A stretch of DNA of 56,014 bases from an uncultured Bacilli bacterium (GTDB taxonomy: Bacteria; Bacillota; UBA5301), in assembly GCA_964483175.1 (NCBI GenBank), contig CAZAAT010000001.1:73292-129305 (forward strand). The letters are read 5' to 3'. Positions 1 through 56,014 of this stretch are shown piece by piece. Below the pieces are notes generated by a model. That model made no database searches, was not told where the DNA came from, and saw only the letters and a list, made by a program, of their open reading frames with translations. Numbering within the stretch: the first letter of the stretch is position 1; each line of letters begins with the position of its first letter. The position numbers were made by a program, and so were the translations under genes.

Positions 1-2753
1 GAAACCGCAACCTTCTGCCCGTTTTTGATGCCCTTCTCAGCTGCCAGATCCTCTCCGATTTCAGCAAACATGTACGGCATGACCTCGGCCAACCACGGGA
101 GGTTACGGGTCATCGCACCGGCCTGCCAATGCTCACAAACACGGTAAGTTGTGCCCACATATGGGAATTTATTGGCATCTCCCTGAGCATTCATCGGTGT
201 ATTCCAAATCCTCACTACCGGGTTGAGATTCACACCAGAGAGAATATTGCCGGTCGGGGTCTCCCATGGCTCATAGTGCTCGGGTAATGGGCCCTCGTTA
301 CAGGCCGAATATAGACATCCGACCCCCTCAGCCCTCATGATGTAGGCATTCTGGCCACCAGCTGAGTACGGTGAAGTTGTCACGCCAAAGTCAGGCACGT
401 CATAACCGACCCAACTGCCTCGCGCCTCATCCCACCAGATATTCGCCTTATCTTCTGCCCATGGTTGCCCATACGGATCGGCCGAACAACGGTTGTAGAT
501 GATCCGGCGGTTAACCGGCCAGGCAAAAGACCATTCGAGGTAGTTGCCTACGCCGCCTGGGTCGGTGGTATTACGCCGCTTGAGCATGTTACCGTCCTCA
601 GTATACTGACCGGCGTAAATCCACACGCCACAAACGGTAGTACCATCATCCTTAAGCGCACCAAACGTAGAAAGCTGCTTACCGGTGGTCAAATCATAAC
701 CATTGATCTCTTTGGCCACTTTATCGATGTCCGGATGGCTGCCTGTACCGTAATCCCAGAACATCTTGAGAATCGGCTCATCTTTCGGATCGGTGCTGCC
801 TTTGTACTTCTCCACGATCTTGTTGCGCAATTGATGGATGATCTCAAGGTCAGACCTGGAATCACCCTTGGGCTCGATAGCCTGCCAACGCCACTGGGCC
901 CACCGGCCGGAGTTGGCAACTGAGCCTTCTTTCTCGAATGAACCACAGGCCGGTAAGAAGAAGACCTCGGTCTTGATATTAGACGGATTGGCTCCTGGGC
1001 GCTTCCAGAAGGCTGCTGACTCATGCTCCCACAAGTCAACGACAACAAGCCAATCCAGATTCTCCATGGCTTTGCCCTCTTTGCCGGAGTTCGGTCCACC
1101 GACAACAGGGTTCTGACCCCACAAGAACAAGCCCTTGATGTCACCTTCGTACATCGCTTCAAACAAGGCAATATGCTCATAGTTCCGATTTGGATCCTTC
1201 TTTGGTAGCCACTGATAACCAAACTCGTTCTCAGCAGTTGCGTTCGGACCATAGAAGGCCTTGAGCATGCTCACCATGAACTTCGGCTTGTTGACCCAGT
1301 ACCCTGATTTCGGGGTCTCAGTCCTGAGATAATCATCCAGCGTTGCCATGGCCGGATTAGCAACTGCACAGTTTAAGTAACCAGGATATAGGTGCTGCAA
1401 CAGACCCATATCTGTTGATCCCTGCACGTTGGACTCGCCACGTAGCGCGTTAACGCCCCCGCCCGGAAGACCGGTGTTGCCTAATAGCAACTGCAAGATG
1501 GCGTAGCTGCGGACATTCTCAGTACCAACGGTATGCTGAGTGGTACCCATCGCGTACAGGATCGTACCCGTCTTATCCGGAGCACCCGTCGCACAATAGG
1601 CCTCGGCTACCTTGAGATAGACATCCTTCGGCGTACCGGTGATCCGACAAACGGTATCAACATCATAGCGGCTGTAATGACGCTTCAGAATCTGGAAAAC
1701 GCAGTTCGGATCCTGCATAGTCATATCCCGCTTGTAGTTGCCGTTCTCATCTACCTGATAGGACCACGTGCTGCGGTCATACTTACGGGTCTTCGGGTCA
1801 TAGCCGGTAAACAAACCATCGCTAAACCCAAAATCAGGGTTGACCAAGAAGGTAGCGTTGGTGTAGTTGACTACATAATCATACTGATACAACTCATTAT
1901 CCAGCGCATACTTGATCAAACCACCGATAAAAGCGATGTCGGTTCCGCTACGTAGCGGTGCGTAAATGTCAGACAGCGCTGAAGTCCGGGTAAAACGTGG
2001 ATCAACGTGGATGATCTTAGCTCCCCTCTTCTCCCGCGCTACGGTTAACCACTTAAAGGACATCGGGTGGTTTTCAGCAGCATTTGAACCGATGATCAAT
2101 GCTGCATCGGTGTTTTTCATGTCAATATAGTGATTGGTCATTGCTCCTCTGCCATACGTGGGCGCCAGACCGGCGACCGTAGAGGAGTGTCATATCCGGG
2201 CTTGGTGTTCTAAAAAGACAACACCAAGCATCCGAGCAAACTTGTGCAACAAGTAGCCCTCTTCGTTGTCAAGGGCCGCTCCGCCCATGTTTGCAATCGC
2301 ATGAGTCCGGTTGACGGTGATTCCGTTTTGCTCTCTCTCGAAATATTTGTCACGCGTCTCTTTGACCTTCTCAGCAATCCGATTGAGCATCCAATCCCAA
2401 TCTTTTTCCTCCCACCTGTCACTGCCGGCAGCGCGGTACATGGGCTTCGTAAACCGTTTCTCGCTCTCATATACCTGCCGAACAGCTGCGCCCTTGCTGC
2501 ATAGTGCCCCTTGGTTAATCGGATGATCCGGATCACCCTCGGAGCCAATGAGCTGACCGCCCTTGGTGTAGATTAAAATACCACAACCACAAGAGCAGTA
2601 TGGGCAAATAGTCGGGGTGGCCTGGCAGGACGCGATCTTTAGTGCGGGTACCTTGGCTTCTACGGTGTCAAGGTTGAATCCCAACTCCCGAACAAAGAGC
2701 GATCCTGCGGTCATCCCAGAGATTTTAAGAAAATCCCTACGACTAACTCGCAT
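1..2753 (-). CDS. fdhA: Formate dehydrogenase catalytic (molybdo/tungstopterin) alpha subunit, Tat-exported and selenocysteine-containing. Copy 1; the C-terminal ~75 codons lie left of the window.
   Basis: The N-terminus MRVSRRDFLK is a twin-arginine signal and CPYCSCGCG is a 4Fe-4S motif. An in-frame TGA at 2190..2192 sits in the context HQARI-U-HSSTVAG, typical of Sec FDHs. The sequence is nucleotide-identical to 4789..7541 of the complete copy. Confidence 0.85.
2144..2189 (-). promoter_or_regulatory. SECIS stem-loop directly 3' of the UGA of fdhA copy 1
   Basis: Identical to the element at 6932..6977; see that entry. Confidence 0.7.
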
Positions 2754-2966
2754 CTTGAGACTCCACTCCTTTCTCTATTACAACCACCGAAAAAAAGCAA
2801 TAAAAAACATTCACCTCCCCTACTGTTACATCGGTGGTCTTCTACGCCAAAACTCGCTAGAACCAATCGAGCTTTCTAATATTTACTGCAAAGCTATTTA
2901 CTGGAAAAATGGTGGTGGGTGCCAATGATGTGAACCAATCGTTACCAATATAACAAATAACGCACC

Positions 2967-2996
2967 ATTCTAACCACAAAATATTCACCAAATCAA
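2967..2996 (-). promoter_or_regulatory. Candidate sigma-A type promoter upstream of fdhA copy 1
   Basis: On the minus strand: TTGATT (2996..2991), an 18-nt spacer, then TAGAAT (2972..2967). It lies between the fdhC terminator and the fdhA copy 1 RBS. Confidence 0.35.
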
Positions 2997-3015
2997 TCCG
3001 TATTCCTTTTTTTGG

Positions 3016-3052
3016 TAAAATAAAAATAGGGCCCTATCGTTAAATAGGGCCC
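3016..3052 (-). terminator. Rho-independent terminator after fdhC
   Basis: On the minus strand, GGGCCCTAT-ttaacg-ATAGGGCCC forms a perfect 9-bp stem. It is followed by TATTTTTATTTT. Confidence 0.85.
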
Positions 3053-3074
3053 TTGCAGGTCTTACTTTTTTAAC

Positions 3075-3767
3075 TTAAGCGTCTTTGCCGGTTACACGGC
3101 GGTACCACTTCGGATAGTGTGCCTTCGCGAATTCTTCATCAACCCAGCCACTGGTAATGCCCTTAAGCGCAGCCCGCATTTTGGGATGAACCAAACTTAA
3201 GAACATATGAACCATCAGCATACAGGTCATGAACATCCAGCTTAAATCGTGAACTGGGTAGGCAGCCAGGACCAACCAAGTCGGGAAGACATTCGGCAGC
3301 CACATAATCAATCCGCTGAGGCTGAGAGTAACCAAGGTGATAATGGTTAACAGAGAGTTGATCTTCTCACCGGCATTGATAAAGTCAGCCTCCGGCAGAT
3401 CTTTACCATGGCGCCCCATGAACTCGGTTAAGACGTACTTGGGCATAAAAGCGATATCTTCGCCTTTCCAAGTAAAGGTCACTCTTAACCAGTCCTTCGT
3501 TGGCTTGCCACCACCGACAAGGAGGATCAGCAAGGCAAACAAGGCATATGGGACCGAAATCACACGGTGAATAATCCTGGCGTTTTGGATTCCGCCAAAG
3601 AGAGCGCCAATCCAACTAGTAGCAGGAACATAGATGGCCAACCCAGTTAACAGTAGGAGTAGGAAGGTAACGGTATGGATCCAGTGCGCAGCTACTTGCG
3701 CCTTGGTAAACCGGTAAACCATTCCGTTCTTTACTGAACCGATTTGCGGCTCTTTTGCTCTAGCCAT
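3075..3767 (-). CDS. fdhC: Formate dehydrogenase gamma subunit, membrane cytochrome b (FdnI / Ni-hydrogenase b-type cytochrome family)
   Basis: 230 aa with four or five hydrophobic helices carrying conserved His residues. Its start abuts the fdhB stop (TAAATG), and GGGGGAG provides an RBS. Confidence 0.75.
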   Translation of the reverse strand: MARAKEPQIGSVKNGMVYRFTKAQVAAHWIHTVTFLLLLLTGLAIYVPATSWIGALFGGIQNARIIHRVISVPYALFALLILLVGGGKPTKDWLRVTFTWKGEDIAFMPKYVLTEFMGRHGKDLPEADFINAGEKINSLLTIITLVTLSLSGLIMWLPNVFPTWLVLAAYPVHDLSWMFMTCMLMVHMFLSLVHPKMRAALKGITSGWVDEEFAKAHYPKWYRRVTGKDA

Positions 3768-4562
3768 TTATTTCACTCCCCCTTCTACATGAACTGGAGG
3801 GTCCTTCGGCTTCTGCACGAAGTTAAACCATGCAGCCACCAATAGCAACACTAACGTACCACCGAGAGCAATATTACCAACCGGGCGGGCAAAATTCTGC
3901 CAGAATTTGACCTGCCACGGTACCTGGGTACCATGTGGCGGCAGTCCGTAAACAGACGGGTCCTCGGTCAAGATATACAGGACCGTCCCACCAGCCTCTT
4001 CGTTGCCATAGATGGTCGCGTTCGGATAACTGCGTTTCACCACGGCTAGCCGTTTATGGGCAGCTACTTCCATGTCCCGCCGCTCACCAAATTGAATAGC
4101 TCCGGTCGGGCAGGTTTTGGAACACGCTGGCGTTAGGCCGTTTTCGACCCGGCTCACACATAAACTGCACTTTGAGCACTTATGGCTAACAGGGTCAACC
4201 CGTGGAACCTCAAAAGGACAGTTTTGGGTGCAATAACCACAACCGATACACATCTCTTGGTTGATATAGACCGCACCGGCAGGGCTTCGCTGAATCGCAT
4301 TTTGTGGACAAACCATAATACAAGCCGCTTCAGTACAGTGCATACATTGACGCTTGCCGAAGATCCAATCTACCCGGCCGTCTTTGACCACCTCGGTCAT
4401 CTTAACCACGGTATAGGTCTGGGTGGCAAAGTCCTCTTTGGTCTGGTATGAACCGTTAAACGGCTGAATATCGGCTTCTAAGTCATTCCAGTTCTTACAG
4501 GCCACCTCACAGCCACGGCAGGCCATACACTTGGTGGAGTCAATAAACATGGTTTTTGCCAT
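3768..4562 (-). CDS. fdhB: Formate dehydrogenase beta subunit, 4x[4Fe-4S] ferredoxin-type with a C-terminal membrane anchor
   Basis: Several CxxCxxCxxxC(P) motifs are present (CMACRGCEVAC, CMHCTEAAC..CP, CIGCGYCTQNCP, CSKCSLC..C). The C-terminal helix is GGTLVLLLVAAWFNFV. The start abuts the fdhA stop. Confidence 0.85.
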   Translation of the reverse strand: MAKTMFIDSTKCMACRGCEVACKNWNDLEADIQPFNGSYQTKEDFATQTYTVVKMTEVVKDGRVDWIFGKRQCMHCTEAACIMVCPQNAIQRSPAGAVYINQEMCIGCGYCTQNCPFEVPRVDPVSHKCSKCSLCVSRVENGLTPACSKTCPTGAIQFGERRDMEVAAHKRLAVVKRSYPNATIYGNEEAGGTVLYILTEDPSVYGLPPHGTQVPWQVKFWQNFARPVGNIALGGTLVLLLVAAWFNFVQKPKDPPVHVEGGVK

Positions 4563-7541
4563 TTATTCCACCCCCCTAATGTTCACAAGGAAGGCCTTGT
4601 ATTCTGGGATCATCGTATTACCATCCCCGATATGCGGCGTCAAGATATTGGCCGTCGCACCGGTGGCGATACCCTGGAAACCAAAGTGCCACGGTAAGCC
4701 AACATGGTGGACTTTCTTGCCGTTAACCTCCATCGCCTTCATCCGCTTGGTCACCAAAGCGTAGCACTCGATCTCGCCACGAGCTGACGAAACCGCAACC
4801 TTCTGCCCGTTTTTGATGCCCTTCTCAGCTGCCAGATCCTCTCCGATTTCAGCAAACATGTACGGCATGACCTCGGCCAACCACGGGAGGTTACGGGTCA
4901 TCGCACCGGCCTGCCAATGCTCACAAACACGGTAAGTTGTGCCCACATATGGGAATTTATTGGCATCTCCCTGAGCATTCATCGGTGTATTCCAAATCCT
5001 CACTACCGGGTTGAGATTCACACCAGAGAGAATATTGCCGGTCGGGGTCTCCCATGGCTCATAGTGCTCGGGTAATGGGCCCTCGTTACAGGCCGAATAT
5101 AGACATCCGACCCCCTCAGCCCTCATGATGTAGGCATTCTGGCCACCAGCTGAGTACGGTGAAGTTGTCACGCCAAAGTCAGGCACGTCATAACCGACCC
5201 AACTGCCTCGCGCCTCATCCCACCAGATATTCGCCTTATCTTCTGCCCATGGTTGCCCATACGGATCGGCCGAACAACGGTTGTAGATGATCCGGCGGTT
5301 AACCGGCCAGGCAAAAGACCATTCGAGGTAGTTGCCTACGCCGCCTGGGTCGGTGGTATTACGCCGCTTGAGCATGTTACCGTCCTCAGTATACTGACCG
5401 GCGTAAATCCACACGCCACAAACGGTAGTACCATCATCCTTAAGCGCACCAAACGTAGAAAGCTGCTTACCGGTGGTCAAATCATAACCATTGATCTCTT
5501 TGGCCACTTTATCGATGTCCGGATGGCTGCCTGTACCGTAATCCCAGAACATCTTGAGAATCGGCTCATCTTTCGGATCGGTGCTGCCTTTGTACTTCTC
5601 CACGATCTTGTTGCGCAATTGATGGATGATCTCAAGGTCAGACCTGGAATCACCCTTGGGCTCGATAGCCTGCCAACGCCACTGGGCCCACCGGCCGGAG
5701 TTGGCAACTGAGCCTTCTTTCTCGAATGAACCACAGGCCGGTAAGAAGAAGACCTCGGTCTTGATATTAGACGGATTGGCTCCTGGGCGCTTCCAGAAGG
5801 CTGCTGACTCATGCTCCCACAAGTCAACGACAACAAGCCAATCCAGATTCTCCATGGCTTTGCCCTCTTTGCCGGAGTTCGGTCCACCGACAACAGGGTT
5901 CTGACCCCACAAGAACAAGCCCTTGATGTCACCTTCGTACATCGCTTCAAACAAGGCAATATGCTCATAGTTCCGATTTGGATCCTTCTTTGGTAGCCAC
6001 TGATAACCAAACTCGTTCTCAGCAGTTGCGTTCGGACCATAGAAGGCCTTGAGCATGCTCACCATGAACTTCGGCTTGTTGACCCAGTACCCTGATTTCG
6101 GGGTCTCAGTCCTGAGATAATCATCCAGCGTTGCCATGGCCGGATTAGCAACTGCACAGTTTAAGTAACCAGGATATAGGTGCTGCAACAGACCCATATC
6201 TGTTGATCCCTGCACGTTGGACTCGCCACGTAGCGCGTTAACGCCCCCGCCCGGAAGACCGGTGTTGCCTAATAGCAACTGCAAGATGGCGTAGCTGCGG
6301 ACATTCTCAGTACCAACGGTATGCTGAGTGGTACCCATCGCGTACAGGATCGTACCCGTCTTATCCGGAGCACCCGTCGCACAATAGGCCTCGGCTACCT
6401 TGAGATAGACATCCTTCGGCGTACCGGTGATCCGACAAACGGTATCAACATCATAGCGGCTGTAATGACGCTTCAGAATCTGGAAAACGCAGTTCGGATC
6501 CTGCATAGTCATATCCCGCTTGTAGTTGCCGTTCTCATCTACCTGATAGGACCACGTGCTGCGGTCATACTTACGGGTCTTCGGGTCATAGCCGGTAAAC
6601 AAACCATCGCTAAACCCAAAATCAGGGTTGACCAAGAAGGTAGCGTTGGTGTAGTTGACTACATAATCATACTGATACAACTCATTATCCAGCGCATACT
6701 TGATCAAACCACCGATAAAAGCGATGTCGGTTCCGCTACGTAGCGGTGCGTAAATGTCAGACAGCGCTGAAGTCCGGGTAAAACGTGGATCAACGTGGAT
6801 GATCTTAGCTCCCCTCTTCTCCCGCGCTACGGTTAACCACTTAAAGGACATCGGGTGGTTTTCAGCAGCATTTGAACCGATGATCAATGCTGCATCGGTG
6901 TTTTTCATGTCAATATAGTGATTGGTCATTGCTCCTCTGCCATACGTGGGCGCCAGACCGGCGACCGTAGAGGAGTGTCATATCCGGGCTTGGTGTTCTA
7001 AAAAGACAACACCAAGCATCCGAGCAAACTTGTGCAACAAGTAGCCCTCTTCGTTGTCAAGGGCCGCTCCGCCCATGTTTGCAATCGCATGAGTCCGGTT
7101 GACGGTGATTCCGTTTTGCTCTCTCTCGAAATATTTGTCACGCGTCTCTTTGACCTTCTCAGCAATCCGATTGAGCATCCAATCCCAATCTTTTTCCTCC
7201 CACCTGTCACTGCCGGCAGCGCGGTACATGGGCTTCGTAAACCGTTTCTCGCTCTCATATACCTGCCGAACAGCTGCGCCCTTGCTGCATAGTGCCCCTT
7301 GGTTAATCGGATGATCCGGATCACCCTCGGAGCCAATGAGCTGACCGCCCTTGGTGTAGATTAAAATACCACAACCACAAGAGCAGTATGGGCAAATAGT
7401 CGGGGTGGCCTGGCAGGACGCGATCTTTAGTGCGGGTACCTTGGCTTCTACGGTGTCAAGGTTGAATCCCAACTCCCGAACAAAGAGCGATCCTGCGGTC
7501 ATCCCAGAGATTTTAAGAAAATCCCTACGACTAACTCGCAT
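4563..7541 (-). CDS. fdhA: Formate dehydrogenase alpha subunit, Tat-exported and selenocysteine-containing. Complete copy 2: 992 codons including one UGA-Sec.
   Basis: ORF-track pieces 6978..7541 and 4563..6929 share one frame (2979 nt = 993 codons) and are joined across the TGA at 6978..6980. The read-through translation is ...LEHQARI-U-HSSTVAGLAPTYGRGAMTNHY... A Tat signal, a Cys cluster and a SECIS hairpin are all present. Confidence 0.9.
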
Positions 7542-7567
7542 CTTGAGACTCCACTCCTTTCTCTATT
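4789..7567. repeat. Right copy of the perfect long direct repeat (partner 1..2779)
   Basis: See the entry for 1..2779. Confidence 0.95.
6932..6977 (-). promoter_or_regulatory. Bacterial SECIS element for UGA-Sec decoding in fdhA copy 2
   Basis: The mRNA 3' of the UGA reads CA-CUCCUCU-ACG-GUCGCC-GGUCU-GGCGCC-CACGUAUGGC-AGAGGAG. The lower stem CUCCUCU/AGAGGAG is 7 bp. The upper stem closes an apical GGUCU loop resembling the E. coli fdhF SECIS apex. Confidence 0.7.
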
Positions 7568-7834
7568 TAAGACTCGCGGTTCCGATAATTGCTATGTTCA
7601 CCTCCTACTGGCAGAACCGTGCGAATCAAAATCAGGTTAACGCGGCAAACTAATACATCTACATTCTATACGTCTTGTGAGCAAAACCCAATGAAAAATC
7701 CTGGCAGTAGTCTGAATTTTCTGAATTATTCTGGTCGCTACCTGCTGAGTTGCCCCTTCTTTTCGATGCTATATATATTCTAAGGCTCCTGCGAATTTCC
7801 TCTTTTAACACTCCGACAAATTTTGAAATTCGTG

Positions 7835-7885
7835 GGAAAAATAACGAAACTAGAAGGGGGCCGTTACTCTTCGGCCCCCCCTTCT
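7835..7885 (-). terminator. Rho-independent terminator after fdhE
   Basis: On the minus strand, AGAAGGGGGGGCCG-aagagtaa-CGGCCCCCTTCT is followed by AGTTTCGTTATTTTT. Confidence 0.75.
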
Positions 7886-7907
7886 CATATGATTATATAT
7901 TCACTTT

Positions 7908-8756
7908 TTATTGATTAGCCAAATCGGGATCCTGCGTATACCCCTCTTTCTGAGCTAGCAGGTCCAGATCTATCGTAAGTAAATCATCTAGTAACAAGTA
8001 AGGTTGGGTACTTAGTTCTCGAGCATCCAACGTCTTTATATAACCTTTGCACTTCAAGCAGACATCAATTTGGTATTGACTCTCCTCGATCTCTAAATAA
8101 CGCAAATGCTCGTGGTCAGCGGCGCAATACGGACACTCCAAGCGCTTGTACTTCCAGACTGTATCACAAAGCGAACAATATAAACTGCGTTTGCCTCCCT
8201 CGCCATCTAACTTGGCCATCCGCCCCGGAGTTCCACAAATCGGACACTGGGGATCGGCCCAAGCTTCTTCTTTGGCCAGTGGGCGCATTGGCTCAGCATA
8301 AGCGATGTAGAATGGGCGCAGTCCGTTAAAGACTAAAAAAGCGAACAACCCTTCATTAACATCAAGTTCATTGGCTTTTTCCACAATATCGCCATGTTTT
8401 TCGGCCGCAAACAATTGGATTAAGTCTTGGTAGTCGTCTTCCTTTAACCCGCCTACGATCTTTTCCAGTTCGGCTTCTGTTTCTGGCCGATGTTCCCGGA
8501 CGACCTCAACCAGCTTGGCAAAGAGAGATTGAAATTGCTTGACATCGACCTTAACCGGCCATTCCCGAACGAGGGGCATATGGTTTACCAGCATCCTCTC
8601 CGCCTCTTTTTCTGTCGGAATCACTTCCGGCTCCGGTTGCTTGTTCGCCACTTTGATCTGCTCTTTGAGAATATCCCGGTGAAACCGCAAAATCTCTGCA
8701 AGCTCCGGATTCTTTTCAATGGCTTGATCAAACTTTTTTAAAATCCCCTTATCCAT
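7908..8756 (-). CDS. fdhE: FdhE-like formate dehydrogenase accessory/maturation protein
   Basis: 282 aa with four CxxC motifs in the C-terminal half (CPICG, CSLCD, CPYCA, CLKCKG). It lies directly upstream of the FDH structural genes. Confidence 0.7.
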   Translation of the reverse strand: MDKGILKKFDQAIEKNPELAEILRFHRDILKEQIKVANKQPEPEVIPTEKEAERMLVNHMPLVREWPVKVDVKQFQSLFAKLVEVVREHRPETEAELEKIVGGLKEDDYQDLIQLFAAEKHGDIVEKANELDVNEGLFAFLVFNGLRPFYIAYAEPMRPLAKEEAWADPQCPICGTPGRMAKLDGEGGKRSLYCSLCDTVWKYKRLECPYCAADHEHLRYLEIEESQYQIDVCLKCKGYIKTLDARELSTQPYLLLDDLLTIDLDLLAQKEGYTQDPDLANQ

Positions 8757-8788
8757 TTGATCCCCTCCTTGATCTTTGGCCTTACAGA

Positions 8789-10147
8789 CTAGTTGCGCAA
8801 TCCCTGTAGTGGAGCTGGAATACGCCCGCCCCGGGCAATGAAGGCTGCAGGACTCTCCGAATTAATTTCCATCACCGGAGCTCTGCCGAGTAATCCGCCA
8901 AACTCCACCCACTCTCCGCTCTTTTTTCCCGGTGCTGGAATCAGCCTGACAGCTGTTGTTTTATTATTAATTACTCCAATTGCAATTTCATCGGCGATAA
9001 TACCCGAAATCACCTCGGCCGGGGTATCTCCCGGAATAGCAATCATATCTAAGCCCACTGAGCAGACCGCGGTCATGGCCTCAAGTTTACTAAGCGTCAA
9101 ACTTCCACATCGAACCGCCTTAATCATTCCGGCATCTTCACTAACGGGAATAAATGCCCCGCTAAGTCCGCCCACATATGAGGAGGCCATCGCCCCACCC
9201 TTTTTTACTGCATCGTTAAGCAGCGCTAATGCAGCCGTAGTCCCCGCTGATCCGGTACAGGACAATCCCATCGCCTCCAAAATTTCGGCTACACTATCCC
9301 CGACCAACGGGGTTGGGGCCAAAGAAAGATCAAGAATGCCAAATTCCACCCCAAGCTCCTGAGCTGCCCGCCTACCGACAAATTCCCCGGCCCGGGTAAT
9401 TTTATAAGCGGCTCGTTTGATTACTTCACTGAGCTTACCAAAGGGAACCGGACCGGCTCCGCGAACCGCCTCCAGTACAACGCCAGGGCCACTAACTCCA
9501 ACATTGATCACATTCTCTGTCTCTTCTAAACCATGGATAGCCCCTGCCATAAATGGATTATCCCCCGGCATATTAGCGAAGACCACCAATTTAGCACAGC
9601 CTATACCATCCCTTTGTTGGGTTAGTTCTGCGGTCTGTTTGATGGTCTGTCCCATTTGGGCTACCATATCCATATTTATCCCAGCTTTAGTACTGGCCAA
9701 ATCGATAGAAGAACAGACCCGATCAGTTACAGACAAAACTCGCGGTATTGACGCGATTAAGCGCTTATCCCCCGGGGTTGCACCTTTGGCCACCAGGGCC
9801 GAATAGCCGCCGATAAAATCGATGCCAACATTTTTCGCCGCCCGGTCCAGGGCTAACCCGATCTCATCCGGCTCTTCGGAAAAAGAATCGGCCAAAAACG
9901 CTACAGGGGTAACTGAGACCCTTTTATTGATAATGGGAATCCCGTACTCTGCTTCGATTTGCTTGGCTACCGGCACCAATCGTTCCGCAGTATGGCAGAT
10001 CTTATCATAAACCTTCGCTGCACACTGGGAAGCAGACTGTGCGGTGCAATCACGCAGGCTAACGCCGAGGGTGATAGTTCGGACATCCAAGTTTTCAAAC
10101 TCGACCATCCGGATCGTTTCGACAATTTCTTTAGGCGATAGCGGCAT
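8789..10147 (-). CDS. UPF0210 / DUF711 family protein
   Basis: The N-terminus ...[23 protein letters not shown]...INKRVSVTP matches my memory of the UPF0210 family. It is paired with an upstream ACT-domain gene, as is usual for this family. Confidence 0.75.
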
Positions 10148-10156
10148 GCCAACCTC

Positions 10157-10495
10157 CTAAACTGTATGCATAAAATCAAAGACTTCTTCTTTATGGATAT
10201 AGATTTTAACTCTCAACCGCTCGGCCTCTGAATTCAGCAAGCTGCTCAGCTCCTGAAAGCTGCAGGTCATCTCGGATAAATCAACAATCATGTTCATTGT
10301 GAATAGCTCTTGCAGAACCTGTTGGCTAATATCGGCGATGTTAACCTGCTGCTCAGCCAGGACTCGGGAAACCCCCGCGATAATACCAACCCGATCCTTA
10401 CCGATGACGGTTACTACTCCACGCTCAGAGTGAACCTCCGGTTCGGTCAGGGACTTTAAAACAGATAATGTCTCTGCCCTATCGGTCATGCTCAC
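10157..10495 (-). CDS. ACT-domain protein, UPF0237 family
   Basis: VVTVIGKDRVGIIAGVS...ISQQVLQELFTM is an ACT-domain signature. This is the conserved partner of UPF0210. Confidence 0.7.
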   Translation of the reverse strand: MSMTDRAETLSVLKSLTEPEVHSERGVVTVIGKDRVGIIAGVSRVLAEQQVNIADISQQVLQELFTMNMIVDLSEMTCSFQELSSLLNSEAERLRVKIYIHKEEVFDFMHTV

Positions 10496-10500
10496 ACCCC

Positions 10501-12954
10501 TTACTCTTCATCACTAGGCTCATCTTCCTCCGTGCGCGCCATCTGGGCTACAGCAACCACAGAATCACCTTCATCAAGGCGCATGATCCGGACACCCTGG
10601 GTTGCCCGACCAAACGAGGAGATATCCTCCACCGGAATCCGGATAATGACTCCTTCGGCCGTGGTCAACATGATATCATAATCGTCACGGACGATCTTCA
10701 CACCGACGATCGGGCCATTCTTAGCCGTGATATTTAGCGTTTTGATTCCAAAGCCGCCTCTGCCTTGGCGTCGATATTCGTCAATGGCTGTCCGTTTACC
10801 ATAACCATATTGGCTGATAACCAAAACCTCCGAATTGGGGCGAACTACATCAAGGCCAACAACTTCATCGTCATCCTGCAGCCTAATACCGATAACCCCT
10901 CGAGTCATCCTGCCCATTGGCCGAACATCCTCTTCGGAAAAACGGATAGACATCCCTTGTCTGGTTACCATCATCACTTCTTGGTTTCCGTTGGTCAGAC
11001 GAACTCCAATCAGCTCATCACCATCAACCAAGTCAATCGCATTGATCCCATTGGACCTGATGTTCTCGAATTCGCTGATAGCGGTTTTCTTGACCCGGCC
11101 CATTTTGGTTCCCATAAGCAAGTACGCGTTTGGATCAAATTCTCTGATCGGGATAACGGCGTTAATAACTTCGCCGGGCATAATTTGGATCAGATTGATA
11201 ATTGGTGTCCCCCTGGCTTTACGTCCGGCCTGAGGAATCTGATAACCTTTTAATTTATGCATCCGCCCACGGTTGGTAATAAAGAGAATATCAGCATGGG
11301 TGGAGGTGATAAAGAGATGCTCCACGAAATCCTCTTCTTTGGGCATGGCGCCGGTAACCCCGCGGCCGCCACGTTTTTGCGGCCTATAGGTATCAGCAGG
11401 AATGCTCTTGATATATCCCTGATGAGTGATATTGACGACGATCGCCTCATCAGCAACGAGATCTTCCATCTCAAAATCGCCAACCGCGCTGCCGATCATC
11501 GTCCGGCGCGGATCTGCGTACTGTTCTTTGACTTCCAAAAGTTCATCACGGACAATAGCGAAAACCTTGCGGACATCACCGAGAATCTCTTTGTAGTTCG
11601 CGATCTTGGCTAACAAATCTTGATACTCTGCCTCGAGCTTGTCAATCTCTAAAGCAGTCAACCGCCGTAGCCGCATGTCCAAAATAGCCACCGCTTGTTT
11701 TTCCGTAAGCGCAAACTCGGCCATTAAGGATTCTTTAGCGATCTGGTCATTGGCTGACCCCCGGATAATCTTGATAACCCGATCGAGATTGGCCACCGCG
11801 ATCTTGAGCCCTTCGAGAATGTGGGCGCGCTCCTCGGCCTTATCGAGTAAAAACTTGGTTCTCCGCGTAATGACTTCGCGCTGGTGCTCTAAGTAATGGC
11901 GCAGCACCTCATCTAAATTCATCACCTTGGGCTGGTTGTCTACCAGAGCGAGCATGATTACGCCAAAGCTATCCTGGAGCTGCGTATGCTTGAATAACTG
12001 GTTTAGCAGGACATGGGGATTAACATCCCGCCGAAGATCCATCACAATCCGCATGCCTCGGCGATCCGACTCATCACGGAGATCTGTAATACCTTCGATC
12101 TTTTTGTCCCTGACCAGATTGGCAATCTTCTCGATCAGAGAAGCTTTATTAACCATGTACGGAAGCTCATGCACGACGATCCGGGGCTTCCCGTTACTCA
12201 AGGTCTCAATGGTGGTTTTTGCGCGAACCTTGATCGATCCTCGCCCGGTCTGGTAAGCCTTTTTGATCCCCTCTCGGCCCAGGATAGTGCCGCCGGTTGG
12301 AAAATCCGGCCCCTTAATGATCTTCATCAGCTCATCTATCGTTATCTCCGGGTCATCGATCATCGCCACGAGGCCATCAATGACTTCTCCCAAGTTATGC
12401 GGTGGAATATTGGTCGCCATGCCAACGGCAATACCACTGGCACCGTTGACCAAAAGATTAGGGAACCTGGCCGGTAATACCAAGGGCTGCTCCAGCGATT
12501 CGTCAAAGTTAGGGCCGAAGTCGACTGTGTTTTTATCGATGTCTTGGAGCATTTTTAGAGAAAAAGGTGATAATCTGGCCTCCGTATAACGCATAGCAGC
12601 AGGTGGGTCACCATCTACACTACCAAAGTTGCCATGCCCATCGACCAAGCAGTAACGGTAGGAAAACTCTTGCGCCATCCGGACCATGGCGTCGTAGATA
12701 GCTGAGTCTCCATGGGGGTGGTATTTACCCATGACTTCACCGACGATACGGGCGGATTTCTTATGCGGCTTATCCGGCCATAAGGATAACTCGCTCATAC
12801 CGTAGAGAATCCGACGCTGCACCGGCTTGAGTCCATCACGTACATCCGGGAGTGCCCGCTCAACAATAACGCTCATCGCGTAGTTGATATAGGATGTTTT
12901 CATCTCATCGACTATATGAACTGGTACGATTTTACCATCCGTGTATTCTATCAT
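10501..12954 (-). CDS. gyrA: DNA gyrase subunit A
   Basis: 817 aa. It contains the motifs [19 protein letters not shown] and [20 protein letters not shown] and a C-terminal beta-pinwheel repeat region. Confidence 0.97.
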
Positions 12955-12984
12955 TTGGTCTTCCTCCTAAACAACGAGTACTCC

Positions 12985-15181
<2,197 letters not shown>

Positions 15182-15194
15182 ACCCTTCACCCTC

Positions 15195-16367
15195 CTAATG
15201 CTTTGCTCTCGCTGTAATTCGGCCTTCACGAACCTCGTAGATTCTAGCCCCCGCCAAATGAGTCGGATGGAAATATCCCGTTTCCGTAGCAGTTACCAGG
15301 GTTTGAACTTGCTCTTTAACGGTATCTAACAAAAATTTACGACGCGAGGCGTCGAGCTCTGATAAGACGTCATCTAGTAACAACACTGGATATTCACCGG
15401 TTTCTTGACGCATATATTCAAGCTCAGCTAGTTTCAAAGCCAAAGTTGCGGTACGCTGCTGTCCTTGGGAACCATAAGTACGAATTTCACTGGAATTAAT
15501 CAACAAATTCAAATCATCCCTGTGCGGTCCGTACAAACTTATTCCGCGATAAATTTCTTCTTTAGTTTTGGACTTGAGGTAATTCAGCAATGATTCCCGA
15601 ACTTCCTCTTCGTTTAAGGTTAAAGTACCGTCAAGAAACCAACTCCGCTTATTTTGATAAAGCGGGTAACTGGCAACATACTCTAGTGTTAACGACTCCC
15701 GTTCCTCGGTAATGCTGCGGTGTAATTCTTGCGCATATCGCGCAATCTGTTGGAGGGCAAACACTCGTTTAACAATCAGCTTAGAAGCTATTTCCGCTAA
15801 TTGGGTATCGAATACCTCTTTTAGGTCACCAGACAGGTTTTCTTCAGCCATTTGGCGCAATAAATTATTGCGCTGCCTTAAAACTTTTCCGTAATCAATT
15901 AGATTGTTGCGAAATGCCGGGTTAATCTGGGCCAATTCGAAATCAATAAAACGGCGCCGGTGGCTAGGTCCTCCTTTGATGATATTTAAATCTTCCGGAG
16001 TAAAAACAACCACAGTTAAGTAACCGAGCAGTTCACTTCTTTTGGCGATTGGAAAACCATTTAGACTTATGATCTTTCCGGTTTTTGGTGCATATTCTAC
16101 TGTCAAACGCAGATCGCCGCTTTTGGAGGTAACCCGACTCTGCACGCGAAAACCATTGGGCTCCCGTTGATCACCGACGCGTCTAATTAACTCGCGATCA
16201 TGGGTGGTTCGAAACGATTTTCCCGTAGCACAAACGTACACTGCTTCAATGAGATTAGTTTTACCTTGGGCATTATCTCCGTATAAAAGGTTTAATCCAG
16301 GTCCAAACGAGATTTTGGCCTGGTCATATCCCCGAAAATTCATCAATTCGAGTTCCGCAATTTTCAC
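15195..16367 (-). CDS. recF: DNA replication and repair protein RecF
   Basis: It has the Walker A motif GDNAQGKTN, the signature SQGQQRT, and LLLDDVLSELD. Confidence 0.93.
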   Translation of the reverse strand: MKIAELELMNFRGYDQAKISFGPGLNLLYGDNAQGKTNLIEAVYVCATGKSFRTTHDRELIRRVGDQREPNGFRVQSRVTSKSGDLRLTVEYAPKTGKIISLNGFPIAKRSELLGYLTVVVFTPEDLNIIKGGPSHRRRFIDFELAQINPAFRNNLIDYGKVLRQRNNLLRQMAEENLSGDLKEVFDTQLAEIASKLIVKRVFALQQIARYAQELHRSITEERESLTLEYVASYPLYQNKRSWFLDGTLTLNEEEVRESLLNYLKSKTKEEIYRGISLYGPHRDDLNLLINSSEIRTYGSQGQQRTATLALKLAELEYMRQETGEYPVLLLDDVLSELDASRRKFLLDTVKEQVQTLVTATETGYFHPTHLAGARIYEVREGRITARAKH

Positions 16368-16591
16368 TGGTTAGACTCCGTTGTCGCAACCAACCATACC
16401 CCGGCATCTTCAACTTCAACCCGATCGCCGTGATACAACTTTCTCCCACGTCGTTGTTCAACCTCGTCATTTACTTTAACCAAACCTGACTTGATTACAA
16501 ATTTAGCTTCACCGCCACTCGCGACGATGTTAGCAAATTTCAAAAATTGGTCGAGTGTTATAAACTCCGTCGTAATTAGAATTTCCTCCAT
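16364..16591 (-). CDS. yaaA: S4-domain RNA-binding protein YaaA
   Basis: 75 aa with an S4-like fold motif (FITLDQFLKFANIVASGGEAK...NDEVEQRRGRKL). It holds the conserved slot between dnaN and recF. Confidence 0.8.
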   Translation of the reverse strand: MEEILITTEFITLDQFLKFANIVASGGEAKFVIKSGLVKVNDEVEQRRGRKLYHGDRVEVEDAGVWLVATTESNQ

Positions 16592-16595
16592 GTTC

Positions 16596-17702
16596 TCACC
16601 TTAACAACACCGGCATGATAACGTAAGTATAATTCTCATCATTAGCCGGAACAATCACCGCCGGACTATTACGCCCAGTCAGCTTTAGTTTGACCTGTTC
16701 AACATCAAGAATTCTGAGAACTTCGATGATGTATCGTGCATTAAAGGCGATCTCTAACTCATCCCCAGCAACCTCACAATAGATTTCATCATAAGTTTCT
16801 CCTACATCTGGAACATTAGCTGAAAGGGCGATTTTTTCAGAGGAGACGGAAAACTTAACTACGCTAGCCCCCTCTCTAGCAAGCAGCGAAGCCCTCTCTA
16901 CCGCCATCAGGAATTCAACGCGATCAACTACCGCTTCTGTGGCAAAAGTAGTCGGGATCGGCTGACGATAGTTAGGGAACTGACCGTCAATCAGGCGCGA
17001 GACAAATCTAGTCTCATTGATCTGAAATAAAATATGGTTGGTACTGAGTAAAATTTGTACCTGCTCCTCGGTACTATCTAAAACCCTACTGACCTCTGTC
17101 AAACACTTCGTTGGCACAATTACTTTAAACTGACCGAAGTTTTGCTCAAAATCTTGAACTCGCAACGCCAAACGAGAAGTGTCAGTCGCACATAGAGTGA
17201 TTGTATTATCGATAATATCCCACAAAACACCGGTCAGAAAAGGTCTGGTTTCATCTAGTGAAACTGCAAAAGTAGTCTCTTTGATCATTTTTCTCAGGTC
17301 GTTTTGGGGGATAGTCCAGAAACCTTCCTCTTTGGTCTCTGGCAGTGCAGGATAATCTTCAGCCGGCATCGGGTTGACTACAAATCGTGAGCTGCCGCTC
17401 TTAATCTCCACACTATTTTTCCCCTCAATCACGCCTACCGTAAGACCTTGGCTTGGTAGTTTGCGAATAATATCGGTTAAATATTTGGCTTCAAGTACCA
17501 CGGCGCCTTCTTCGTGGACCTTCACCGGAAGATAGCTTTCGATTCCTAATTCAAGATCGGTGGAGACTAGACGTAATCGATCATCTTTAGCCTCTAGCAA
17601 GATCCCGGATAGGATTGGTAGCGTCGACTTTGAGGGAACAGCTCTACCGACAACTTGAAGTCCCTGGTAAAAAAGGTCTCTTGGACATTCAAATCTCATC
17701 AT
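16596..17702 (-). CDS. dnaN: DNA polymerase III beta sliding clamp
   Basis: 368 aa. It reads MRFECPRDLF...LPILSGILLEA... and ends ...YVIMPVLL-like. It follows dnaA. Confidence 0.95.
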   Translation of the reverse strand: MMRFECPRDLFYQGLQVVGRAVPSKSTLPILSGILLEAKDDRLRLVSTDLELGIESYLPVKVHEEGAVVLEAKYLTDIIRKLPSQGLTVGVIEGKNSVEIKSGSSRFVVNPMPAEDYPALPETKEEGFWTIPQNDLRKMIKETTFAVSLDETRPFLTGVLWDIIDNTITLCATDTSRLALRVQDFEQNFGQFKVIVPTKCLTEVSRVLDSTEEQVQILLSTNHILFQINETRFVSRLIDGQFPNYRQPIPTTFATEAVVDRVEFLMAVERASLLAREGASVVKFSVSSEKIALSANVPDVGETYDEIYCEVAGDELEIAFNARYIIEVLRILDVEQVKLKLTGRNSPAVIVPANDENYTYVIMPVLLR

Positions 17703-17948
17703 TGATACCGCCTTTCACCTGATTCACAAGCTTTACTATATCTTTAAATTAATAATTTGTTTAGTAGTAGTAGTAATAGAGGCTGTAGATTCTGTTGAAA
17801 ACTATGACTTCGGCCGCCCGTTGGCTGCATTAGGCTGTGGAAAAGGCTGTGAATTAAGTGGACACTTAATCACAATTTCCCGCTTGTTTATATAGCCGAT
17901 TAGTTTTCCAGATAATATCCACTTGCTTATACACAGCAGTATCTACAG
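17703..17948 (-). other. oriC sub-region between dnaA and dnaN: DnaA boxes, GC cluster, TAG-trio run and AT-rich unwinding element
   Basis: Box-like 9-mers are TGTGGAAAA (17836..17844), TTATACACA (17927..17935) and ATATCCACT (17915..17923). The GC cluster cggccgcccg is at 17811..17820 and an AT-rich tract runs about 17733..17780. Confidence 0.7.
17762..17779 (+). repeat. Trinucleotide run (TAG)4-TAA-TAG, a candidate DnaA-trio element
   Basis: Read directly as tagtagtagtagtaatag. It is embedded in the AT-rich tract of the dnaA-dnaN spacer. Confidence 0.5.
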
Positions 17949-19280
17949 TTACTTCAAGTTCTGAATTAGCTCTTTAATAACATTGGCCAACTCAGGATCT
18001 TGTTGCACAGCCTCTGAAATCTTTTCATAAGCGTGTAAAACAGTTGTATGATCACGTCCGCCAAAGGCTTCTCCGATCTTAGGTAGTGAGGCATCTGTTA
18101 ATTCTCGAGAAAGATACATGGCAACCTGTCTGGGGAAAGCAATAGAGCGACCCCGTTTGCGCGAATGCATTTCTGAAATATCGATTTCATAATACTGTGA
18201 AACGGCTTTTTGAATATCTTTGATCTCCACTTTACTTTTTTTGACGTTGAGTAGAATATCTTTCAGAGCTTCACTAGCCAGGGCAATATCTATTGGTCTG
18301 TTAGTTAAAGATGAATAGGCCACAACTCGGATTAGGGCTCCTTCTAATTCTCTGATGTTCGAATTAATATTTTCAGCAATAAAAGTCAGCGCTTCTGGTT
18401 GGATTTTGATCTTCTCCAACGAAGCTTTTTTGTCGAGAATAGCGATTCTGGTTTCTAGATCTGGAGCTTGAATATCGGTTATTAAGCCCCATTCAAAGCG
18501 AGACCTCAAGCGGTCTTCCAGCGTGGGAATTTCCCTAGGGGGACGATCTGAAGATAACACAATCTGCTTATTTGCTTCATGCAAGGCATTAAAAGTGTGG
18601 AAAAACTCCTCTTGAGTTCGTTCCTTGCGAGCTAAAAACTGAATGTCGTCGACTAGCAAAACGTCGATATTACGATAACGTTCGCGAAATTCGGGAGTTT
18701 TGTCATCCCTGATGGCGTTAATGATATCATTGGTGAACTGCTCGGAAGTTACATACATGACGTTTGTCTCTGGAGCCGTTTCCAGGACAAAATGTCCGAT
18801 CGCATGCATCAAGTGGGTCTTGCCGAGACCAACGCCACCATAGATAAACAATGGGTTATAAGCGCGAGCCGGTGCTTCGGCTACAGCTAGCGCGGCCGCG
18901 TGAGCAAAGCGATTACTATTACCAACTACGAAGGTGTTAAAGGTGTACTTAGGGTTGAGTCTGCCCCTTTGAGCAGCGGTCTCAGCTGTTTTTGCTCCGG
19001 CGTTGCTGGTGGTAGGTTTTTCGATAGCCTCCCCAGGAACGAGATAACTGCACTCCAAATCAGCATTCGAAACAGCCAGAAGGCTCTGTTGAATGATCTC
19101 AGAATAATGACTCTCGATCCAGTTACGGATGAAGTCATTCGGGGCTTCAAAAAAAACAGTACCCCCCACGATTTGTAGAGGTTTGAGCGATTTCACCCAG
19201 GTATCTAAACTGGCTTTCGGCAATTGGCCCTGCATCTCGGCTAATGCCGATTCCCAAAGCTTTTGCAAGTCGAATGACAC
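17949..19280 (-). CDS. dnaA: Chromosomal replication initiator DnaA
   Basis: It has the AAA+ Walker A motif GGVGLGKTHL, the sensor motifs, and a C-terminal DNA-binding domain (...FGGRDHTTVLHA). I prefer the GTG start at 19280 because AGGTGA lies 5 nt upstream. The ORF track starts three codons earlier, at 19289. Confidence 0.95.
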   Translation of the reverse strand: MSFDLQKLWESALAEMQGQLPKASLDTWVKSLKPLQIVGGTVFFEAPNDFIRNWIESHYSEIIQQSLLAVSNADLECSYLVPGEAIEKPTTSNAGAKTAETAAQRGRLNPKYTFNTFVVGNSNRFAHAAALAVAEAPARAYNPLFIYGGVGLGKTHLMHAIGHFVLETAPETNVMYVTSEQFTNDIINAIRDDKTPEFRERYRNIDVLLVDDIQFLARKERTQEEFFHTFNALHEANKQIVLSSDRPPREIPTLEDRLRSRFEWGLITDIQAPDLETRIAILDKKASLEKIKIQPEALTFIAENINSNIRELEGALIRVVAYSSLTNRPIDIALASEALKDILLNVKKSKVEIKDIQKAVSQYYEIDISEMHSRKRGRSIAFPRQVAMYLSRELTDASLPKIGEAFGGRDHTTVLHAYEKISEAVQQDPELANVIKELIQNLK

Positions 19281-19289
19281 AAAAATCAC

Positions 19290-20105
19290 CTAAACTCTTT
19301 TTTGTCCAACTTTAAACTGCGGGTTAAGCATTCGCTTTCCCCCATCAACCTGAATAAGGAGTCCTAACTCTGTTAGCGCAACCATGTCGCGATATGCAGA
19401 GCTGGGACTAGTGTTAATATACTCGGCAAGCCTCGATGGACCAAGCGGTCCCTGACTGCTCAACACGGTCAGGATTGCTTGCTGCCGATCTGTGAGGGAA
19501 GCAAAGATCTCCGCCTGAAAAGCGTGGTTTGTTAGTCTTTCACCAAGCGAAGGGTCACTTCCTTCCTCCGGGGCCTGCTCATTGTGGAGTGAATCCGCTA
19601 CACAAGCAGAGCTATTTGCCCATAAAGTTACCACCGTACCTTTGTGTAGGTTGTCAGAAATCTCAAGTTGACCTCCTATTTTCTTTAGATAAAAAGAAGC
19701 GAGTGCCAATCCCTGCCCCATTCCACGGATATATCGCCTCTGCTTCGAGGTTACAGAAGTATATCCCGGTAAAATGGCGAGCTCTTTATTTGCAATGCCC
19801 GGACCCTGATCAGCAATCCTAACTCCGCTGCCATCTGCAAAAACAGTGATCAGCGGATCGGCGAAATCAGAGTGCACCAAGTTATCAACAACTTCTTTGA
19901 TAGTCGAAGATGGTAAGGTTCCACCGCATTTGCAATGCAACCGATGGGTCTTTGTGGTTAGCGTGGTTAGCATAGTAGATAGATTTCTTTCGGAGATAAT
20001 TGTGGTTTCACTATTATTATTGGTTGGGTCATATAAAGCGAGCCTAGCCTCGAAAAACGGCAAACGGAAGGTTGAAATGAAATTTTGAAGCTTGAAACGA
20101 TTCAT
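19290..20105 (-). CDS. Uncharacterised GHKL-type ATPase domain fused to a C-terminal winged-helix DNA-binding domain
   Basis: It has an N-box-like EVVDNLVHS, a G1 box DQGPGI and a G2 box GMGQGL. The C-terminus LTDRQQAILTVLSSQGPLGPSRLAEYINTSPSSAYRDMVALTELGLLI looks like a wHTH. I prefer the ATG start at 20105 (AAGGATG upstream), because the ORF-track start at 20147 overlaps a DnaA box. The TAG stop at 19290..19292 overlaps the dnaA RBS. Confidence 0.6.
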   Translation of the reverse strand: MNRFKLQNFISTFRLPFFEARLALYDPTNNNSETTIISERNLSTMLTTLTTKTHRLHCKCGGTLPSSTIKEVVDNLVHSDFADPLITVFADGSGVRIADQGPGIANKELAILPGYTSVTSKQRRYIRGMGQGLALASFYLKKIGGQLEISDNLHKGTVVTLWANSSACVADSLHNEQAPEEGSDPSLGERLTNHAFQAEIFASLTDRQQAILTVLSSQGPLGPSRLAEYINTSPSSAYRDMVALTELGLLIQVDGGKRMLNPQFKVGQKRV

Positions 20106-20137
20106 TCTGTGTTTCACATCCTTGTCAAAACAAGTAA

Positions 20138-20530
20138 GTATCCACAATTGTTAACCAACGTTTTTCCTGTTTGCCGTAATATTCGCGGTGAAGTTATCCA
20201 CAACCTGCTTTTTCAGCATGGTGTTCTAGACAGCTTATCCGCTCTTTGTGGTCAAAGCCGCTCTCCAAGCGGTTAGCGCCGATTTTTCTAGTTGGAGAAG
20301 CTCTTAGCATTTATGCGGATTTGCGCGATCAAGCCCAACTTTTCCACAGGTTTTCCACAACTTGAAAATCAACAGAGAATCCACAAGTCCCCAGGACTTA
20401 TCCACTGAAATATCCACAGATTATTTTGCAAAGGAAGTGAAATGGTTAAATTAATGATTACAAGCCTGTTTGCTGAAGCCGCAATCTATCCAAAGAAGTA
20501 TCCACAAAGTTATCCACAGTCTGTGGATTA
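20138..20530. other. oriC sub-region: DnaA-box cluster between rpmH and the dnaA-proximal gene
   Basis: Perfect TTATCCACA boxes lie at 20194..20202 and 20510..20518. One-mismatch boxes lie at 20138, 20340, 20351, 20398, 20410 and 20498, with an inverted TGTGGATTA at 20522..20530. A two-mismatch box is at 20377. Confidence 0.85.
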
Positions 20531-20538
20531 ACTCATTC

Positions 20539-20567
20539 TTGACTAATATTGGTCATTAAGATAAACT
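20539..20567 (+). promoter_or_regulatory. Candidate sigma-A promoter of rpmH
   Basis: TTGACT (20539..20544), a 17-nt spacer, then TAAACT (20562..20567). Confidence 0.5.
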
Positions 20568-20625
20568 ACTAGTGGTTATTTTCATTAATAAAGCATTGGT
20601 CGTGCGAATACAGGGGGTGGGTGCG

Positions 20626-20760
20626 GTGAAACGGACTTTCCAGCCAAATAATCGTAGGCGGAAAAGGGTTCACGGTTTTTTGAGCCGGATGAGCACTCGT
20701 GCTGGTAGGCGGGTAATTAGTCGCCGCCGTCGGCGGGGACGCAAGGTGCTATCAGCTTAG
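20626..20760 (+). CDS. rpmH: 50S ribosomal protein L34
   Basis: [44 protein letters not shown]. The GTG start at 20626 has GGGGGTGG upstream. The ORF-track start at 20572 is too long for L34. Confidence 0.95.
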
Positions 20761-20768
20761 TTTATTTA

Positions 20769-20802
20769 ATGAGGTCTCATCAGGGGACCTCATTTCATAT
20801 TT
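20769..20802 (+). terminator. Hairpin between rpmH and rnpA (partial terminator or attenuator)
   Basis: ATGAGGTC-loop-GACCTCAT forms an 8-bp stem followed by a T-rich tract, TTCATATTT. Confidence 0.4.
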
Positions 20803-21165
20803 ATGGGAGTTATGATGCATACTAAATTGATTACTCTCAGTGATCAAAGAGCGATCTCGGCATTGTTTGACCAAGGAATTTCGGTTGCCAATCGGTTTTT
20901 TGTAGTTAAGGCCCGGGGTAATGGTCTTGAATGTGCTCGCTTCGTTTTTGCAGTTGGTAAACGATACGGTAACGCGGTGCGGCGCAATCGGATTAAGCGG
21001 CAAATCAGAGAAATCTTGCGCCAAAATATGGATATGATAGAAGTTGGATTTGATTACGGGGTTATTCCTCGGCGTAGTTGTTTGGAGCAGCCGTTTGTGC
21101 TTTTGCGCGAAGCTCTTCTGGAGTGTTTAGCTCGGGCAGCGCGTAAAGGAAGGGAAGTGCGATGA
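20803..21165 (+). CDS. rnpA: Ribonuclease P protein component
   Basis: 120 aa, basic, with the RNR motif [15 protein letters not shown]. It lies between rpmH and yidD. Confidence 0.9.
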
Positions 21166-21371
21166 CTTGGTTAGCCATTAAGTTAATCCGGCTCTATCAG
21201 CGGGCTATTTCCCCACTGTTTCCACGAACTTGTCGCTATTACCCTACCTGTTCGCAGTATACGATTGAGGCGATTAATAAGTATGGTTGTTGGCGAGGGT
21301 GTTGGTTAGGAGCGAAACGGATTCTGCGCTGCCACCCGTTCCATGAAGGCGGATACGATCCTGTTCCCTAG
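21162..21371 (+). CDS. yidD: Membrane protein insertion efficiency factor YidD
   Basis: [34 protein letters not shown]...RILRCHPF is the family signature. Confidence 0.92.
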
Positions 21372-21463
21372 TTTATTTTCCTTTAATAGCAGGATTTTGT
21401 GGGCCGGGGTGTAAACTTTTTCAGTTAGGTTCTTTTTTAATGCAAAGAAGGTGGGGCTGACAA

Positions 21464-22093
21464 TTGAGCTTCTTAACAGGTATTATCTCGTCTGCACTGA
21501 GTTTTTTTTATGACCTCACGCAAAGCTGGGGTTTGGCCATTATTATGCTGACGATAGTCATCAGACTTCTGATGCACCCTTTGACGGTGAGCCAGTCTAA
21601 AAGTATGTTGGTCATGCGTAAACTGCAGCCGAAAATGAAAGAACTCCAGGAGAAGTATAAAGATAAACCCGAAGAGTACCAAAAACGGATGATGGCCTTG
21701 TACAAGGATCATAAGGCCAATCCGCTTGGTGGCTGCTTACCAATGTTGATTCAGATGCCGATTTTATTTGCACTATTTTATGTGTTGCGTGATGCGAACT
21801 ATGGTGAAGCCGGATTTTTGTGGATTCCATCCCTAAGCGCACCGGATCCTTCGTATCTATTGCCGCTGTTGACTGCTGCTTCGACATATATTCAGATGAA
21901 ATTGACGACTACCGACCCATCCCAGCAGGGTATGTTGTATATAATGCCGCTATTTATCGGTTTTATTAGCCTAAGCTTTCCTGCTGGCTTAACTCTGTAC
22001 TGGGTAATCAGCAATATTACCGGTTATTTTCAACAATTATTTATTAACAAGCGCTTAATGGCTTTAGATGAAGAGGGGAGCGTAGCAAATTGA
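21464..22093 (+). CDS. yidC: YidC/Oxa1-family membrane protein insertase (short Firmicute form)
   Basis: 209 aa with motifs ...AIIMLTIVIRLLMHPL...MRKLQPKMKELQEKYKD...NPLGGCLPMLIQMPILFALF.... Confidence 0.9.
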   Translation: MSFLTGIISSALSFFYDLTQSWGLAIIMLTIVIRLLMHPLTVSQSKSMLVMRKLQPKMKELQEKYKDKPEEYQKRMMALYKDHKANPLGGCLPMLIQMPILFALFYVLRDANYGEAGFLWIPSLSAPDPSYLLPLLTAASTYIQMKLTTTDPSQQGMLYIMPLFIGFISLSFPAGLTLYWVISNITGYFQQLFINKRLMALDEEGSVAN

Positions 22094-22794
22094 GATCCAT
22101 CGAATCCGTTGGAAAGACTGTAGAAGAAGCGATTGATGAGGCTCTAAGCAAACTCAAGGTCACTAGAGACCAGGTGCAAATTGAGGTTATCGATGAGGGT
22201 GCCAAAGGTATTTTTGGCTTAATCGGCACCAAATTGGCCAGGGTTAGGGTATCGATTAAGCCGGTGCCACAAGATAAATTGGTAGCTGCTCCGCTAGCGA
22301 GCTCAAGTACAAATGCAGCTACAATGCCTCCAACTGAGCAGCCGACGGAGAAGGTCGAGTGGGGCAAAGAGTTTCTTCTTCAGCTACTAACCAAGATGGG
22401 GGTAGATGGTGAAGTAGAAGTTGCTGGTGTCGACGAGGTCATTAATTTATCCATCACCGGCGAAAATATCGGTTTAATCATCGGTCATCGTGGACAAACC
22501 TTGGATTCGATTCAGTATTTAACTAACTTAGCTGCTAGTAAGGCTGGCCTCGAAGGTCCAAAGTTTGTGGTGGATGCGGAAAACTATCGTGCCAGACGCC
22601 AAAAGACCTTAGAACAGCTTGCGGATAGGTTAGCTAACAAAGTTATTACCCGCCGCCGCAAAGCGATTTTAGACCCCATGTCACCCCAGGAGCGTCGGGT
22701 TATTCACCTATATCTCAGAGATAATCCAAGTGTATGCACCTACAGCGAAGGAAAAGAACCTTATCGCCGGGTGATTATCGACCTGAAAAGATAA
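22090..22794 (+). CDS. jag: Jag/KhpB RNA-binding protein (Jag_N, KH, R3H)
   Basis: It has the N-terminal GKTVEEAIDEAL, the KH-like IGHRGQTLDSIQYL, and the C-terminal R3H region MSPQERRVIH. It follows yidC. Confidence 0.88.
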   Translation: MRSIESVGKTVEEAIDEALSKLKVTRDQVQIEVIDEGAKGIFGLIGTKLARVRVSIKPVPQDKLVAAPLASSSTNAATMPPTEQPTEKVEWGKEFLLQLLTKMGVDGEVEVAGVDEVINLSITGENIGLIIGHRGQTLDSIQYLTNLAASKAGLEGPKFVVDAENYRARRQKTLEQLADRLANKVITRRRKAILDPMSPQERRVIHLYLRDNPSVCTYSEGKEPYRRVIIDLKR

Positions 22795-22823
22795 ACGATT
22801 TTAGCTTGTGTTATCAGGCTGAG

Positions 22824-22858
22824 AGTCGCCGGCTTTTGCGCTGGCGACTTGTTTTATT
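22824..22858 (+). terminator. Rho-independent terminator after jag
   Basis: AGTCGCCGGC-ttttgc-GCTGGCGACT forms a 10-bp stem with one G-U pair. It is followed by TGTTTTATT. Confidence 0.7.
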
Positions 22859-22898
22859 AACGGTAATTTTCGATAAGCTATCGTAAGAGGTGTTTCTG

Positions 22899-24290
22899 GT
22901 GAGCATCGTGTTTGATAATGACACTATTGCGGCTATCTCCACTCCCTTGGGTGAGGGCGGACTCGCCATTATCCGTGTTAGCGGGGATAATGCCGTAAAA
23001 GTCGTCGACCAGGTATTTGCTCCAGGGGGCAAAGTCAAGCCTGATTTTCTTGGTTCAGCACCTAGCCATACAGTCCATTATGGCTACATTCTCAATCGGC
23101 TGGGAGAACGCGTCGACGAGGTGTTGGTATCGGTAATGTTGGCGCCACGCACGTTCACCAGGGAAAATACCGTTGAAATCAGCTGTCATGGTGGAATGGT
23201 GAGCGCGCAAAGGGTTTTGGAGGCTGTTCTTGATTCAGGTGCCAGACTGGCAGAGCCGGGGGAATTCACCAAAAGGGCTTTTCTAAATGGGCGTATCGAT
23301 TTGGCCCAAGCAGAAGCGGTAATCGATCTAATTCGCGCCAAGACCGAATCAAGTCATGCAGTTGCTCTGACTAATTTACGTGGTGGACTCTCCGAAAGGG
23401 TGCGCGCCATTCGCGAAGCCGTTGTCGAGGTGTTAACCTACTTGGAGGCCTCCATTGATTTTCCCGAGGACGAGATCCCACCGCTCGAGCAAGACCTCGA
23501 CCAGTTGCTCACTCGGGCCCAAGCTGAGGTAACCTCGCTAATCGAAACGGCGCGGACCGGACGGATTTATCGCGAGGGGCTAGCGACAGTCATTTTGGGG
23601 CGTCCTAATGTTGGAAAGTCTAGTTTGCTCAATGCCTTATTAGGTGAGGAGCGGGCGATTGTAACCCAGATTCCCGGAACAACGAGGGACCTACTCGAGG
23701 AACAGTATAACTTGCGCGGTTTACCGTTACGAATAATCGATACAGCGGGTATTCGGGCGACCTCCGATGAAGTTGAGAAAATCGGCGTAACCAGGAGTGT
23801 TGAGGCTATATCTCGTGCAGATATCATCCTTTTCCTTGTCGATTATTCTAGCGGGCTTACTCCGGAGGATCTCGAGCTAGCTACTACTTTACCTGTAGAT
23901 CACACCATATTAGTGGCAAATAAAGCGGACTTACCGCCAGGATCCGGATTTTACGAACTTGAGGATCGTTTTGGTGAACCGGTGCTAATTTCGGCCAAAG
24001 ATCAGACCGGCCTTGATGCTCTCAAAGATCGGATCTTACACACGGCTAGCGTAATTAAGGTTGACAGTACGCAGACCGTCTTGGTTACTAACCTGCGTCA
24101 TGTGGAGGCATTACGTCATGCCCACGAGGCTCTTCAGAATGCCCATAAGGCTTTAGACGGCGCAATGCCGGCCGATTTAATTACCATAGATCTGCATTCG
24201 GCCGTGGACCATCTAGGTGAAATAACTGGCGATACAGCCTCTGCTGACGTAATTGATCGCATTTTTGCTAATTTCTGCATTGGAAAGTAG
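22899..24290 (+). CDS. mnmE: tRNA modification GTPase MnmE
   Basis: It contains [22 protein letters not shown], the G1 motif GRPNVGKSS, and the C-terminal FCIGK. I prefer the GTG start at 22899, 8 nt after AAGAGG. The ORF track starts at 22890. Confidence 0.93.
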
Positions 24291-24298
24291 GGACGGAA

Positions 24299-26179
24299 AT
24301 GGGTTTTGCTCAAGCCTACGATGTTGTGGTAATCGGTGCTGGTCATGCCGGTTGTGAGGCAGCCTTGGCTACCGCCAAAATGGGCTTACGAACGCTAATT
24401 CTTACGATTAGTTTGGATAATGTTGGCCTAATGCCGTGTAACCCCAGCATCGGCGGGGCGGCCAAAGGACAGTTGGTGCGAGAAATCGATGCTCTCGGCG
24501 GGGCTATGGGTCTGGCCATCGACCAGACATATATTCAAATCAGGATGCTCAATACCAGCAAAGGACCTGCTGTCCATGCGTTACGTGCTCAAATCGATAA
24601 GTTTGCCTATATGCGGTGGATGAAGCGGCAGTTAGAAGAAACCCCCAATCTCGATTTCAAGCAAGGGGTTGTGACCAAAATTCTGACTCGGGGCGATCGA
24701 GTTATCGGGGTGCGCTTAAAGACGGAGATTGATATTGCTGCCAAGGCCGTCATTGTGGCTACCGGAACTTATCTGCGCGGGCTGGTTCATTATGGGCTTG
24801 TGCATTACTCCTCCGGACCACAAGGACAGCATCCTTCAGTCGAGTTAGCCCATAGTCTAATGGAATTTGGATTTGAATTACAACGCTTTAAGACCGGGAC
24901 CCCTCCCAGAATTCATGGGGATTCGGTGGATTATAGCAAGACCACCGAAATGCCGGGGGAAGAGTTGCGGCGTGGTTTCTCCTTTCGGGCACCTTTGCCC
25001 CGGCGTCAGCAAGTCTCGTGTTGGTTAACCCAGACCACTCAGCAGACTCATGAGATTATTCGGCAAAACTTGGATAAGGCTCCGATGTACACCGGTGAAA
25101 TTACCGGGATTGGTCCGCGGTATTGCCCTTCACTGGAGGCTAAAGTTTACGAGTTTCCCGACAAGCAGAGCCACCAAATCTTCATCGAGCCTGAAGGCAT
25201 TGGTACCAAGGAGATGTATTTGGCCGGTTTTTCCACCAGTTTGCCGGAGGATATTCAGATCGAGATGATCCGGACTGTCCCCGGGTTGGAAAACGTAGAA
25301 ATAATGCGGCCCGGTTACGCCATCGAATATGATGCGTTGGACCCGCTAGATTTGAAGTCTACTTTGGAGACTAAGGCGATCAGAGGTCTGTTCTGTGCGG
25401 GGCAGATCAATGGAACCTCCGGGTATGAAGAGGCGGCTGCGCAAGGGTTAATCGCAGGCATCAATGCGGCCTTGGCGATCAAAGAGGCCGAGCCTTTGGT
25501 GCTCAAACGATCCCAAGCCTATATTGGAGTGCTAATCGATGATTTGGTTACCAAAGGAACGCGCGAGCCGTATCGACTCCTGACAGCTAAAGCCGAATAT
25601 CGCCTGCTTTTACGGCAGGACAATGCCGATCTTAGACTCACCGAACTGGGATATCAACTTGGTTTGATTAGTGATCCGGTCTATACTGCTTTTCTACAGA
25701 AAAAGGAAGGTATTGAGAGGCTGCGGACCAAACTCAAAGAAGAGGTTATTCCGCCCAGCCCGGCGGTGAATGAAAAGCTATCTGACCTCGGGCAGGCTCC
25801 ACTACAGCGCTCAGTGAGCGCCGAGGTCTTCTTGCGCCGCCCGGAGATCAATTTCAATCTGTTATCCGAGTTTATCTCACTTAACACCGAGGAGATCGAT
25901 CCGGAAGTTGCCGAGCAGGTTGAATTGCAAGTCAAGTATAGCGGATATATCGAACGCCAGCAGGATCAGGTTGAGCGGTTCCTTAAACTGGAAGCCAAGA
26001 AGATCCCGCCTGATCTCCAATTTGAGTCTTTGCATGGTCTTAGCTCGGAAGCTCGGGAAAAATTAGCCCGGGTTCGCCCTGAATCACTCGGTCAGGCCGC
26101 GCGAATCTCCGGGGTATCGCCTGCGGATATCAACTATTTGGCAATTATCTTAGAACAACGCCGGAGAGGAAGGGCTTAA
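24299..26179 (+). CDS. mnmG: tRNA uridine 5-carboxymethylaminomethyl modification enzyme MnmG
   Basis: 626 aa with the FAD motif [18 protein letters not shown] and GPRYCPSLE. Confidence 0.95.
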
Positions 26180-26180
26180 G

Positions 26181-26915
26181 ATGAGTGCTTTATTCGAGTG
26201 TCAACAGACTTTGGCTACTAACCTGGCTCAATTAGGTTTATTTGATGACCGGAGCATTCCCGGTATTACGGAAAAGCTGCTCCTTTTCGCGGATGCGGTG
26301 TTGGAGGAAAATACGCGGCAAAATCTTACCAGAATCACCGAACCAGCAGCTGTTGTCAGCCGTCACCTCATAGACTCGCTTTCAGTTTTACAATGGCTGA
26401 AGGTACGTCCTGCCCGGGTCTGCGATGTAGGCACCGGAGGCGGTTTTCCCGGCGTACCGTTGGCTATTGCCGTTCCAGAGTTTCAAGTTACGCTCATCGA
26501 TAGCGAGAACAAGAAGGTTGCCTTTCTAAACCGTATCGCGAACGAGCTGGGTTTAACCAATGTTACTGCGATGCACCTCCGTGCCGAAGAGGCCGGCCAA
26601 GATCGGGCGCTAAGAGAAAGCTTTGCGATAGTTGTTTCTCGTTCTGTAGCTAGATTATCTATTCTTTATGAGTATACACTCCCACTGTTAAGGACCGGGG
26701 GGACGTTTTGGGCTTATAAGGGGGAAACAGCCCGCGAGGAAGCTGAGGAGGCTCAGCCGGCCCTGGAAATCCTAGGTGGAGCACTAGTTGGACTCAGGGA
26801 CTATGAGCTTCCTACGGGTGAAACCCATACCTTAGTACAAGTTGAAAAGGTCTCATCGACCCCGCAGCGCTACCCCCGCAGGGCTGGTCTTCCCGCTAAA
26901 CGTCCACTCCGCTAG
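26181..26915 (+). CDS. rsmG: 16S rRNA (guanine527-N7)-methyltransferase RsmG
   Basis: It has the SAM motif VCDVGTGGGFPGVPLAI. It holds the conserved position after mnmG. Confidence 0.9.
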   Translation: MSALFECQQTLATNLAQLGLFDDRSIPGITEKLLLFADAVLEENTRQNLTRITEPAAVVSRHLIDSLSVLQWLKVRPARVCDVGTGGGFPGVPLAIAVPEFQVTLIDSENKKVAFLNRIANELGLTNVTAMHLRAEEAGQDRALRESFAIVVSRSVARLSILYEYTLPLLRTGGTFWAYKGETAREEAEEAQPALEILGGALVGLRDYELPTGETHTLVQVEKVSSTPQRYPRRAGLPAKRPLR

Positions 26916-26956
26916 AGGAGATACGCTCCGCTCTGCCGAAAAACTATCCCAAAGAA

Positions 26957-26972
26957 TGTTTCACGTGGAACA
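26957..26972. promoter_or_regulatory. parS centromere-like site
   Basis: TGTTTCACGTGGAACA is the reverse complement of TGTTCCACGTGAAACA, a 16/16 match to the Bacillus-type parS consensus. Confidence 0.85.
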
Positions 26973-26991
26973 TTATGGGGGATATGCATAT

Positions 26992-27831
26992 ATGACCGAT
27001 ACGATTTGGGGCAAATTGTTGCGAAAACCTTCGCAAACCGACTCTCGCGCCCTGCTCAATCTTCCGGTTGGCTCGATTAATCCCAATCCCTTTCAGCCGC
27101 GGCGTAGTTTTAATGACGAGGAGCTCCAGGAGCTCACAGAATCGATCAAGACGCACGGAATTCTCCAGCCGTTGGTTGTCACTATGTCTGCAGGCGAAAA
27201 ATCAGAATATATATTGGTTGTAGGGGAACGGAGACTGCGGGCGGCCCAACTGGCCGGACTGACAGAGGTCCCCGCGATTCTTGCCAACTACACGGATCAG
27301 GAGCTTGCAGAGGTGGCGCTGGTTGAGAATCTCCAACGCAAGGATTTAACTCCGATTGAGGAAGCGATCGCATTCAAAAAATTGCTGGAGGAATATGGGC
27401 TAACCCAGCAAGAACTTGGGGCGCGCCTGGGCAAGAGTCAGAGTGCAATAGCGAATAAAGTTCGATTACTTAATTTGCCGCCTGAAGTCTTGGATTATAT
27501 TTCCCGGGAAATAATTACTGAACGCCATGGGCGAGTGCTCTTAAAACTGCCGCCAGAGTTGGCGAAAAAGGTAGTGGAGCAGGTGGTTAAGGCAGGTTTG
27601 TCAGTAAAGCAAACCGAAGCCCTGGTTGAACAGTTGCTGACTGAAAAACCAAGCAAAGAAAGGCGAGTCATCCGAATTTTTAAGGATGCGCGCTTGTTTA
27701 GAAATTCGGTATTACACCTGGTTAAGGAGTTACAGGCGAGTGGTCTCGCGGTTAAAGTGACCGAAGAAGATCAAGCAGATAGTTATCAATTGACGATCAA
27801 TATATCTAAAGCGAGTAGGAGGCAGTCTTGA
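26992..27831 (+). CDS. noc: ParB-family paralogue (Noc-like nucleoid occlusion / Spo0J-like protein)
   Basis: It has the ParB box PNPFQPRRSFNDEELQELTESIKTHGILQPLVV and GERRLRAA. The ATG start at 26992 follows GGGGGA. The ORF-track start at 26842 overlaps rsmG and is rejected. Confidence 0.75.
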   Translation: MTDTIWGKLLRKPSQTDSRALLNLPVGSINPNPFQPRRSFNDEELQELTESIKTHGILQPLVVTMSAGEKSEYILVVGERRLRAAQLAGLTEVPAILANYTDQELAEVALVENLQRKDLTPIEEAIAFKKLLEEYGLTQQELGARLGKSQSAIANKVRLLNLPPEVLDYISREIITERHGRVLLKLPPELAKKVVEQVVKAGLSVKQTEALVEQLLTEKPSKERRVIRIFKDARLFRNSVLHLVKELQASGLAVKVTEEDQADSYQLTINISKASRRQS

Positions 27832-28601
27832 TGGGGCGGATCTTGGCGGTAGTTAACCAAAAGGGTGGGGTTGGCAAGAGTACAACGACGGTAAACCTTT
27901 CTGCCTATTTGGGGGCTGCAGGCAAAAAAGTGCTGATGCTCGATATCGATCCCCAAGGGAATGCCACCAGCGGGATGGGGATTGATAAATCAGAGGTGGA
28001 TAAATCGATCTATGACGTATTGATTAACGATATCCCTGTGGCAGAGGCGGTTGTGACATGTAAATATCCGGAATTGTCTAGTGTGGATATTTTGCCGGCG
28101 ACGATCCAATTAGCCGGTGCTGAAGTTGAGCTCGTTTCGATGATGAGTAGAGAATACCGCTTGAAGATGGCCCTTGAAGGATTAACTGATCGATATGACT
28201 ATATCATCATGGATTGTCCCCCTTCGCTGGGCCTACTGACGATAAATGCTCTAACGGCGGCCGATGGAGTAATTGTACCGATTCAATGTGAGTACTATGC
28301 ATTAGAAGGATTAAGCCAACTCTTAGATACAGTTAACCTGGTCAAAAAACATTTAAATCGTTCGTTGGAAATAACCGGGGTGCTATTGACGATGTATGAT
28401 TCGCGGACTAATCTTGCTCAACAGGTAATAGATGAGGTGAAAGGATACTTTGCAGGCAAGGTATTTGAGACGATTATCCCCCGGAACATTCGTCTAAGTG
28501 AGGCCCCGGGCTATGGGAAGCCAATATTATTGTATGATCCGACCTCGAAAGGGGCCGTGGCGTACAAGGCGTTAAGGGACGAGGTGATCAAACGTGGCTA
28601 G
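27828..28601 (+). CDS. soj: ParA/Soj chromosome partitioning ATPase
   Basis: It has the deviant Walker A motif NQKGGVGKSTT, plus DCPPSLG. 257 aa. Confidence 0.93.
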   Translation: MMGRILAVVNQKGGVGKSTTTVNLSAYLGAAGKKVLMLDIDPQGNATSGMGIDKSEVDKSIYDVLINDIPVAEAVVTCKYPELSSVDILPATIQLAGAEVELVSMMSREYRLKMALEGLTDRYDYIIMDCPPSLGLLTINALTAADGVIVPIQCEYYALEGLSQLLDTVNLVKKHLNRSLEITGVLLTMYDSRTNLAQQVIDEVKGYFAGKVFETIIPRNIRLSEAPGYGKPILLYDPTSKGAVAYKALRDEVIKRG

Positions 28602-29448
28602 GCAAGCACTTGGCAGAGGACTAAAAGCTTTAATCAATACGGATGATGTAGCGGAACATGAGATCCGTGAGGTGTCGGTCGCTGAGATTACGCCGAACCC
28701 ATATCAACCGAGGCGCGAATTTGATGATGAGAAGCTGCGTGAATTGGCTGACTCAATCAAAGAACACGGGATTATCCAGCCTCTTGTAGTAAAGGACGAC
28801 CAAGACGGGAAATATATTTTGATAGCGGGTGAACGCCGTTTCCGCGCTGCACAGTTAGCGGGTTTAGAAGCGGTACCGGTTATTGTAAAAGAACTGGATC
28901 AGGATCAAATGATCCAATGGGCTTTGGTGGAGAACCTGCAAAGGGAGGATCTTAATCCCATAGAAGAAGCCCTGGCCTATCGTAGGCTTGCTGAAGAATT
29001 CAACCTAACTCAGGAGGCGATCGCCCAGGTTGTCGGGAAAAGCCGGCCGGCGGTGGCTAACACCCTCAGACTGTTGGCTTTACCCCAGCAAATTCAGGAT
29101 GCTGTTTCACGTGGAACTATATCGATGGGACATGCAAAGTGCTTGATTGGCCTTCCTGAAGGCGCACAGCGCCAGGTTTTCGAAAAAGTAATCTCGCAAG
29201 GTTTAAATGTGCGGCAGACAGAGGAAATCTGCGAGCGGCTGAGGCGGGCTACACCTAATGAACGTCGGAACAAGGAGAAAAAGATCAGCCGAGATCCGTA
29301 CATAACCGCGGCAGAAGATGAACTGAGGCTATCTTTAGGTACTAAGGTGAACATCGAATGCAATAAAAAGGGTCAGGGGAAGATCCAGATCGATTTCTAT
29401 AGTGAGGATGAACTAAATCGGCTAATAGAGTTGTTAGGACGGAGATAA
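28594..29448 (+). CDS. spo0J: ParB/Spo0J chromosome partitioning protein
   Basis: It has LGRGLKALI, PNPYQPRREFDDEKLRELADSIKEHGIIQPLVV and GERRFRAA. Confidence 0.93.
   Translation: MARQALGRGLKALINTDDVAEHEIREVSVAEITPNPYQPRREFDDEKLRELADSIKEHGIIQPLVVKDDQDGKYILIAGERRFRAAQLAGLEAVPVIVKELDQDQMIQWALVENLQREDLNPIEEALAYRRLAEEFNLTQEAIAQVVGKSRPAVANTLRLLALPQQIQDAVSRGTISMGHAKCLIGLPEGAQRQVFEKVISQGLNVRQTEEICERLRRATPNERRNKEKKISRDPYITAAEDELRLSLGTKVNIECNKKGQGKIQIDFYSEDELNRLIELLGRR
29103..29118. promoter_or_regulatory. parS-like site inside spo0J
   Basis: TGTTTCACGTGGAACT matches the consensus at 15/16. An intragenic position in spo0J is also known for Bacillus subtilis. Confidence 0.65.
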
Positions 29449-29458
29449 GGTGAAAACC

Positions 29459-30610
29459 ATGATTTATTTAGACAATGCAGCAACCTCATGGCCAAAACCG
29501 GAATGTGTTTACCGTGAGGTTGGGGAGTTTCTCCGCCGAGCCGGTGCTAATCCTGGCCGAGGCGGACATGCCCTCGCCAGGGAGGCCCAGGCAATGGTCG
29601 AGTCAGTTCGTGAGGACTTGGCTCATTTTTTCAATATCGAAGACCCTAGTCAGTTTGTTTTTACCGGGAATGCGACAGAAGCGCTAAATTTGGCAATTAA
29701 GGGTGTACTAGCAAAGGGCGGACATGCGGTTTTATCCAGCATGGAACATAATGCCGTTTCTCGCCCTTTATTTGCCCTGGAAGCAGCTGGAGCAAAAGTG
29801 TCAGTTGTGCAAGCCGACCAACAGGGTCTGGTTAGTGTAGATGATGTAGTCGCGGCTGTTGGCCCAGATACTCGTCTGATTGCTTTAACCCATGCTTCAA
29901 ATGTAACCGGAGGGTTGATGCCGATTAGTGAAGTCGGTGAATTTGCTCGCCAGCGGGGGATCACCTTCTTGGTTGATGCCTCGCAAACGGTCGGGGAAAG
30001 ACCGATTGACCTTAATACACTGCCAGTTGATCTGCTGGCTTTTCCCGGTCATAAAGCTTTGTTAGGCCCCACGGGAACGGGTGCCCTCTATGTCAGGAAA
30101 GGGTGCGAGCTCGAACCATTGCTCCACGGGGGCACTGGAACACATTCTGAACTTTTGGAGCAGCCGAGCGAGACACCGTATCGCTATGAAAGCGGCACAC
30201 TCAATACCAGTGGGATAGCTGGGCTTGGAGCGGCACTGCAGTATATTTCCGAGGTTGGACTGGAGCAAATTGCTTCTACTATCCGTGAACATACACTGAC
30301 CTTTCTTGATGGTTGCTCAGATATTTCCGGTCTCCGGATATTAGGCCCGCAATCGCCGGAGTTGCGGGTAGGGGTCGTTAGTGTGGTTGCTGATTTTTTG
30401 AATCCTGATGAATTAGCATACATTTTAGACCAAGTCTATGGAATTGCGGTACGGGCCGGGCTGCACTGTGCCCCGTTGGCCCATAAAACCCTGGGAACAT
30501 TTCCTCAGGGAGCGGTCAGATTTAGTTTCAGCCATTTTAATACCGCTGCAGATGTTCAACATGCTTTGCAGGCCTTACGTGAAATAGCTGAACAATCCGG
30601 AGGTTATTAG
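29459..30610 (+). CDS. Class V aminotransferase / cysteine desulfurase family protein
   Basis: It starts MIYLDNAATSWP, has the PLP-lysine motif FPGHKALLGPTGTGALYV, and a Cys loop RAGLHCAPLAH. I prefer the ATG at 29459 (AAGGTGA upstream). The ORF track starts at GTG 29450. Confidence 0.8.
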   Translation: MIYLDNAATSWPKPECVYREVGEFLRRAGANPGRGGHALAREAQAMVESVREDLAHFFNIEDPSQFVFTGNATEALNLAIKGVLAKGGHAVLSSMEHNAVSRPLFALEAAGAKVSVVQADQQGLVSVDDVVAAVGPDTRLIALTHASNVTGGLMPISEVGEFARQRGITFLVDASQTVGERPIDLNTLPVDLLAFPGHKALLGPTGTGALYVRKGCELEPLLHGGTGTHSELLEQPSETPYRYESGTLNTSGIAGLGAALQYISEVGLEQIASTIREHTLTFLDGCSDISGLRILGPQSPELRVGVVSVVADFLNPDELAYILDQVYGIAVRAGLHCAPLAHKTLGTFPQGAVRFSFSHFNTAADVQHALQALREIAEQSGGY

Positions 30611-30615
30611 AACAG

Positions 30616-31296
30616 ATGCAAGATTGCGGATTTACGGATTTAGGCTTTGCCAAAATTGACATCGATCGCAAGCGGCGGTGTGGTTTCCCTGAGGTTATTT
30701 ATTGTGCGGACAAAACCGTGGAACAGGTTCAACAAATCTTTTTTCATTTGAGTCAGCGTGAAGAGAGGGTTCTTGCTACCAGGGCCAGTGCAAAACAATT
30801 CGGCGCTGTGGTGGAAAAAGTCCCGGAGGCCCAATATTTTGCTCAAGCGAAGATTATCGCCAAAGGTCCGCTACCGGAACGCTTGCACGGGCGAGTTGCG
30901 ATAGTCACTGCCGGTTCATCTGATATCCCCATCGCTGAAGAGGCAGCCATCGTTGCCGAGTATCTCGGCTCGAATGTCCGGCGCTATTATGATATGGGTG
31001 TAGCCGGAATTCATCGGGTATTGGCTGTGCGCGATGAGCTTGCCGCGGCGAATGCTATTGTCGTGGTCGCAGGGATGGATGGTGCTCTGCCGAGTGTAGT
31101 TGGAGGGCTGGTGGACAAGCCTATTGTGGCGGTTCCGACCAGTGTAGGTTATGGGGCCAATTTCCAGGGATTGGCACCGCTATTAACGATGCTGAACTCT
31201 TGTTCAGCCGGGGTTGCTGTTGTAAACATTGACAATGGGTTTGGCGCCGGGTACTATGCACATATAGTCAATAAGGGGGTAGTACCCGGTGAGTGA
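30616..31296 (+). CDS. larB: LarB, nickel-pincer cofactor biosynthesis (PurE-like NaAD carboxylase/hydrolase)
   Basis: The N-terminal region reads ...IDIDRKRRCGFPEVIYC..K. The PurE-like core reads VAIVTAGSSDIPIAEEA...VVAGMDGALPSVVGGL. Confidence 0.75.
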   Translation: MQDCGFTDLGFAKIDIDRKRRCGFPEVIYCADKTVEQVQQIFFHLSQREERVLATRASAKQFGAVVEKVPEAQYFAQAKIIAKGPLPERLHGRVAIVTAGSSDIPIAEEAAIVAEYLGSNVRRYYDMGVAGIHRVLAVRDELAAANAIVVVAGMDGALPSVVGGLVDKPIVAVPTSVGYGANFQGLAPLLTMLNSCSAGVAVVNIDNGFGAGYYAHIVNKGVVPGE

Positions 31297-32461
31297 GGTT
31301 CTATATTTGGATGCTACTTTCGGGCTCAGTGGCGATATGCTACTGGCCGCACTCTCATACCGGATTGACTTAGCGGAGGTTATTGATAGACTAAGAACTC
31401 TCCCGTTAGAGCCCTGGCAGGTTGAGGTGGCCGAAGTGACGCGCTGCGGCATTAAGGCGAGGCAAGTTATTTTCTCCGGCGAGAAATGCAGCAGCCACCG
31501 CCATTTAAGTCAGATTCATGAATTATTTGGCGCCAGTGACTGGCCTCCAGAGGTTATTGAGCTCGCCTCTGAGATTTTCACGATTTTGGCTCAGGCCGAG
31601 GGTGAGGTTCATGGGGTCCATCCCGACCAGGTACATTTTCATGAGGTCGGTGCTCTGGATTCGATCTTAGATATTGGTGGGTTCGCTTGGGCCTATTATT
31701 TGGCCGGGCGGCCACCGGTTTTTGTCTCTACCCTGCCTTTTACGGAAGGAACTGTGCAGACCGAACACGGGATAATGCCTTTGCCGGCGCCGGCTACAGC
31801 CAGGCTTTTACAGGGCTACCACCTGAAGCAGCGGGATGTACCAACAGGGGAAGCTATTACACCAACTGGTGCGGCGATTTTGGTTGGAACTCGAGCTCGA
31901 CAGAGTTGGCCGGGTGGGCAGTTGGTAAGCATTGGATATGGGGCTGGCCAACGCGATCCGCAAGAGTATCCTAACCTGTTACGCGCGGTCTGGTTGGGGC
32001 AGTATGAGAAGACCGAAGCCGAGGAAGTAATGATTATCGAAGCCACCATTGATGATATGGATGGCCGTCTATACCCGGTTGTGACGGATAAACTGATCAG
32101 CTCAGGGGCGCTAGATGTAGCCGTATCACCGGTGGTGATGAAAAAGGGACGCCCCGGTCATCTCCTAAGGGTTATGGTGCGATCGGCGGACCTGATGAAA
32201 GCGGCTCAGATTATTTTTGCGGAAACCACCACCATCGGCCTTTCCTATGCAAATAGGAAGCGCATAACTCTGCCCCGGTCGGTGATTACCGTGAAGATCG
32301 AAGATTTTCCGATCAGAGTTAAGCTGGCTCAGGTTCCTGAAGGGCCACTTAATGTCTCGCCGGAGTACGCTGATTGCCAAAAGGCAGCAGCATATTTGGG
32401 GCGCAGCGTCAAGGAAATTATTCTAGAAGCGAGTTCGTTGGCTTTGCAGCGGAGGGAGTAA
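31289..32461 (+). CDS. larC: LarC, nickel insertion protein (DUF111)
   Basis: It contains LYLDATFGLSGDMLLAAL and HFHEVGALDSILDIGG. 390 aa, overlapping larB by 8 nt. Confidence 0.78.
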   Translation: MSEVLYLDATFGLSGDMLLAALSYRIDLAEVIDRLRTLPLEPWQVEVAEVTRCGIKARQVIFSGEKCSSHRHLSQIHELFGASDWPPEVIELASEIFTILAQAEGEVHGVHPDQVHFHEVGALDSILDIGGFAWAYYLAGRPPVFVSTLPFTEGTVQTEHGIMPLPAPATARLLQGYHLKQRDVPTGEAITPTGAAILVGTRARQSWPGGQLVSIGYGAGQRDPQEYPNLLRAVWLGQYEKTEAEEVMIIEATIDDMDGRLYPVVTDKLISSGALDVAVSPVVMKKGRPGHLLRVMVRSADLMKAAQIIFAETTTIGLSYANRKRITLPRSVITVKIEDFPIRVKLAQVPEGPLNVSPEYADCQKAAAYLGRSVKEIILEASSLALQRRE

Positions 32462-32466
32462 AAGGG

Positions 32467-32940
32467 ATGCAGTTTGGTCAAGACTTTATTATCTGGGTTC
32501 TGATGGCAATGTTAGTGGTGATGGGGGCGAGTTTTATCTTGTTTCTAACGGCCTATGGGAAATTTAGGCGTTTAAATAAGCATTTGGAGGAGATGCTCCC
32601 AAACGGTGGAGGCTTAGACGATCTGGTAAATCGATATCTTTCCGAATTCGAGCAGATTCAGCAGGCTCAGGTCCGGCTAGAGGAACGGGTAGCGCAATTA
32701 GAAGAATGGACGGAAACAGCAGTGTCCAAGGTGGGTTTGGTTCGCTATAATGCTTTCCCGGGTGTCGGCGGGGATCAGAGTTTTTCTTTAGCCTTCCTAA
32801 AGGGCAGCGGTGAAGGAATTGTGTTAAGCGGGCTTTATGGCCGAGATGAGACTAGGGTATATGCTAAACCAGTAAAGGACGGCGAATCAACGTATCAGCT
32901 CTCCGATGAGGAGAAGAACGTATTACAGGCTTTGACATAA
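32467..32940 (+). CDS. DUF4446 family membrane protein
   Basis: One N-terminal TM helix is followed by a coiled coil and ...VGLVRYNAFPGVGGDQSFSLAFL...GIVLSGLYGRDETRVYAKP. The ATG at 32467 follows AAAGGG. The ORF-track start at 32374 overlaps larC. Confidence 0.7.
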   Translation: MQFGQDFIIWVLMAMLVVMGASFILFLTAYGKFRRLNKHLEEMLPNGGGLDDLVNRYLSEFEQIQQAQVRLEERVAQLEEWTETAVSKVGLVRYNAFPGVGGDQSFSLAFLKGSGEGIVLSGLYGRDETRVYAKPVKDGESTYQLSDEEKNVLQALT

Positions 32941-32965
32941 CCAAATAAGTGTGAGGTGGAATAGT

Positions 32966-33370
32966 GTGTTTAGAAAAGAAGAGCCAATTGCTGTTTCCCC
33001 GGACAAGTTGGATAAAATGGGGACTCTGATTGCGCCGGGAGCGCTGTTTGAAGGCAAGCTTCGCGCCAAGGGCATGCTCAGGGTTGATGGTACGGTGATT
33101 GGAGAAATCAGCTGTGATGGAAACATGGTCATCGGCAAAGATGGTAAGGTAGAGGCGAAGGTCGAAGCGGTCAACTTGACCATCGGTGGAGTTCTCAAGG
33201 GCGATGTCAAAGTAGCCGAACGGTTGGAAGTATTACCAACAGGGCGGTTAGAGGGTAACGCATCAACGAAAATTATTGTGATAGAAGATGGTGGTTTCTT
33301 TTCCGGCAGCTGTGAGATGCCGACCCCGGAAGGAAAACTCGTAGCCAAGGCCAACCCCAAAAAGGAATAA
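32966..33370 (+). CDS. Bactofilin (DUF583) cytoskeletal protein
   Basis: It shows the repetitive beta-helix pattern G.L.V.G.V.G.I...GN.VIGKDGKVEA.VEA..L.I.G.L.G.V. I prefer the GTG start at 32966, after GAGGTGG. Confidence 0.75.
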   Translation: MFRKEEPIAVSPDKLDKMGTLIAPGALFEGKLRAKGMLRVDGTVIGEISCDGNMVIGKDGKVEAKVEAVNLTIGGVLKGDVKVAERLEVLPTGRLEGNASTKIIVIEDGGFFSGSCEMPTPEGKLVAKANPKKE

Positions 33371-33402
33371 GCGCCGGCATTGCCACTTAGCTAACTAGCT
33401 AA

Positions 33403-34017
33403 TTAGGAATGTTGGGTTGCTGAAACTTCAGGTAAACTGAGGTGATTTCTGATGGCTAGGGACAGTGCTTCACTGATAACCCTAGCCATATTCATAACCA
33501 GACTTAACCTGGTGTTTTGCAGTACTAGATATTCCATAAATCCGCCGACATTGACGGTACCGATAATGTGTAGATCTCCGATACACGGCAGGGTTTTATT
33601 AACTCCGGTACCCGGATAAAGAGGCCCGCTTTTAGCGCTAATATAGCCAACATTTTCGACCTTTCCTAGGCAGGCATCAACAGCTATAATGGTGAGCCCC
33701 TGGTGCAAAGAGGTTATTATTTCGATTTTCTCAGTTAAGTTGGCGGCGTGAACCGGCTCGTCCAAAGTTCCATAAACATGAAGCCCGGGGATCGTATCAA
33801 TGATCTGGGACCCGATGACTGGCCCAAGCGCATCTCCGGTTGATCGGTCAGTACCGATACAGACTAGAACTAATTCTGAATGGCTATTTCTAATGGACTT
33901 TAATTGTCTGTCAATAGCAGAGGCTAGTGTTTCAGCAGCGTAAGGCGTTTCCCAATGTACTCTTTCGAGCATCGAGATACGGTTTAATAGAGGTTGAATA
34001 GGTGATTTATTAAGCAT
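33403..34017 (-). CDS. yyaC: Sporulation protein YyaC (GPR/HybD-like protease fold)
   Basis: It contains VCIGTDRSTGDALGPVIG, IIAVDACLGK and IIGTVNVGG. The ATG at 34017 has GGAGAGGG upstream. The ORF-track start at 34161 is rejected. Confidence 0.8.
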   Translation of the reverse strand: MLNKSPIQPLLNRISMLERVHWETPYAAETLASAIDRQLKSIRNSHSELVLVCIGTDRSTGDALGPVIGSQIIDTIPGLHVYGTLDEPVHAANLTEKIEIITSLHQGLTIIAVDACLGKVENVGYISAKSGPLYPGTGVNKTLPCIGDLHIIGTVNVGGFMEYLVLQNTRLSLVMNMARVISEALSLAIRNHLSLPEVSATQHS

Positions 34018-34121
34018 ACTTTGCCCTCTCCATCGAATTGTTTTCCGCGGATTCCGCATATACATAGGCAAGTATATGGGAAATTGTTGGAAAATATGCA
34101 TCAATCCGAGGAGGGGGATGA

Positions 34122-35198
34122 GTGCAGAAGAATTATCATGATTTGTTCGGGTTGGTCTCAATCTGCGTTGGCGCCGTTGTTGGTGCCGGCTTTGCCAGCG
34201 GACAAGAGATTAACCGATTTTTTGTCCAGTTTGGCTGGATGGGGTTAGTGGGAATCGGGCTATCGGTTAGTGTATTAATCGTGTGGACCCGTTTTATGAT
34301 GACCTCGGCATACCAGCAGAAATTTACCGAATATCGGAGGGCCTGCCAGATCTTGCTGGGACCACGTTTAGCTGTTTGGGGGGATCTAGTTGCTGGTACG
34401 TATGTTTTTGCCGGGCTAGCGGTAATGATTGCCGGTGGTGGTGAGGCAATAGCAGCGTTTTGGCAAATTCCAACCAAAATAAGCTCGTTATTATTTGCGC
34501 TCACGTGCGTAATTGGAATGGCTCGTGGGGCAGCTAGTCTGGTACAGGTCAACAAACTATTAGTACCATTGCTGATTTTAGTCGTTTTTATCGTCTTAGC
34601 CGGACAGCTAATTCCAGGTTGGGCCGCTACACCAACATTAGCAGGTTCATATTCACTAGTCCCGGCGCTGATACCGTTATCGAAATTAACGCTACTTCCT
34701 AATTGGCTGATCGCAGCCATACTTTATGCAGCCTTTAATTTAGGTACCGTGATTACGGTCTTTTCCGGGTTAGGAAACTATATTCCAGATACTTGTACAG
34801 CTAAACAGGCTGGGCTATTATCCGGGCTGATCCTAGGGTTATTATTACTCTTGTTTTGGTTAGGTATTTATTTAACCCCGGGAGCAACAGAGAGTGCTAT
34901 TCCGATGGCCCATATTGCCTCATTAGGAAGCTACTGGGCCCGGATTGCTTACTTAGCCTTATTGATATTAGCGATGTATACATCGGCGATTGCAGATCTA
35001 TTTGCCCTGAATAGCCGATACCGAGCCCTTTCTGTTCATCCTCTGATCGGATCATTGTTGGCCGCCCTTTTGGCTTGGCTGGTAGCGCGGGCAGGATTTG
35101 TACAGCTAATAAGTACTGTTTACCCTGCATATGGGTATCTGTGGACAGCAATGCTAATAATCATAGTAATTCGACATCGGGTAGCAGGTTGGCGTTAG
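34122..35198 (+). CDS. YkvI/YyaD-family polytopic membrane protein
   Basis: 358 aa with about 10-11 TM helices. The N-terminus is ...VGAVVGAGFASGQEI..FF. It is divergent from yyaC, as in Bacillus. Confidence 0.65.
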   Translation: MQKNYHDLFGLVSICVGAVVGAGFASGQEINRFFVQFGWMGLVGIGLSVSVLIVWTRFMMTSAYQQKFTEYRRACQILLGPRLAVWGDLVAGTYVFAGLAVMIAGGGEAIAAFWQIPTKISSLLFALTCVIGMARGAASLVQVNKLLVPLLILVVFIVLAGQLIPGWAATPTLAGSYSLVPALIPLSKLTLLPNWLIAAILYAAFNLGTVITVFSGLGNYIPDTCTAKQAGLLSGLILGLLLLLFWLGIYLTPGATESAIPMAHIASLGSYWARIAYLALLILAMYTSAIADLFALNSRYRALSVHPLIGSLLAALLAWLVARAGFVQLISTVYPAYGYLWTAMLIIIVIRHRVAGWR

Positions 35199-35220
35199 TG
35201 AGGTTGTAGAATAATGCAGC

Positions 35221-35676
35221 ATGAAAAAGTGTGAATTAACAGCGGCTGAGAAACAATTAAATACGGGGAAGGCTTTGCTCGGGGATGGGCGGTTTGCCGA
35301 GGCTGAACAGATCTTTCAGGAGTTAATTAACAATGGGGAGATGGAGAGTGAGGCCTGGAATCAGCTGGGCATATTACAAATCCGGCGTGGCACGGACGTA
35401 CAGCGGGCCAAGGAGTACTTCGAGCGGAGTATTGCGGTCAACCCGCAAAACCCGGCGCCGTACTCAAATTTGGGCGCGCTGATGCACGAAGAAGGTGATT
35501 TAGCGACGGCTGAGGAGTATTGTCAACGTGCTATACAGCTAGATCCGGATTTTCCTCCTGCCCTACACAATTTAGGTGTCATCTACCGGAAAAAGGGAAA
35601 CATTTGGACTTCGGTTAAATACCTGAAACGGGCATCCAAAGCGGAGCTTCGCCGTAACCGCAACCAGAAAAGATAA
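35221..35676 (+). CDS. Tetratricopeptide-repeat protein
   Basis: It has TPR-like repeats (AEQIFQELI..., AKEYFERSIAVNPQN, AEEYCQRAIQLDPDF). Confidence 0.6.
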   Translation: MKKCELTAAEKQLNTGKALLGDGRFAEAEQIFQELINNGEMESEAWNQLGILQIRRGTDVQRAKEYFERSIAVNPQNPAPYSNLGALMHEEGDLATAEEYCQRAIQLDPDFPPALHNLGVIYRKKGNIWTSVKYLKRASKAELRRNRNQKR

Positions 35677-35699
35677 GGGGGCTTAGTGAAGCTATAGCA

Positions 35700-37070
35700 G
35701 TGTATATTGAGATCACCCTTAGTAAACGCAATATCTTTCTGGTCTTAGTAGCGGTCCTGATGGTTTTAGGAATAGGCTCTCTAGGCGGGTTTTACACCTA
35801 TGATTTTTTGCGTACCGATGTAATCGAAGGGGTATATTTAGAGGATCTATCTTTGAGTAAGCTTAATCGGGATGCCTTGATCCAACGGTTTGAGGAGTAT
35901 CTCGGTCCCCGTTTGGAAGAACCGATTAGCTTTGAAGCAAATGGTGTCGTTGGCGTATTGACGGCCGGTGAACTCGGCTACGACTTTGACTATGCCAAGA
36001 TGGCGGATCAAGCCCTTCGGGCAGGTAGAACCGGCAATTGGTTTCTGCAACGGGCTGCGCGACGCAAGATCCTTAAAGAAGGTTTATTAATTATCCCACA
36101 AGTGACTATCGACCAAGAAAGGTTAGAACGCGCACTCGAGCCGTTACGTGCAAAAACGCAAGTGCCACCGGTTTCAGCTCGGTGGGAGGTGTTACCAGAC
36201 GGATATCAGGTCAAACTGATTCCCGCTCAGGCAGGGCGGACGATTGATCTTGATCAGATAGCCGATCTGGTCGAGGACCTGCTTAGGCAGGCTCCGCCAT
36301 ACTCCTTAGCCATACCCTTTCAACAAATGCATCCTAAGCTAGATACTGAAGAAGCAGTCGGCCTCGGGATTAGTGAGGTTGTTGCCTCTTACCGTACTTA
36401 CTTTAGTCCGAGTAATACTAGCCGGGTTAAGAATATTCGCTTAGCTGCTCAGTCGATTAATAATAAAATCTTATTGCCTGGTGAAGTATTGTCATTCAAT
36501 CGGTTAACGGGTCCGCGTTTGCCGGAATCCGGCTACGAAGAGGCGCCAATTATCGTTAATGGTGAATTAGTCCCGGGTGTCGGTGGTGGTGTTTGTCAGG
36601 TTTCGACTACTCTGTATAACGCAGCGGTCCTTGCCAACTTAACGATTCTTGAGCGAAATAAGCACAGTTTGCCGAGTGCATATGTGGGTCTAGGTCGGGA
36701 TGCCACAGTTTTTTACGATTACTTGGACTTAAAAATCCATAATGAAACAGTCAGACCGGTTCTGATCAAATCGATCATTGGCCACAACTATCTCGACGTT
36801 AAGATCCTTGGCAAATGGGTTTATGATTGGCGGATTCAGATTGAAGTTGAGGAATTGGAGACCATCCAACCGGTGTGGACGGAACGATATGACCCAGCTC
36901 TTAAACCCGGGCAGCGGGTAATTGAGAAGGAGGCACTCCCTGGTCGTAAGGTTAGGGTGTGGAAAAAGTATGTTGGTCCAGAGGGTGTGGTTAGTCGGGA
37001 GATCCTTAGTACCGATACATATCAGCCAATTAATGGGGTAGTAAGAGTTGGAAGTTTGCCTAAAAATTGA
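35700..37070 (+). CDS. VanW-family protein with an N-terminal TM anchor and a C-terminal G5-like domain
   Basis: The VanW core reads LLPGEVLSFNRLTGPR...GYEEAPII.NGELVPGVGGGVCQVSTTLYNA. The C-terminus PGRKVRVWKKYV...REILSTDTYQP is G5-like. Confidence 0.75.
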   Translation: MYIEITLSKRNIFLVLVAVLMVLGIGSLGGFYTYDFLRTDVIEGVYLEDLSLSKLNRDALIQRFEEYLGPRLEEPISFEANGVVGVLTAGELGYDFDYAKMADQALRAGRTGNWFLQRAARRKILKEGLLIIPQVTIDQERLERALEPLRAKTQVPPVSARWEVLPDGYQVKLIPAQAGRTIDLDQIADLVEDLLRQAPPYSLAIPFQQMHPKLDTEEAVGLGISEVVASYRTYFSPSNTSRVKNIRLAAQSINNKILLPGEVLSFNRLTGPRLPESGYEEAPIIVNGELVPGVGGGVCQVSTTLYNAAVLANLTILERNKHSLPSAYVGLGRDATVFYDYLDLKIHNETVRPVLIKSIIGHNYLDVKILGKWVYDWRIQIEVEELETIQPVWTERYDPALKPGQRVIEKEALPGRKVRVWKKYVGPEGVVSREILSTDTYQPINGVVRVGSLPKN

Positions 37071-37095
37071 CACCCGTAATTCTGTACAGTACAAT
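37067..37095 (+). promoter_or_regulatory. Candidate sigma-A promoter of ilvE
   Basis: TTGACA (37067..37072), a 17-nt spacer, then TACAAT (37090..37095). This is a near-consensus promoter. Confidence 0.6.
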
Positions 37096-37133
37096 ATACT
37101 TTAATTCCCGACAAGAAGTGGAGGAGTAGAGTT

Positions 37134-38048
37134 ATGGGAGAGTACGCATATTTCCAAGGTCAGTTTGTACCAATTGAAGATGCAAAAATTAGCATTAAGA
37201 CCCACGCCTTCTTATATGGCACAGCTGTTTTCGAGGGTATCCGGGCCTACTGGAACGAAGATGATCAGCAGTTATACGTCTTTCGATTGCTCGAGCATTT
37301 TCAGCGGCTAGAACGCTCGGGACGCATCTTTATGATGAAATCGCCGCTCGCCGCTGAAGAGATGGCGCAAGTCACGGTGGAGTTGCTCAAGAAAAATGAG
37401 TTCAAGACAGATGCCTATATTCGGCCGATCTTGTACAAGTCTGGCACGGAGGTAGGCATTTTGTGTAGTAAAATGCCCGATGATTTTCTGGTCTTTGCGC
37501 TCCCATTTGGGGCCTATCTTGATACCTCTAAGGGTTTGAGCGTCAAAGTTTCCTCCTGGCGCCATTTGGAGGATAACATGATTCCCATGCGGGCCAAATG
37601 TAACGGGTCCTATGCGGGTGCAGCGCTAGCCAAAAATGACGCGGCTAATGACGGTTACGATGAAGCGATTTATCTTTCAACTGATGGACATGTCTCCGAA
37701 GGTACCGGCGAAAACTTATTTATTGTGCGCAACGGTAAATTGATTACCTCGCCTTGTACAGCGGATATTCTGGAAGGAATCACCAGAGCAACCGTGGCAA
37801 CCTTAGCCAAGCAGGAGCTAGGGCTAGATATCGAAGAACGTCAGATCGATCGTACGGAACTGTACATCTGTGATGAAGCCTTCTTCACCGGAACGGCCGC
37901 AGAAGTCACTCCGATTACCTCGATCGATCACCGTCCGGTTGGCGATGGCAAGGTAGGGCAGCTAAGCAAGTCACTACAGACCCTCTTCTTTGACGTAGTC
38001 AAAGGACGTAATCCAAAATATAAGCATTGGTTAACTCCAGTCTACTAA
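37134..38048 (+). CDS. ilvE: Branched-chain amino acid aminotransferase (fold type IV)
   Basis: 304 aa with ...HAFLYGTAVFEGIRAY..., AKCNGSYAGAALAK, and EGTGENLFIV.NGKL.T. Confidence 0.88.
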   Translation: MGEYAYFQGQFVPIEDAKISIKTHAFLYGTAVFEGIRAYWNEDDQQLYVFRLLEHFQRLERSGRIFMMKSPLAAEEMAQVTVELLKKNEFKTDAYIRPILYKSGTEVGILCSKMPDDFLVFALPFGAYLDTSKGLSVKVSSWRHLEDNMIPMRAKCNGSYAGAALAKNDAANDGYDEAIYLSTDGHVSEGTGENLFIVRNGKLITSPCTADILEGITRATVATLAKQELGLDIEERQIDRTELYICDEAFFTGTAAEVTPITSIDHRPVGDGKVGQLSKSLQTLFFDVVKGRNPKYKHWLTPVY

Positions 38049-38077
38049 ATTAGACTTTCTAATATCTTTATTCTTTG

Positions 38078-38108
38078 GGGCCTGCTGCTAAAGCAGGTCT
38101 TCTTTTCT
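38078..38108 (+). terminator. Rho-independent terminator after ilvE (first of two)
   Basis: GGGCCTGCT-gctaa-AGCAGGTCT is followed by TCTTTTCT. Confidence 0.65.
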
Positions 38109-38110
38109 AG

Positions 38111-38139
38111 ATGGGTGTCCGTGCACCCATTTTTTTTTG
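38111..38139 (+). terminator. Second hairpin with a U-tract (tandem terminator or leader attenuator)
   Basis: ATGGGTG-tccgtg-CACCCAT is followed by nine T residues. Confidence 0.7.
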
Positions 38140-38262
38140 CAATCGTCTTGGAAATAAAAGGAAATGGAAGATCGGAGATGAATTTTTAGCTTGGACACGT
38201 GTGCTTTTCTTGTTGCCAGCCGCGTAAGAATGGGTGAGACGTATTGTGCGGGGGGATTCTGC

Positions 38263-39216
38263 ATGGCAACAATTAAGGCCGCCGTGGTTCAACTGTCCAT
38301 TTCAGATCTCAGCCGGTACTCTTGGCCTGAGCTAGAAAAGAAGTTGATCTTCCTGTTTTCACAGGGGACAGAGTCTGGGGCAGATCTAATTGTCTTTCCG
38401 GCCCTCACGGCGCTCTTATTTTCTCCAGAGTCTCGCAAGACGATAGAATATGGAGTTGATCAAAAAACGAGTCAGTTAGTCGCTCGGCTAGGCGGTTTTT
38501 GGACCGGTGAGTGGTTAGACTTTTTCACTACACTGGCCAGAAATCACCGTGTTCAGGTAGTGCCTGGAACAACTCTAGAAGCTACTGATAAAGGGCTGTT
38601 GCACCAGGGTTACTTGGTGGACAGAGATGGGAAACTGGTCTTAGCCCAGCAGCAGATTCATTTTTCCACTCTTGATCTGGGAAAAGGGTTTCAATCTGGA
38701 GAGCAGATCATTACCGCAGAAACAGATCAGGGCACCATTGGCTTAGTGCTTGGTGGGGATGCGTGGATACCGGAGATGGGCCGTATTTTGACCCTACAAG
38801 GTGCCGATATCATCATCAGTCTTCAAGCCATCAGCAATTTTTATGACTATCGAAAACAGCTACTCGGGGTGTGGCAGATTGCTCAGTCAAATGGGGTTTT
38901 TACCCTAGAGAGTTGTATGGTTGGCCGGGCCATTAAATTCGCTTACCAAGGGTTGACTACTATCTGTGGCCCGGCTTCGCTATACCCCCCGACCGGCATT
39001 TTAGCTCATATTGATCCGCTGTTAACCAATCTCACTAGCTTGGATCTTGGGTATTTGATCTCACCCCAAAAGGAAAAAGAAGGAGTATTAATTCGTAACC
39101 TTGATTTAGCGGCGGCCAAAGATTTCCGCGATGCCGCAGGACTCTTGGCGGCAACAAATATTCACTGGGGCAGTACTGGAGGTGATCTCGGTGACTACGC
39201 TGAGAAATCTAATTGA
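38263..39216 (+). CDS. Carbon-nitrogen hydrolase (nitrilase superfamily) fold protein lacking the Glu-Lys-Cys triad; predicted pseudoenzyme
   Basis: The fold motifs align with canonical ones, but the catalytic positions are substituted: DLIVFPA (canonical ..PE), QQQIHFS (canonical .RK.HLF) and IGLVLGGDAWIPE (canonical ...IC.D...PE). The ATG at 38263 follows GGGGGA. Confidence 0.6.
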   Translation: MATIKAAVVQLSISDLSRYSWPELEKKLIFLFSQGTESGADLIVFPALTALLFSPESRKTIEYGVDQKTSQLVARLGGFWTGEWLDFFTTLARNHRVQVVPGTTLEATDKGLLHQGYLVDRDGKLVLAQQQIHFSTLDLGKGFQSGEQIITAETDQGTIGLVLGGDAWIPEMGRILTLQGADIIISLQAISNFYDYRKQLLGVWQIAQSNGVFTLESCMVGRAIKFAYQGLTTICGPASLYPPTGILAHIDPLLTNLTSLDLGYLISPQKEKEGVLIRNLDLAAAKDFRDAAGLLAATNIHWGSTGGDLGDYAEKSN

Positions 39217-40153
39217 CAACATCAAATGGGAACCGGTTCGGGAGTTGTATTACGAAGTGGAGACGTTTTTTCTGTTTTACCCCGAGCGGATCAAAAAACT
39301 TATTTACACGCATAGATCCAAAGCTAAAGAAAAGTGTACACCACAACCTGGCCGCATTGCGCTGGTTAAGAGATCAATGCTAGAGGCGGATTCATTAACG
39401 GGACTGCTTGAAAAGGCAACCTACCTTTTTGATAAGGCTTGTGAGGTCGGAGCGGGCGCAGTGGTATTAACCACAGGTGCGGCTGAGGTTTTAACACAAT
39501 TAGCGCCAATTTCGACATCACGAGTTACTAACCTGATCCTTGATTCCTTCGAAGCATTCTGGGGCAGTTTGGCTCTCAAGTACGAGTTATGGATCATCGT
39601 CGGGACAAGAACCCTTTATAATAGGGCCCACAAGCGGGAGCTTTGCTATTGTTTTGATCCGACGGGTAAATGCTGCTACCAGTTTAAGACCCATCTTTCC
39701 CCCCAGGAGGTTAAGGACGGATATGTGCCAGGCAGACAGGTGAAAGTCTTTGAAACTGCTGCAGGCCCCATCGCGCTGGCCTTTGCTGGAGAAGAACAGT
39801 ACTTTGAATTGGCTCGGATGCAGGCGGCTAGGGGGGCAAAAATTGTTGTTCGCCTGGGAGACTGGCCGGAAGATTTAGAGATCACGGCTTTACATGGGGA
39901 ATGGGCCCGAGCGCAAGAAAATAACTGCTACTATGTTTCCGGAAATCGGATTTATTCACCAACTTATTTAAGCATTGACGGAAGCGGCATATTTGTCGTT
40001 GTTGATTCGGAAGACCTACCATTTATCCAGGTGGATGCAAATTTGGATCGTTTGGCCCACAGCTGTGAGGACCCAGGGGCAATTCCTGCTGTTAACCAAG
40101 ACCTAATGAACCGGTACTTACCTTATCTATACCGCCAATTATGGAGTTTGTAG
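39191..40153 (+). CDS. Second nitrilase-superfamily fold paralogue lacking the catalytic Glu and Cys; predicted pseudoenzyme
   Basis: AVVLTTG stands in place of ..LPE. FKTHLSP retains the Lys. IALAFAGEEQYFE stands in place of ...IC.D...PE. The GTG start at 39191 is 8 nt after GGAGG and overlaps the upstream gene by 26 nt. Confidence 0.55.
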   Translation: MTTLRNLIDNIKWEPVRELYYEVETFFLFYPERIKKLIYTHRSKAKEKCTPQPGRIALVKRSMLEADSLTGLLEKATYLFDKACEVGAGAVVLTTGAAEVLTQLAPISTSRVTNLILDSFEAFWGSLALKYELWIIVGTRTLYNRAHKRELCYCFDPTGKCCYQFKTHLSPQEVKDGYVPGRQVKVFETAAGPIALAFAGEEQYFELARMQAARGAKIVVRLGDWPEDLEITALHGEWARAQENNCYYVSGNRIYSPTYLSIDGSGIFVVVDSEDLPFIQVDANLDRLAHSCEDPGAIPAVNQDLMNRYLPYLYRQLWSL

Positions 40154-40166
40154 AGGAGAGAAAGCA

Positions 40167-41483
40167 ATGTGGAGATTTTTCAAATGGCAAGTGTGGACAA
40201 GCCTAATCATCATGATTCTTTGTCAGTTAGGCGTTCTAGCAGCAGAGTCAAATGTTTCTATTCAGTATGTCGCCGGCAAGGGTGATGATTCGTACTGTGA
40301 TCTCAGTTTGAAAACCGGCTGGGATATGCCCAATGGCTGGCAGTTATCTGTAGCCCCGTTAGTCCGGGCCTATGCGTTTGATGAGGTGGCCAAGTTTCGG
40401 CTGGCCAATGAGATAAAGATTAACCATGATACCGGCTGGGACAAGCTCAATCTGAACTATACTCGTTTCGACCAACCGGAGGATGTGGCAAATATGTACA
40501 ATCTGGGTTATGAGCACAAAAGTAAACTCAAGGCATGGTGGAACCCTGGCGAGCAAGGATCATGGGTAGCCAGAATAAAGGGTGAGCACAAAGCTTATTC
40601 GAATAAGCCGCATCGGGACTATGTTTCTGGTGAATGGGAGCTATATTCAGAGTCCAAAGAACCGATCAATCGGCCGAGTTGGACTGATCAAGTCTGGTCT
40701 ACCGGGATCTTCGATTTTTCGGTGAATCGGGCCTTAGAAGGACAAGACTGGTTTTTAGATGGCTGGGTTTTGGGGGAAGCACTAATCAATAGCGGCGAAG
40801 ACTACCAGCATCCATGGGCAGAGTCGGCAGATAAAATTAGCACGAAGTTAATCTCTAGGATTGGCGGGGGTTGGTCTAATCACTATCGGAATTCTCAATA
40901 CACTTGGCGGGTTAATAACTACGAGCTCCAGTGGCAGCAGCAGATCAGCCCAGCGAGCAGCCTAAAGTTTGGTTATCGAACAATTGATAAAACATACCCC
41001 GACAGACTGACCAAGAGCTATCATACCCGCGAACATCTGCTGCGGTGGTTGGGCAAAGGTGAGCAGGCAACAGTGGAAACCGGGTTAACCTATGACTCTA
41101 AACGCTACTTGGCCGGGAAAACCCTTGAAGAATACCAAGTATGGCTCAGTCGCACGGGGCGTGGGAATTGGCCGAAATCCCTGAAGATACAAGGCCGGAT
41201 CCAAACACAAAGTGAGCTCAAACCAGATGCCTCAGTTACCGCAAGTTTCGGTCTGGAACTGCCAAAAAGCAAAAAATGGGCGGGCAAGCTTACCTTGAAA
41301 GCTGATCACAAGTGGGACAAGCTGATTTCCAAGAAGACCACTGTTACGTCTACCGTATCCACCACCCGAAAATTGCGCGAGCGGTGTGATCTCAGCGTGG
41401 CCTTGGACAGAAAGTGGGTGTGGGAGGATCAAGCGGTTAGTGATGATTGGGGGGCTAAAATCGGACTCAAACTATCGTTGTAG
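40167..41483 (+). CDS. Exported Trp/Tyr-rich protein of unknown function with a beta-barrel-like alternating pattern
   Basis: The Sec signal is MWRFFKWQVWTSLIIMILCQLGVLAA|ES. By my count it has 26 Trp in 438 aa. Many amphipathic beta-strand-like segments occur (LKFGYRTID, VETGLTYD, VTASFGLEL, KLTLKADH, DLSVALDRKWVW, GAKIGLKLSL). The start is 13 nt after the upstream gene. Confidence 0.5.
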   Translation: MWRFFKWQVWTSLIIMILCQLGVLAAESNVSIQYVAGKGDDSYCDLSLKTGWDMPNGWQLSVAPLVRAYAFDEVAKFRLANEIKINHDTGWDKLNLNYTRFDQPEDVANMYNLGYEHKSKLKAWWNPGEQGSWVARIKGEHKAYSNKPHRDYVSGEWELYSESKEPINRPSWTDQVWSTGIFDFSVNRALEGQDWFLDGWVLGEALINSGEDYQHPWAESADKISTKLISRIGGGWSNHYRNSQYTWRVNNYELQWQQQISPASSLKFGYRTIDKTYPDRLTKSYHTREHLLRWLGKGEQATVETGLTYDSKRYLAGKTLEEYQVWLSRTGRGNWPKSLKIQGRIQTQSELKPDASVTASFGLELPKSKKWAGKLTLKADHKWDKLISKKTTVTSTVSTTRKLRERCDLSVALDRKWVWEDQAVSDDWGAKIGLKLSL

Positions 41484-41546
41484 TATTCTCAGCGGTTTTC
41501 CTGGGTATACCAATGCTGTATCTAGGAAAACGCGGGAGGTATTGAG

Positions 41547-42521
41547 TTGCAGGTCTTTCTTGGTGTCGATGTGGGATCGGTTAGTACAAATTTTGCTCTT
41601 GTTTCTGCTGAGGGTAGATTGCTCGAGTCTTTATACATCCGAACTAAAGGCAACCCCATTCAAGCAGTTAAGGAGGGATTAGCACGGCTCCGCGACTTGA
41701 TTCCGGCGAACGTTACGGTTGTGGGGGCGGGAGCCACGGGAAGCGCCCGCTACCTTACCGGGGTGTTAATTGGTGCTGATGCGGTCAAAAATGAAATTAC
41801 CGCCCATGCTGTAGGCGCCTTGCAGGTCAATCCGGAGGTGCGGACCGTTTTAGAGATTGGCGGTCAGGATTCGAAGATCATCATTATTCGGAACGGGATA
41901 GTAGTTGATTTTGCGATGAATACAGTGTGCGCAGCGGGAACAGGCTCTTTTCTAGATCACCAAGCGGAAAGGTTAAATATTCCGATTGAACGCTTTGGCG
42001 ATCTGGCCTTACAGGCTAGCACCCCGGTACGAATAGCCGGAAGGTGTGGGGTTTTTGCCGAATCGGATATGATTCACAAACAACAAACGGGGCACCGTTT
42101 AGAGGATATCATCGCCGGACTATGTCAAGCCTTGGTTCGTAATTACCTTAGCAATGTAGCTAAAGGCAAGGAGATCGCTGCTCCGATCATTTTTCAAGGG
42201 GGTGTTGCTGCTAACAAAGGAATAAAAGCGGCTTTTGAAGCCGCCCTTAGCCAGCAGGTACAAGTATCACCGCACCACGGTGTTACGGGGGCGATTGGCG
42301 CTGCCTTGCTGGGTAAAGCTGCGGTTGAAAAAAGCGGAAAGACCAGTTTCAAAGGGTTTGAAGCAGCTGAATTAAACTATCATGCCCAAAGTTTTGAATG
42401 CAGCGGTTGTCCGAATCGGTGTGAAGTCGTCCAGATCTGTGTAGACAAAACAGTATTGGCCAGGTGGGGAGATCGCTGCGGCAAGTGGGCGCAGGGAGTT
42501 GGATCGGGCACTGTTGCTTAA
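41547..42521 (+). CDS. BadF/BadG/BcrA/BcrD-type ATPase (HgdC-like activase of 2-hydroxyacyl-CoA dehydratase type enzymes), stand-alone
   Basis: It contains LGVDVGSVSTNFAL, EIGGQDSK, the cluster-ligand contexts NTVCAAGTGSFLD and AGRCGVFAESD, and FQGGVAAN. An additional C-terminal motif reads CSGCPNRC...C...C. The start is TTG at 41547. Confidence 0.75.
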   Translation: MQVFLGVDVGSVSTNFALVSAEGRLLESLYIRTKGNPIQAVKEGLARLRDLIPANVTVVGAGATGSARYLTGVLIGADAVKNEITAHAVGALQVNPEVRTVLEIGGQDSKIIIIRNGIVVDFAMNTVCAAGTGSFLDHQAERLNIPIERFGDLALQASTPVRIAGRCGVFAESDMIHKQQTGHRLEDIIAGLCQALVRNYLSNVAKGKEIAAPIIFQGGVAANKGIKAAFEAALSQQVQVSPHHGVTGAIGAALLGKAAVEKSGKTSFKGFEAAELNYHAQSFECSGCPNRCEVVQICVDKTVLARWGDRCGKWAQGVGSGTVA

Positions 42522-42623
42522 ACAATCGTTTGCGGTAAACTAGCAAATAGAAACAGGATTTAGGGGATCAGCCTAGAATAGAGATATGGTCTACTACCTA
42601 CCTTTCAAGGAGGCCCCTATTAA

Positions 42624-43565
42624 ATGCAAGCACCACTGAATATCTTTGCCGGCACGTCTATCCCCGATTTAGCTGCTGAGGTAGCTGAATTACTTGGTCA
42701 AGAGCTTGGTAAGGTTAACATCAAACGCTTTGCCAACGGTGAAATTTATGTCAGATTTCATGAGACCGTCCGCGGCAATGATGTTTTTTTAATGCAGTCA
42801 ATCTGCTCACCTGTTAATGACAACCTTGTTGAGCTACTGATAATGGTAGATGCGCTGAAGCGAGCATCAGCAGGTCGGATTAATGCGATCATTCCCCATT
42901 ACGGTTACTCGCGCCAAGAGCGCAAAGAGGCCCCGCGCGAACCAATTTCCGCTCGGATGGTAGCCGATGTTCTCACCGCCGTCGGGGTGGATCGTGTGAT
43001 TACCTTCGACCTTCACGCACCGGCCATTCAGGGATTCTTTAATATTCCGGTGGACCACCTGACGGTGTTGCCATTATTGGCGGAGTATTATCGGAAAAAG
43101 AACCTGGAAAATGCTTGCGTCGTGGCTCTTGATGCCGGCGGGATCAAGCGAGCTGAAAAGCTTGCCAAGAGGCTGGATTTGCCCTTGGTAGGCATGTACA
43201 AGCGCCATCCGGAGCATAACGTCTCTGAGGTTACCCATGTCATGGGCGACATTGAAGGCAAAGTTCCATTGATTATTGAGGATATGATCGATACCGGCGG
43301 GACTTTGCTCGAAGGGGTAAAGGCGCTTTTGGCGCATGGTGCACGGCCGGAGATTCACGTCTGCGCAACACATCCGGTCTTTTCAGGGCCGATCTTGGAA
43401 CGCTTAGCGCACCCGGCTATTAAAGAGGTTTTGGTTACCAATACTATTCCACTAGGACCGGATAAACAGCTTGATAAGATCAAGACGCTCTCCATTGCGC
43501 CCCTGACGGCCTCAGCTATCACTAGGGTACATGAAGAGTCATCGGTCAGTTCGCTATTTAATTAA
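42624..43565 (+). CDS. prs: Ribose-phosphate pyrophosphokinase
   Basis: It contains KRFANGEIYVRF.E.VRG.DVF..QS, YYGYSRQERK, and the PRPP loop IIEDMIDTGGTL. Confidence 0.93.
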   Translation: MQAPLNIFAGTSIPDLAAEVAELLGQELGKVNIKRFANGEIYVRFHETVRGNDVFLMQSICSPVNDNLVELLIMVDALKRASAGRINAIIPHYGYSRQERKEAPREPISARMVADVLTAVGVDRVITFDLHAPAIQGFFNIPVDHLTVLPLLAEYYRKKNLENACVVALDAGGIKRAEKLAKRLDLPLVGMYKRHPEHNVSEVTHVMGDIEGKVPLIIEDMIDTGGTLLEGVKALLAHGARPEIHVCATHPVFSGPILERLAHPAIKEVLVTNTIPLGPDKQLDKIKTLSIAPLTASAITRVHEESSVSSLFN

Positions 43566-43589
43566 GCATACGGTTATTTTGCAAGTAAT

Positions 43590-43620
43590 GGGGCCCCGAG
43601 ATGGGGCCCTTCGTTTTTCT
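43590..43620 (+). terminator. Rho-independent terminator after prs
   Basis: GGGGCCCC-gagat-GGGGCCC is followed by TTCGTTTTTCT. Confidence 0.75.
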
Positions 43621-43676
43621 GGAGGAATAGGGGTTATGCTCACGAATAAACTAGTAGGGATAAGGGGTGTCCCGCG

Positions 43677-43988
43677 ATGAGTAAGCCGAAAAAGTATCAA
43701 TTGATTTTTCGTTGGATTGGTTGGGGGGCCACTGCTGCCAGTACAATTTGGGGCGGGCTTTTTTATCTCCGTTTTAACAACCCGATTGTAGATGCATTTC
43801 ACGATATTTCTGCTCAGGTTGCGGCGTTACAAGCAGAAGCCGTATCTTGGCAAATCGCTGGTTTTCTGTTAATTTCAAGTGCCATAATATCACTGGGGAT
43901 CGGTTATCTTGGCCGGGGAGCCACGGAGGCGCCGCAAGGTGAAGATGCACCTGAAACTACAAAGAAAAATATGGTCGAGGGAACCTGA
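43677..43988 (+). CDS. Small membrane protein, unknown function
   Basis: 103 aa with two predicted hydrophobic helices (WIGWGATAASTIWGGLFYL and IAGFLLISSAIISLGIGYL). It abuts the downstream PHP gene. Confidence 0.4.
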   Translation: MSKPKKYQLIFRWIGWGATAASTIWGGLFYLRFNNPIVDAFHDISAQVAALQAEAVSWQIAGFLLISSAIISLGIGYLGRGATEAPQGEDAPETTKKNMVEGT

Positions 43989-44816
43989 TTGATTGACTTA
44001 CACGTTCACTCCACCGCATCCGATGGCCTTGATACGCCAGAGCTCGTGGTGGCCAAAGCGGTACAGGCAGGAATTACGGTATTGAGCCTAACAGATCACG
44101 ATACTGTTGCCGGCTTGGCTGCAGCAGCCCGAGCGGCTGCTACTTTTCCGTTGACCTTTATTCCTGGCATTGAAATCACCACCGATTATTTAGAAACAGA
44201 GGTTCATTTATTAGGTTATTTTATTGACTACACACATCCGGGGCTAATCCAGGGTTGTGCAGATATTCATTATCATCGCCGCGAACGGGCTAAAGAGATC
44301 CTAGCTCAACTACGCGGCTTTGGTTATGAACTAGAGTGGACGGATTTTCCGGAGGCTGCTGATCCTGACGGTTTTATCGGCCGAAGTCATATTATGGATA
44401 AATTAATCGAAAAAGGCCTTGTCGCACCGCATAACCGGGATCTGTTTTTCGATGCTTATTTATCTAAGACCGGCAAAGCTTATGTACCTCATTACTATAT
44501 TACACCTAGGCGCGGTATTGAGTTGATCATTGAGGCTGGGGGAGTAGCGGTGCTGGCACATCCAGGCCGAATGATCGGGGATTGGGACTTACGGGAGCTT
44601 GTAAAGTACGGGTTAGGCGGTATTGAGGTCTGGTATCCCGCCCATTCGGCTGCAGAAGTCTCCCGCTATTTTGAGTTAGGGCGCAAATATGGTTTGATTC
44701 CGACAGGTGGAACGGATTACCATGGCCGTGGCGCACAAGTGCTGGGCATGGAGGGAATTCCGGAGCAAACCATATTATCGCTGAGAGAGGCGTGCAAGGG
44801 GGGAGAAAATGACTAA
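43989..44816 (+). CDS. PHP-domain metal-dependent phosphoesterase (TrpH/YciV-like)
   Basis: It contains MIDLHVHSTASDG, LTDHDT and LAHPGR, and GGTDYHG near the C-terminus. Confidence 0.8.
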   Translation: MIDLHVHSTASDGLDTPELVVAKAVQAGITVLSLTDHDTVAGLAAAARAAATFPLTFIPGIEITTDYLETEVHLLGYFIDYTHPGLIQGCADIHYHRRERAKEILAQLRGFGYELEWTDFPEAADPDGFIGRSHIMDKLIEKGLVAPHNRDLFFDAYLSKTGKAYVPHYYITPRRGIELIIEAGGVAVLAHPGRMIGDWDLRELVKYGLGGIEVWYPAHSAAEVSRYFELGRKYGLIPTGGTDYHGRGAQVLGMEGIPEQTILSLREACKGGEND

Positions 44817-45228
44817 ACGGTTATACCGATCGCGCAAGGATGTCATGATTGGCGGGGTGTCGGCTGGGATGGCCAATTATTTCGGGGTGGATGTCTCGAT
44901 TGTGCGGTTATTATGGGTTTTTGCCGGTTTAATGGGTCCGGGGGTGGTAGCTTATTTGCTTGCCTGGGTGGTTATTCCACAAGAACCGACGATTTCCGAT
45001 TATATAGACACCGAACGGGTTGGTGACACCTGGCAGACGGTGGAGGCTGGGGATGCTTCTCTGGCTCCAGCAGATAGACAGCGCACGGTGGCGATAGTTC
45101 TAATTGGCGTCGGACTTGCTCTCTTGGCACGCCGGATAATTCCCAACTTCATCTTTGCTTGGGCTTGGCCGCTGGCCTTAATTGCTTTCGGCGTATACAT
45201 CTTTTATCAGAACAAACACGGGGAATAG
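44809..45228 (+). CDS. PspC-domain membrane protein
   Basis: KRLYRSRKDVMIGGVSAGMANYFGVDVSIVRLLWV is the PspC signature. TM helices follow. Confidence 0.75.
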   Translation: MTKRLYRSRKDVMIGGVSAGMANYFGVDVSIVRLLWVFAGLMGPGVVAYLLAWVVIPQEPTISDYIDTERVGDTWQTVEAGDASLAPADRQRTVAIVLIGVGLALLARRIIPNFIFAWAWPLALIAFGVYIFYQNKHGE

Positions 45229-45365
45229 GCTGATAGGGCTCCCTTATTTTACAATTCTGACAGGCGCTTCACTTTAAAGGAGTTGAGTCTGGGCCAACAG
45301 AAGTAGCTGGTGAGGCGATCTTCTTGTATTAAGGGGGAGTTAATCTGAAGCAGGTTTCCAGATTA

Positions 45366-46316
45366 TTGCTTGCTTTGATGCTAGTAGTAGTGATCGGCAG
45401 CGGGGTAGTCGGTGCTAATGACTTTAAGGTTGCCGTTGTTACAGATGTTAGCGGTTTGGGCGATCAATCCTTTAACGATGCTGCTTATCGCGGTCTGCTC
45501 CGTGCCCAGGAAAAACTTGGGATTAGGCCGCTGGTGGTTGAGTCTAAACAAATGGATGAGTATGAATCCAACCTACGGATGCTCGCTGATCAGGGTTATG
45601 ACCTAATCTTCGGTATTGGCTTTCTGCTTGCTGATGCTATTAACCGGGTAGCTCAAGAGTATCCGGAGACCTACTTTGGCCTGATCAACGAAGTTGTTAA
45701 ACAGCCGAACGTGATCTCAATAACATTTAAGGAGCATGAAGGCTCATTCCTACAAGGTGTCATTGCCGGGATGATGACCAAATCTGATGTAGTGGGTTAC
45801 GTCGGCGGGATGGAGACCCCGATTATCATTAAATATGAGGTGGGCTTTCGGGCCGGCGTAAAAGCGGTTAACCCTGCTGCAAAAGTCTTGGTCGGATACA
45901 CCGGTAAATTTGATGACCCGGATAAAGGTAAGGAGAAGGCTTTAACTCAGATTGCTAATGGTGCTGATGTGCTCTACCATGCCGCGGGAGCCTGTGGTCT
46001 TGGTGTAATCGCGGCCGCCAGGGAGCAGGGTGTTCTGGCGATCGGTGTCGACTCTGATCAGAGTAGTTTGGCTCCGAACACTGTCATTAGCAGTATGGTT
46101 AAAATGGTCGACGTGGGTGTTTTCTTTGGTGTTAAAAGCTTGGTAGAAGGGAATCTCCAGGCTGGCCTCATGGAACTGGGAATTAAGGAGAATGGTGTGG
46201 GAACGGTTTGGTCTTCGGTAAAGATCCCAGCTACAGTAATGGCCAGAGTTAATGAGTATACAACCAAGATCGCATCGGGACAATACAAAGTGCCTACAAC
46301 CCGACTAGAACTCTAG
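45366..46316 (+). CDS. BMP-family (Med/PnrA-like) substrate-binding protein. The start is uncertain and may lie upstream at 45346.
   Basis: It contains KVAVVTDVSGLGDQSFNDAAYRGL, GYDLIFGIGF and VGYVGGME. An N-terminal hydrophobic signal or anchor has no lipobox Cys. The RBS GGGGGAG at about 45334..45340 fits a non-canonical CTG at 45346 better than the ORF-track TTG. Confidence 0.7.
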   Translation: MLALMLVVVIGSGVVGANDFKVAVVTDVSGLGDQSFNDAAYRGLLRAQEKLGIRPLVVESKQMDEYESNLRMLADQGYDLIFGIGFLLADAINRVAQEYPETYFGLINEVVKQPNVISITFKEHEGSFLQGVIAGMMTKSDVVGYVGGMETPIIIKYEVGFRAGVKAVNPAAKVLVGYTGKFDDPDKGKEKALTQIANGADVLYHAAGACGLGVIAAAREQGVLAIGVDSDQSSLAPNTVISSMVKMVDVGVFFGVKSLVEGNLQAGLMELGIKENGVGTVWSSVKIPATVMARVNEYTTKIASGQYKVPTTRLEL

Positions 46317-46346
46317 TTATTAGGCATCAACAAAGTAATCAAACGG

Positions 46347-46386
46347 GGGTCAGGTATTTCGCGAAAACCTGACCCTAATCTTATTG
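46347..46386 (+). terminator. Rho-independent terminator after the BMP-family gene
   Basis: GGGTCAGGT-atttcgcgaaa-ACCTGACCC is followed by TAATCTTATT. Confidence 0.65.
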
Positions 46387-46678
46387 TGCAGCCGGTTGCA
46401 GAGTGGTTATTGACTGAGGTTAACGGCAGGGAAAGCGCTTCTACTGCAGAAGATACTAGGAAGAAAGAATTAAAGTTGGTCTAAGAAATCGCCACGCTAA
46501 TCCAAGAATGCGTACGGGAAACAGATGTTGTTGCCCGTTAGTTCACACCGTTGTGAGCAGCTATTACTTGCTGACTGCACATCACTCTGAGTATTGGCAT
46601 AGCAACCTATCCCGACGAGGAAATAGATACGGCGCGCGCCAAAATCAAATTTATTATTGAGTGAGTTAGGATGGAAGT

Positions 46679-47455
46679 TTGATGTCATTACGGTTTTCCC
46701 TTAAATATTCGGGACATAACCGCTCTGGTCTTGTGGTCTACCCGGAGCTCTTATTCCTTTACTACCCGCATCTCGGTAAGAATGGGGTTGTATTGTGGCT
46801 GTTTTTGGCCATGCAAGCTAAAGAGCACATGGATACCGATACTGCTACGGTGGGTTGTCAGGCCGGTCTTTCCTTGGCACAGTTTGACGAAGCCTTGGCG
46901 CGTCTGTTGCAGTTTGGGTTGATTTCCATCGAATCCGCTGAGGATGGGGGTCAAGTCATCTTGGTACACGACCCTCTCCCGGAGCCGGAGTTTAAGGCGA
47001 TCTTCGGTGCTGATGAACCGGCCGCTACAGCGGAGTGCGAGCCGCCAGCGGAAAAACAGACTTCGCCGGCTCCACCGCAACCTCAAACGGTTGATCCCTT
47101 CGGCGACTTATTACGGTATTACGAGGAGAGAACCGGTTGGATCACGCCAAAAATTTCTGAGGATTTGGCCAGGTGGGTTGATGATGGGCTTGAGCCGGCA
47201 GTAATTAAGGAGGCAATTAGCGAAATGATGCAAAAAGCTGATAGCCCGCGCTTTGCGTACCTTAATGCAATCTTGGTCTCCTGGCACAAGAATGGCTGGT
47301 TCTCTTTAGAAGATCTGGAAAAGGCCAGAGCCAAGGATAAGAAAGAGTCGTTCCAAGGGGTCCCTAATGCTGCGGCTTACCGGGAGCCAGATTCTGAAGA
47401 TATAGAGCGGATCCGCCGTTGGAAGGAGTTATTCCCAGATGAGTATGATGCCTAA
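46679..47455 (+). CDS. DnaD-domain (DnaB_2) replication initiation / helicase-loading accessory protein
   Basis: The N-terminus is wHTH-like. The C-terminus ...YYEERTGWITPKISEDLARWVDDGLEPAVIKEAISEM......FAYLNAILVSWHKNG is the DnaD-domain signature. The likely ATG is at 46682. It overlaps dnaB by 17 nt. Confidence 0.7.
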   Translation: MMSLRFSLKYSGHNRSGLVVYPELLFLYYPHLGKNGVVLWLFLAMQAKEHMDTDTATVGCQAGLSLAQFDEALARLLQFGLISIESAEDGGQVILVHDPLPEPEFKAIFGADEPAATAECEPPAEKQTSPAPPQPQTVDPFGDLLRYYEERTGWITPKISEDLARWVDDGLEPAVIKEAISEMMQKADSPRFAYLNAILVSWHKNGWFSLEDLEKARAKDKKESFQGVPNAAAYREPDSEDIERIRRWKELFPDEYDA

Positions 47456-48839
47456 TCCTGCCTTAGACCTAAGTTTCCAGTATCCCAGCGATATTCCGGC
47501 TGAGCGGCGTATTTTAGGGATTCTGGTTAAATTTCCTCATTTAATTGACGAGGTCATCGATTCCCTCAAACCAGATTATTTTTTTGATCGGGAGAATCGC
47601 CTGGTTTACCAGGTGATTTTAGAAATATATCAAGAGCGTGGCACGGTTTCGTATACTCAGATTTATAACCGCTTGCGCAAAGAGCCTGAGATTGTTGCTG
47701 CCGATCAGGTTCTAATAAAGCTAACCGAGTCGTTTGTCAGCAAAACGGAGCTCGAGCCGAGTATCGAAATGCTGCAGGTGGCCTACGGACGACGGAAATT
47801 ACTCGCTGCGGTCGAAGAAATCGAAAAACTGATCGCGCATGACGACGGAGATCTGTCCAGGCTGCGCGAGCGAGCTCAGGAGCTGATTTTTGCAGCTACC
47901 ACCGATCAAAGCGGCGGCCAGGACGAAATCTATGATTTAAAAGCGATCCTAAGCCAGTGTTATACAAATTTGCTCAATCGGTCGGAAGGCAGCCAACCCT
48001 TTGGCCTCTTGGTTCGATATCCGTCCATTGATAGTTTGACCACCGGTTTTAAAAAGAAAGACCTGATCATTTTGGCCGGCCGGCCGAGTATGGGCAAGAC
48101 CGCGTTGGCGCTCAATTTTGCGGTCAATATTGCTAAACGGGAGATTCCCGTACTCATTTTTAGCTTGGAAATGGATAGTGAGCAGATCGGCGACCGAATT
48201 GTCATCGGAGAGCTCTTTGGCTTGCGTGATCGGGAAGGAGACCCGATTATTACTAGCTATGAGTATAATACGAAGCTTACTGATGAAGGGAAGGTCAGCC
48301 AAGCGTTAAATGTCTTTAACTCCCTAAATGACTTACCCCTGTTGGTGGTCGATAAGCGCGGTCTTACCACCGTTGAAATTCGGGCCAAGGCGAGAAAGGT
48401 CAAAAGCCAATATCCGGAGTTGGGGTTAATCATTATCGACTATTTACAATTGATCAAACCACCAGCAGATAACAATCGCAACTGGGCTTTGGTCGTAGGT
48501 GATGCAGTTCGCGAGCTGCGTGATCTGGCTGGAGAACTCGGGGTCCCGATCATTTTACTTTCACAGCTCAACAGGGGTGTAGAAGCGCGGGATAATAAGC
48601 GGCCGGTAATGAGCGACCTGCGGGATAGTGGAAATATCGAAGAGTTCGCCGATTTGGTGATGTTTGTCTATCGTGATGAATATTATTATCCCGATCAAGC
48701 CGAAGCCAGGGGCACCAAAGGAGTTGCCGAGGTGATCATCGGCAAGAATAGAAAGGGCCAAACTGGTAAGGCGATCCTTCAGTTCATTCCGGAGTTCGCA
48801 AAGTTCGTAGATATTACCGATCGTGAGCCTGATCACTAA
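47439..48839 (+). CDS. dnaB: Replicative DNA helicase (DnaB family; DnaC in Bacillus nomenclature)
   Basis: 466 aa. It contains the N-terminal domain AERRILG, Walker A GRPSMGKTALALNFA, Walker B IIIDYLQL, SQLNRGVE and RDSGNIEEFADLV. Confidence 0.92.
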   Translation: MSMMPNPALDLSFQYPSDIPAERRILGILVKFPHLIDEVIDSLKPDYFFDRENRLVYQVILEIYQERGTVSYTQIYNRLRKEPEIVAADQVLIKLTESFVSKTELEPSIEMLQVAYGRRKLLAAVEEIEKLIAHDDGDLSRLRERAQELIFAATTDQSGGQDEIYDLKAILSQCYTNLLNRSEGSQPFGLLVRYPSIDSLTTGFKKKDLIILAGRPSMGKTALALNFAVNIAKREIPVLIFSLEMDSEQIGDRIVIGELFGLRDREGDPIITSYEYNTKLTDEGKVSQALNVFNSLNDLPLLVVDKRGLTTVEIRAKARKVKSQYPELGLIIIDYLQLIKPPADNNRNWALVVGDAVRELRDLAGELGVPIILLSQLNRGVEARDNKRPVMSDLRDSGNIEEFADLVMFVYRDEYYYPDQAEARGTKGVAEVIIGKNRKGQTGKAILQFIPEFAKFVDITDREPDH

Positions 48840-48852
48840 GAGGAAGAGATAA

Positions 48853-49059
48853 ATGGTCGATTTGTACCAAGATTTTGCTAGAGCCAAGATTCTGTTAATC
48901 AGTTCATACGAGGAGCTTCTCAAGGCGAATATAATTAGTGAAGATCAGTTTGAAGCCATCTTGGAGTTATTAGATAAAATTGATAGGACGCCGAAATCAG
49001 AAATAATAGAACGCTTGCAGGATATATTTGATTGCGGGCGAGGTGAGAAAAATGAATGA
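48853..49059 (+). CDS. Small acidic helical protein, unknown function
   Basis: 68 aa with the RBS AGAGGAAGAG upstream. It overlaps the next small ORF in the sequence ATGAATGA. Confidence 0.4.
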   Translation: MVDLYQDFARAKILLISSYEELLKANIISEDQFEAILELLDKIDRTPKSEIIERLQDIFDCGRGEKNE

Positions 49060-49243
49060 AAAACATGAATTGGAGCGCTTATTGGCGGGCAAGGTTATCA
49101 AGCAGGCTGATCTAAGCAATGGTACCGTTAAATTAATCTTCTCAGACGGAACTCGATTTGAACGAGAGAAGACCTTCGAGGGGATGATCCACGCTACGCT
49201 GTATGATTCAACCGGCGAGCTCATCTTAAGCACTCGGATCTGA
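49052..49243 (+). CDS. Small protein, unknown function
   Basis: 63 aa from ATG 49052 (MNEKHELERLL...). GAGGTGAGAAAA lies upstream. Translational coupling to the preceding ORF is likely. Confidence 0.4.
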   Translation: MNEKHELERLLAGKVIKQADLSNGTVKLIFSDGTRFEREKTFEGMIHATLYDSTGELILSTRI

Positions 49244-49310
49244 ATTCGGCCGTTAATAATTGGATAGACTACCACCACTTAGATCATTAGTTAATCTGAG
49301 GTGAAAACGG

Positions 49311-50204
49311 ATGATTGACCAGGATAAGGTGGTGGCTAAACCAATATCACCGATTCTTGTGGCCTTTGTCGGATTATGCTTAGGCATCACACTATCTCTT
49401 AGCTACTATTCTGCAAGTACCCGAACTGTTACCGTTAGCATCGATGGGGTGGGTTTTGATCATCTGACCAGAGTTCGAACGGTGGCACGGGTTCTCGTCG
49501 AGTTGGGTATTCCTCTCGATCGTTTTTCCCTGATTTCTCCGAATTTGCATAGCGATCTATCTACGAATATGAAAATTGAGCTAGCCTCAGAAGAGGAGAT
49601 ATCTGCTACCCCTGTCTTAACTCCTCCCTTGCCGAATTTGACTGCAGATTACATCACCGAGCAGATTCCGATACCGTTTGGAGTTACGAAAAAGCCTGAT
49701 AGCTCGCTTGATAAGGGAACGGAGAAAATAGTCACAAAGGGTAGGGAGGGTTTGATCGAGCGAACACGGAAAATAGTTAAAAGAGACGGCGAATTGGTAG
49801 CCGATGTTCTGATATTTGAGCAGGTGCTGGCCGAGCCGGTTGACCAAGTGGTTTTGGTCGGGCAAAGAGAACCGATTAAGATGGTTGCCACTGAAACCGG
49901 CACCTACCGATATCGAGAGGTTAAAGATATGCTGGCAACCGCCTACTATCCGGGGCCGGAATGTACTTATCCTTATGATGATGGGTTTACCGCGATCGGT
50001 CTTGAAGCAGGTTACGGCATCATTGCGGTTGATCCAAAGGTCATTCCTCTCCGTTCCCGGGTCTATATACCGGGATATGGTGTAGCGTTAGCCGGCGATG
50101 TCGGAGGGACAATCAAGGGTGACAGGGTTGATTTGTGCTACGAAACCCTGGAGGAGGCTATTGAGTTTGGCCGTCAATGGGTCAAAGTTTACATTCTTGA
50201 ATAA
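49311..50204 (+). CDS. yabE: YabE-like cell-wall protein (TM anchor, DUF348, G5, 3D domain)
   Basis: The G5-like segment is ...KGTEKIVTKGREGLIERTRKIV. The C-terminal 3D domain is ATAYYPG...GIIAVDPKVIPLRSRVYIPGYG...AGDVGG.IKGDRVDL. It lies next to rsmA, as in Bacillus. Confidence 0.75.
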   Translation: MIDQDKVVAKPISPILVAFVGLCLGITLSLSYYSASTRTVTVSIDGVGFDHLTRVRTVARVLVELGIPLDRFSLISPNLHSDLSTNMKIELASEEEISATPVLTPPLPNLTADYITEQIPIPFGVTKKPDSSLDKGTEKIVTKGREGLIERTRKIVKRDGELVADVLIFEQVLAEPVDQVVLVGQREPIKMVATETGTYRYREVKDMLATAYYPGPECTYPYDDGFTAIGLEAGYGIIAVDPKVIPLRSRVYIPGYGVALAGDVGGTIKGDRVDLCYETLEEAIEFGRQWVKVYILE

Positions 50205-50222
50205 ACAACAGGGACAGGCAAA

Positions 50223-51077
50223 ATGAATTTCGAGCTCTATAAACCTTCTATGGTTCAACAAGTATTAGCTCAATACAAGCTTAAAGCGAAAAAAGCATTT
50301 GGTCAAAATTTTTTGGTCGATCAGAATATCCTTGCAAAGATCTGTTCCGCCGCAGCTTTTGAGCGGGACGATTTTATTTTGGAGATCGGGCCCGGGCTTG
50401 GGGTATTGGCAGACCTAGCGGCTGATCAGGTTGACCGCTGGCTAGCCGTCGAGATTGATCGCGATTTCAGTGATCATTTAGCCCGGCTCGAAGCAGCGCA
50501 TCCTAACTTTGAAGTGATCTACGGAGATTTTCTTAAGTTATCCCTGGCCGACTTGGTAGGGTTGCGTAGCTATAAGGTGGTCGCAAACCTGCCATACTAT
50601 ATTACTTCACCGATTATCACTAAAATAATTTCATCTGAGACCAACTGGCAACGGATGATTTTCATGGTGCAACTAGAGGTGGCTAAGCGTTTGACAGCGG
50701 TTCCTGGCACCAAGGACTATGGATCTCTCACTCTCTATCTGCAATACCATGGCCAGGTTGAGTTGGTTGCTAAAGTCTCACCTAATTCATTTTTACCGGC
50801 ACCTGAAGTAGACTCAGCGGTAATCTCAATCATCAGGCACCCTGAACCACCAGTTACGGTAAGTGATGAGCGGTTGCTGTTTGCTATCATTCAGGCCGCA
50901 TTCCAGCAACGGCGGAAAACTCTAGCCAATTGTCTTAAGAACGCAGCTAACCTAAATTATTCTGCCGAACAGGTTGATTCGGCTTTAGCGATTGCTGGTA
51001 TTGCTGGTCAGCGGCGTGGTGAGACCCTGTCGCTAAGTGAATTTGCTCAGCTTAGTCAAGCCTTTGCGCGGTTGTGA
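50223..51077 (+). CDS. rsmA: 16S rRNA (adenine1518/1519-N6)-dimethyltransferase
   Basis: It contains KKAFGQNFLVDQNI, the SAM motif ILEIGPGLGVL, and NLPYYITSPI. Confidence 0.93.
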   Translation: MNFELYKPSMVQQVLAQYKLKAKKAFGQNFLVDQNILAKICSAAAFERDDFILEIGPGLGVLADLAADQVDRWLAVEIDRDFSDHLARLEAAHPNFEVIYGDFLKLSLADLVGLRSYKVVANLPYYITSPIITKIISSETNWQRMIFMVQLEVAKRLTAVPGTKDYGSLTLYLQYHGQVELVAKVSPNSFLPAPEVDSAVISIIRHPEPPVTVSDERLLFAIIQAAFQQRRKTLANCLKNAANLNYSAEQVDSALAIAGIAGQRRGETLSLSEFAQLSQAFARL

Positions 51078-51118
51078 TATAATAAAAGTATGATTGTTTG
51101 GGACAAAGGGGGTGCCCT

Positions 51119-51610
51119 GTGGTGTCAAAGGAGTACTTTCTAAGCCCCACCCGGGGCCGTCTTTCGTTTGAAGAGGTATTTGCGGATATCATCGAATTTG
51201 TCAGTTGTGATCCTCTGCTGCGGCATAAACTCATCATTGGTACCGACTCGCAGTTTAGAGAGGAGAATGGATCTTGTTTTGTAACGGCCATTATTGTTCA
51301 TCGTGAGGGCAAAGGTGGCCGTTATTATTATCAAAAGTATTATGACTCTACATATGGTGCTAATCTAAAGCAACGCCTCTTTTTTGAGGCTTCACAGAGC
51401 CTTTCATTGGCAGGCCGGCTGGCGGAGAAACTTGCCGAGAACGGCTATGCAGATCTTAATGTCGAGATCCACCTTGACGTGGGTGAAATCGGTTCTAGCC
51501 GGGAGATCGTCAAAGATCTCGTCGGCATGATCATTGGTAGCGGGTTCGAAGCCCAAATTAAACCCAATTCCTTCGGCGCCTCTTCTGTCGCAGACCGCTA
51601 TACCAAATAG
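51119..51610 (+). CDS. YkuK-family (DUF458, RNase H-like fold) protein
   Basis: It contains ...IIGTDSQ......FVTAIIVHREGKGGRYYY. I prefer the GTG at 51119, after AAAGGGGG. The family assignment is from memory. Confidence 0.55.
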   Translation: MVSKEYFLSPTRGRLSFEEVFADIIEFVSCDPLLRHKLIIGTDSQFREENGSCFVTAIIVHREGKGGRYYYQKYYDSTYGANLKQRLFFEASQSLSLAGRLAEKLAENGYADLNVEIHLDVGEIGSSREIVKDLVGMIIGSGFEAQIKPNSFGASSVADRYTK

Positions 51611-51653
51611 CACTTTCCATCCTTGGTTCCCATAGACTGTAGGAGTATTTCCT

Positions 51654-52568
51654 ATGGAGGGAATTCCAATGCCGGAAGATGCCGACTTGAATATCAATGG
51701 AAGATATCTTGACTCCAGACATAAAGCAGTAAAAGGTAATCGTGGTTACCTGGCTCCGTTACGGTTAGTGGCTGAAAATCTTGGTGCCGAAGTTGATTGG
51801 ACACCCGGACGGGGTTCAATTATCGTCACCAAGAAGGATAATACCTATGAGTTCAATGTTGGAAGCACCCTGGTATTGGTAAACGGAGAACGCCATAACC
51901 TCCCTGAACTTGTCCGTGCCTACCACGGGCATGCCTTTGCACCGGTTGAGTTCATTGCTAAGGCGCTGGGGGCCAATATTAGCTTTAGTGAAGATACCCA
52001 GACCTTGGCCTTGATCCGCCAAGAACCAGCTTTAGTGGGTCAAAAGGTTGTTTTGGCGGCTGCTGATGGGAATCCGGACTGTACCGTTACTATAGCGGGA
52101 TTAAGTGAAAAGAAGTTGGCCGCCGATATTGTCGAGCGGGCTGGTCGTTTGTTAGCTGCCGCCGGAAGTAATGTACAGGTAGTTGAGAAACCAATGGAGG
52201 TACAAGGCCAGAACCCGACGCTGATGCTAAGTGTGCATATTAATTCGGCTAATGACAGGTCGCTAGAGGGCATCGAGGCATATTATTATCTGAACTGGCG
52301 AAGTCAACGTTTGGCGGGTGTAATATTAGCCGAGATGGCGGCTGAGACGCGCGCGATCAATCGCGGAGTCAAGGAAGCTAGCTTTTATCTACTGCGTCAT
52401 GCTAATTGCCCAACCAGCCGCATTGAATGTGGTTTTCTAACAAATCCTAGTGACCGGGTTAAACTAGCCAGGCCTGAATACCGCGAAAAACTGGCGGTTG
52501 GAATATTCCGGGGCATTAGGTCATATTTTGAAACTTACCCGGGAAAAATTATTGACAAAACCAGCTAG
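51654..52568 (+). CDS. Copper-amine-oxidase-N-like domain fused to an Amidase_3 (N-acetylmuramoyl-L-alanine amidase) domain with an atypical first metal-ligand motif
   Basis: The N-terminal domain reads YLAPLRLVAENLGAEVDW...AFAPVEFIAKALGANI. The amidase core has LSVHINSAN, EAYYY and ECGFLTNP, but AAADGN replaces the usual D.GHGG. I see no obvious signal peptide. Confidence 0.6.
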   Translation: MEGIPMPEDADLNINGRYLDSRHKAVKGNRGYLAPLRLVAENLGAEVDWTPGRGSIIVTKKDNTYEFNVGSTLVLVNGERHNLPELVRAYHGHAFAPVEFIAKALGANISFSEDTQTLALIRQEPALVGQKVVLAAADGNPDCTVTIAGLSEKKLAADIVERAGRLLAAAGSNVQVVEKPMEVQGQNPTLMLSVHINSANDRSLEGIEAYYYLNWRSQRLAGVILAEMAAETRAINRGVKEASFYLLRHANCPTSRIECGFLTNPSDRVKLARPEYREKLAVGIFRGIRSYFETYPGKIIDKTS

Positions 52569-52590
52569 GTTAGATTATAATATTTGATTC

Positions 52591-52619
52591 TTGATTATTT
52601 CCTGCTCTTATGGTACACT
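52591..52619 (+). promoter_or_regulatory. Candidate sigma-A promoter of veg
   Basis: TTGATT (52591..52596), a 17-nt spacer ending in TGg, then TACACT (52614..52619). Confidence 0.4.
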
Positions 52620-52649
52620 AATACTGTATCTATAAGAGAGGTGATGTAG

Positions 52650-52937
52650 GTGGCAAAAGCTCTTCCGCGGTGCAACAACGTCCTAAAGATTATCAAAGAC
52701 AATATGGATAGTCTAGTAGGGCAATCAGTTGTTATAAAAGCTAACCGCGGTCGGAAAAAGGTTCTTGAAGTAGAGGGTATTGTAGAGCAAACATATCCCA
52801 AGGTTTTCGTAGTAAAGCTTCAAGAGGAAAATTTGGCCACCCGACTTTCCTACACGTACACCGATATCCTCACCAAGACCGTGGAAATCACCGTAAATGG
52901 CAAAAGTGTCGGGCAACAATTGAAAGCAAATGCATGA
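52650..52937 (+). CDS. veg: Veg protein (DUF1021)
   Basis: ...IKDNMDSLVGQSVVIKANRGRKKVLEVEGIVEQTYPKVFVVKL......RLSYTYTDILTKTVEI closely follows the Bacillus Veg pattern. Confidence 0.85.
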   Translation: MAKALPRCNNVLKIIKDNMDSLVGQSVVIKANRGRKKVLEVEGIVEQTYPKVFVVKLQEENLATRLSYTYTDILTKTVEITVNGKSVGQQLKANA

Positions 52938-52944
52938 TTGGGAG

Positions 52945-52975
52945 GGGCTCCAAACGGAGCCCAGTTTGCTGTTTG
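52945..52975 (+). terminator. Hairpin terminator after veg
   Basis: GGGCTCC-aaac-GGAGCCC is followed by AGTTTGCTGTTTG. Confidence 0.5.
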
Positions 52976-52984
52976 GGACAAATA

Positions 52985-53026
52985 ACCGACCAAGCCCGCG
53001 CAGGCCGATGGTCGGTTTAGTTTTAG
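52985..53026 (+). terminator. Second plus-strand hairpin terminator in the convergent spacer
   Basis: ACCGACCA-16 nt-TGGTCGGT is followed by TTAGTTTTAG. Confidence 0.45.
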
Positions 53027-53037
53027 TATAGGTATAT

Positions 53038-53065
53038 AAAAAAAACAGACCTTACGGTCCGTTTT
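53038..53065 (-). terminator. Rho-independent terminator directly after atpF
   Basis: On the minus strand, AACGGACC-gtaa-GGTCTGTT forms an 8-bp stem with one G-U pair. Eight T residues follow. Confidence 0.75.
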
Positions 53066-53095
53066 CAAAAGTTTAGGGGCACTTACAACTATTAA

Positions 53096-53587
53096 TTATT
53101 GCAGTTGACTAACCTCTTCCACACATTCCTTGACAATACGTTCGTGATCAGCTGTGGTAAGTACCCGCCCTATAAGCTTACCGGCAGCGTGGACAGCCAA
53201 ATCGGCAATCTCATCGCGAATGTCTGCCAATGCTTTTTCTTTCTCTTTCTTAATCTGGACTTTAGCTTCTTCGATCATCTGCTCGTAGCGGACTTCGGCT
53301 TCGGCAGCGCGCTCTTTAAGAATAGCTTCTGCTTTTTTGTTAGCTTCGGCAATAATGTTGGCCGCTTTTTGGTCAGCACCCTCCATTTGGCGCCGATATT
53401 TAGCCAGGATTTCTTCGGCTTCCTGCTTGGTGGCGGCAGCTTGGGATAAAGAGTTCTCAACTGATTCTTCCCGCTGCTGCAACAGATTCATTACCGGCTG
53501 CCACCCGAATTTTTTTAGAAGCAGGAAGATGATAGCCAGGTTACCAACCTGGAAAATCAATGACCAGATGTTGAAATTTTCAAGCAT
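53096..53587 (-). CDS. atpF: F-type ATP synthase F0 subunit b
   Basis: 163 aa. An N-terminal TM helix (SLIFQVGNLAIIFLLLKKF) is followed by a long charged Ala/Glu/Lys-rich helix. It follows atpE. Confidence 0.85.
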   Translation of the reverse strand: MLENFNIWSLIFQVGNLAIIFLLLKKFGWQPVMNLLQQREESVENSLSQAAATKQEAEEILAKYRRQMEGADQKAANIIAEANKKAEAILKERAAEAEVRYEQMIEEAKVQIKKEKEKALADIRDEIADLAVHAAGKLIGRVLTTADHERIVKECVEEVSQLQ

Positions 53588-53669
53588 AATTTACATCTCC
53601 TCTTCGGGACGGGATTTACGAGTGCAGGGAAGATGCCTTGTGGCAACTCCCTGCAACTCCACACTTAAA

Positions 53670-53894
53670 TCAGATTTTGGTCCACATCAGGATTGCCATA
53701 ACGAAAGTAAACAGAGTAAGTGCCTCCATCATGGCTAGAGCCAAGATAAGGGTGGTACGAACATCGCCAGCAATTTCCGGCTGACGAGCCATGCTCTCCA
53801 AAGCTTTACCGGAAGCGAAAGCCTGACCGATAGCTGAGAACACTGCGACTAATGCTAGTGTTAAACCCACAGCGAACAATGATGACATCTGCAT
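53670..53894 (-). CDS. atpE: F-type ATP synthase F0 subunit c
   Basis: It is a two-helix hairpin with the loop ARQPE and the carboxylate context [11 protein letters not shown] prefer the start at MQMSS (53894), after AGGGGGG. Confidence 0.88.
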
Positions 53895-53932
53895 TTTCCC
53901 CCCTTTCCACAAGGCAACAAGCTAAATAAGAT

Positions 53933-54703
53933 TTAGTGCCCCAATACGAAATCACCAATGTAGGTAATTGTCAACAATGTGAAGACAAATGCCTGGATGA
54001 ATCCCATGATAATCCCTAATATCTGAACGGGCAAGGGGAAAATCAGGGGAACTAAAATTGCTAATACAGTAGCAACCATTTTTTCGCCGAACATGTTTCC
54101 AAACAGACGGATGCCGAGCGAAAAAGCATGGGTGAACTGCTCCATTAGAATCAAAGGATTATAAAAATGTTTGATATAGGACCTGAATCCATTTGCCTTG
54201 ATTCCGTAGTAGTTTACAAAGATAATTGCGCAAATAGCGAAACCAAAGGTAGTATTCATGTCTGTGGTTGGTGGCAACATCCCCGGGATAAACCAGGCTA
54301 AGTTGCAAACTAAAATGAATACGAATATAGTGCCAACAAACGGAATGTAGTCACGCCCTTTAGGGCCCAAAACCGTTTCGGCCAAGCTGCCGATGAACTC
54401 GACCGCCATCTCAAGCACCTTTTGCCCGGCTTTTTTCGGTACAAAGTCTAGGTTGCGAGTCAACAGGTAACATCCGCCGATAAGCAGCACTGCCAAAAGC
54501 CAAGTGTTAAGGATGGTGCTGGTAATAGTAATCGGACCGATTTGAAACTTATCAATTGGAGCGAGGTGTGCAAGCACGTGGTTAAGCTCTTCGAACTTAT
54601 CGGCCATTGCAGCAGCCAAACCTGTCTCCCCGCTTTGGGCTTCCGCAGCTAAAGTGGTTGCATGCTCAGCCGCTTTAACGATTGTTGCGGGTAAGAAATA
54701 CAC
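53933..54703 (-). CDS. atpB: F-type ATP synthase F0 subunit a
   Basis: 256 aa and polytopic, with the conserved Arg context FSLGIRLFGNMFGE. The GTG start at 54703 is 6 nt after AGAGGGGG. Confidence 0.88.
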   Translation of the reverse strand: MYFLPATIVKAAEHATTLAAEAQSGETGLAAAMADKFEELNHVLAHLAPIDKFQIGPITITSTILNTWLLAVLLIGGCYLLTRNLDFVPKKAGQKVLEMAVEFIGSLAETVLGPKGRDYIPFVGTIFVFILVCNLAWFIPGMLPPTTDMNTTFGFAICAIIFVNYYGIKANGFRSYIKHFYNPLILMEQFTHAFSLGIRLFGNMFGEKMVATVLAILVPLIFPLPVQILGIIMGFIQAFVFTLLTITYIGDFVLGH

Positions 54704-54734
54704 TCAGAACCCCCTCTTTCTTTTTAGTTTTTAC

Positions 54735-55172
54735 TTAATATTTTTTAATTTCACCACGGGAATCCGCAGAGATATCTTCGTCTTTTTCTCCTCGGATTCG
54801 CCGCAGAGCTTGCCTTTCCTTCTCAGTAACCATCTCTTCGAAGTCTGTCAGCAAACTTTTGGCATGGGATAAAGATTGTTGTGCCTCTTCGACGCGCCGC
54901 CGATGAAGCTCCTCTTTATCGATCATGTTCGCTTGCATATTGGCTTCGAGACGCTGAGACTCGTCGAGGACCCGGATCATCTTTTCAAATTCGCGATAAA
55001 TTAAATAGCAGGCCAAAGCTAGCCCTACAACCAAAAATGTCGGTGTAGTCCCGAAACGGTTATCTAGCCAAGTCCCGCCGAAAAAACCAAATAACAAATA
55101 GAAAATCAACGATAGACCAAAGGACAATCCCATGTTAATGTGTTTGAAGCTTGCCCAGGTACTTTTTTTCAC
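54735..55172 (-). CDS. AtpZ/AtpI-family small membrane protein with a long charged C-terminal extension
   Basis: The N-terminal ~60 aa (GLSFGLSLIFYLLFGFFGGTWLDNRFGTTPTFLVVGLALAC) fit the AtpZ pattern. About 85 aa of Glu/Arg/Lys-rich helix follow. The GTG start follows AGGAGG. Confidence 0.6.
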   Translation of the reverse strand: MKKSTWASFKHINMGLSFGLSLIFYLLFGFFGGTWLDNRFGTTPTFLVVGLALACYLIYREFEKMIRVLDESQRLEANMQANMIDKEELHRRRVEEAQQSLSHAKSLLTDFEEMVTEKERQALRRIRGEKDEDISADSRGEIKKY

Positions 55173-55340
55173 TAAATACGAACCTCCTAGATATTCATGG
55201 AGGGACTAATGCAGTTAATCTAGTAGTAAACGGTAATAACTCAAATTTTCAAGAAATTAGCGCGTACTGTTCATATATTCTCGCCAACAGGTTAAATTCC
55301 TTTCAAGTAAATAAAAATACCAGAAGAGCTATCGCGTTGC

Positions 55341-56014
<674 letters not shown>

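What the first reader, a model, noticed from the sequence alone, without database searches (positions are those of the whole stretch)
19290..20147. A GHKL-ATPase / winged-helix gene between the oriC DnaA-box cluster and dnaA, translationally abutting dnaA
In Firmicutes the rpmH-dnaA spacer is normally non-coding origin DNA leading straight into dnaA. Here a 271-285 codon ORF fills the space between the box cluster (20138..20530) and dnaA. Its TAG stop (19290..19292) lies inside the AGGTGA Shine-Dalgarno of dnaA, so the two are almost certainly co-transcribed and may be translationally coupled. The product has histidine-kinase/anti-sigma-like ATP-binding motifs (EVVDNLVHS, DQGPGI, GMGQGL) but no visible DHp/His-phosphotransfer domain. 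An acidic linker and a C-terminal wHTH follow. An ATP-binding, DNA-binding protein encoded within oriC and coupled to dnaA is a plausible uncharacterised regulator of initiation or of dnaA expression. I do not recognise it as any named regulator (YabA, SirA, Soj, DnaD, Spo0A).
Basis: partly seen in the sequence, partly recalled or inferred. Interest (0 to 1): 0.65.

Follow-up and report, generated by a model that had tools for sequence, protein, structure and literature searches.

The report
Unstudied ATP-binding regulator gene before dnaA
A real gene for an ATP-binding, DNA-binding protein lies between the origin's DnaA boxes and dnaA here and, in every relative that could be checked, in uncultured species of four phyla, so it is probably an undescribed partner or regulator of replication initiation.

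Summary
ORF 19290..20105/20147 (-) is a real gene, called X here. Its TAG stop lies inside the AGGTGA ribosome-binding site of dnaA. Nine DnaA boxes lie upstream of it (20138..20530).

X consists of a short N-terminal hairpin and helix, a histidine-kinase-type ATP-binding domain, an acidic linker and a C-terminal winged helix. The ATP-binding residues E71, N75, D99 and both glycine boxes are invariant. There is no DHp domain and no conserved phospho-acceptor histidine.

About 380 clusters (50% identity) and 316 GTDB species encode relatives, in Bacillota, Actinomycetota, Armatimonadota and Ca. Sysuimicrobiota. In all 83 non-redundant loci with enough DNA, X lies directly upstream of dnaA on the same strand, with DnaA boxes and divergent rpmH upstream. 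In 66 control loci chosen by DnaA similarity alone, X is absent.

X and DnaA divergences correlate (Mantel r = 0.78), and X is about as constrained as DnaA. No source gives a specific name, no member has a solved structure, and six literature searches found no description.

Most likely X is an ATP-gated DNA-binding regulator of the dnaA operon or oriC. Its DNA target, its catalytic activity and the direction of its effect are inferred, not shown.

The parts
19290..20105 (-). Gene X, 271 codons plus TAG, from the ATG at 20105. An in-frame TTG at 20147 would give 285 codons. It is the first cistron of the X-dnaA-dnaN operon.
   Evidence: homologues
19611..20063 (-). N-terminal hairpin (aa 18-39, motif RLAxYD with invariant A23 and Y25), helix (aa 42-59) and histidine-kinase-type Bergerat ATP-binding domain (to about aa 165).
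   Evidence: AF2 model, pLDDT 82; Foldseek hits to HK catalytic domains; Pfam HATPase_c in 55/55 members
19863..19895 (-). N box, EVVDNLVHSDF (aa 71-81). E71, N75, H78 and F81 are 100% conserved in the family.
19794..19811 (-). G1 box, DQGPGI (aa 99-104). D99, G101 and G103 are invariant.
19707..19724 (-). G2 box, GMGQGL (aa 128-133; family consensus GVGSGL). G130, G132 and L133 are invariant.
19548..19610 (-). Acidic, poorly conserved, disordered linker (aa 166-186). It is much longer in some relatives, which reach up to 490 aa.
   Evidence: pLDDT below 50; top-residue frequency 0.23; two-stretch hits
19320..19547 (-). C-terminal winged helix-turn-helix (aa 187-262). Recognition helix S235-S-A-Y-R239; wing G256-K-R258.
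   Evidence: Pfam HTH_11/DeoR/IclR; IclR/TrmB/MarR-type hits in 44-53 of 55 members; model; conservation
19280..19292 (-). Junction with dnaA: X stop TAG (19292..19290) lies inside the Shine-Dalgarno AGGTGA (19291..19286), followed by a 5-nt spacer and the dnaA start GTG at 19280 (alternative GTG at 19289).
   Evidence: read directly; no terminator
17949..19289 (-). dnaA, the second cistron.
   Evidence: DnaA of relative L001 is 88% identical, and its ORF carries DnaA_N/Bac_DnaA/Bac_DnaA_C
20138..20530 (.). Upstream DnaA-box cluster: 9 boxes within one mismatch, 2 of them perfect (20194..20202 and 20510..20518). It is the upstream half of a bipartite oriC and must hold the operon promoter.
   Evidence: boxes conserved against relative L001; same arrangement in the family
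20420..20449 (-). Promoter-like site facing X (TTAACC, 18 nt, AATAAT). This is a consensus match only.
   Evidence: 6 sites found against 4.2 expected, so not significant alone
20138..20225 (-). Block of about 88 nt just upstream of X, nearly identical in the relative. It holds two DnaA boxes and about 50 nt of conserved non-box sequence, and is a candidate core promoter, 5' UTR or operator. Contigs from three runs end at 20144-20160.
17703..17948 (-). dnaA-dnaN spacer, the downstream half of oriC. It has 2 near-consensus DnaA boxes, a TACTACTACTAC run (about 17762..17776; TAGTAGTAG on the other strand, DnaA-trio-like) and an AT-rich stretch.
   Evidence: trio-like words enriched in the same spacer of relatives
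20572..20760 (+). rpmH, divergent from X. The true start is probably the internal GTG that gives MKRTFQP.
16596..17702 (-). dnaN, the third gene of the cluster.

Best explanation
X is a real gene and the first cistron of an X-dnaA-dnaN operon. The operon is transcribed out of the upstream DnaA-box cluster of a bipartite oriC.

Proposed mechanism: the protein binds ATP in a histidine-kinase-type Bergerat domain and binds DNA through a C-terminal winged helix. I propose it is an ATP-gated DNA-binding regulator that acts where it is made. Nucleotide binding or hydrolysis sets its conformation or dimer state. The winged helix then binds the origin and dnaA-promoter region. This tunes transcription of the dnaA operon and/or DnaA occupancy of the upstream boxes, and so couples energy state to DnaA supply and initiation.

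Shown: the gene, its domains, the conserved ATP-site and DNA-contact residues, the operon layout, and the strict, long-standing linkage to dnaA and DnaA boxes.

Inferred: the DNA target, what ATP does, and whether the effect is positive or negative.
For: Domains:
- HATPase_c plus wHTH.
- AF2 model with pLDDT 82. Closest solved folds are HK catalytic domains (CpxA about 105 columns, rmsd 3.3 A, 22-26% identity) and the HATPase-plus-wHTH protein 3lmm.

Conservation across 72 relatives from four phyla:
- ATP site: E71, N75, D99, G101, G103, K107, G130, G132 are 100% conserved.
- wHTH: S235 97%, R239 100%, G256 100%, R258 100%.

Linkage to dnaA:
- 316 GTDB species encode relatives. In 77 of the best 80 loci, and in the six other distinct placements looked up, X is directly upstream of dnaA on the same strand. 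The remaining 3 loci are cut by contig ends.
- The gap to dnaA is 0 to about 90 nt and holds only a ribosome-binding site.
- A perfect DnaA box lies in the rpmH-X spacer in 60 of 74 non-redundant loci.
- Control: 0 of 66 loci chosen by DnaA similarity alone carry X.
- X and DnaA pairwise identities correlate (Mantel r = 0.78, 0 of 999 permutations reach it). Median pairwise identity is 0.49 for X and 0.52 for DnaA.

Transcription: metatranscriptome contigs cover X and cross the X/dnaA junction in the window (19208-19379, 19249-19399) and in the relative L009 (4682-4832).

Origin: the GC-skew minimum falls at this locus.
Against: - No DNA target was found. The only motif shared by the upstream spacers is the DnaA box, and the G-rich box flank in X-bearing loci is confounded by genome GC content.
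- The wHTH could contact a protein instead of DNA.
- Invariant E71, four residues before the Mg-binding N75, fits catalysis (hydrolysis or phosphotransfer) and not only nucleotide sensing.
- X is absent from nearly all bacteria (316 of 185,579 species, about 0.17%), so it is not a general requirement for initiation.
- The RNA evidence is from low-depth assembled contigs without strand information, and DNA carry-over cannot be excluded.
- The window's copy departs from the >=95% family consensus at nine positions.
- No cultured host was seen.
Confidence: 0.55

Rival explanations
1. X is a protein kinase or partner-switch ATPase of the SpoIIAB/RsbW type, aimed at DnaA or another initiation protein. 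The Bergerat domain would bind and phosphorylate its partner. The wHTH would only tether it to the origin. Adjacency and coupled translation would serve to make the two proteins together.
For: - Invariant E71-x3-N75 is the catalytic-base and Mg pair known from SpoIIAB and the GHL ATPases (established knowledge); conservation.
- The N-terminal strand(s)-plus-helix before the N-box helix resembles the small anti-sigma kinases (resemblance recalled from memory).
- The profile hits anti-sigma F structures at E about 5e-3 and mitochondrial BCK/PDK protein kinases at E about 1e-5.
- JGI pipelines label relatives 'anti-sigma regulatory factor (Ser/Thr protein kinase)'.
- The junction with dnaA is tight, or a short gap, in every lineage.
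Against: - Only 2 of 55 members touch Pfam HATPase_c_2, while all 55 match HK-type HATPase_c.
- No STAS or sigma partner gene is nearby.
- The strongly conserved recognition helix and wing argue that DNA binding is central to function and not a mere tether.
- No X-linked signature was found in DnaA that the window also shares.
Confidence: 0.2
2. X is an origin-architecture or origin-positioning factor. It would be an ATP-dependent dimerising clamp or bridge that organises the two halves of the bipartite oriC, or anchors the origin. It would not regulate transcription or DnaA activity.
For: - X and dnaA lie between the upstream box cluster and the dnaA-dnaN spacer that holds trio-like repeats and AT-rich DNA.
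- GHKL ATPases such as GyrB, MutL and MORC dimerise on ATP and clamp DNA (established knowledge).
- A conserved wHTH without a lineage-specific operator fits structural binding.
Against: - The domain is the small HK type. It has no transducer domain and no GHL-type strap; the MutL hit is weak (E about 8e-4, 57 residues).
- ParA, ParB and Noc are encoded separately in the window and ParA/ParB in a relative.
- Nothing tested here bears on looping.
Confidence: 0.1
3. X is an ordinary one-component transcription factor for an unrelated regulon. It happens to have been captured in the dnaA operon and kept there by inertia.
For: - wHTH families of the IclR, MarR and TrmB type are general regulators.
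- No origin-specific operator was found.
Against: - Positional conservation is 83 of 83 non-redundant informative loci across four phyla. No copy was seen anywhere else among those loci.
- X co-diverges with DnaA and is under DnaA-like constraint.
- Gene order around origins is otherwise reshuffled between these phyla: gidB, parAB and DciA come and go.
Confidence: 0.1
4. The ORF is spurious, or is a recent insertion into the origin with no function.
For: - There is no clear Shine-Dalgarno at canonical spacing for either start. AAGGA lies 13 nt before the ATG.
- Most bacteria have no gene here.
Against: - More than 1000 clusters at 90% identity and about 380 at 50% identity, with invariant catalytic motifs.
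- A confident fold.
- 69% identity to the orthologue in the nearest relative.
- No mobile-element genes or repeats flank it.
Confidence: 0.01

Closest known systems
Catalytic (CA, HATPase_c) domain of two-component sensor histidine kinases (CpxA, HK853, EnvZ, KinB)
   Same: Best sequence and fold matches. The N, G1 and G2 boxes are present and invariant, on a Bergerat alpha/beta sandwich of about 100-150 aa.
   Different: There is no DHp/HisKA domain, no conserved phospho-acceptor histidine, no sensor or membrane part and no response-regulator gene next door. X is fused directly to a DNA-binding domain.
SpoIIAB/RsbW anti-sigma factor serine kinases (HATPase_c_2)
   Same: Both are small stand-alone Bergerat domains with N-terminal strand(s) and a helix before the N-box helix. 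Both have the conserved Glu four residues before the Mg-binding Asn. Pipelines often give relatives this label.
   Different: The Pfam HATPase_c_2 match is nearly absent (2 of 55 members). X has no STAS or sigma partner genes, carries a wHTH, and is in a dnaA context.
DIP2311 of Corynebacterium diphtheriae (PDB 3lmm; AlbA_2 + HATPase_c_4 + wHTH, a structural-genomics protein of unknown function)
   Same: It is the top full-length structural hit (E 6e-6). It is the only solved protein found here that joins a Bergerat ATPase-like domain to a C-terminal winged helix.
   Different: 11-12% identity, TM about 0.4, rmsd 13-18 A. It has a large N-terminal AlbA_2 part that X lacks. X does not match the Pfam HATPase_c_4 model.
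Response regulators that bind oriC (Spo0A in Bacillus, CtrA in Caulobacter, MtrA in Mycobacterium, HP1021 in Helicobacter)
   Same: By my proposal, the working logic is shared: a signal-gated DNA-binding protein acts on origin DNA beside DnaA. This comparison rests on established knowledge of those systems.
   Different: There is no receiver domain and no homology. In X the kinase-like nucleotide-binding module is fused to the DNA-binding domain. Unlike those regulators, X is encoded in the dnaA operon.
Protein regulators of DnaA (YabA, SirA, Soj, DnaD in Firmicutes; Hda, DiaA/HobA in Proteobacteria)
   Same: A possible shared role as a lineage-restricted accessory factor of initiation.
   Different: No Pfam or NCBIfam match to any of them. 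Soj, Spo0J and Noc are encoded separately in the window. To my knowledge none of these uses a GHKL fold, and none is fixed as the cistron directly upstream of dnaA.
Archaeal Orc1/Cdc6 (AAA+ ATPase + winged helix, encoded beside its origin)
   Same: Analogy only: an ATPase fused to a C-terminal winged helix, encoded next to the origin it would act on.
   Different: Orc1/Cdc6 has a different ATPase fold (AAA+, not Bergerat). It is itself the initiator, whereas here DnaA is present and intact.

Membership tests
Two-component sensor histidine kinase | DHp/HisKA dimerisation domain with a conserved phospho-acceptor His | tested here: not met
   No HisKA match at E<=1. The model shows one hairpin and one helix before the ATPase. 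The only invariant His is H78, inside the N box.
Two-component sensor histidine kinase | CA domain with N, G1 and G2 boxes | tested here: met
   HATPase_c in 55/55 members. E71/N75, D99-G-P-G103 and G130-x-G132-L are invariant. HK CA domains are the top fold hits.
Two-component sensor histidine kinase | Cognate response-regulator gene in the same operon or region | tested here: not met
   The neighbours are rpmH/rnpA and dnaA/dnaN in every locus with called genes.
SpoIIAB/RsbW anti-sigma serine kinases | Match to HATPase_c_2 and a single-domain protein of about 145 aa | tested here: not met
   HATPase_c_2 is hit by 2 of 55 members, at E>=0.0018. X is 260-490 aa and has a wHTH.
SpoIIAB/RsbW anti-sigma serine kinases | Operon with a STAS anti-anti-sigma gene and a sigma factor gene | tested here: not met
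   None appears in the gene tables of 6 distinct gene contexts shown in full.
SpoIIAB/RsbW anti-sigma serine kinases | Serine kinase activity on a partner protein | not testable with these tools
   This needs a biochemical assay. The catalytic-base-like E71 is invariant.
GHL ATPases (GyrB, MutL, Hsp90, MORC) | Transducer domain after the ATPase, and ATP-driven N-terminal dimerisation | tested here: not met
   The ATPase is followed by a disordered linker and a wHTH. Only a weak 57-residue MutL match was found. Dimerisation was not tested.
DIP2311-like AlbA_2/HATPase_c_4/wHTH proteins (PDB 3lmm) | N-terminal AlbA_2 domain and a HATPase_c_4 match | tested here: not met
   Neither Pfam family was hit. 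The structural match has TM about 0.4 at 11-12% identity.
Known initiation regulators (YabA, SirA, Soj/ParA, DnaD/DnaB, Spo0A, Hda) | Sequence-family membership | tested here: not met
   No such Pfam or NCBIfam family appears among the hits at E<=1. ParA and two ParB-like genes are found elsewhere in the window.
The unnamed X family defined here | Motifs RLAxYD, E-x2-E-N-L-I-H-A-x-F, DQGPGI-x2-K, GVGSGLP, DNL-x2-GTVVTL and a C-terminal wHTH with S-T-A-Y-R and G-K-R | tested here: met
   All 100%-conserved residues are present in the window protein. Nine positions conserved at >=95% are substituted (P32S, E74D, A79S, A118V, V129M, S131Q, P134A, E217S, L241M).
The unnamed X family defined here | Position: divergent rpmH, then DnaA boxes, then X, then dnaA and dnaN on one strand | tested here: met
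   Window. Relatives: 83 of 83 non-redundant informative loci.

The most novel reading that the evidence does not exclude
X is an ancient second nucleotide switch of bacterial replication initiation. In this reading it is a GHKL-type ATPase or kinase that binds origin DNA (possibly the DnaA boxes themselves, given its nearly invariant recognition helix). It would directly gate DnaA by phosphorylation or ATP-dependent competition or cooperation at oriC. It would have been inherited together with dnaA since before the Bacillota, Actinomycetota and Armatimonadota lineages diverged, and then lost in most lineages. That would be a mechanism of initiation control with no counterpart among known regulators.
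Probability: 0.3. Interest if true: 0.9.

Novelty: new variant of a known kind. Interest (0 to 1): 0.75.

Why it matters
Control of DnaA is understood mainly in E. coli, B. subtilis and Caulobacter, and uses regulators restricted to particular lineages. For most phyla no regulator is known.

Here is a protein family that is as constrained as DnaA and is fixed as the cistron directly upstream of dnaA in every non-redundant informative locus inspected (83), from four phyla. It combines an ATP-binding module with a DNA-binding module. I know of no other accessory gene so tightly tied to dnaA by position.

If it regulates initiation, three things follow:
- It gives a direct handle on replication control in Coriobacteriia (including gut lineages), basal Actinomycetota, Armatimonadota and several uncultured Bacillota.
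- It would be, to my knowledge, the first GHKL-fold protein in initiation control.
- It offers a simple, testable link between cellular ATP and DnaA supply.

It also matters for annotation. Origin-prediction tools assume a non-coding rpmH-dnaA spacer, and pipelines now label the protein 'histidine kinase' or 'anti-sigma factor'. It fails a defining feature of both families.

Tried and rejected
- Operator search. I ran k-mer enrichment over 68-74 non-redundant rpmH-X spacers, with and without masking DnaA boxes. Only DnaA boxes and promoter-like TTGAAA/TATA words came up, so no X-specific motif was found.
- Box flanks. Perfect boxes in X-bearing spacers more often continue with GG (G at +9 in 64% against 29% in X-free controls). 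The X-bearing set is probably richer in G+C (not measured) and box density is the same (7.8 against 6.9 per kb), so I drew no conclusion.
- DnaA signature of X-bearing genomes. Discriminating columns exist (for example P344, P23, L158, Q159). The window's DnaA does not share them, so they reflect phylogeny and not X.
- RNA evidence. The runs labelled 'TRANSCRIPTOMIC ... DNase' (X7, X25) have flat coverage and contigs longer than 90 kb, so they probably contain DNA. The true metatranscriptomes give only 2-4x contigs without strand. This is supportive but not decisive.
- Defence system. PADLOC gives only generic wHTH similarity to Csa3, CasR and WYL. Rejected.
- Viral structure library. Only generic histidine kinases and HTH proteins matched.
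- Cultured host. None appeared among the 80 best genome loci, the 120 best profile hits or the 120 best Coriobacteriia-branch hits. All are MAGs or metagenome contigs.
- Literature. Six full-text searches and one paper read found no description of a gene of this kind upstream of dnaA. Subscription-only papers are outside the library.
- Not attempted.
Full report
**1. The observation**

The minus strand carries an open frame at 19290..20147 (285 codons from TTG, 271 from the ATG at 20105). dnaA (17949..19289) and dnaN (16596..17702) follow on the same strand, and rpmH (20572..20760) diverges on the plus strand.

The sequence at the junction reads GTT TAG GTG ATT TTT GTG. The stop codon is embedded in AGGTGA, and a GTG at 19280 follows after 5 nt and opens MSFDLQKLW.... 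The GTG at 19289 is an alternative start. No terminator-like site separates the genes.

Nine sites within one mismatch of TTATCCACA lie in 20138..20530, against 14 in the rest of the 56 kb. Cumulative GC skew reaches its minimum at 18-20 kb, so this is the replication origin.

The dnaA-dnaN spacer holds two more near-consensus boxes, a TACTACTACTAC run (TAGTAGTAG on the other strand) and AT-rich DNA. This looks like the unwinding half of a Bacillus-type bipartite origin. X and dnaA therefore lie between the two origin halves.

**2. The protein**

- Pfam finds HATPase_c (E 1e-8) and a C-terminal HTH of the HTH_11/DeoR/IclR type. No HisKA match appears even at E<=1.
- NCBIfam has no specific family, only the tails of many histidine-kinase models.
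- An AlphaFold2 model built on 55 family members (mean pLDDT 82) shows five parts: a hairpin (aa 18-39), a helix (42-59), a Bergerat ATP-binding domain (66-162), a disordered acidic linker (about 165-186) and a winged helix (187-260).
- The best solved-structure matches are DIP2311 (3lmm, an ATPase-like domain plus wHTH of unknown function), then histidine-kinase catalytic domains, then PDK/BCK kinases.
- A family profile against all PDB sequences finds no member. It gives only distant kinase, CheA, MutL and SpoIIAB hits, plus PhiH1-repressor and MarR-type hits for the wHTH.
- PADLOC gives only generic wHTH similarity.

**3. The family and its position**

A word-indexed search gave the self hit plus six relatives: one at 69% identity and five at 32-36%. 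All that were looked up sit directly upstream of dnaA.

Wider searches gave these numbers:
- A profile search of 1.84 billion representatives found 379 clusters at E<=1e-30 and 538 at E<=1e-10, before the generic HATPase background begins.
- A second indexed search found more than 1000 clusters at 90% identity. Their only names are 'ATP-binding protein', 'histidine kinase', 'anti-sigma regulatory factor' and 'hypothetical'.
- A scan of one genome per GTDB species found relatives in 316 of 185,579 species.

The best 80 genome loci are MAGs or uncultured-organism assemblies labelled Actinomycetota (Coriobacteriia, Humimicrobiia, Thermoleophilia, Aquicultor), Armatimonadota, Bacillota/Clostridia and Ca. 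Sysuimicrobiota.

By tblastn with the window's DnaA, DnaN, RpmH and RnpA:
- 77 of those 80 loci have dnaA immediately downstream on the same strand, followed by dnaN.
- The other three loci end within 37-364 nt after X, so they are uninformative.
- In most loci rpmH lies 420-965 nt upstream and divergent.

Three further, more distant or long-linker members show the same layout. The stretch between the X stop and the dnaA start is 0 to about 90 nt and typically holds only a GGAGG-like ribosome-binding site. A perfect DnaA box occurs in the rpmH-X spacer of 60 of 74 non-redundant loci, and trio-like TAGTAG words recur in the dnaA-dnaN spacer.

**4. Controls**

I fetched 80 metagenome loci by similarity to the window's DnaA alone (45-59% identity). 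Of these, 66 have enough upstream DNA, and none encodes X. Where rpmH is seen (44 loci), it lies mostly 250-890 bp from dnaA with no gene between.

Across 72 X-bearing loci, pairwise identity of X tracks that of DnaA (Pearson/Mantel r = 0.78; 0 of 999 permutations reach it). X is about as conserved as DnaA (median 0.49 against 0.52). This fits long joint inheritance under strong constraint. The window lineage's X is unusually divergent: its median identity to the others is 35%, against 53% for its DnaA.

**5. Conserved residues (72 sequences)**

- 100% conserved: A23, Y25, E71, N75, H78, F81, D99, G101, G103, K107, G114, I126, G130, G132, L133, N152, G156, V158, T160, G222, P223, R239, L244, G256, R258.
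- The N box (E-x3-N), G1 (D-x-G-x-G) and G2 (G-x-G-x-G-L) are the ATP and Mg contacts of the GHKL fold (established knowledge), so ATP binding is under selection.
- The invariant Glu four residues before the Asn is the position of the catalytic base in GyrB, MutL, Hsp90 and SpoIIAB (established knowledge). This hints at catalysis.
- In the wHTH, the recognition helix S-T-A-Y-R (97, 93, 91, 81 and 100%) and the wing G-K-R (100, 84 and 100%) are nearly fixed across phyla. This implies a target that is itself conserved.
- The only DNA word shared by these origins is the DnaA box. Whether X reads it is open (notebook, 'unexplained').

**6. Expression**

In the window, contigs from two compost metatranscriptomes (runs X26, X27) lie inside X at 19356-19506 and 19954-20160. 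Contigs from two runs of uncertain purity cross the junction at 19249-19399 and 19208-19379.

In the relative L009, anaerobic-digester metatranscriptome contigs lie inside X (4218-4352) and reach across the X/dnaA junction at 4816/4817 (4682-4832 and 4599-4820).

Three runs have contig ends at 20144-20160. This is just downstream of an 88-nt block that is nearly identical between the window and L001 and may mark a transcript 5' end. Depth is 2-6x and strand is unknown, so this supports co-transcription without proving it.

**7. What it most likely is**

X is the lead cistron of the dnaA operon. It is made from a promoter inside the DnaA-box cluster, and so is itself under any DnaA autoregulation. 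It combines a nucleotide-binding module with a DNA-binding module.

The simplest reading is an ATP-gated DNA-binding regulator that acts at its own locus, on dnaA operon transcription and/or DnaA occupancy of the upstream origin half (confidence 0.55).

The main rival is a SpoIIAB-like kinase or partner switch aimed at DnaA (0.2). Lesser rivals are an origin-architecture role (0.1) and an unrelated regulon (0.1). A spurious ORF is excluded.

**8. Comparison with known families**

X works like a one-component regulator, and perhaps like the response regulators that bind oriC (Spo0A, CtrA, MtrA, HP1021). It is a member of none of the families considered:
- It fails the defining DHp/phospho-His and response-regulator features of histidine kinases.
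- It fails the HATPase_c_2 and STAS/sigma-operon features of anti-sigma kinases.
- It lacks the transducer domain of GHL ATPases.
- It lacks the AlbA_2 and HATPase_c_4 features of DIP2311.
- It has no similarity to YabA, SirA, Soj, DnaD, Spo0A or Hda. Soj, Spo0J and Noc are separate genes in this window.

**9. Novelty and verdict**

Six full-text literature searches and one paper read found no description of this gene family or of a conserved gene in the rpmH-dnaA spacer of these phyla. No database source gives it a specific name, and no structure is solved.

The domains are known. Their fusion, the fixed place at the head of the dnaA operon and the implied role are new. I rate it a new variant of a known kind (a signal-gated DNA-binding regulator), with a 0.3 chance that it is a categorically new initiation switch. 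Interest is 0.75.

The limits are that function is inferred from anatomy and synteny, that no cultured host was found, and that only the best 80 of 316 species hits (plus a handful of others) were inspected.

Noticed in passing
window 1..2779 and 4789..7567: These two stretches form a perfect (100%) 2.78-kb direct repeat, offset 4788 bp. It covers most of a molybdopterin-oxidoreductase gene (4563..6929, minus strand) and its upstream DNA. That gene lies in a formate-dehydrogenase-like cluster with 4Fe-4S (3768..4562), cytochrome b (3075..3767) and FdhE-like (7908..8756) genes. It is either a very recent tandem duplication or an assembly artefact.
   Followed up: partly
window 17703..17948: The dnaA-dnaN spacer holds two near-consensus DnaA boxes, a GC-rich stretch, TACTACTACTAC (DnaA-trio-like on the other strand) and an AT-rich run. 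This is the layout of the Bacillus basal unwinding system. The same trio-like words recur in this spacer in many X-bearing relatives.
   Followed up: partly
window 1..56014: No tRNA, rRNA or any Rfam family reaches threshold anywhere in the 56 kb around the origin. Many Firmicutes have an rRNA operon near gyrA.
   Followed up: no
window 19290..20105 (protein level): The window's X differs from the family consensus at nine positions that are >=95% conserved elsewhere (P32S, E74D, A79S, A118V, V129M, S131Q, P134A, E217S, L241M). X in this lineage is far more diverged than its DnaA (35% against 53% median identity to other X-bearing loci).
   Followed up: partly
P0018-P0022, P0044, P0110 and others; L169 4001..4999: Many family members are 330-490 aa long and match as two stretches. 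The linker between the ATPase and the wHTH is greatly expanded in some lineages. P0371 (332 aa) is a long-linker member that is very widespread: it appears in 141 blocks of the collection.
   Followed up: no
L073 (2366 nt) and L086 (2099 nt): Two X loci come from bins labelled Desulfuromonadales and Verrucomicrobiota. Both are contigs of about 2 kb with the usual rpmH and/or dnaA neighbours. They are probably mis-binned and do not show the family outside the Bacillati.
   Followed up: no
window 20572..20760: The listed rpmH ORF (62 aa, GTG start) begins 18 codons upstream of the conserved MKRTFQP start. The true start is probably the internal GTG near 20626, which makes the rpmH-X spacer about 480-520 nt.
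   Followed up: no
L009 3655..3792: An anaerobic-digester metatranscriptome contig lies inside the DnaA-box spacer between rpmH and X of the close relative. Some transcript, of unknown strand, covers origin DNA upstream of X.
   Followed up: no
window 26842..29448: A Noc-like ParB paralogue (26842..27831), ParA/Soj (27828..28601) and ParB/Spo0J (28594..29448) follow rsmG. This is the standard Firmicute origin-proximal partition cluster.
   Followed up: partly

What the first reader, a model, noticed from the sequence alone, without database searches (positions are those of the whole stretch)
38263..40153. Two overlapping nitrilase-fold paralogues that have both lost the catalytic triad, at the head of a compact cluster of unknown function
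Both ~320-aa proteins align convincingly by eye with the carbon-nitrogen hydrolase fold (beta1 IKAAVVQ, GADLIVFP., .HL motif, ...D...PE, GADII). In protein 1 all three catalytic positions are replaced: Glu to Ala in FPA, Lys to Gln in QQQIH, and Cys to Gly in LGGD. In protein 2 the Glu (LTT) and the nucleophile Cys (AFAGE) are replaced, and only the Lys (FKTHL) remains. The genes overlap by 26 nt. An exported Trp-rich protein follows 13 nt later, and an orphan HgdC-type activase 63 nt after that. The cluster is framed by a double terminator upstream (38078..38139) and prs downstream. CN-hydrolases work as dimers, so a dead/dead heterodimer is plausible, acting as a binding module or scaffold or using non-canonical chemistry. 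I know of no described system with this composition. This is my best candidate for a novel system in the window.
Basis: partly seen in the sequence, partly recalled or inferred. Interest (0 to 1): 0.7.

Follow-up and report, generated by a model that had tools for sequence, protein, structure and literature searches.

The report
Two dead nitrilase-like genes, orphan operon
Two neighbouring genes encode nitrilase-fold proteins that have lost their catalytic residues yet are kept by selection, coupled to an unknown secreted protein; the trio occurs only in one rare uncultured bacterial lineage and its function is unknown.

Summary
P1 (38263-39216) and P2 (39191-40153) both pass the Pfam CN_hydrolase threshold. 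Alignments to solved amidases put Ala/Gln/Gly (P1) and Thr/Lys/Ala (P2) at the Glu/Lys/Cys positions. The genes overlap by 26 nt, and the 13-nt and 63-nt gaps and the double terminator are as described.

- **Age of the loss:** P1's loss is old; Ala and Gln are invariant in six lineages. P2's is piecemeal; its Cys position reads A, A, P, P, C, Y.
- **Selection:** all the genes are under purifying selection (dN/dS about 0.09-0.12), so they are not decaying.
- **P1-P2-P3 module:** the three are translationally coupled and evolve at matching rates.
- **P3:** a signal-peptide, Trp-rich, beta-strand-rich orphan. It has one other cluster among 1.84 billion representatives.
- **The activase (P4):** a genuine HgdC-type protein, but it evolves much more slowly and follows a conserved spacer. 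prs has its own conserved promoter-like motif. Membership of P4 is therefore unproven.
- **Distribution:** every homologue found lies in a few uncultured Bacillota genomes, two of them assigned to the class-level lineage UBA5301, always with the same gene order. Co-occurrence cannot be separated from general synteny.

Best reading: a non-catalytic P1-P2 heteromer that works with P3. This is a new variant of a known superfamily, of moderate interest.

The parts
38077..38132 (+). Two tandem terminator-like hairpins after the class IV aminotransferase gene; upstream boundary of the unit
   Evidence: stems at 38077-38101 and 38109-38132, each followed by a T run; sequence.
38159..38183 (+). Conserved promoter-like motif AGGAAAT-N14-GAAT (SigH-type: -35 AGGA, 17-nt spacer, -10 GAAT), 80 nt upstream of the P1 start codon
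   Evidence: The AGG and GAAT blocks are invariant in six lineages while flanking DNA varies. The strict pattern matches twice in the window against 0.5 expected. The motif definition is from PMC12456013. The same core motif also precedes prs, orf103 and atp genes.
38263..39216 (+). P1: 317-aa CN-hydrolase-fold pseudoenzyme (Glu to Ala47, Lys to Gln131, Cys to Gly). Two P1-specific, nearly invariant insertions lie at about residues 57-84 and 249-279
   Evidence: fold and triad; invariant columns; dN/dS 0.089 and 0.110.
39191..40153 (+). P2: 320-aa CN-hydrolase-fold pseudoenzyme (Glu to Thr, Lys kept, Cys to Ala). It has a roughly 55-aa N-terminal helical extension and an invariant GEEQxFE motif after the lost Cys. 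It overlaps P1 by 26 nt
   Evidence: fold and triad; model and Foldseek; RBS GGAGGTG and GTG start; dN/dS 0.095 and 0.116.
40167..41483 (+). P3: 438-aa orphan exported protein with a signal peptide, 5.6% Trp and many amphipathic beta-strand-like segments. Its C-terminus is ...G-L-K-L-S-L
   Evidence: signal-peptide-like segment, composition, dyad periodicity. No Pfam, NCBIfam, PADLOC or PDB match. Only one other cluster among 1.84 billion representatives. The AlphaFold model failed, pLDDT 31.6. dN/dS 0.12.
41484..41546 (+). P3-P4 spacer holding a conserved block TCCTGGG(T/C)ATA(C/A)CAA of unknown role, possibly a separate promoter for P4
   Evidence: alignment of six lineages.
41547..42521 (+). 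P4: HgdC/BcrAD-type ATP-dependent activase with both bridging-cluster cysteines and an invariant C-terminal CxxCxxxC...C tail. It is a positional neighbour; membership of the module is unproven
   Evidence: Its slower evolution (dN/dS 0.036-0.07; 74-78% identity across lineages) is. No dehydratase or reductase partner was found among the window ORFs scanned.
42555..42579 (+). Conserved AGGA-N17-GAAT promoter-like motif upstream of prs; suggests prs can be transcribed on its own
42624..43565 (+). prs (ribose-phosphate pyrophosphokinase), followed by a terminator at 43590-43610; downstream boundary

Best explanation
P1 and P2 are diverged paralogues of the nitrilase (CN-hydrolase) superfamily. 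They no longer carry out Glu-Lys-Cys chemistry but are maintained by purifying selection.

They are made in coupled fashion from one transcript that starts at a conserved SigH-type promoter about 80 nt upstream of P1. They most likely assemble into a non-catalytic heteromer on the usual CN-hydrolase dimer interface. In this reading the heteromer binds something and does not hydrolyse it.

Its functional partner is most likely P3, the fast-evolving exported beta-strand-rich protein encoded immediately downstream. The heteromer could act as a dedicated cytosolic binding or escort module for P3. Alternatively it could bind a ligand whose passage or capture depends on P3.

The activase P4 and prs are conserved neighbours, probably with their own expression signals, and are probably not part of the module.

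**Shown:** the fold, the loss of the triad, purifying selection, gene coupling, lineage restriction, and the orphan status of P3.

**Inferred:** heteromer formation, the non-catalytic binding role, the link to P3, and promoter identity.
For: **Fold and triad loss:**

**The loss applies across the family.** P1 has Ala and Gln invariant and G/G/S/N/G/G at the Cys position. P2's Cys position reads A, A, P, P, C, Y, and its Lys position reads K, K, Q, Q, K, K. The nearest outgroup, P0012, has an intact E/K/C triad.

**Purifying selection in two independent species pairs.** dN/dS for P1/P2/P3 is 0.089/0.095/0.122 and 0.110/0.116/0.119.

**Selection acts away from the catalytic residues.** In P1, 57% and 71% of positions are invariant in the two family-specific insertions (by my count), well above the rest of the protein. 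P2 has invariant GEEQxFE and SIDGSG motifs.

**Coupling.** P1 and P2 overlap by 4-35 nt in all six lineages, and P3 follows within 4-46 nt. Each gene has a strong RBS.

**Matching evolutionary rates.** P2 and P3 are 35-41% identical to their distant orthologues, where P4 is 74-78%. dN is 0.075-0.076 for P1, P2 and P3 in the L004/L009 pair.

**Conserved upstream promoter block:**

**P1 and P2 are homologous:** hhalign probability 99%, E 4.5e-18.
Against: - No direct evidence for a P1-P2 complex or for any contact with P3; a multimer prediction could not be run.
- P3 is exported while P1 and P2 have no signal peptide, so any physical interaction would have to occur before export.
- Equal evolutionary rates and adjacency could simply reflect a shared lineage-specific, weakly constrained status.
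- All relatives are close enough that the whole neighbourhood is syntenic, so co-occurrence is not independent evidence.
- P2 in one lineage (L004/L008) still has Lys and Cys, with an Asp shifted by one residue from the Glu position. Residual catalysis in some lineages cannot be excluded.
Confidence: 0.45

Rival explanations
1. P1 and/or P2 are still enzymes with a relocated or non-canonical active site, for example one built from P1's invariant Glu216-Ser217-Cys218 or P2's invariant GEEQ acidic motif. On this view they act on a substrate that P3 imports or captures, as an amidase-plus-channel operon whose chemistry has shifted.
For: - Strong conservation of new motifs next to the old pocket.
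- The second catalytic Glu (equivalent to PH0642 Glu120) is invariant in P2.
- P2 keeps Lys in four of six lineages, and Cys in one.
- The genes are under purifying selection.
Against: - No residue at any canonical triad position is conserved across either family; even the nucleophile position varies between 86%-identical P2 orthologues, C against Y.
- No precedent was found for nitrilase-fold catalysis without the Cys. This rests on my own knowledge and on a literature search that returned nothing.
- The proposed alternative sites are untested.
Confidence: 0.15
2. P1-P2, P3 and the activase P4 work together, with P4 delivering ATP-driven low-potential electrons to the P1-P2 complex or to P3.
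For: - The order P1-P2-P3-P4 is conserved in all six lineages.
- No terminator-like site stronger than a 5-pair stem was found on the + strand between P1 and prs.
- P4 has no dehydratase or reductase partner among the window ORFs scanned.
- P4 is a genuine activase with both cluster cysteines.
Against: - Known activase partners hold Fe-S clusters (established knowledge of HgdAB and BcrBC). P1 has a single invariant Cys and P2 has none.
- P4's evolutionary rate matches housekeeping neighbours and not P1-P3.
- A conserved block in the P3-P4 spacer suggests separate control.
- The whole neighbourhood is syntenic, so adjacency carries little weight.
Confidence: 0.1
3. There is no system. P1, P2 and P3 are lineage-specific leftovers of a former amidase operon, each kept for an unrelated minor or moonlighting role, and they are adjacent only by descent.
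For: - Extremely narrow distribution: 6 clusters among 5.8 billion proteins, 3 of 185,579 species, 2 further metagenome loci.
- Fast evolution of P2 and P3.
- Piecemeal, lineage-specific loss of P2's triad residues.
Against: - dN/dS of about 0.1 in two independent pairs is not relaxed evolution.
- Overlapping reading frames are preserved in all lineages, even though the overlap length changes.
- The promoter block upstream of P1 is conserved.
- dN is nearly identical across the three genes.
Confidence: 0.2

Closest known systems
Nitrilase / carbon-nitrogen hydrolase superfamily (Pfam PF00795). Nearest solved relatives: Helicobacter pylori CN-hydrolase 6mg6, N-carbamoylputrescine amidohydrolase 5h8k, Pyrococcus horikoshii amidase PH0642 (1j31, 6ypa), Staphylococcus aureus 3p8k
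   Same: Homologous fold along most of the length. Shared motifs such as beta1 (KAAVVQ), GAxLxVFP, the PE after the nucleophile strand, and A-Q/E-N. The C-terminal strand is in the usual place.
   Different: The Glu-Lys-Cys triad is missing in both proteins. P1 carries two family-specific conserved insertions. P2 has a roughly 55-aa helical N-terminal extension and a deletion before the SIDGSG motif.
HgdC / BcrAD-type activases (TIGR00241; solved examples 1hux, 4eht, MbdQ 9gai, and the double-cubane-cluster protein reductase 7yyl)
   Same: P4 aligns end to end with these proteins at E 3e-37 to 1e-35, including both cysteines that hold the bridging [4Fe-4S] cluster.
   Different: No partner dehydratase or reductase gene lies nearby. 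P4 has an extra invariant C-terminal Cys4 tail of about 60 aa. Public records name the orthologue '2-hydroxyglutaryl-CoA dehydratase', but it matches the activase, not the dehydratase subunits.
Amidase-plus-channel operons, such as formamidase or short-chain-amide operons with a dedicated porin (recalled from memory, not tested here)
   Same: A cytosolic amidase-family gene followed by a gene for an exported beta-rich protein.
   Different: Here the amidase-family proteins lack catalytic residues. P3 has no detectable homology to any porin family. It is not known whether this lineage has an outer membrane.
Dead-paralogue subunits paired with active enzymes (the general pseudoenzyme principle, from established knowledge)
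   Same: A catalytically dead paralogue is encoded next to, and coupled with, its relative.
   Different: Both partners are dead in this window and in most lineages, so the usual role of regulating an active subunit does not apply.

Membership tests
Nitrilase / CN-hydrolase superfamily (PF00795) | Sequence match to the family profile above the curated threshold | tested here: met
   P1 57.9 bits and P2 32.1 bits against a cut-off of 23.2. Profile against PDB: E 2.2e-11 for P1 and 2.7e-7 for P2.
Nitrilase / CN-hydrolase superfamily (PF00795) | Alpha-beta-beta-alpha sandwich fold | tested here: met
   The P2 model (pLDDT 65, pTM 0.67; the C-terminal third is poor) hits only nitrilase-superfamily structures in its top 50, probability 1.00. 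P1 was not modelled; its fold is inferred from sequence.
Nitrilase / CN-hydrolase superfamily (PF00795) | Catalytic Glu-Lys-Cys triad (plus a second Glu) | tested here: not met
   P1 reads Ala/Gln/Gly, with the second Glu replaced by Asp. P2 reads Thr/Lys/Ala, with the second Glu kept. Orthologues are also incomplete. Both are homologues of the superfamily but not functional members of the hydrolase class.
Nitrilase / CN-hydrolase superfamily (PF00795) | Dimer or higher oligomer built on the conserved interface | not testable with these tools
   Only single chains can be modelled here. Heteromer formation is inferred from gene overlap.
HgdC/BcrAD-type activase (TIGR00241, PF01869) | Profile match above the curated cut-off | tested here: met
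   TIGR00241 181.6 bits against 125.4; PF01869 164.9 bits against 31.5.
HgdC/BcrAD-type activase (TIGR00241, PF01869) | Two cysteines per subunit that hold the bridging [4Fe-4S] cluster | tested here: met
   Cys128 (NTVCAAGTG) and Cys167 (AGRCGVFAES) align with the cysteines of MbdQ and are invariant in six orthologues. Their assignment as cluster ligands follows the HgdC structure and is from my own knowledge.
HgdC/BcrAD-type activase (TIGR00241, PF01869) | Adjacent electron-accepting partner (HgdAB, BcrBC or a double-cubane protein) | tested here: not met
   None among the window ORFs scanned against Pfam, which were nearly all of those of 150 aa or more. None in the six related loci either.
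Outer-membrane beta-barrel proteins (considered for P3) | Signal peptide, many amphipathic beta-strands, C-terminal beta-signal ending in an aromatic residue, and a host with an outer membrane | tested here: inconclusive
   - The signal peptide is present.
- 14 segments show dyad periodicity, covering 39% of residues against 7-11% in P1 and P2.
- The C-terminus has Gly at -6 and Leu or Ile at -1, which is not aromatic.
- One faint OmpA_membrane hit, E 0.056, in 1 of 6 orthologues.
- The AlphaFold model failed.
- The envelope type of the lineage is unknown.
Anti-phage defence systems (PADLOC) | Match to any defence protein model | tested here: not met
   No hit for P1-P4 at E up to 0.01.

The most novel reading that the evidence does not exclude
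P1, P2 and P3, possibly with the activase P4, form a lineage-specific envelope system. In it a doubly dead nitrilase-fold heterodimer has been repurposed as a cytosolic ligand or client-binding module for a new family of exported, possibly outer-membrane, beta-barrel proteins. It would be switched on by a stationary-phase (SigH-type) promoter. This would be a first example of a nitrilase-fold pseudoenzyme pair with a structural or escort role.
Probability: 0.12. Interest if true: 0.65.

Novelty: new variant of a known kind. Interest (0 to 1): 0.35.

Why it matters
If the pair really is a selected, non-catalytic heteromer, it would add the nitrilase fold to the enzyme scaffolds that have been recycled as binding or assembly modules. 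It would also show both partners of a paralogue pair losing catalysis while staying under constraint.

It would also give a first handle on an orphan exported protein family in an uncultured thermophilic Bacillota lineage found in digesters and hydrothermal sediments.

The practical impact is limited. The genes are confined to a few uncultured genomes, no phenotype or ligand is known, and no long-standing question depends on them.

Tried and rejected
**P3 structure.** No fold search was run on that model.

**P3 remote homology.**
- HMMER against 1.84 billion representatives found only P3 itself and one orthologue cluster.
- Pfam at E up to 10 on six orthologues gave one faint OmpA hit.
- The PDB profile search gave only noise.
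- A profile comparison with the 629-711-aa exported protein of the neighbouring cytochrome block in relatives showed no homology.

**Wider distribution.**
- The word-indexed search of 5.8 billion proteins gave 6, 2 and 4 hits for P1, P3 and P2.
- The GTDB species scan gave 3 loci.
- The metagenome scan gave 2 more.
- No lineage with a different gene combination was found, so the co-occurrence test has no power.

**Other negatives.**
- Defence system: no PADLOC hits.
- Riboswitch or structured leader: no Rfam hit. The leader folds no better than shuffles (z 0.67). The alignment fold showed only a weak RBS-pairing stem with one compensatory pair.
- Literature: searches for nitrilase-superfamily pseudoenzymes returned nothing relevant.

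**Sporulation-specific expression.** I rejected this as a conclusion. The AGGA-N17-GAAT motif upstream of P1 also precedes prs, orf103 and ATP synthase genes.

**Source contig.** The exact look-up of the window's own P3 found no record.
Full report
**1. The observation**

The ORF map matches the finding.
- P1 runs 38263-39216 (317 aa).
- P2 runs to 40153. The longest ORF starts at 39131, but a GTG at 39191 sits 6 nt after GGAGGTG. An external gene call for the identical protein is 320 aa. The P1/P2 overlap is therefore 26 nt.
- P3 (40167-41483) follows after 13 nt with an AGGAGA site.
- P4 (41547-42521, TTG start, GGGAGG site) follows after 63 nt.
- prs runs 42624-43565.
- Two terminator-like hairpins lie at 38077-38132, and one follows prs at 43590-43610.

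**2. Fold and catalytic residues**

Both proteins pass the curated Pfam threshold for CN_hydrolase: P1 scores 57.9 bits and P2 scores 32.1 bits, against a cut-off of 23.2. NCBIfam gives only sub-threshold matches to N-carbamoylputrescine amidase, archaeal nitrilase and similar families, so neither belongs to a curated functional family.

The triad positions were read from several alignments. These were pairwise and profile alignments to solved enzymes (6mg6, PH0642/1j31 and its variants, 3p8k, 2uxy) and a joint alignment with PH0642.

| Canonical residue | P1 | P2 |
|---|---|---|
| Glu | Ala47 (FPA) | Thr (LTT) |
| Lys | Gln131 (QQQIH) | Lys, kept (FKTHL) |
| Cys | Gly (LGGD) | Ala (AFAGE) |
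| second Glu | Asp | Glu, kept |

A model of P2 (pLDDT 65, pTM 0.67, confident over the first two thirds) matches only nitrilase-superfamily structures in its top 50 PDB hits. The profiles of the two families align with each other at 99% probability, E 4.5e-18 and 24% identity, including a shared C-terminal tail motif. They are diverged paralogues.

**3. Relatives**

The genes are extremely rare.
- The word-indexed search of 5.8 billion clusters returned 6 (P1), 4 (P2) and 2 (P3) hits.
- A pattern scan of one genome for each of 185,579 species found three loci.
- A scan of 241 million metagenome records found two more.
- A full HMMER pass of P3 over 1.84 billion representatives found only P3 itself and one orthologous cluster.

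The relatives are uncultured Bacillota MAGs from digesters, fermentation samples and Guaymas Basin enrichments. One carries the UBA5301 name, and the Guaymas MAG is classified as UBA5301, a class-level uncultured lineage. Public records call the orthologues 'carbon-nitrogen hydrolase family protein', 'hypothetical protein' and, for the activase, '2-hydroxyglutaryl-CoA dehydratase'.

All six distinct lineages have the order P1-P2-P3-P4-prs-orf103-PHP. Four of them have an extra block of about 6 kb between ilvE and P1. That block holds an NHL propeller, three multihaem cytochromes and a 629-711-aa exported protein.

**4. The loss of catalysis applies across the family, and the genes are not decaying**

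In P1, Ala at the Glu position and Gln at the Lys position are invariant. The Cys position reads G, G, S, N, G, G.

In P2 the positions drift:
- Glu position: T, T, or Pro followed by an acidic residue one position later.
- Lys position: K, K, Q, Q, K, K.
- Cys position: A, A, P, P, C, Y. The C and Y occur in two orthologues that are 86% identical.

The nearest outgroup, P0012, has an intact triad.

dN/dS in two independent species pairs is shown below.

| Gene | window vs L002 | L004 vs L009 |
|---|---|---|
| P1 | 0.089 | 0.110 |
| P2 | 0.095 | 0.116 |
| P3 | 0.122 | 0.119 |
| P4 | 0.036 | 0.070 |
| prs | 0.021 | 0.013 |

The strongest conservation in P1 lies in two insertions that canonical enzymes lack. 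Residues 57-84 and 249-279 are 57% and 71% invariant by my count, well above the rest of the protein. P2 has invariant GEEQxFE and SIDGSG motifs. Selection therefore acts on features other than the catalytic residues.

**5. What belongs together**

P1 and P2 overlap in every lineage (4-35 nt), and P3 follows within 4-46 nt.

P2 and P3 diverge in step. They are 35-41% identical to the distant lineages, where P1 is 63-66%, P4 is 74-78% and prs is about 90%. In the L004/L009 pair, dN is 0.075-0.076 for all three of P1, P2 and P3.

A non-coding block upstream of P1 is conserved in all six lineages, whether or not the cytochrome block is present. It contains AAAGG(A/G)AAT-N14-GAAT, that is, AGGA, 17 nt, GAAT. 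This is the SigH-type promoter pattern described in PMC12456013. The strict form occurs twice in the window against 0.5 expected.

The same core motif also precedes prs (conserved in six lineages), orf103 and two ATP synthase genes. A near-consensus sigma-70-type site precedes ilvE. So the motif points to a second widely used promoter class in this organism, not to sporulation-specific control. It also suggests that prs can be transcribed alone.

The P3-P4 spacer holds another conserved block of unknown role. P1 has one invariant Cys and P2 has none, so neither looks like an Fe-S acceptor for an activase. I therefore treat P1-P2-P3 as the module and P4 as an unproven neighbour.

**6. P3**

P3 has one N-terminal hydrophobic segment with an Ala-Ala-Glu cleavage-type site. 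Its mature part is 5.6% Trp. Fourteen segments show alternating hydrophobicity and cover 39% of the residues. The figure is 7-11% for P1 and P2, and 24% for the 629-711-aa exported protein of the relatives' cytochrome block.

P3's C-terminus has an invariant DDWGxKxG, then Gly at -6 and Leu or Ile at -1. The 711-aa protein ends in ...YRLGLTRYF, which looks like an outer-membrane beta-signal. This raises the possibility that the lineage has an outer membrane and that P3 is a barrel.

That possibility was not confirmed:
- the AlphaFold model failed;
- there is no family or PDB match;
- there is no homology to the 711-aa family;
- I could not survey the genomes for outer-membrane biogenesis genes.

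**7. P4**

P4 is a genuine HgdC/BcrAD-type activase, scoring 181.6 bits on TIGR00241 against a cut-off of 125.4. It is 3e-37 to MbdQ and 1e-35 to HgdC, and both cluster cysteines are aligned and invariant. It also has an invariant C-terminal CxxCxxxC...C tail. No partner was found among the window ORFs scanned or in the related loci.

**8. Interpretation**

The best-supported reading is a non-catalytic P1-P2 heteromer, kept for a binding or assembly role that is tied to P3.

Rival readings are:
- non-canonical catalysis;
- the four-gene system with the activase;
- unrelated leftovers of an old amidase operon.

The data do not decide between a pre-export escort role and binding of a ligand connected with P3.

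**9. Comparison and novelty**

By homology these proteins belong to the nitrilase superfamily. They fail the defining catalytic feature, so they are pseudoenzyme offshoots. No defence-system match exists, and no description of nitrilase-fold pseudoenzyme pairs was found.

This is a new variant of a known kind. It is confined to a few uncultured genomes, without phenotype, ligand or structure. Interest is moderate to low (0.35). The system-level reading has a probability of about 0.12.

Noticed in passing
window 1-2779 and 4789-7567: A perfect (100%) direct repeat of at least 2779 nt at an offset of 4788 nt. It covers most of a molybdopterin oxidoreductase gene (4563-6929, minus strand). A 4Fe-4S dicluster gene and a cytochrome b561-type gene lie between the copies. 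This is either a very recent tandem duplication or an assembly artefact; the window starts inside the repeat.
   Followed up: partly
L001 1623-7888; L006 1459-7886; also L004, L008, L009: Four of six related lineages carry a block of about 6 kb between ilvE and P1. It holds an NHL beta-propeller, two small multihaem cytochromes, a 629-711-aa exported orphan protein and a 565-592-aa MtrC-like multihaem cytochrome. It resembles the extracellular-electron-transfer clusters described in Firmicutes (PMC10376724). The window and L002 lack it.
   Followed up: partly
L006 3994-6129: The 711-aa orphan protein of that block has a signal peptide and ends in ...YRLGLTRYF, a typical outer-membrane beta-barrel C-terminal signal. 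Its gene lies between small and large cytochrome genes, as mtrB does. This hints that the UBA5301 lineage may have an outer membrane. No Pfam match even at E up to 10.
   Followed up: partly
window 42555-42579, 43623-43647 (+); 54796-54820, 55277-55301, 2983-3007, 7777-7801 (-): The SigH-type core AGGA-N17/18-GAAT occurs 9 times against 4.9 expected. About seven of these lie in intergenic DNA upstream of genes in the right orientation, including prs, orf103, atpB and an upstream atp-cluster ORF. The prs copy is conserved in six lineages. This suggests a widely used second promoter class in this organism.
   Followed up: partly
window 42330-42521 (P4 residues about 262-324): The activase carries an invariant C-terminal tail FKGF...SFECxGCxNxCEVVQIxVD...LARWGDRCGKW with four cysteines. 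The solved activases that P4 matches, which are 243-276 aa long, do not extend this far. It is possibly an extra metal or Fe-S site.
   Followed up: partly
window 41484-41546: The P3-P4 spacer contains a block TCCTGGG(T/C)ATA(C/A)CAA that is conserved in six lineages. Its role is unknown; it could be a promoter or an RNA processing site.
   Followed up: no
window 39130-39216 (P1 C-terminus): In the window and L002 the last 30 or so residues of P1 differ completely from the tail shared by the other four lineages (...FNxxLYxxELSxIYS...). That shared tail aligns with the YLPxLY tail of P2. The change coincides with a longer P1/P2 overlap.
   Followed up: no
window 19290-20147 (-): A 285-aa ORF with an HATPase_c domain and a C-terminal HTH (HTH_11/DeoR-like). 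It ends exactly where dnaA (17949-19289, minus strand) begins. This is an unusual gene to find abutting dnaA at the replication origin.
   Followed up: no
window 17949-29448: The window spans the chromosomal origin. dnaA-dnaN-recF-gyrB-gyrA lie on the minus strand, and yidC-jag-mnmE-mnmG-rsmG and parB/parA genes lie on the plus strand. The GC-skew sign changes near 19-20 kb. No tRNA and no Rfam family was found in all 56 kb.
   Followed up: yes
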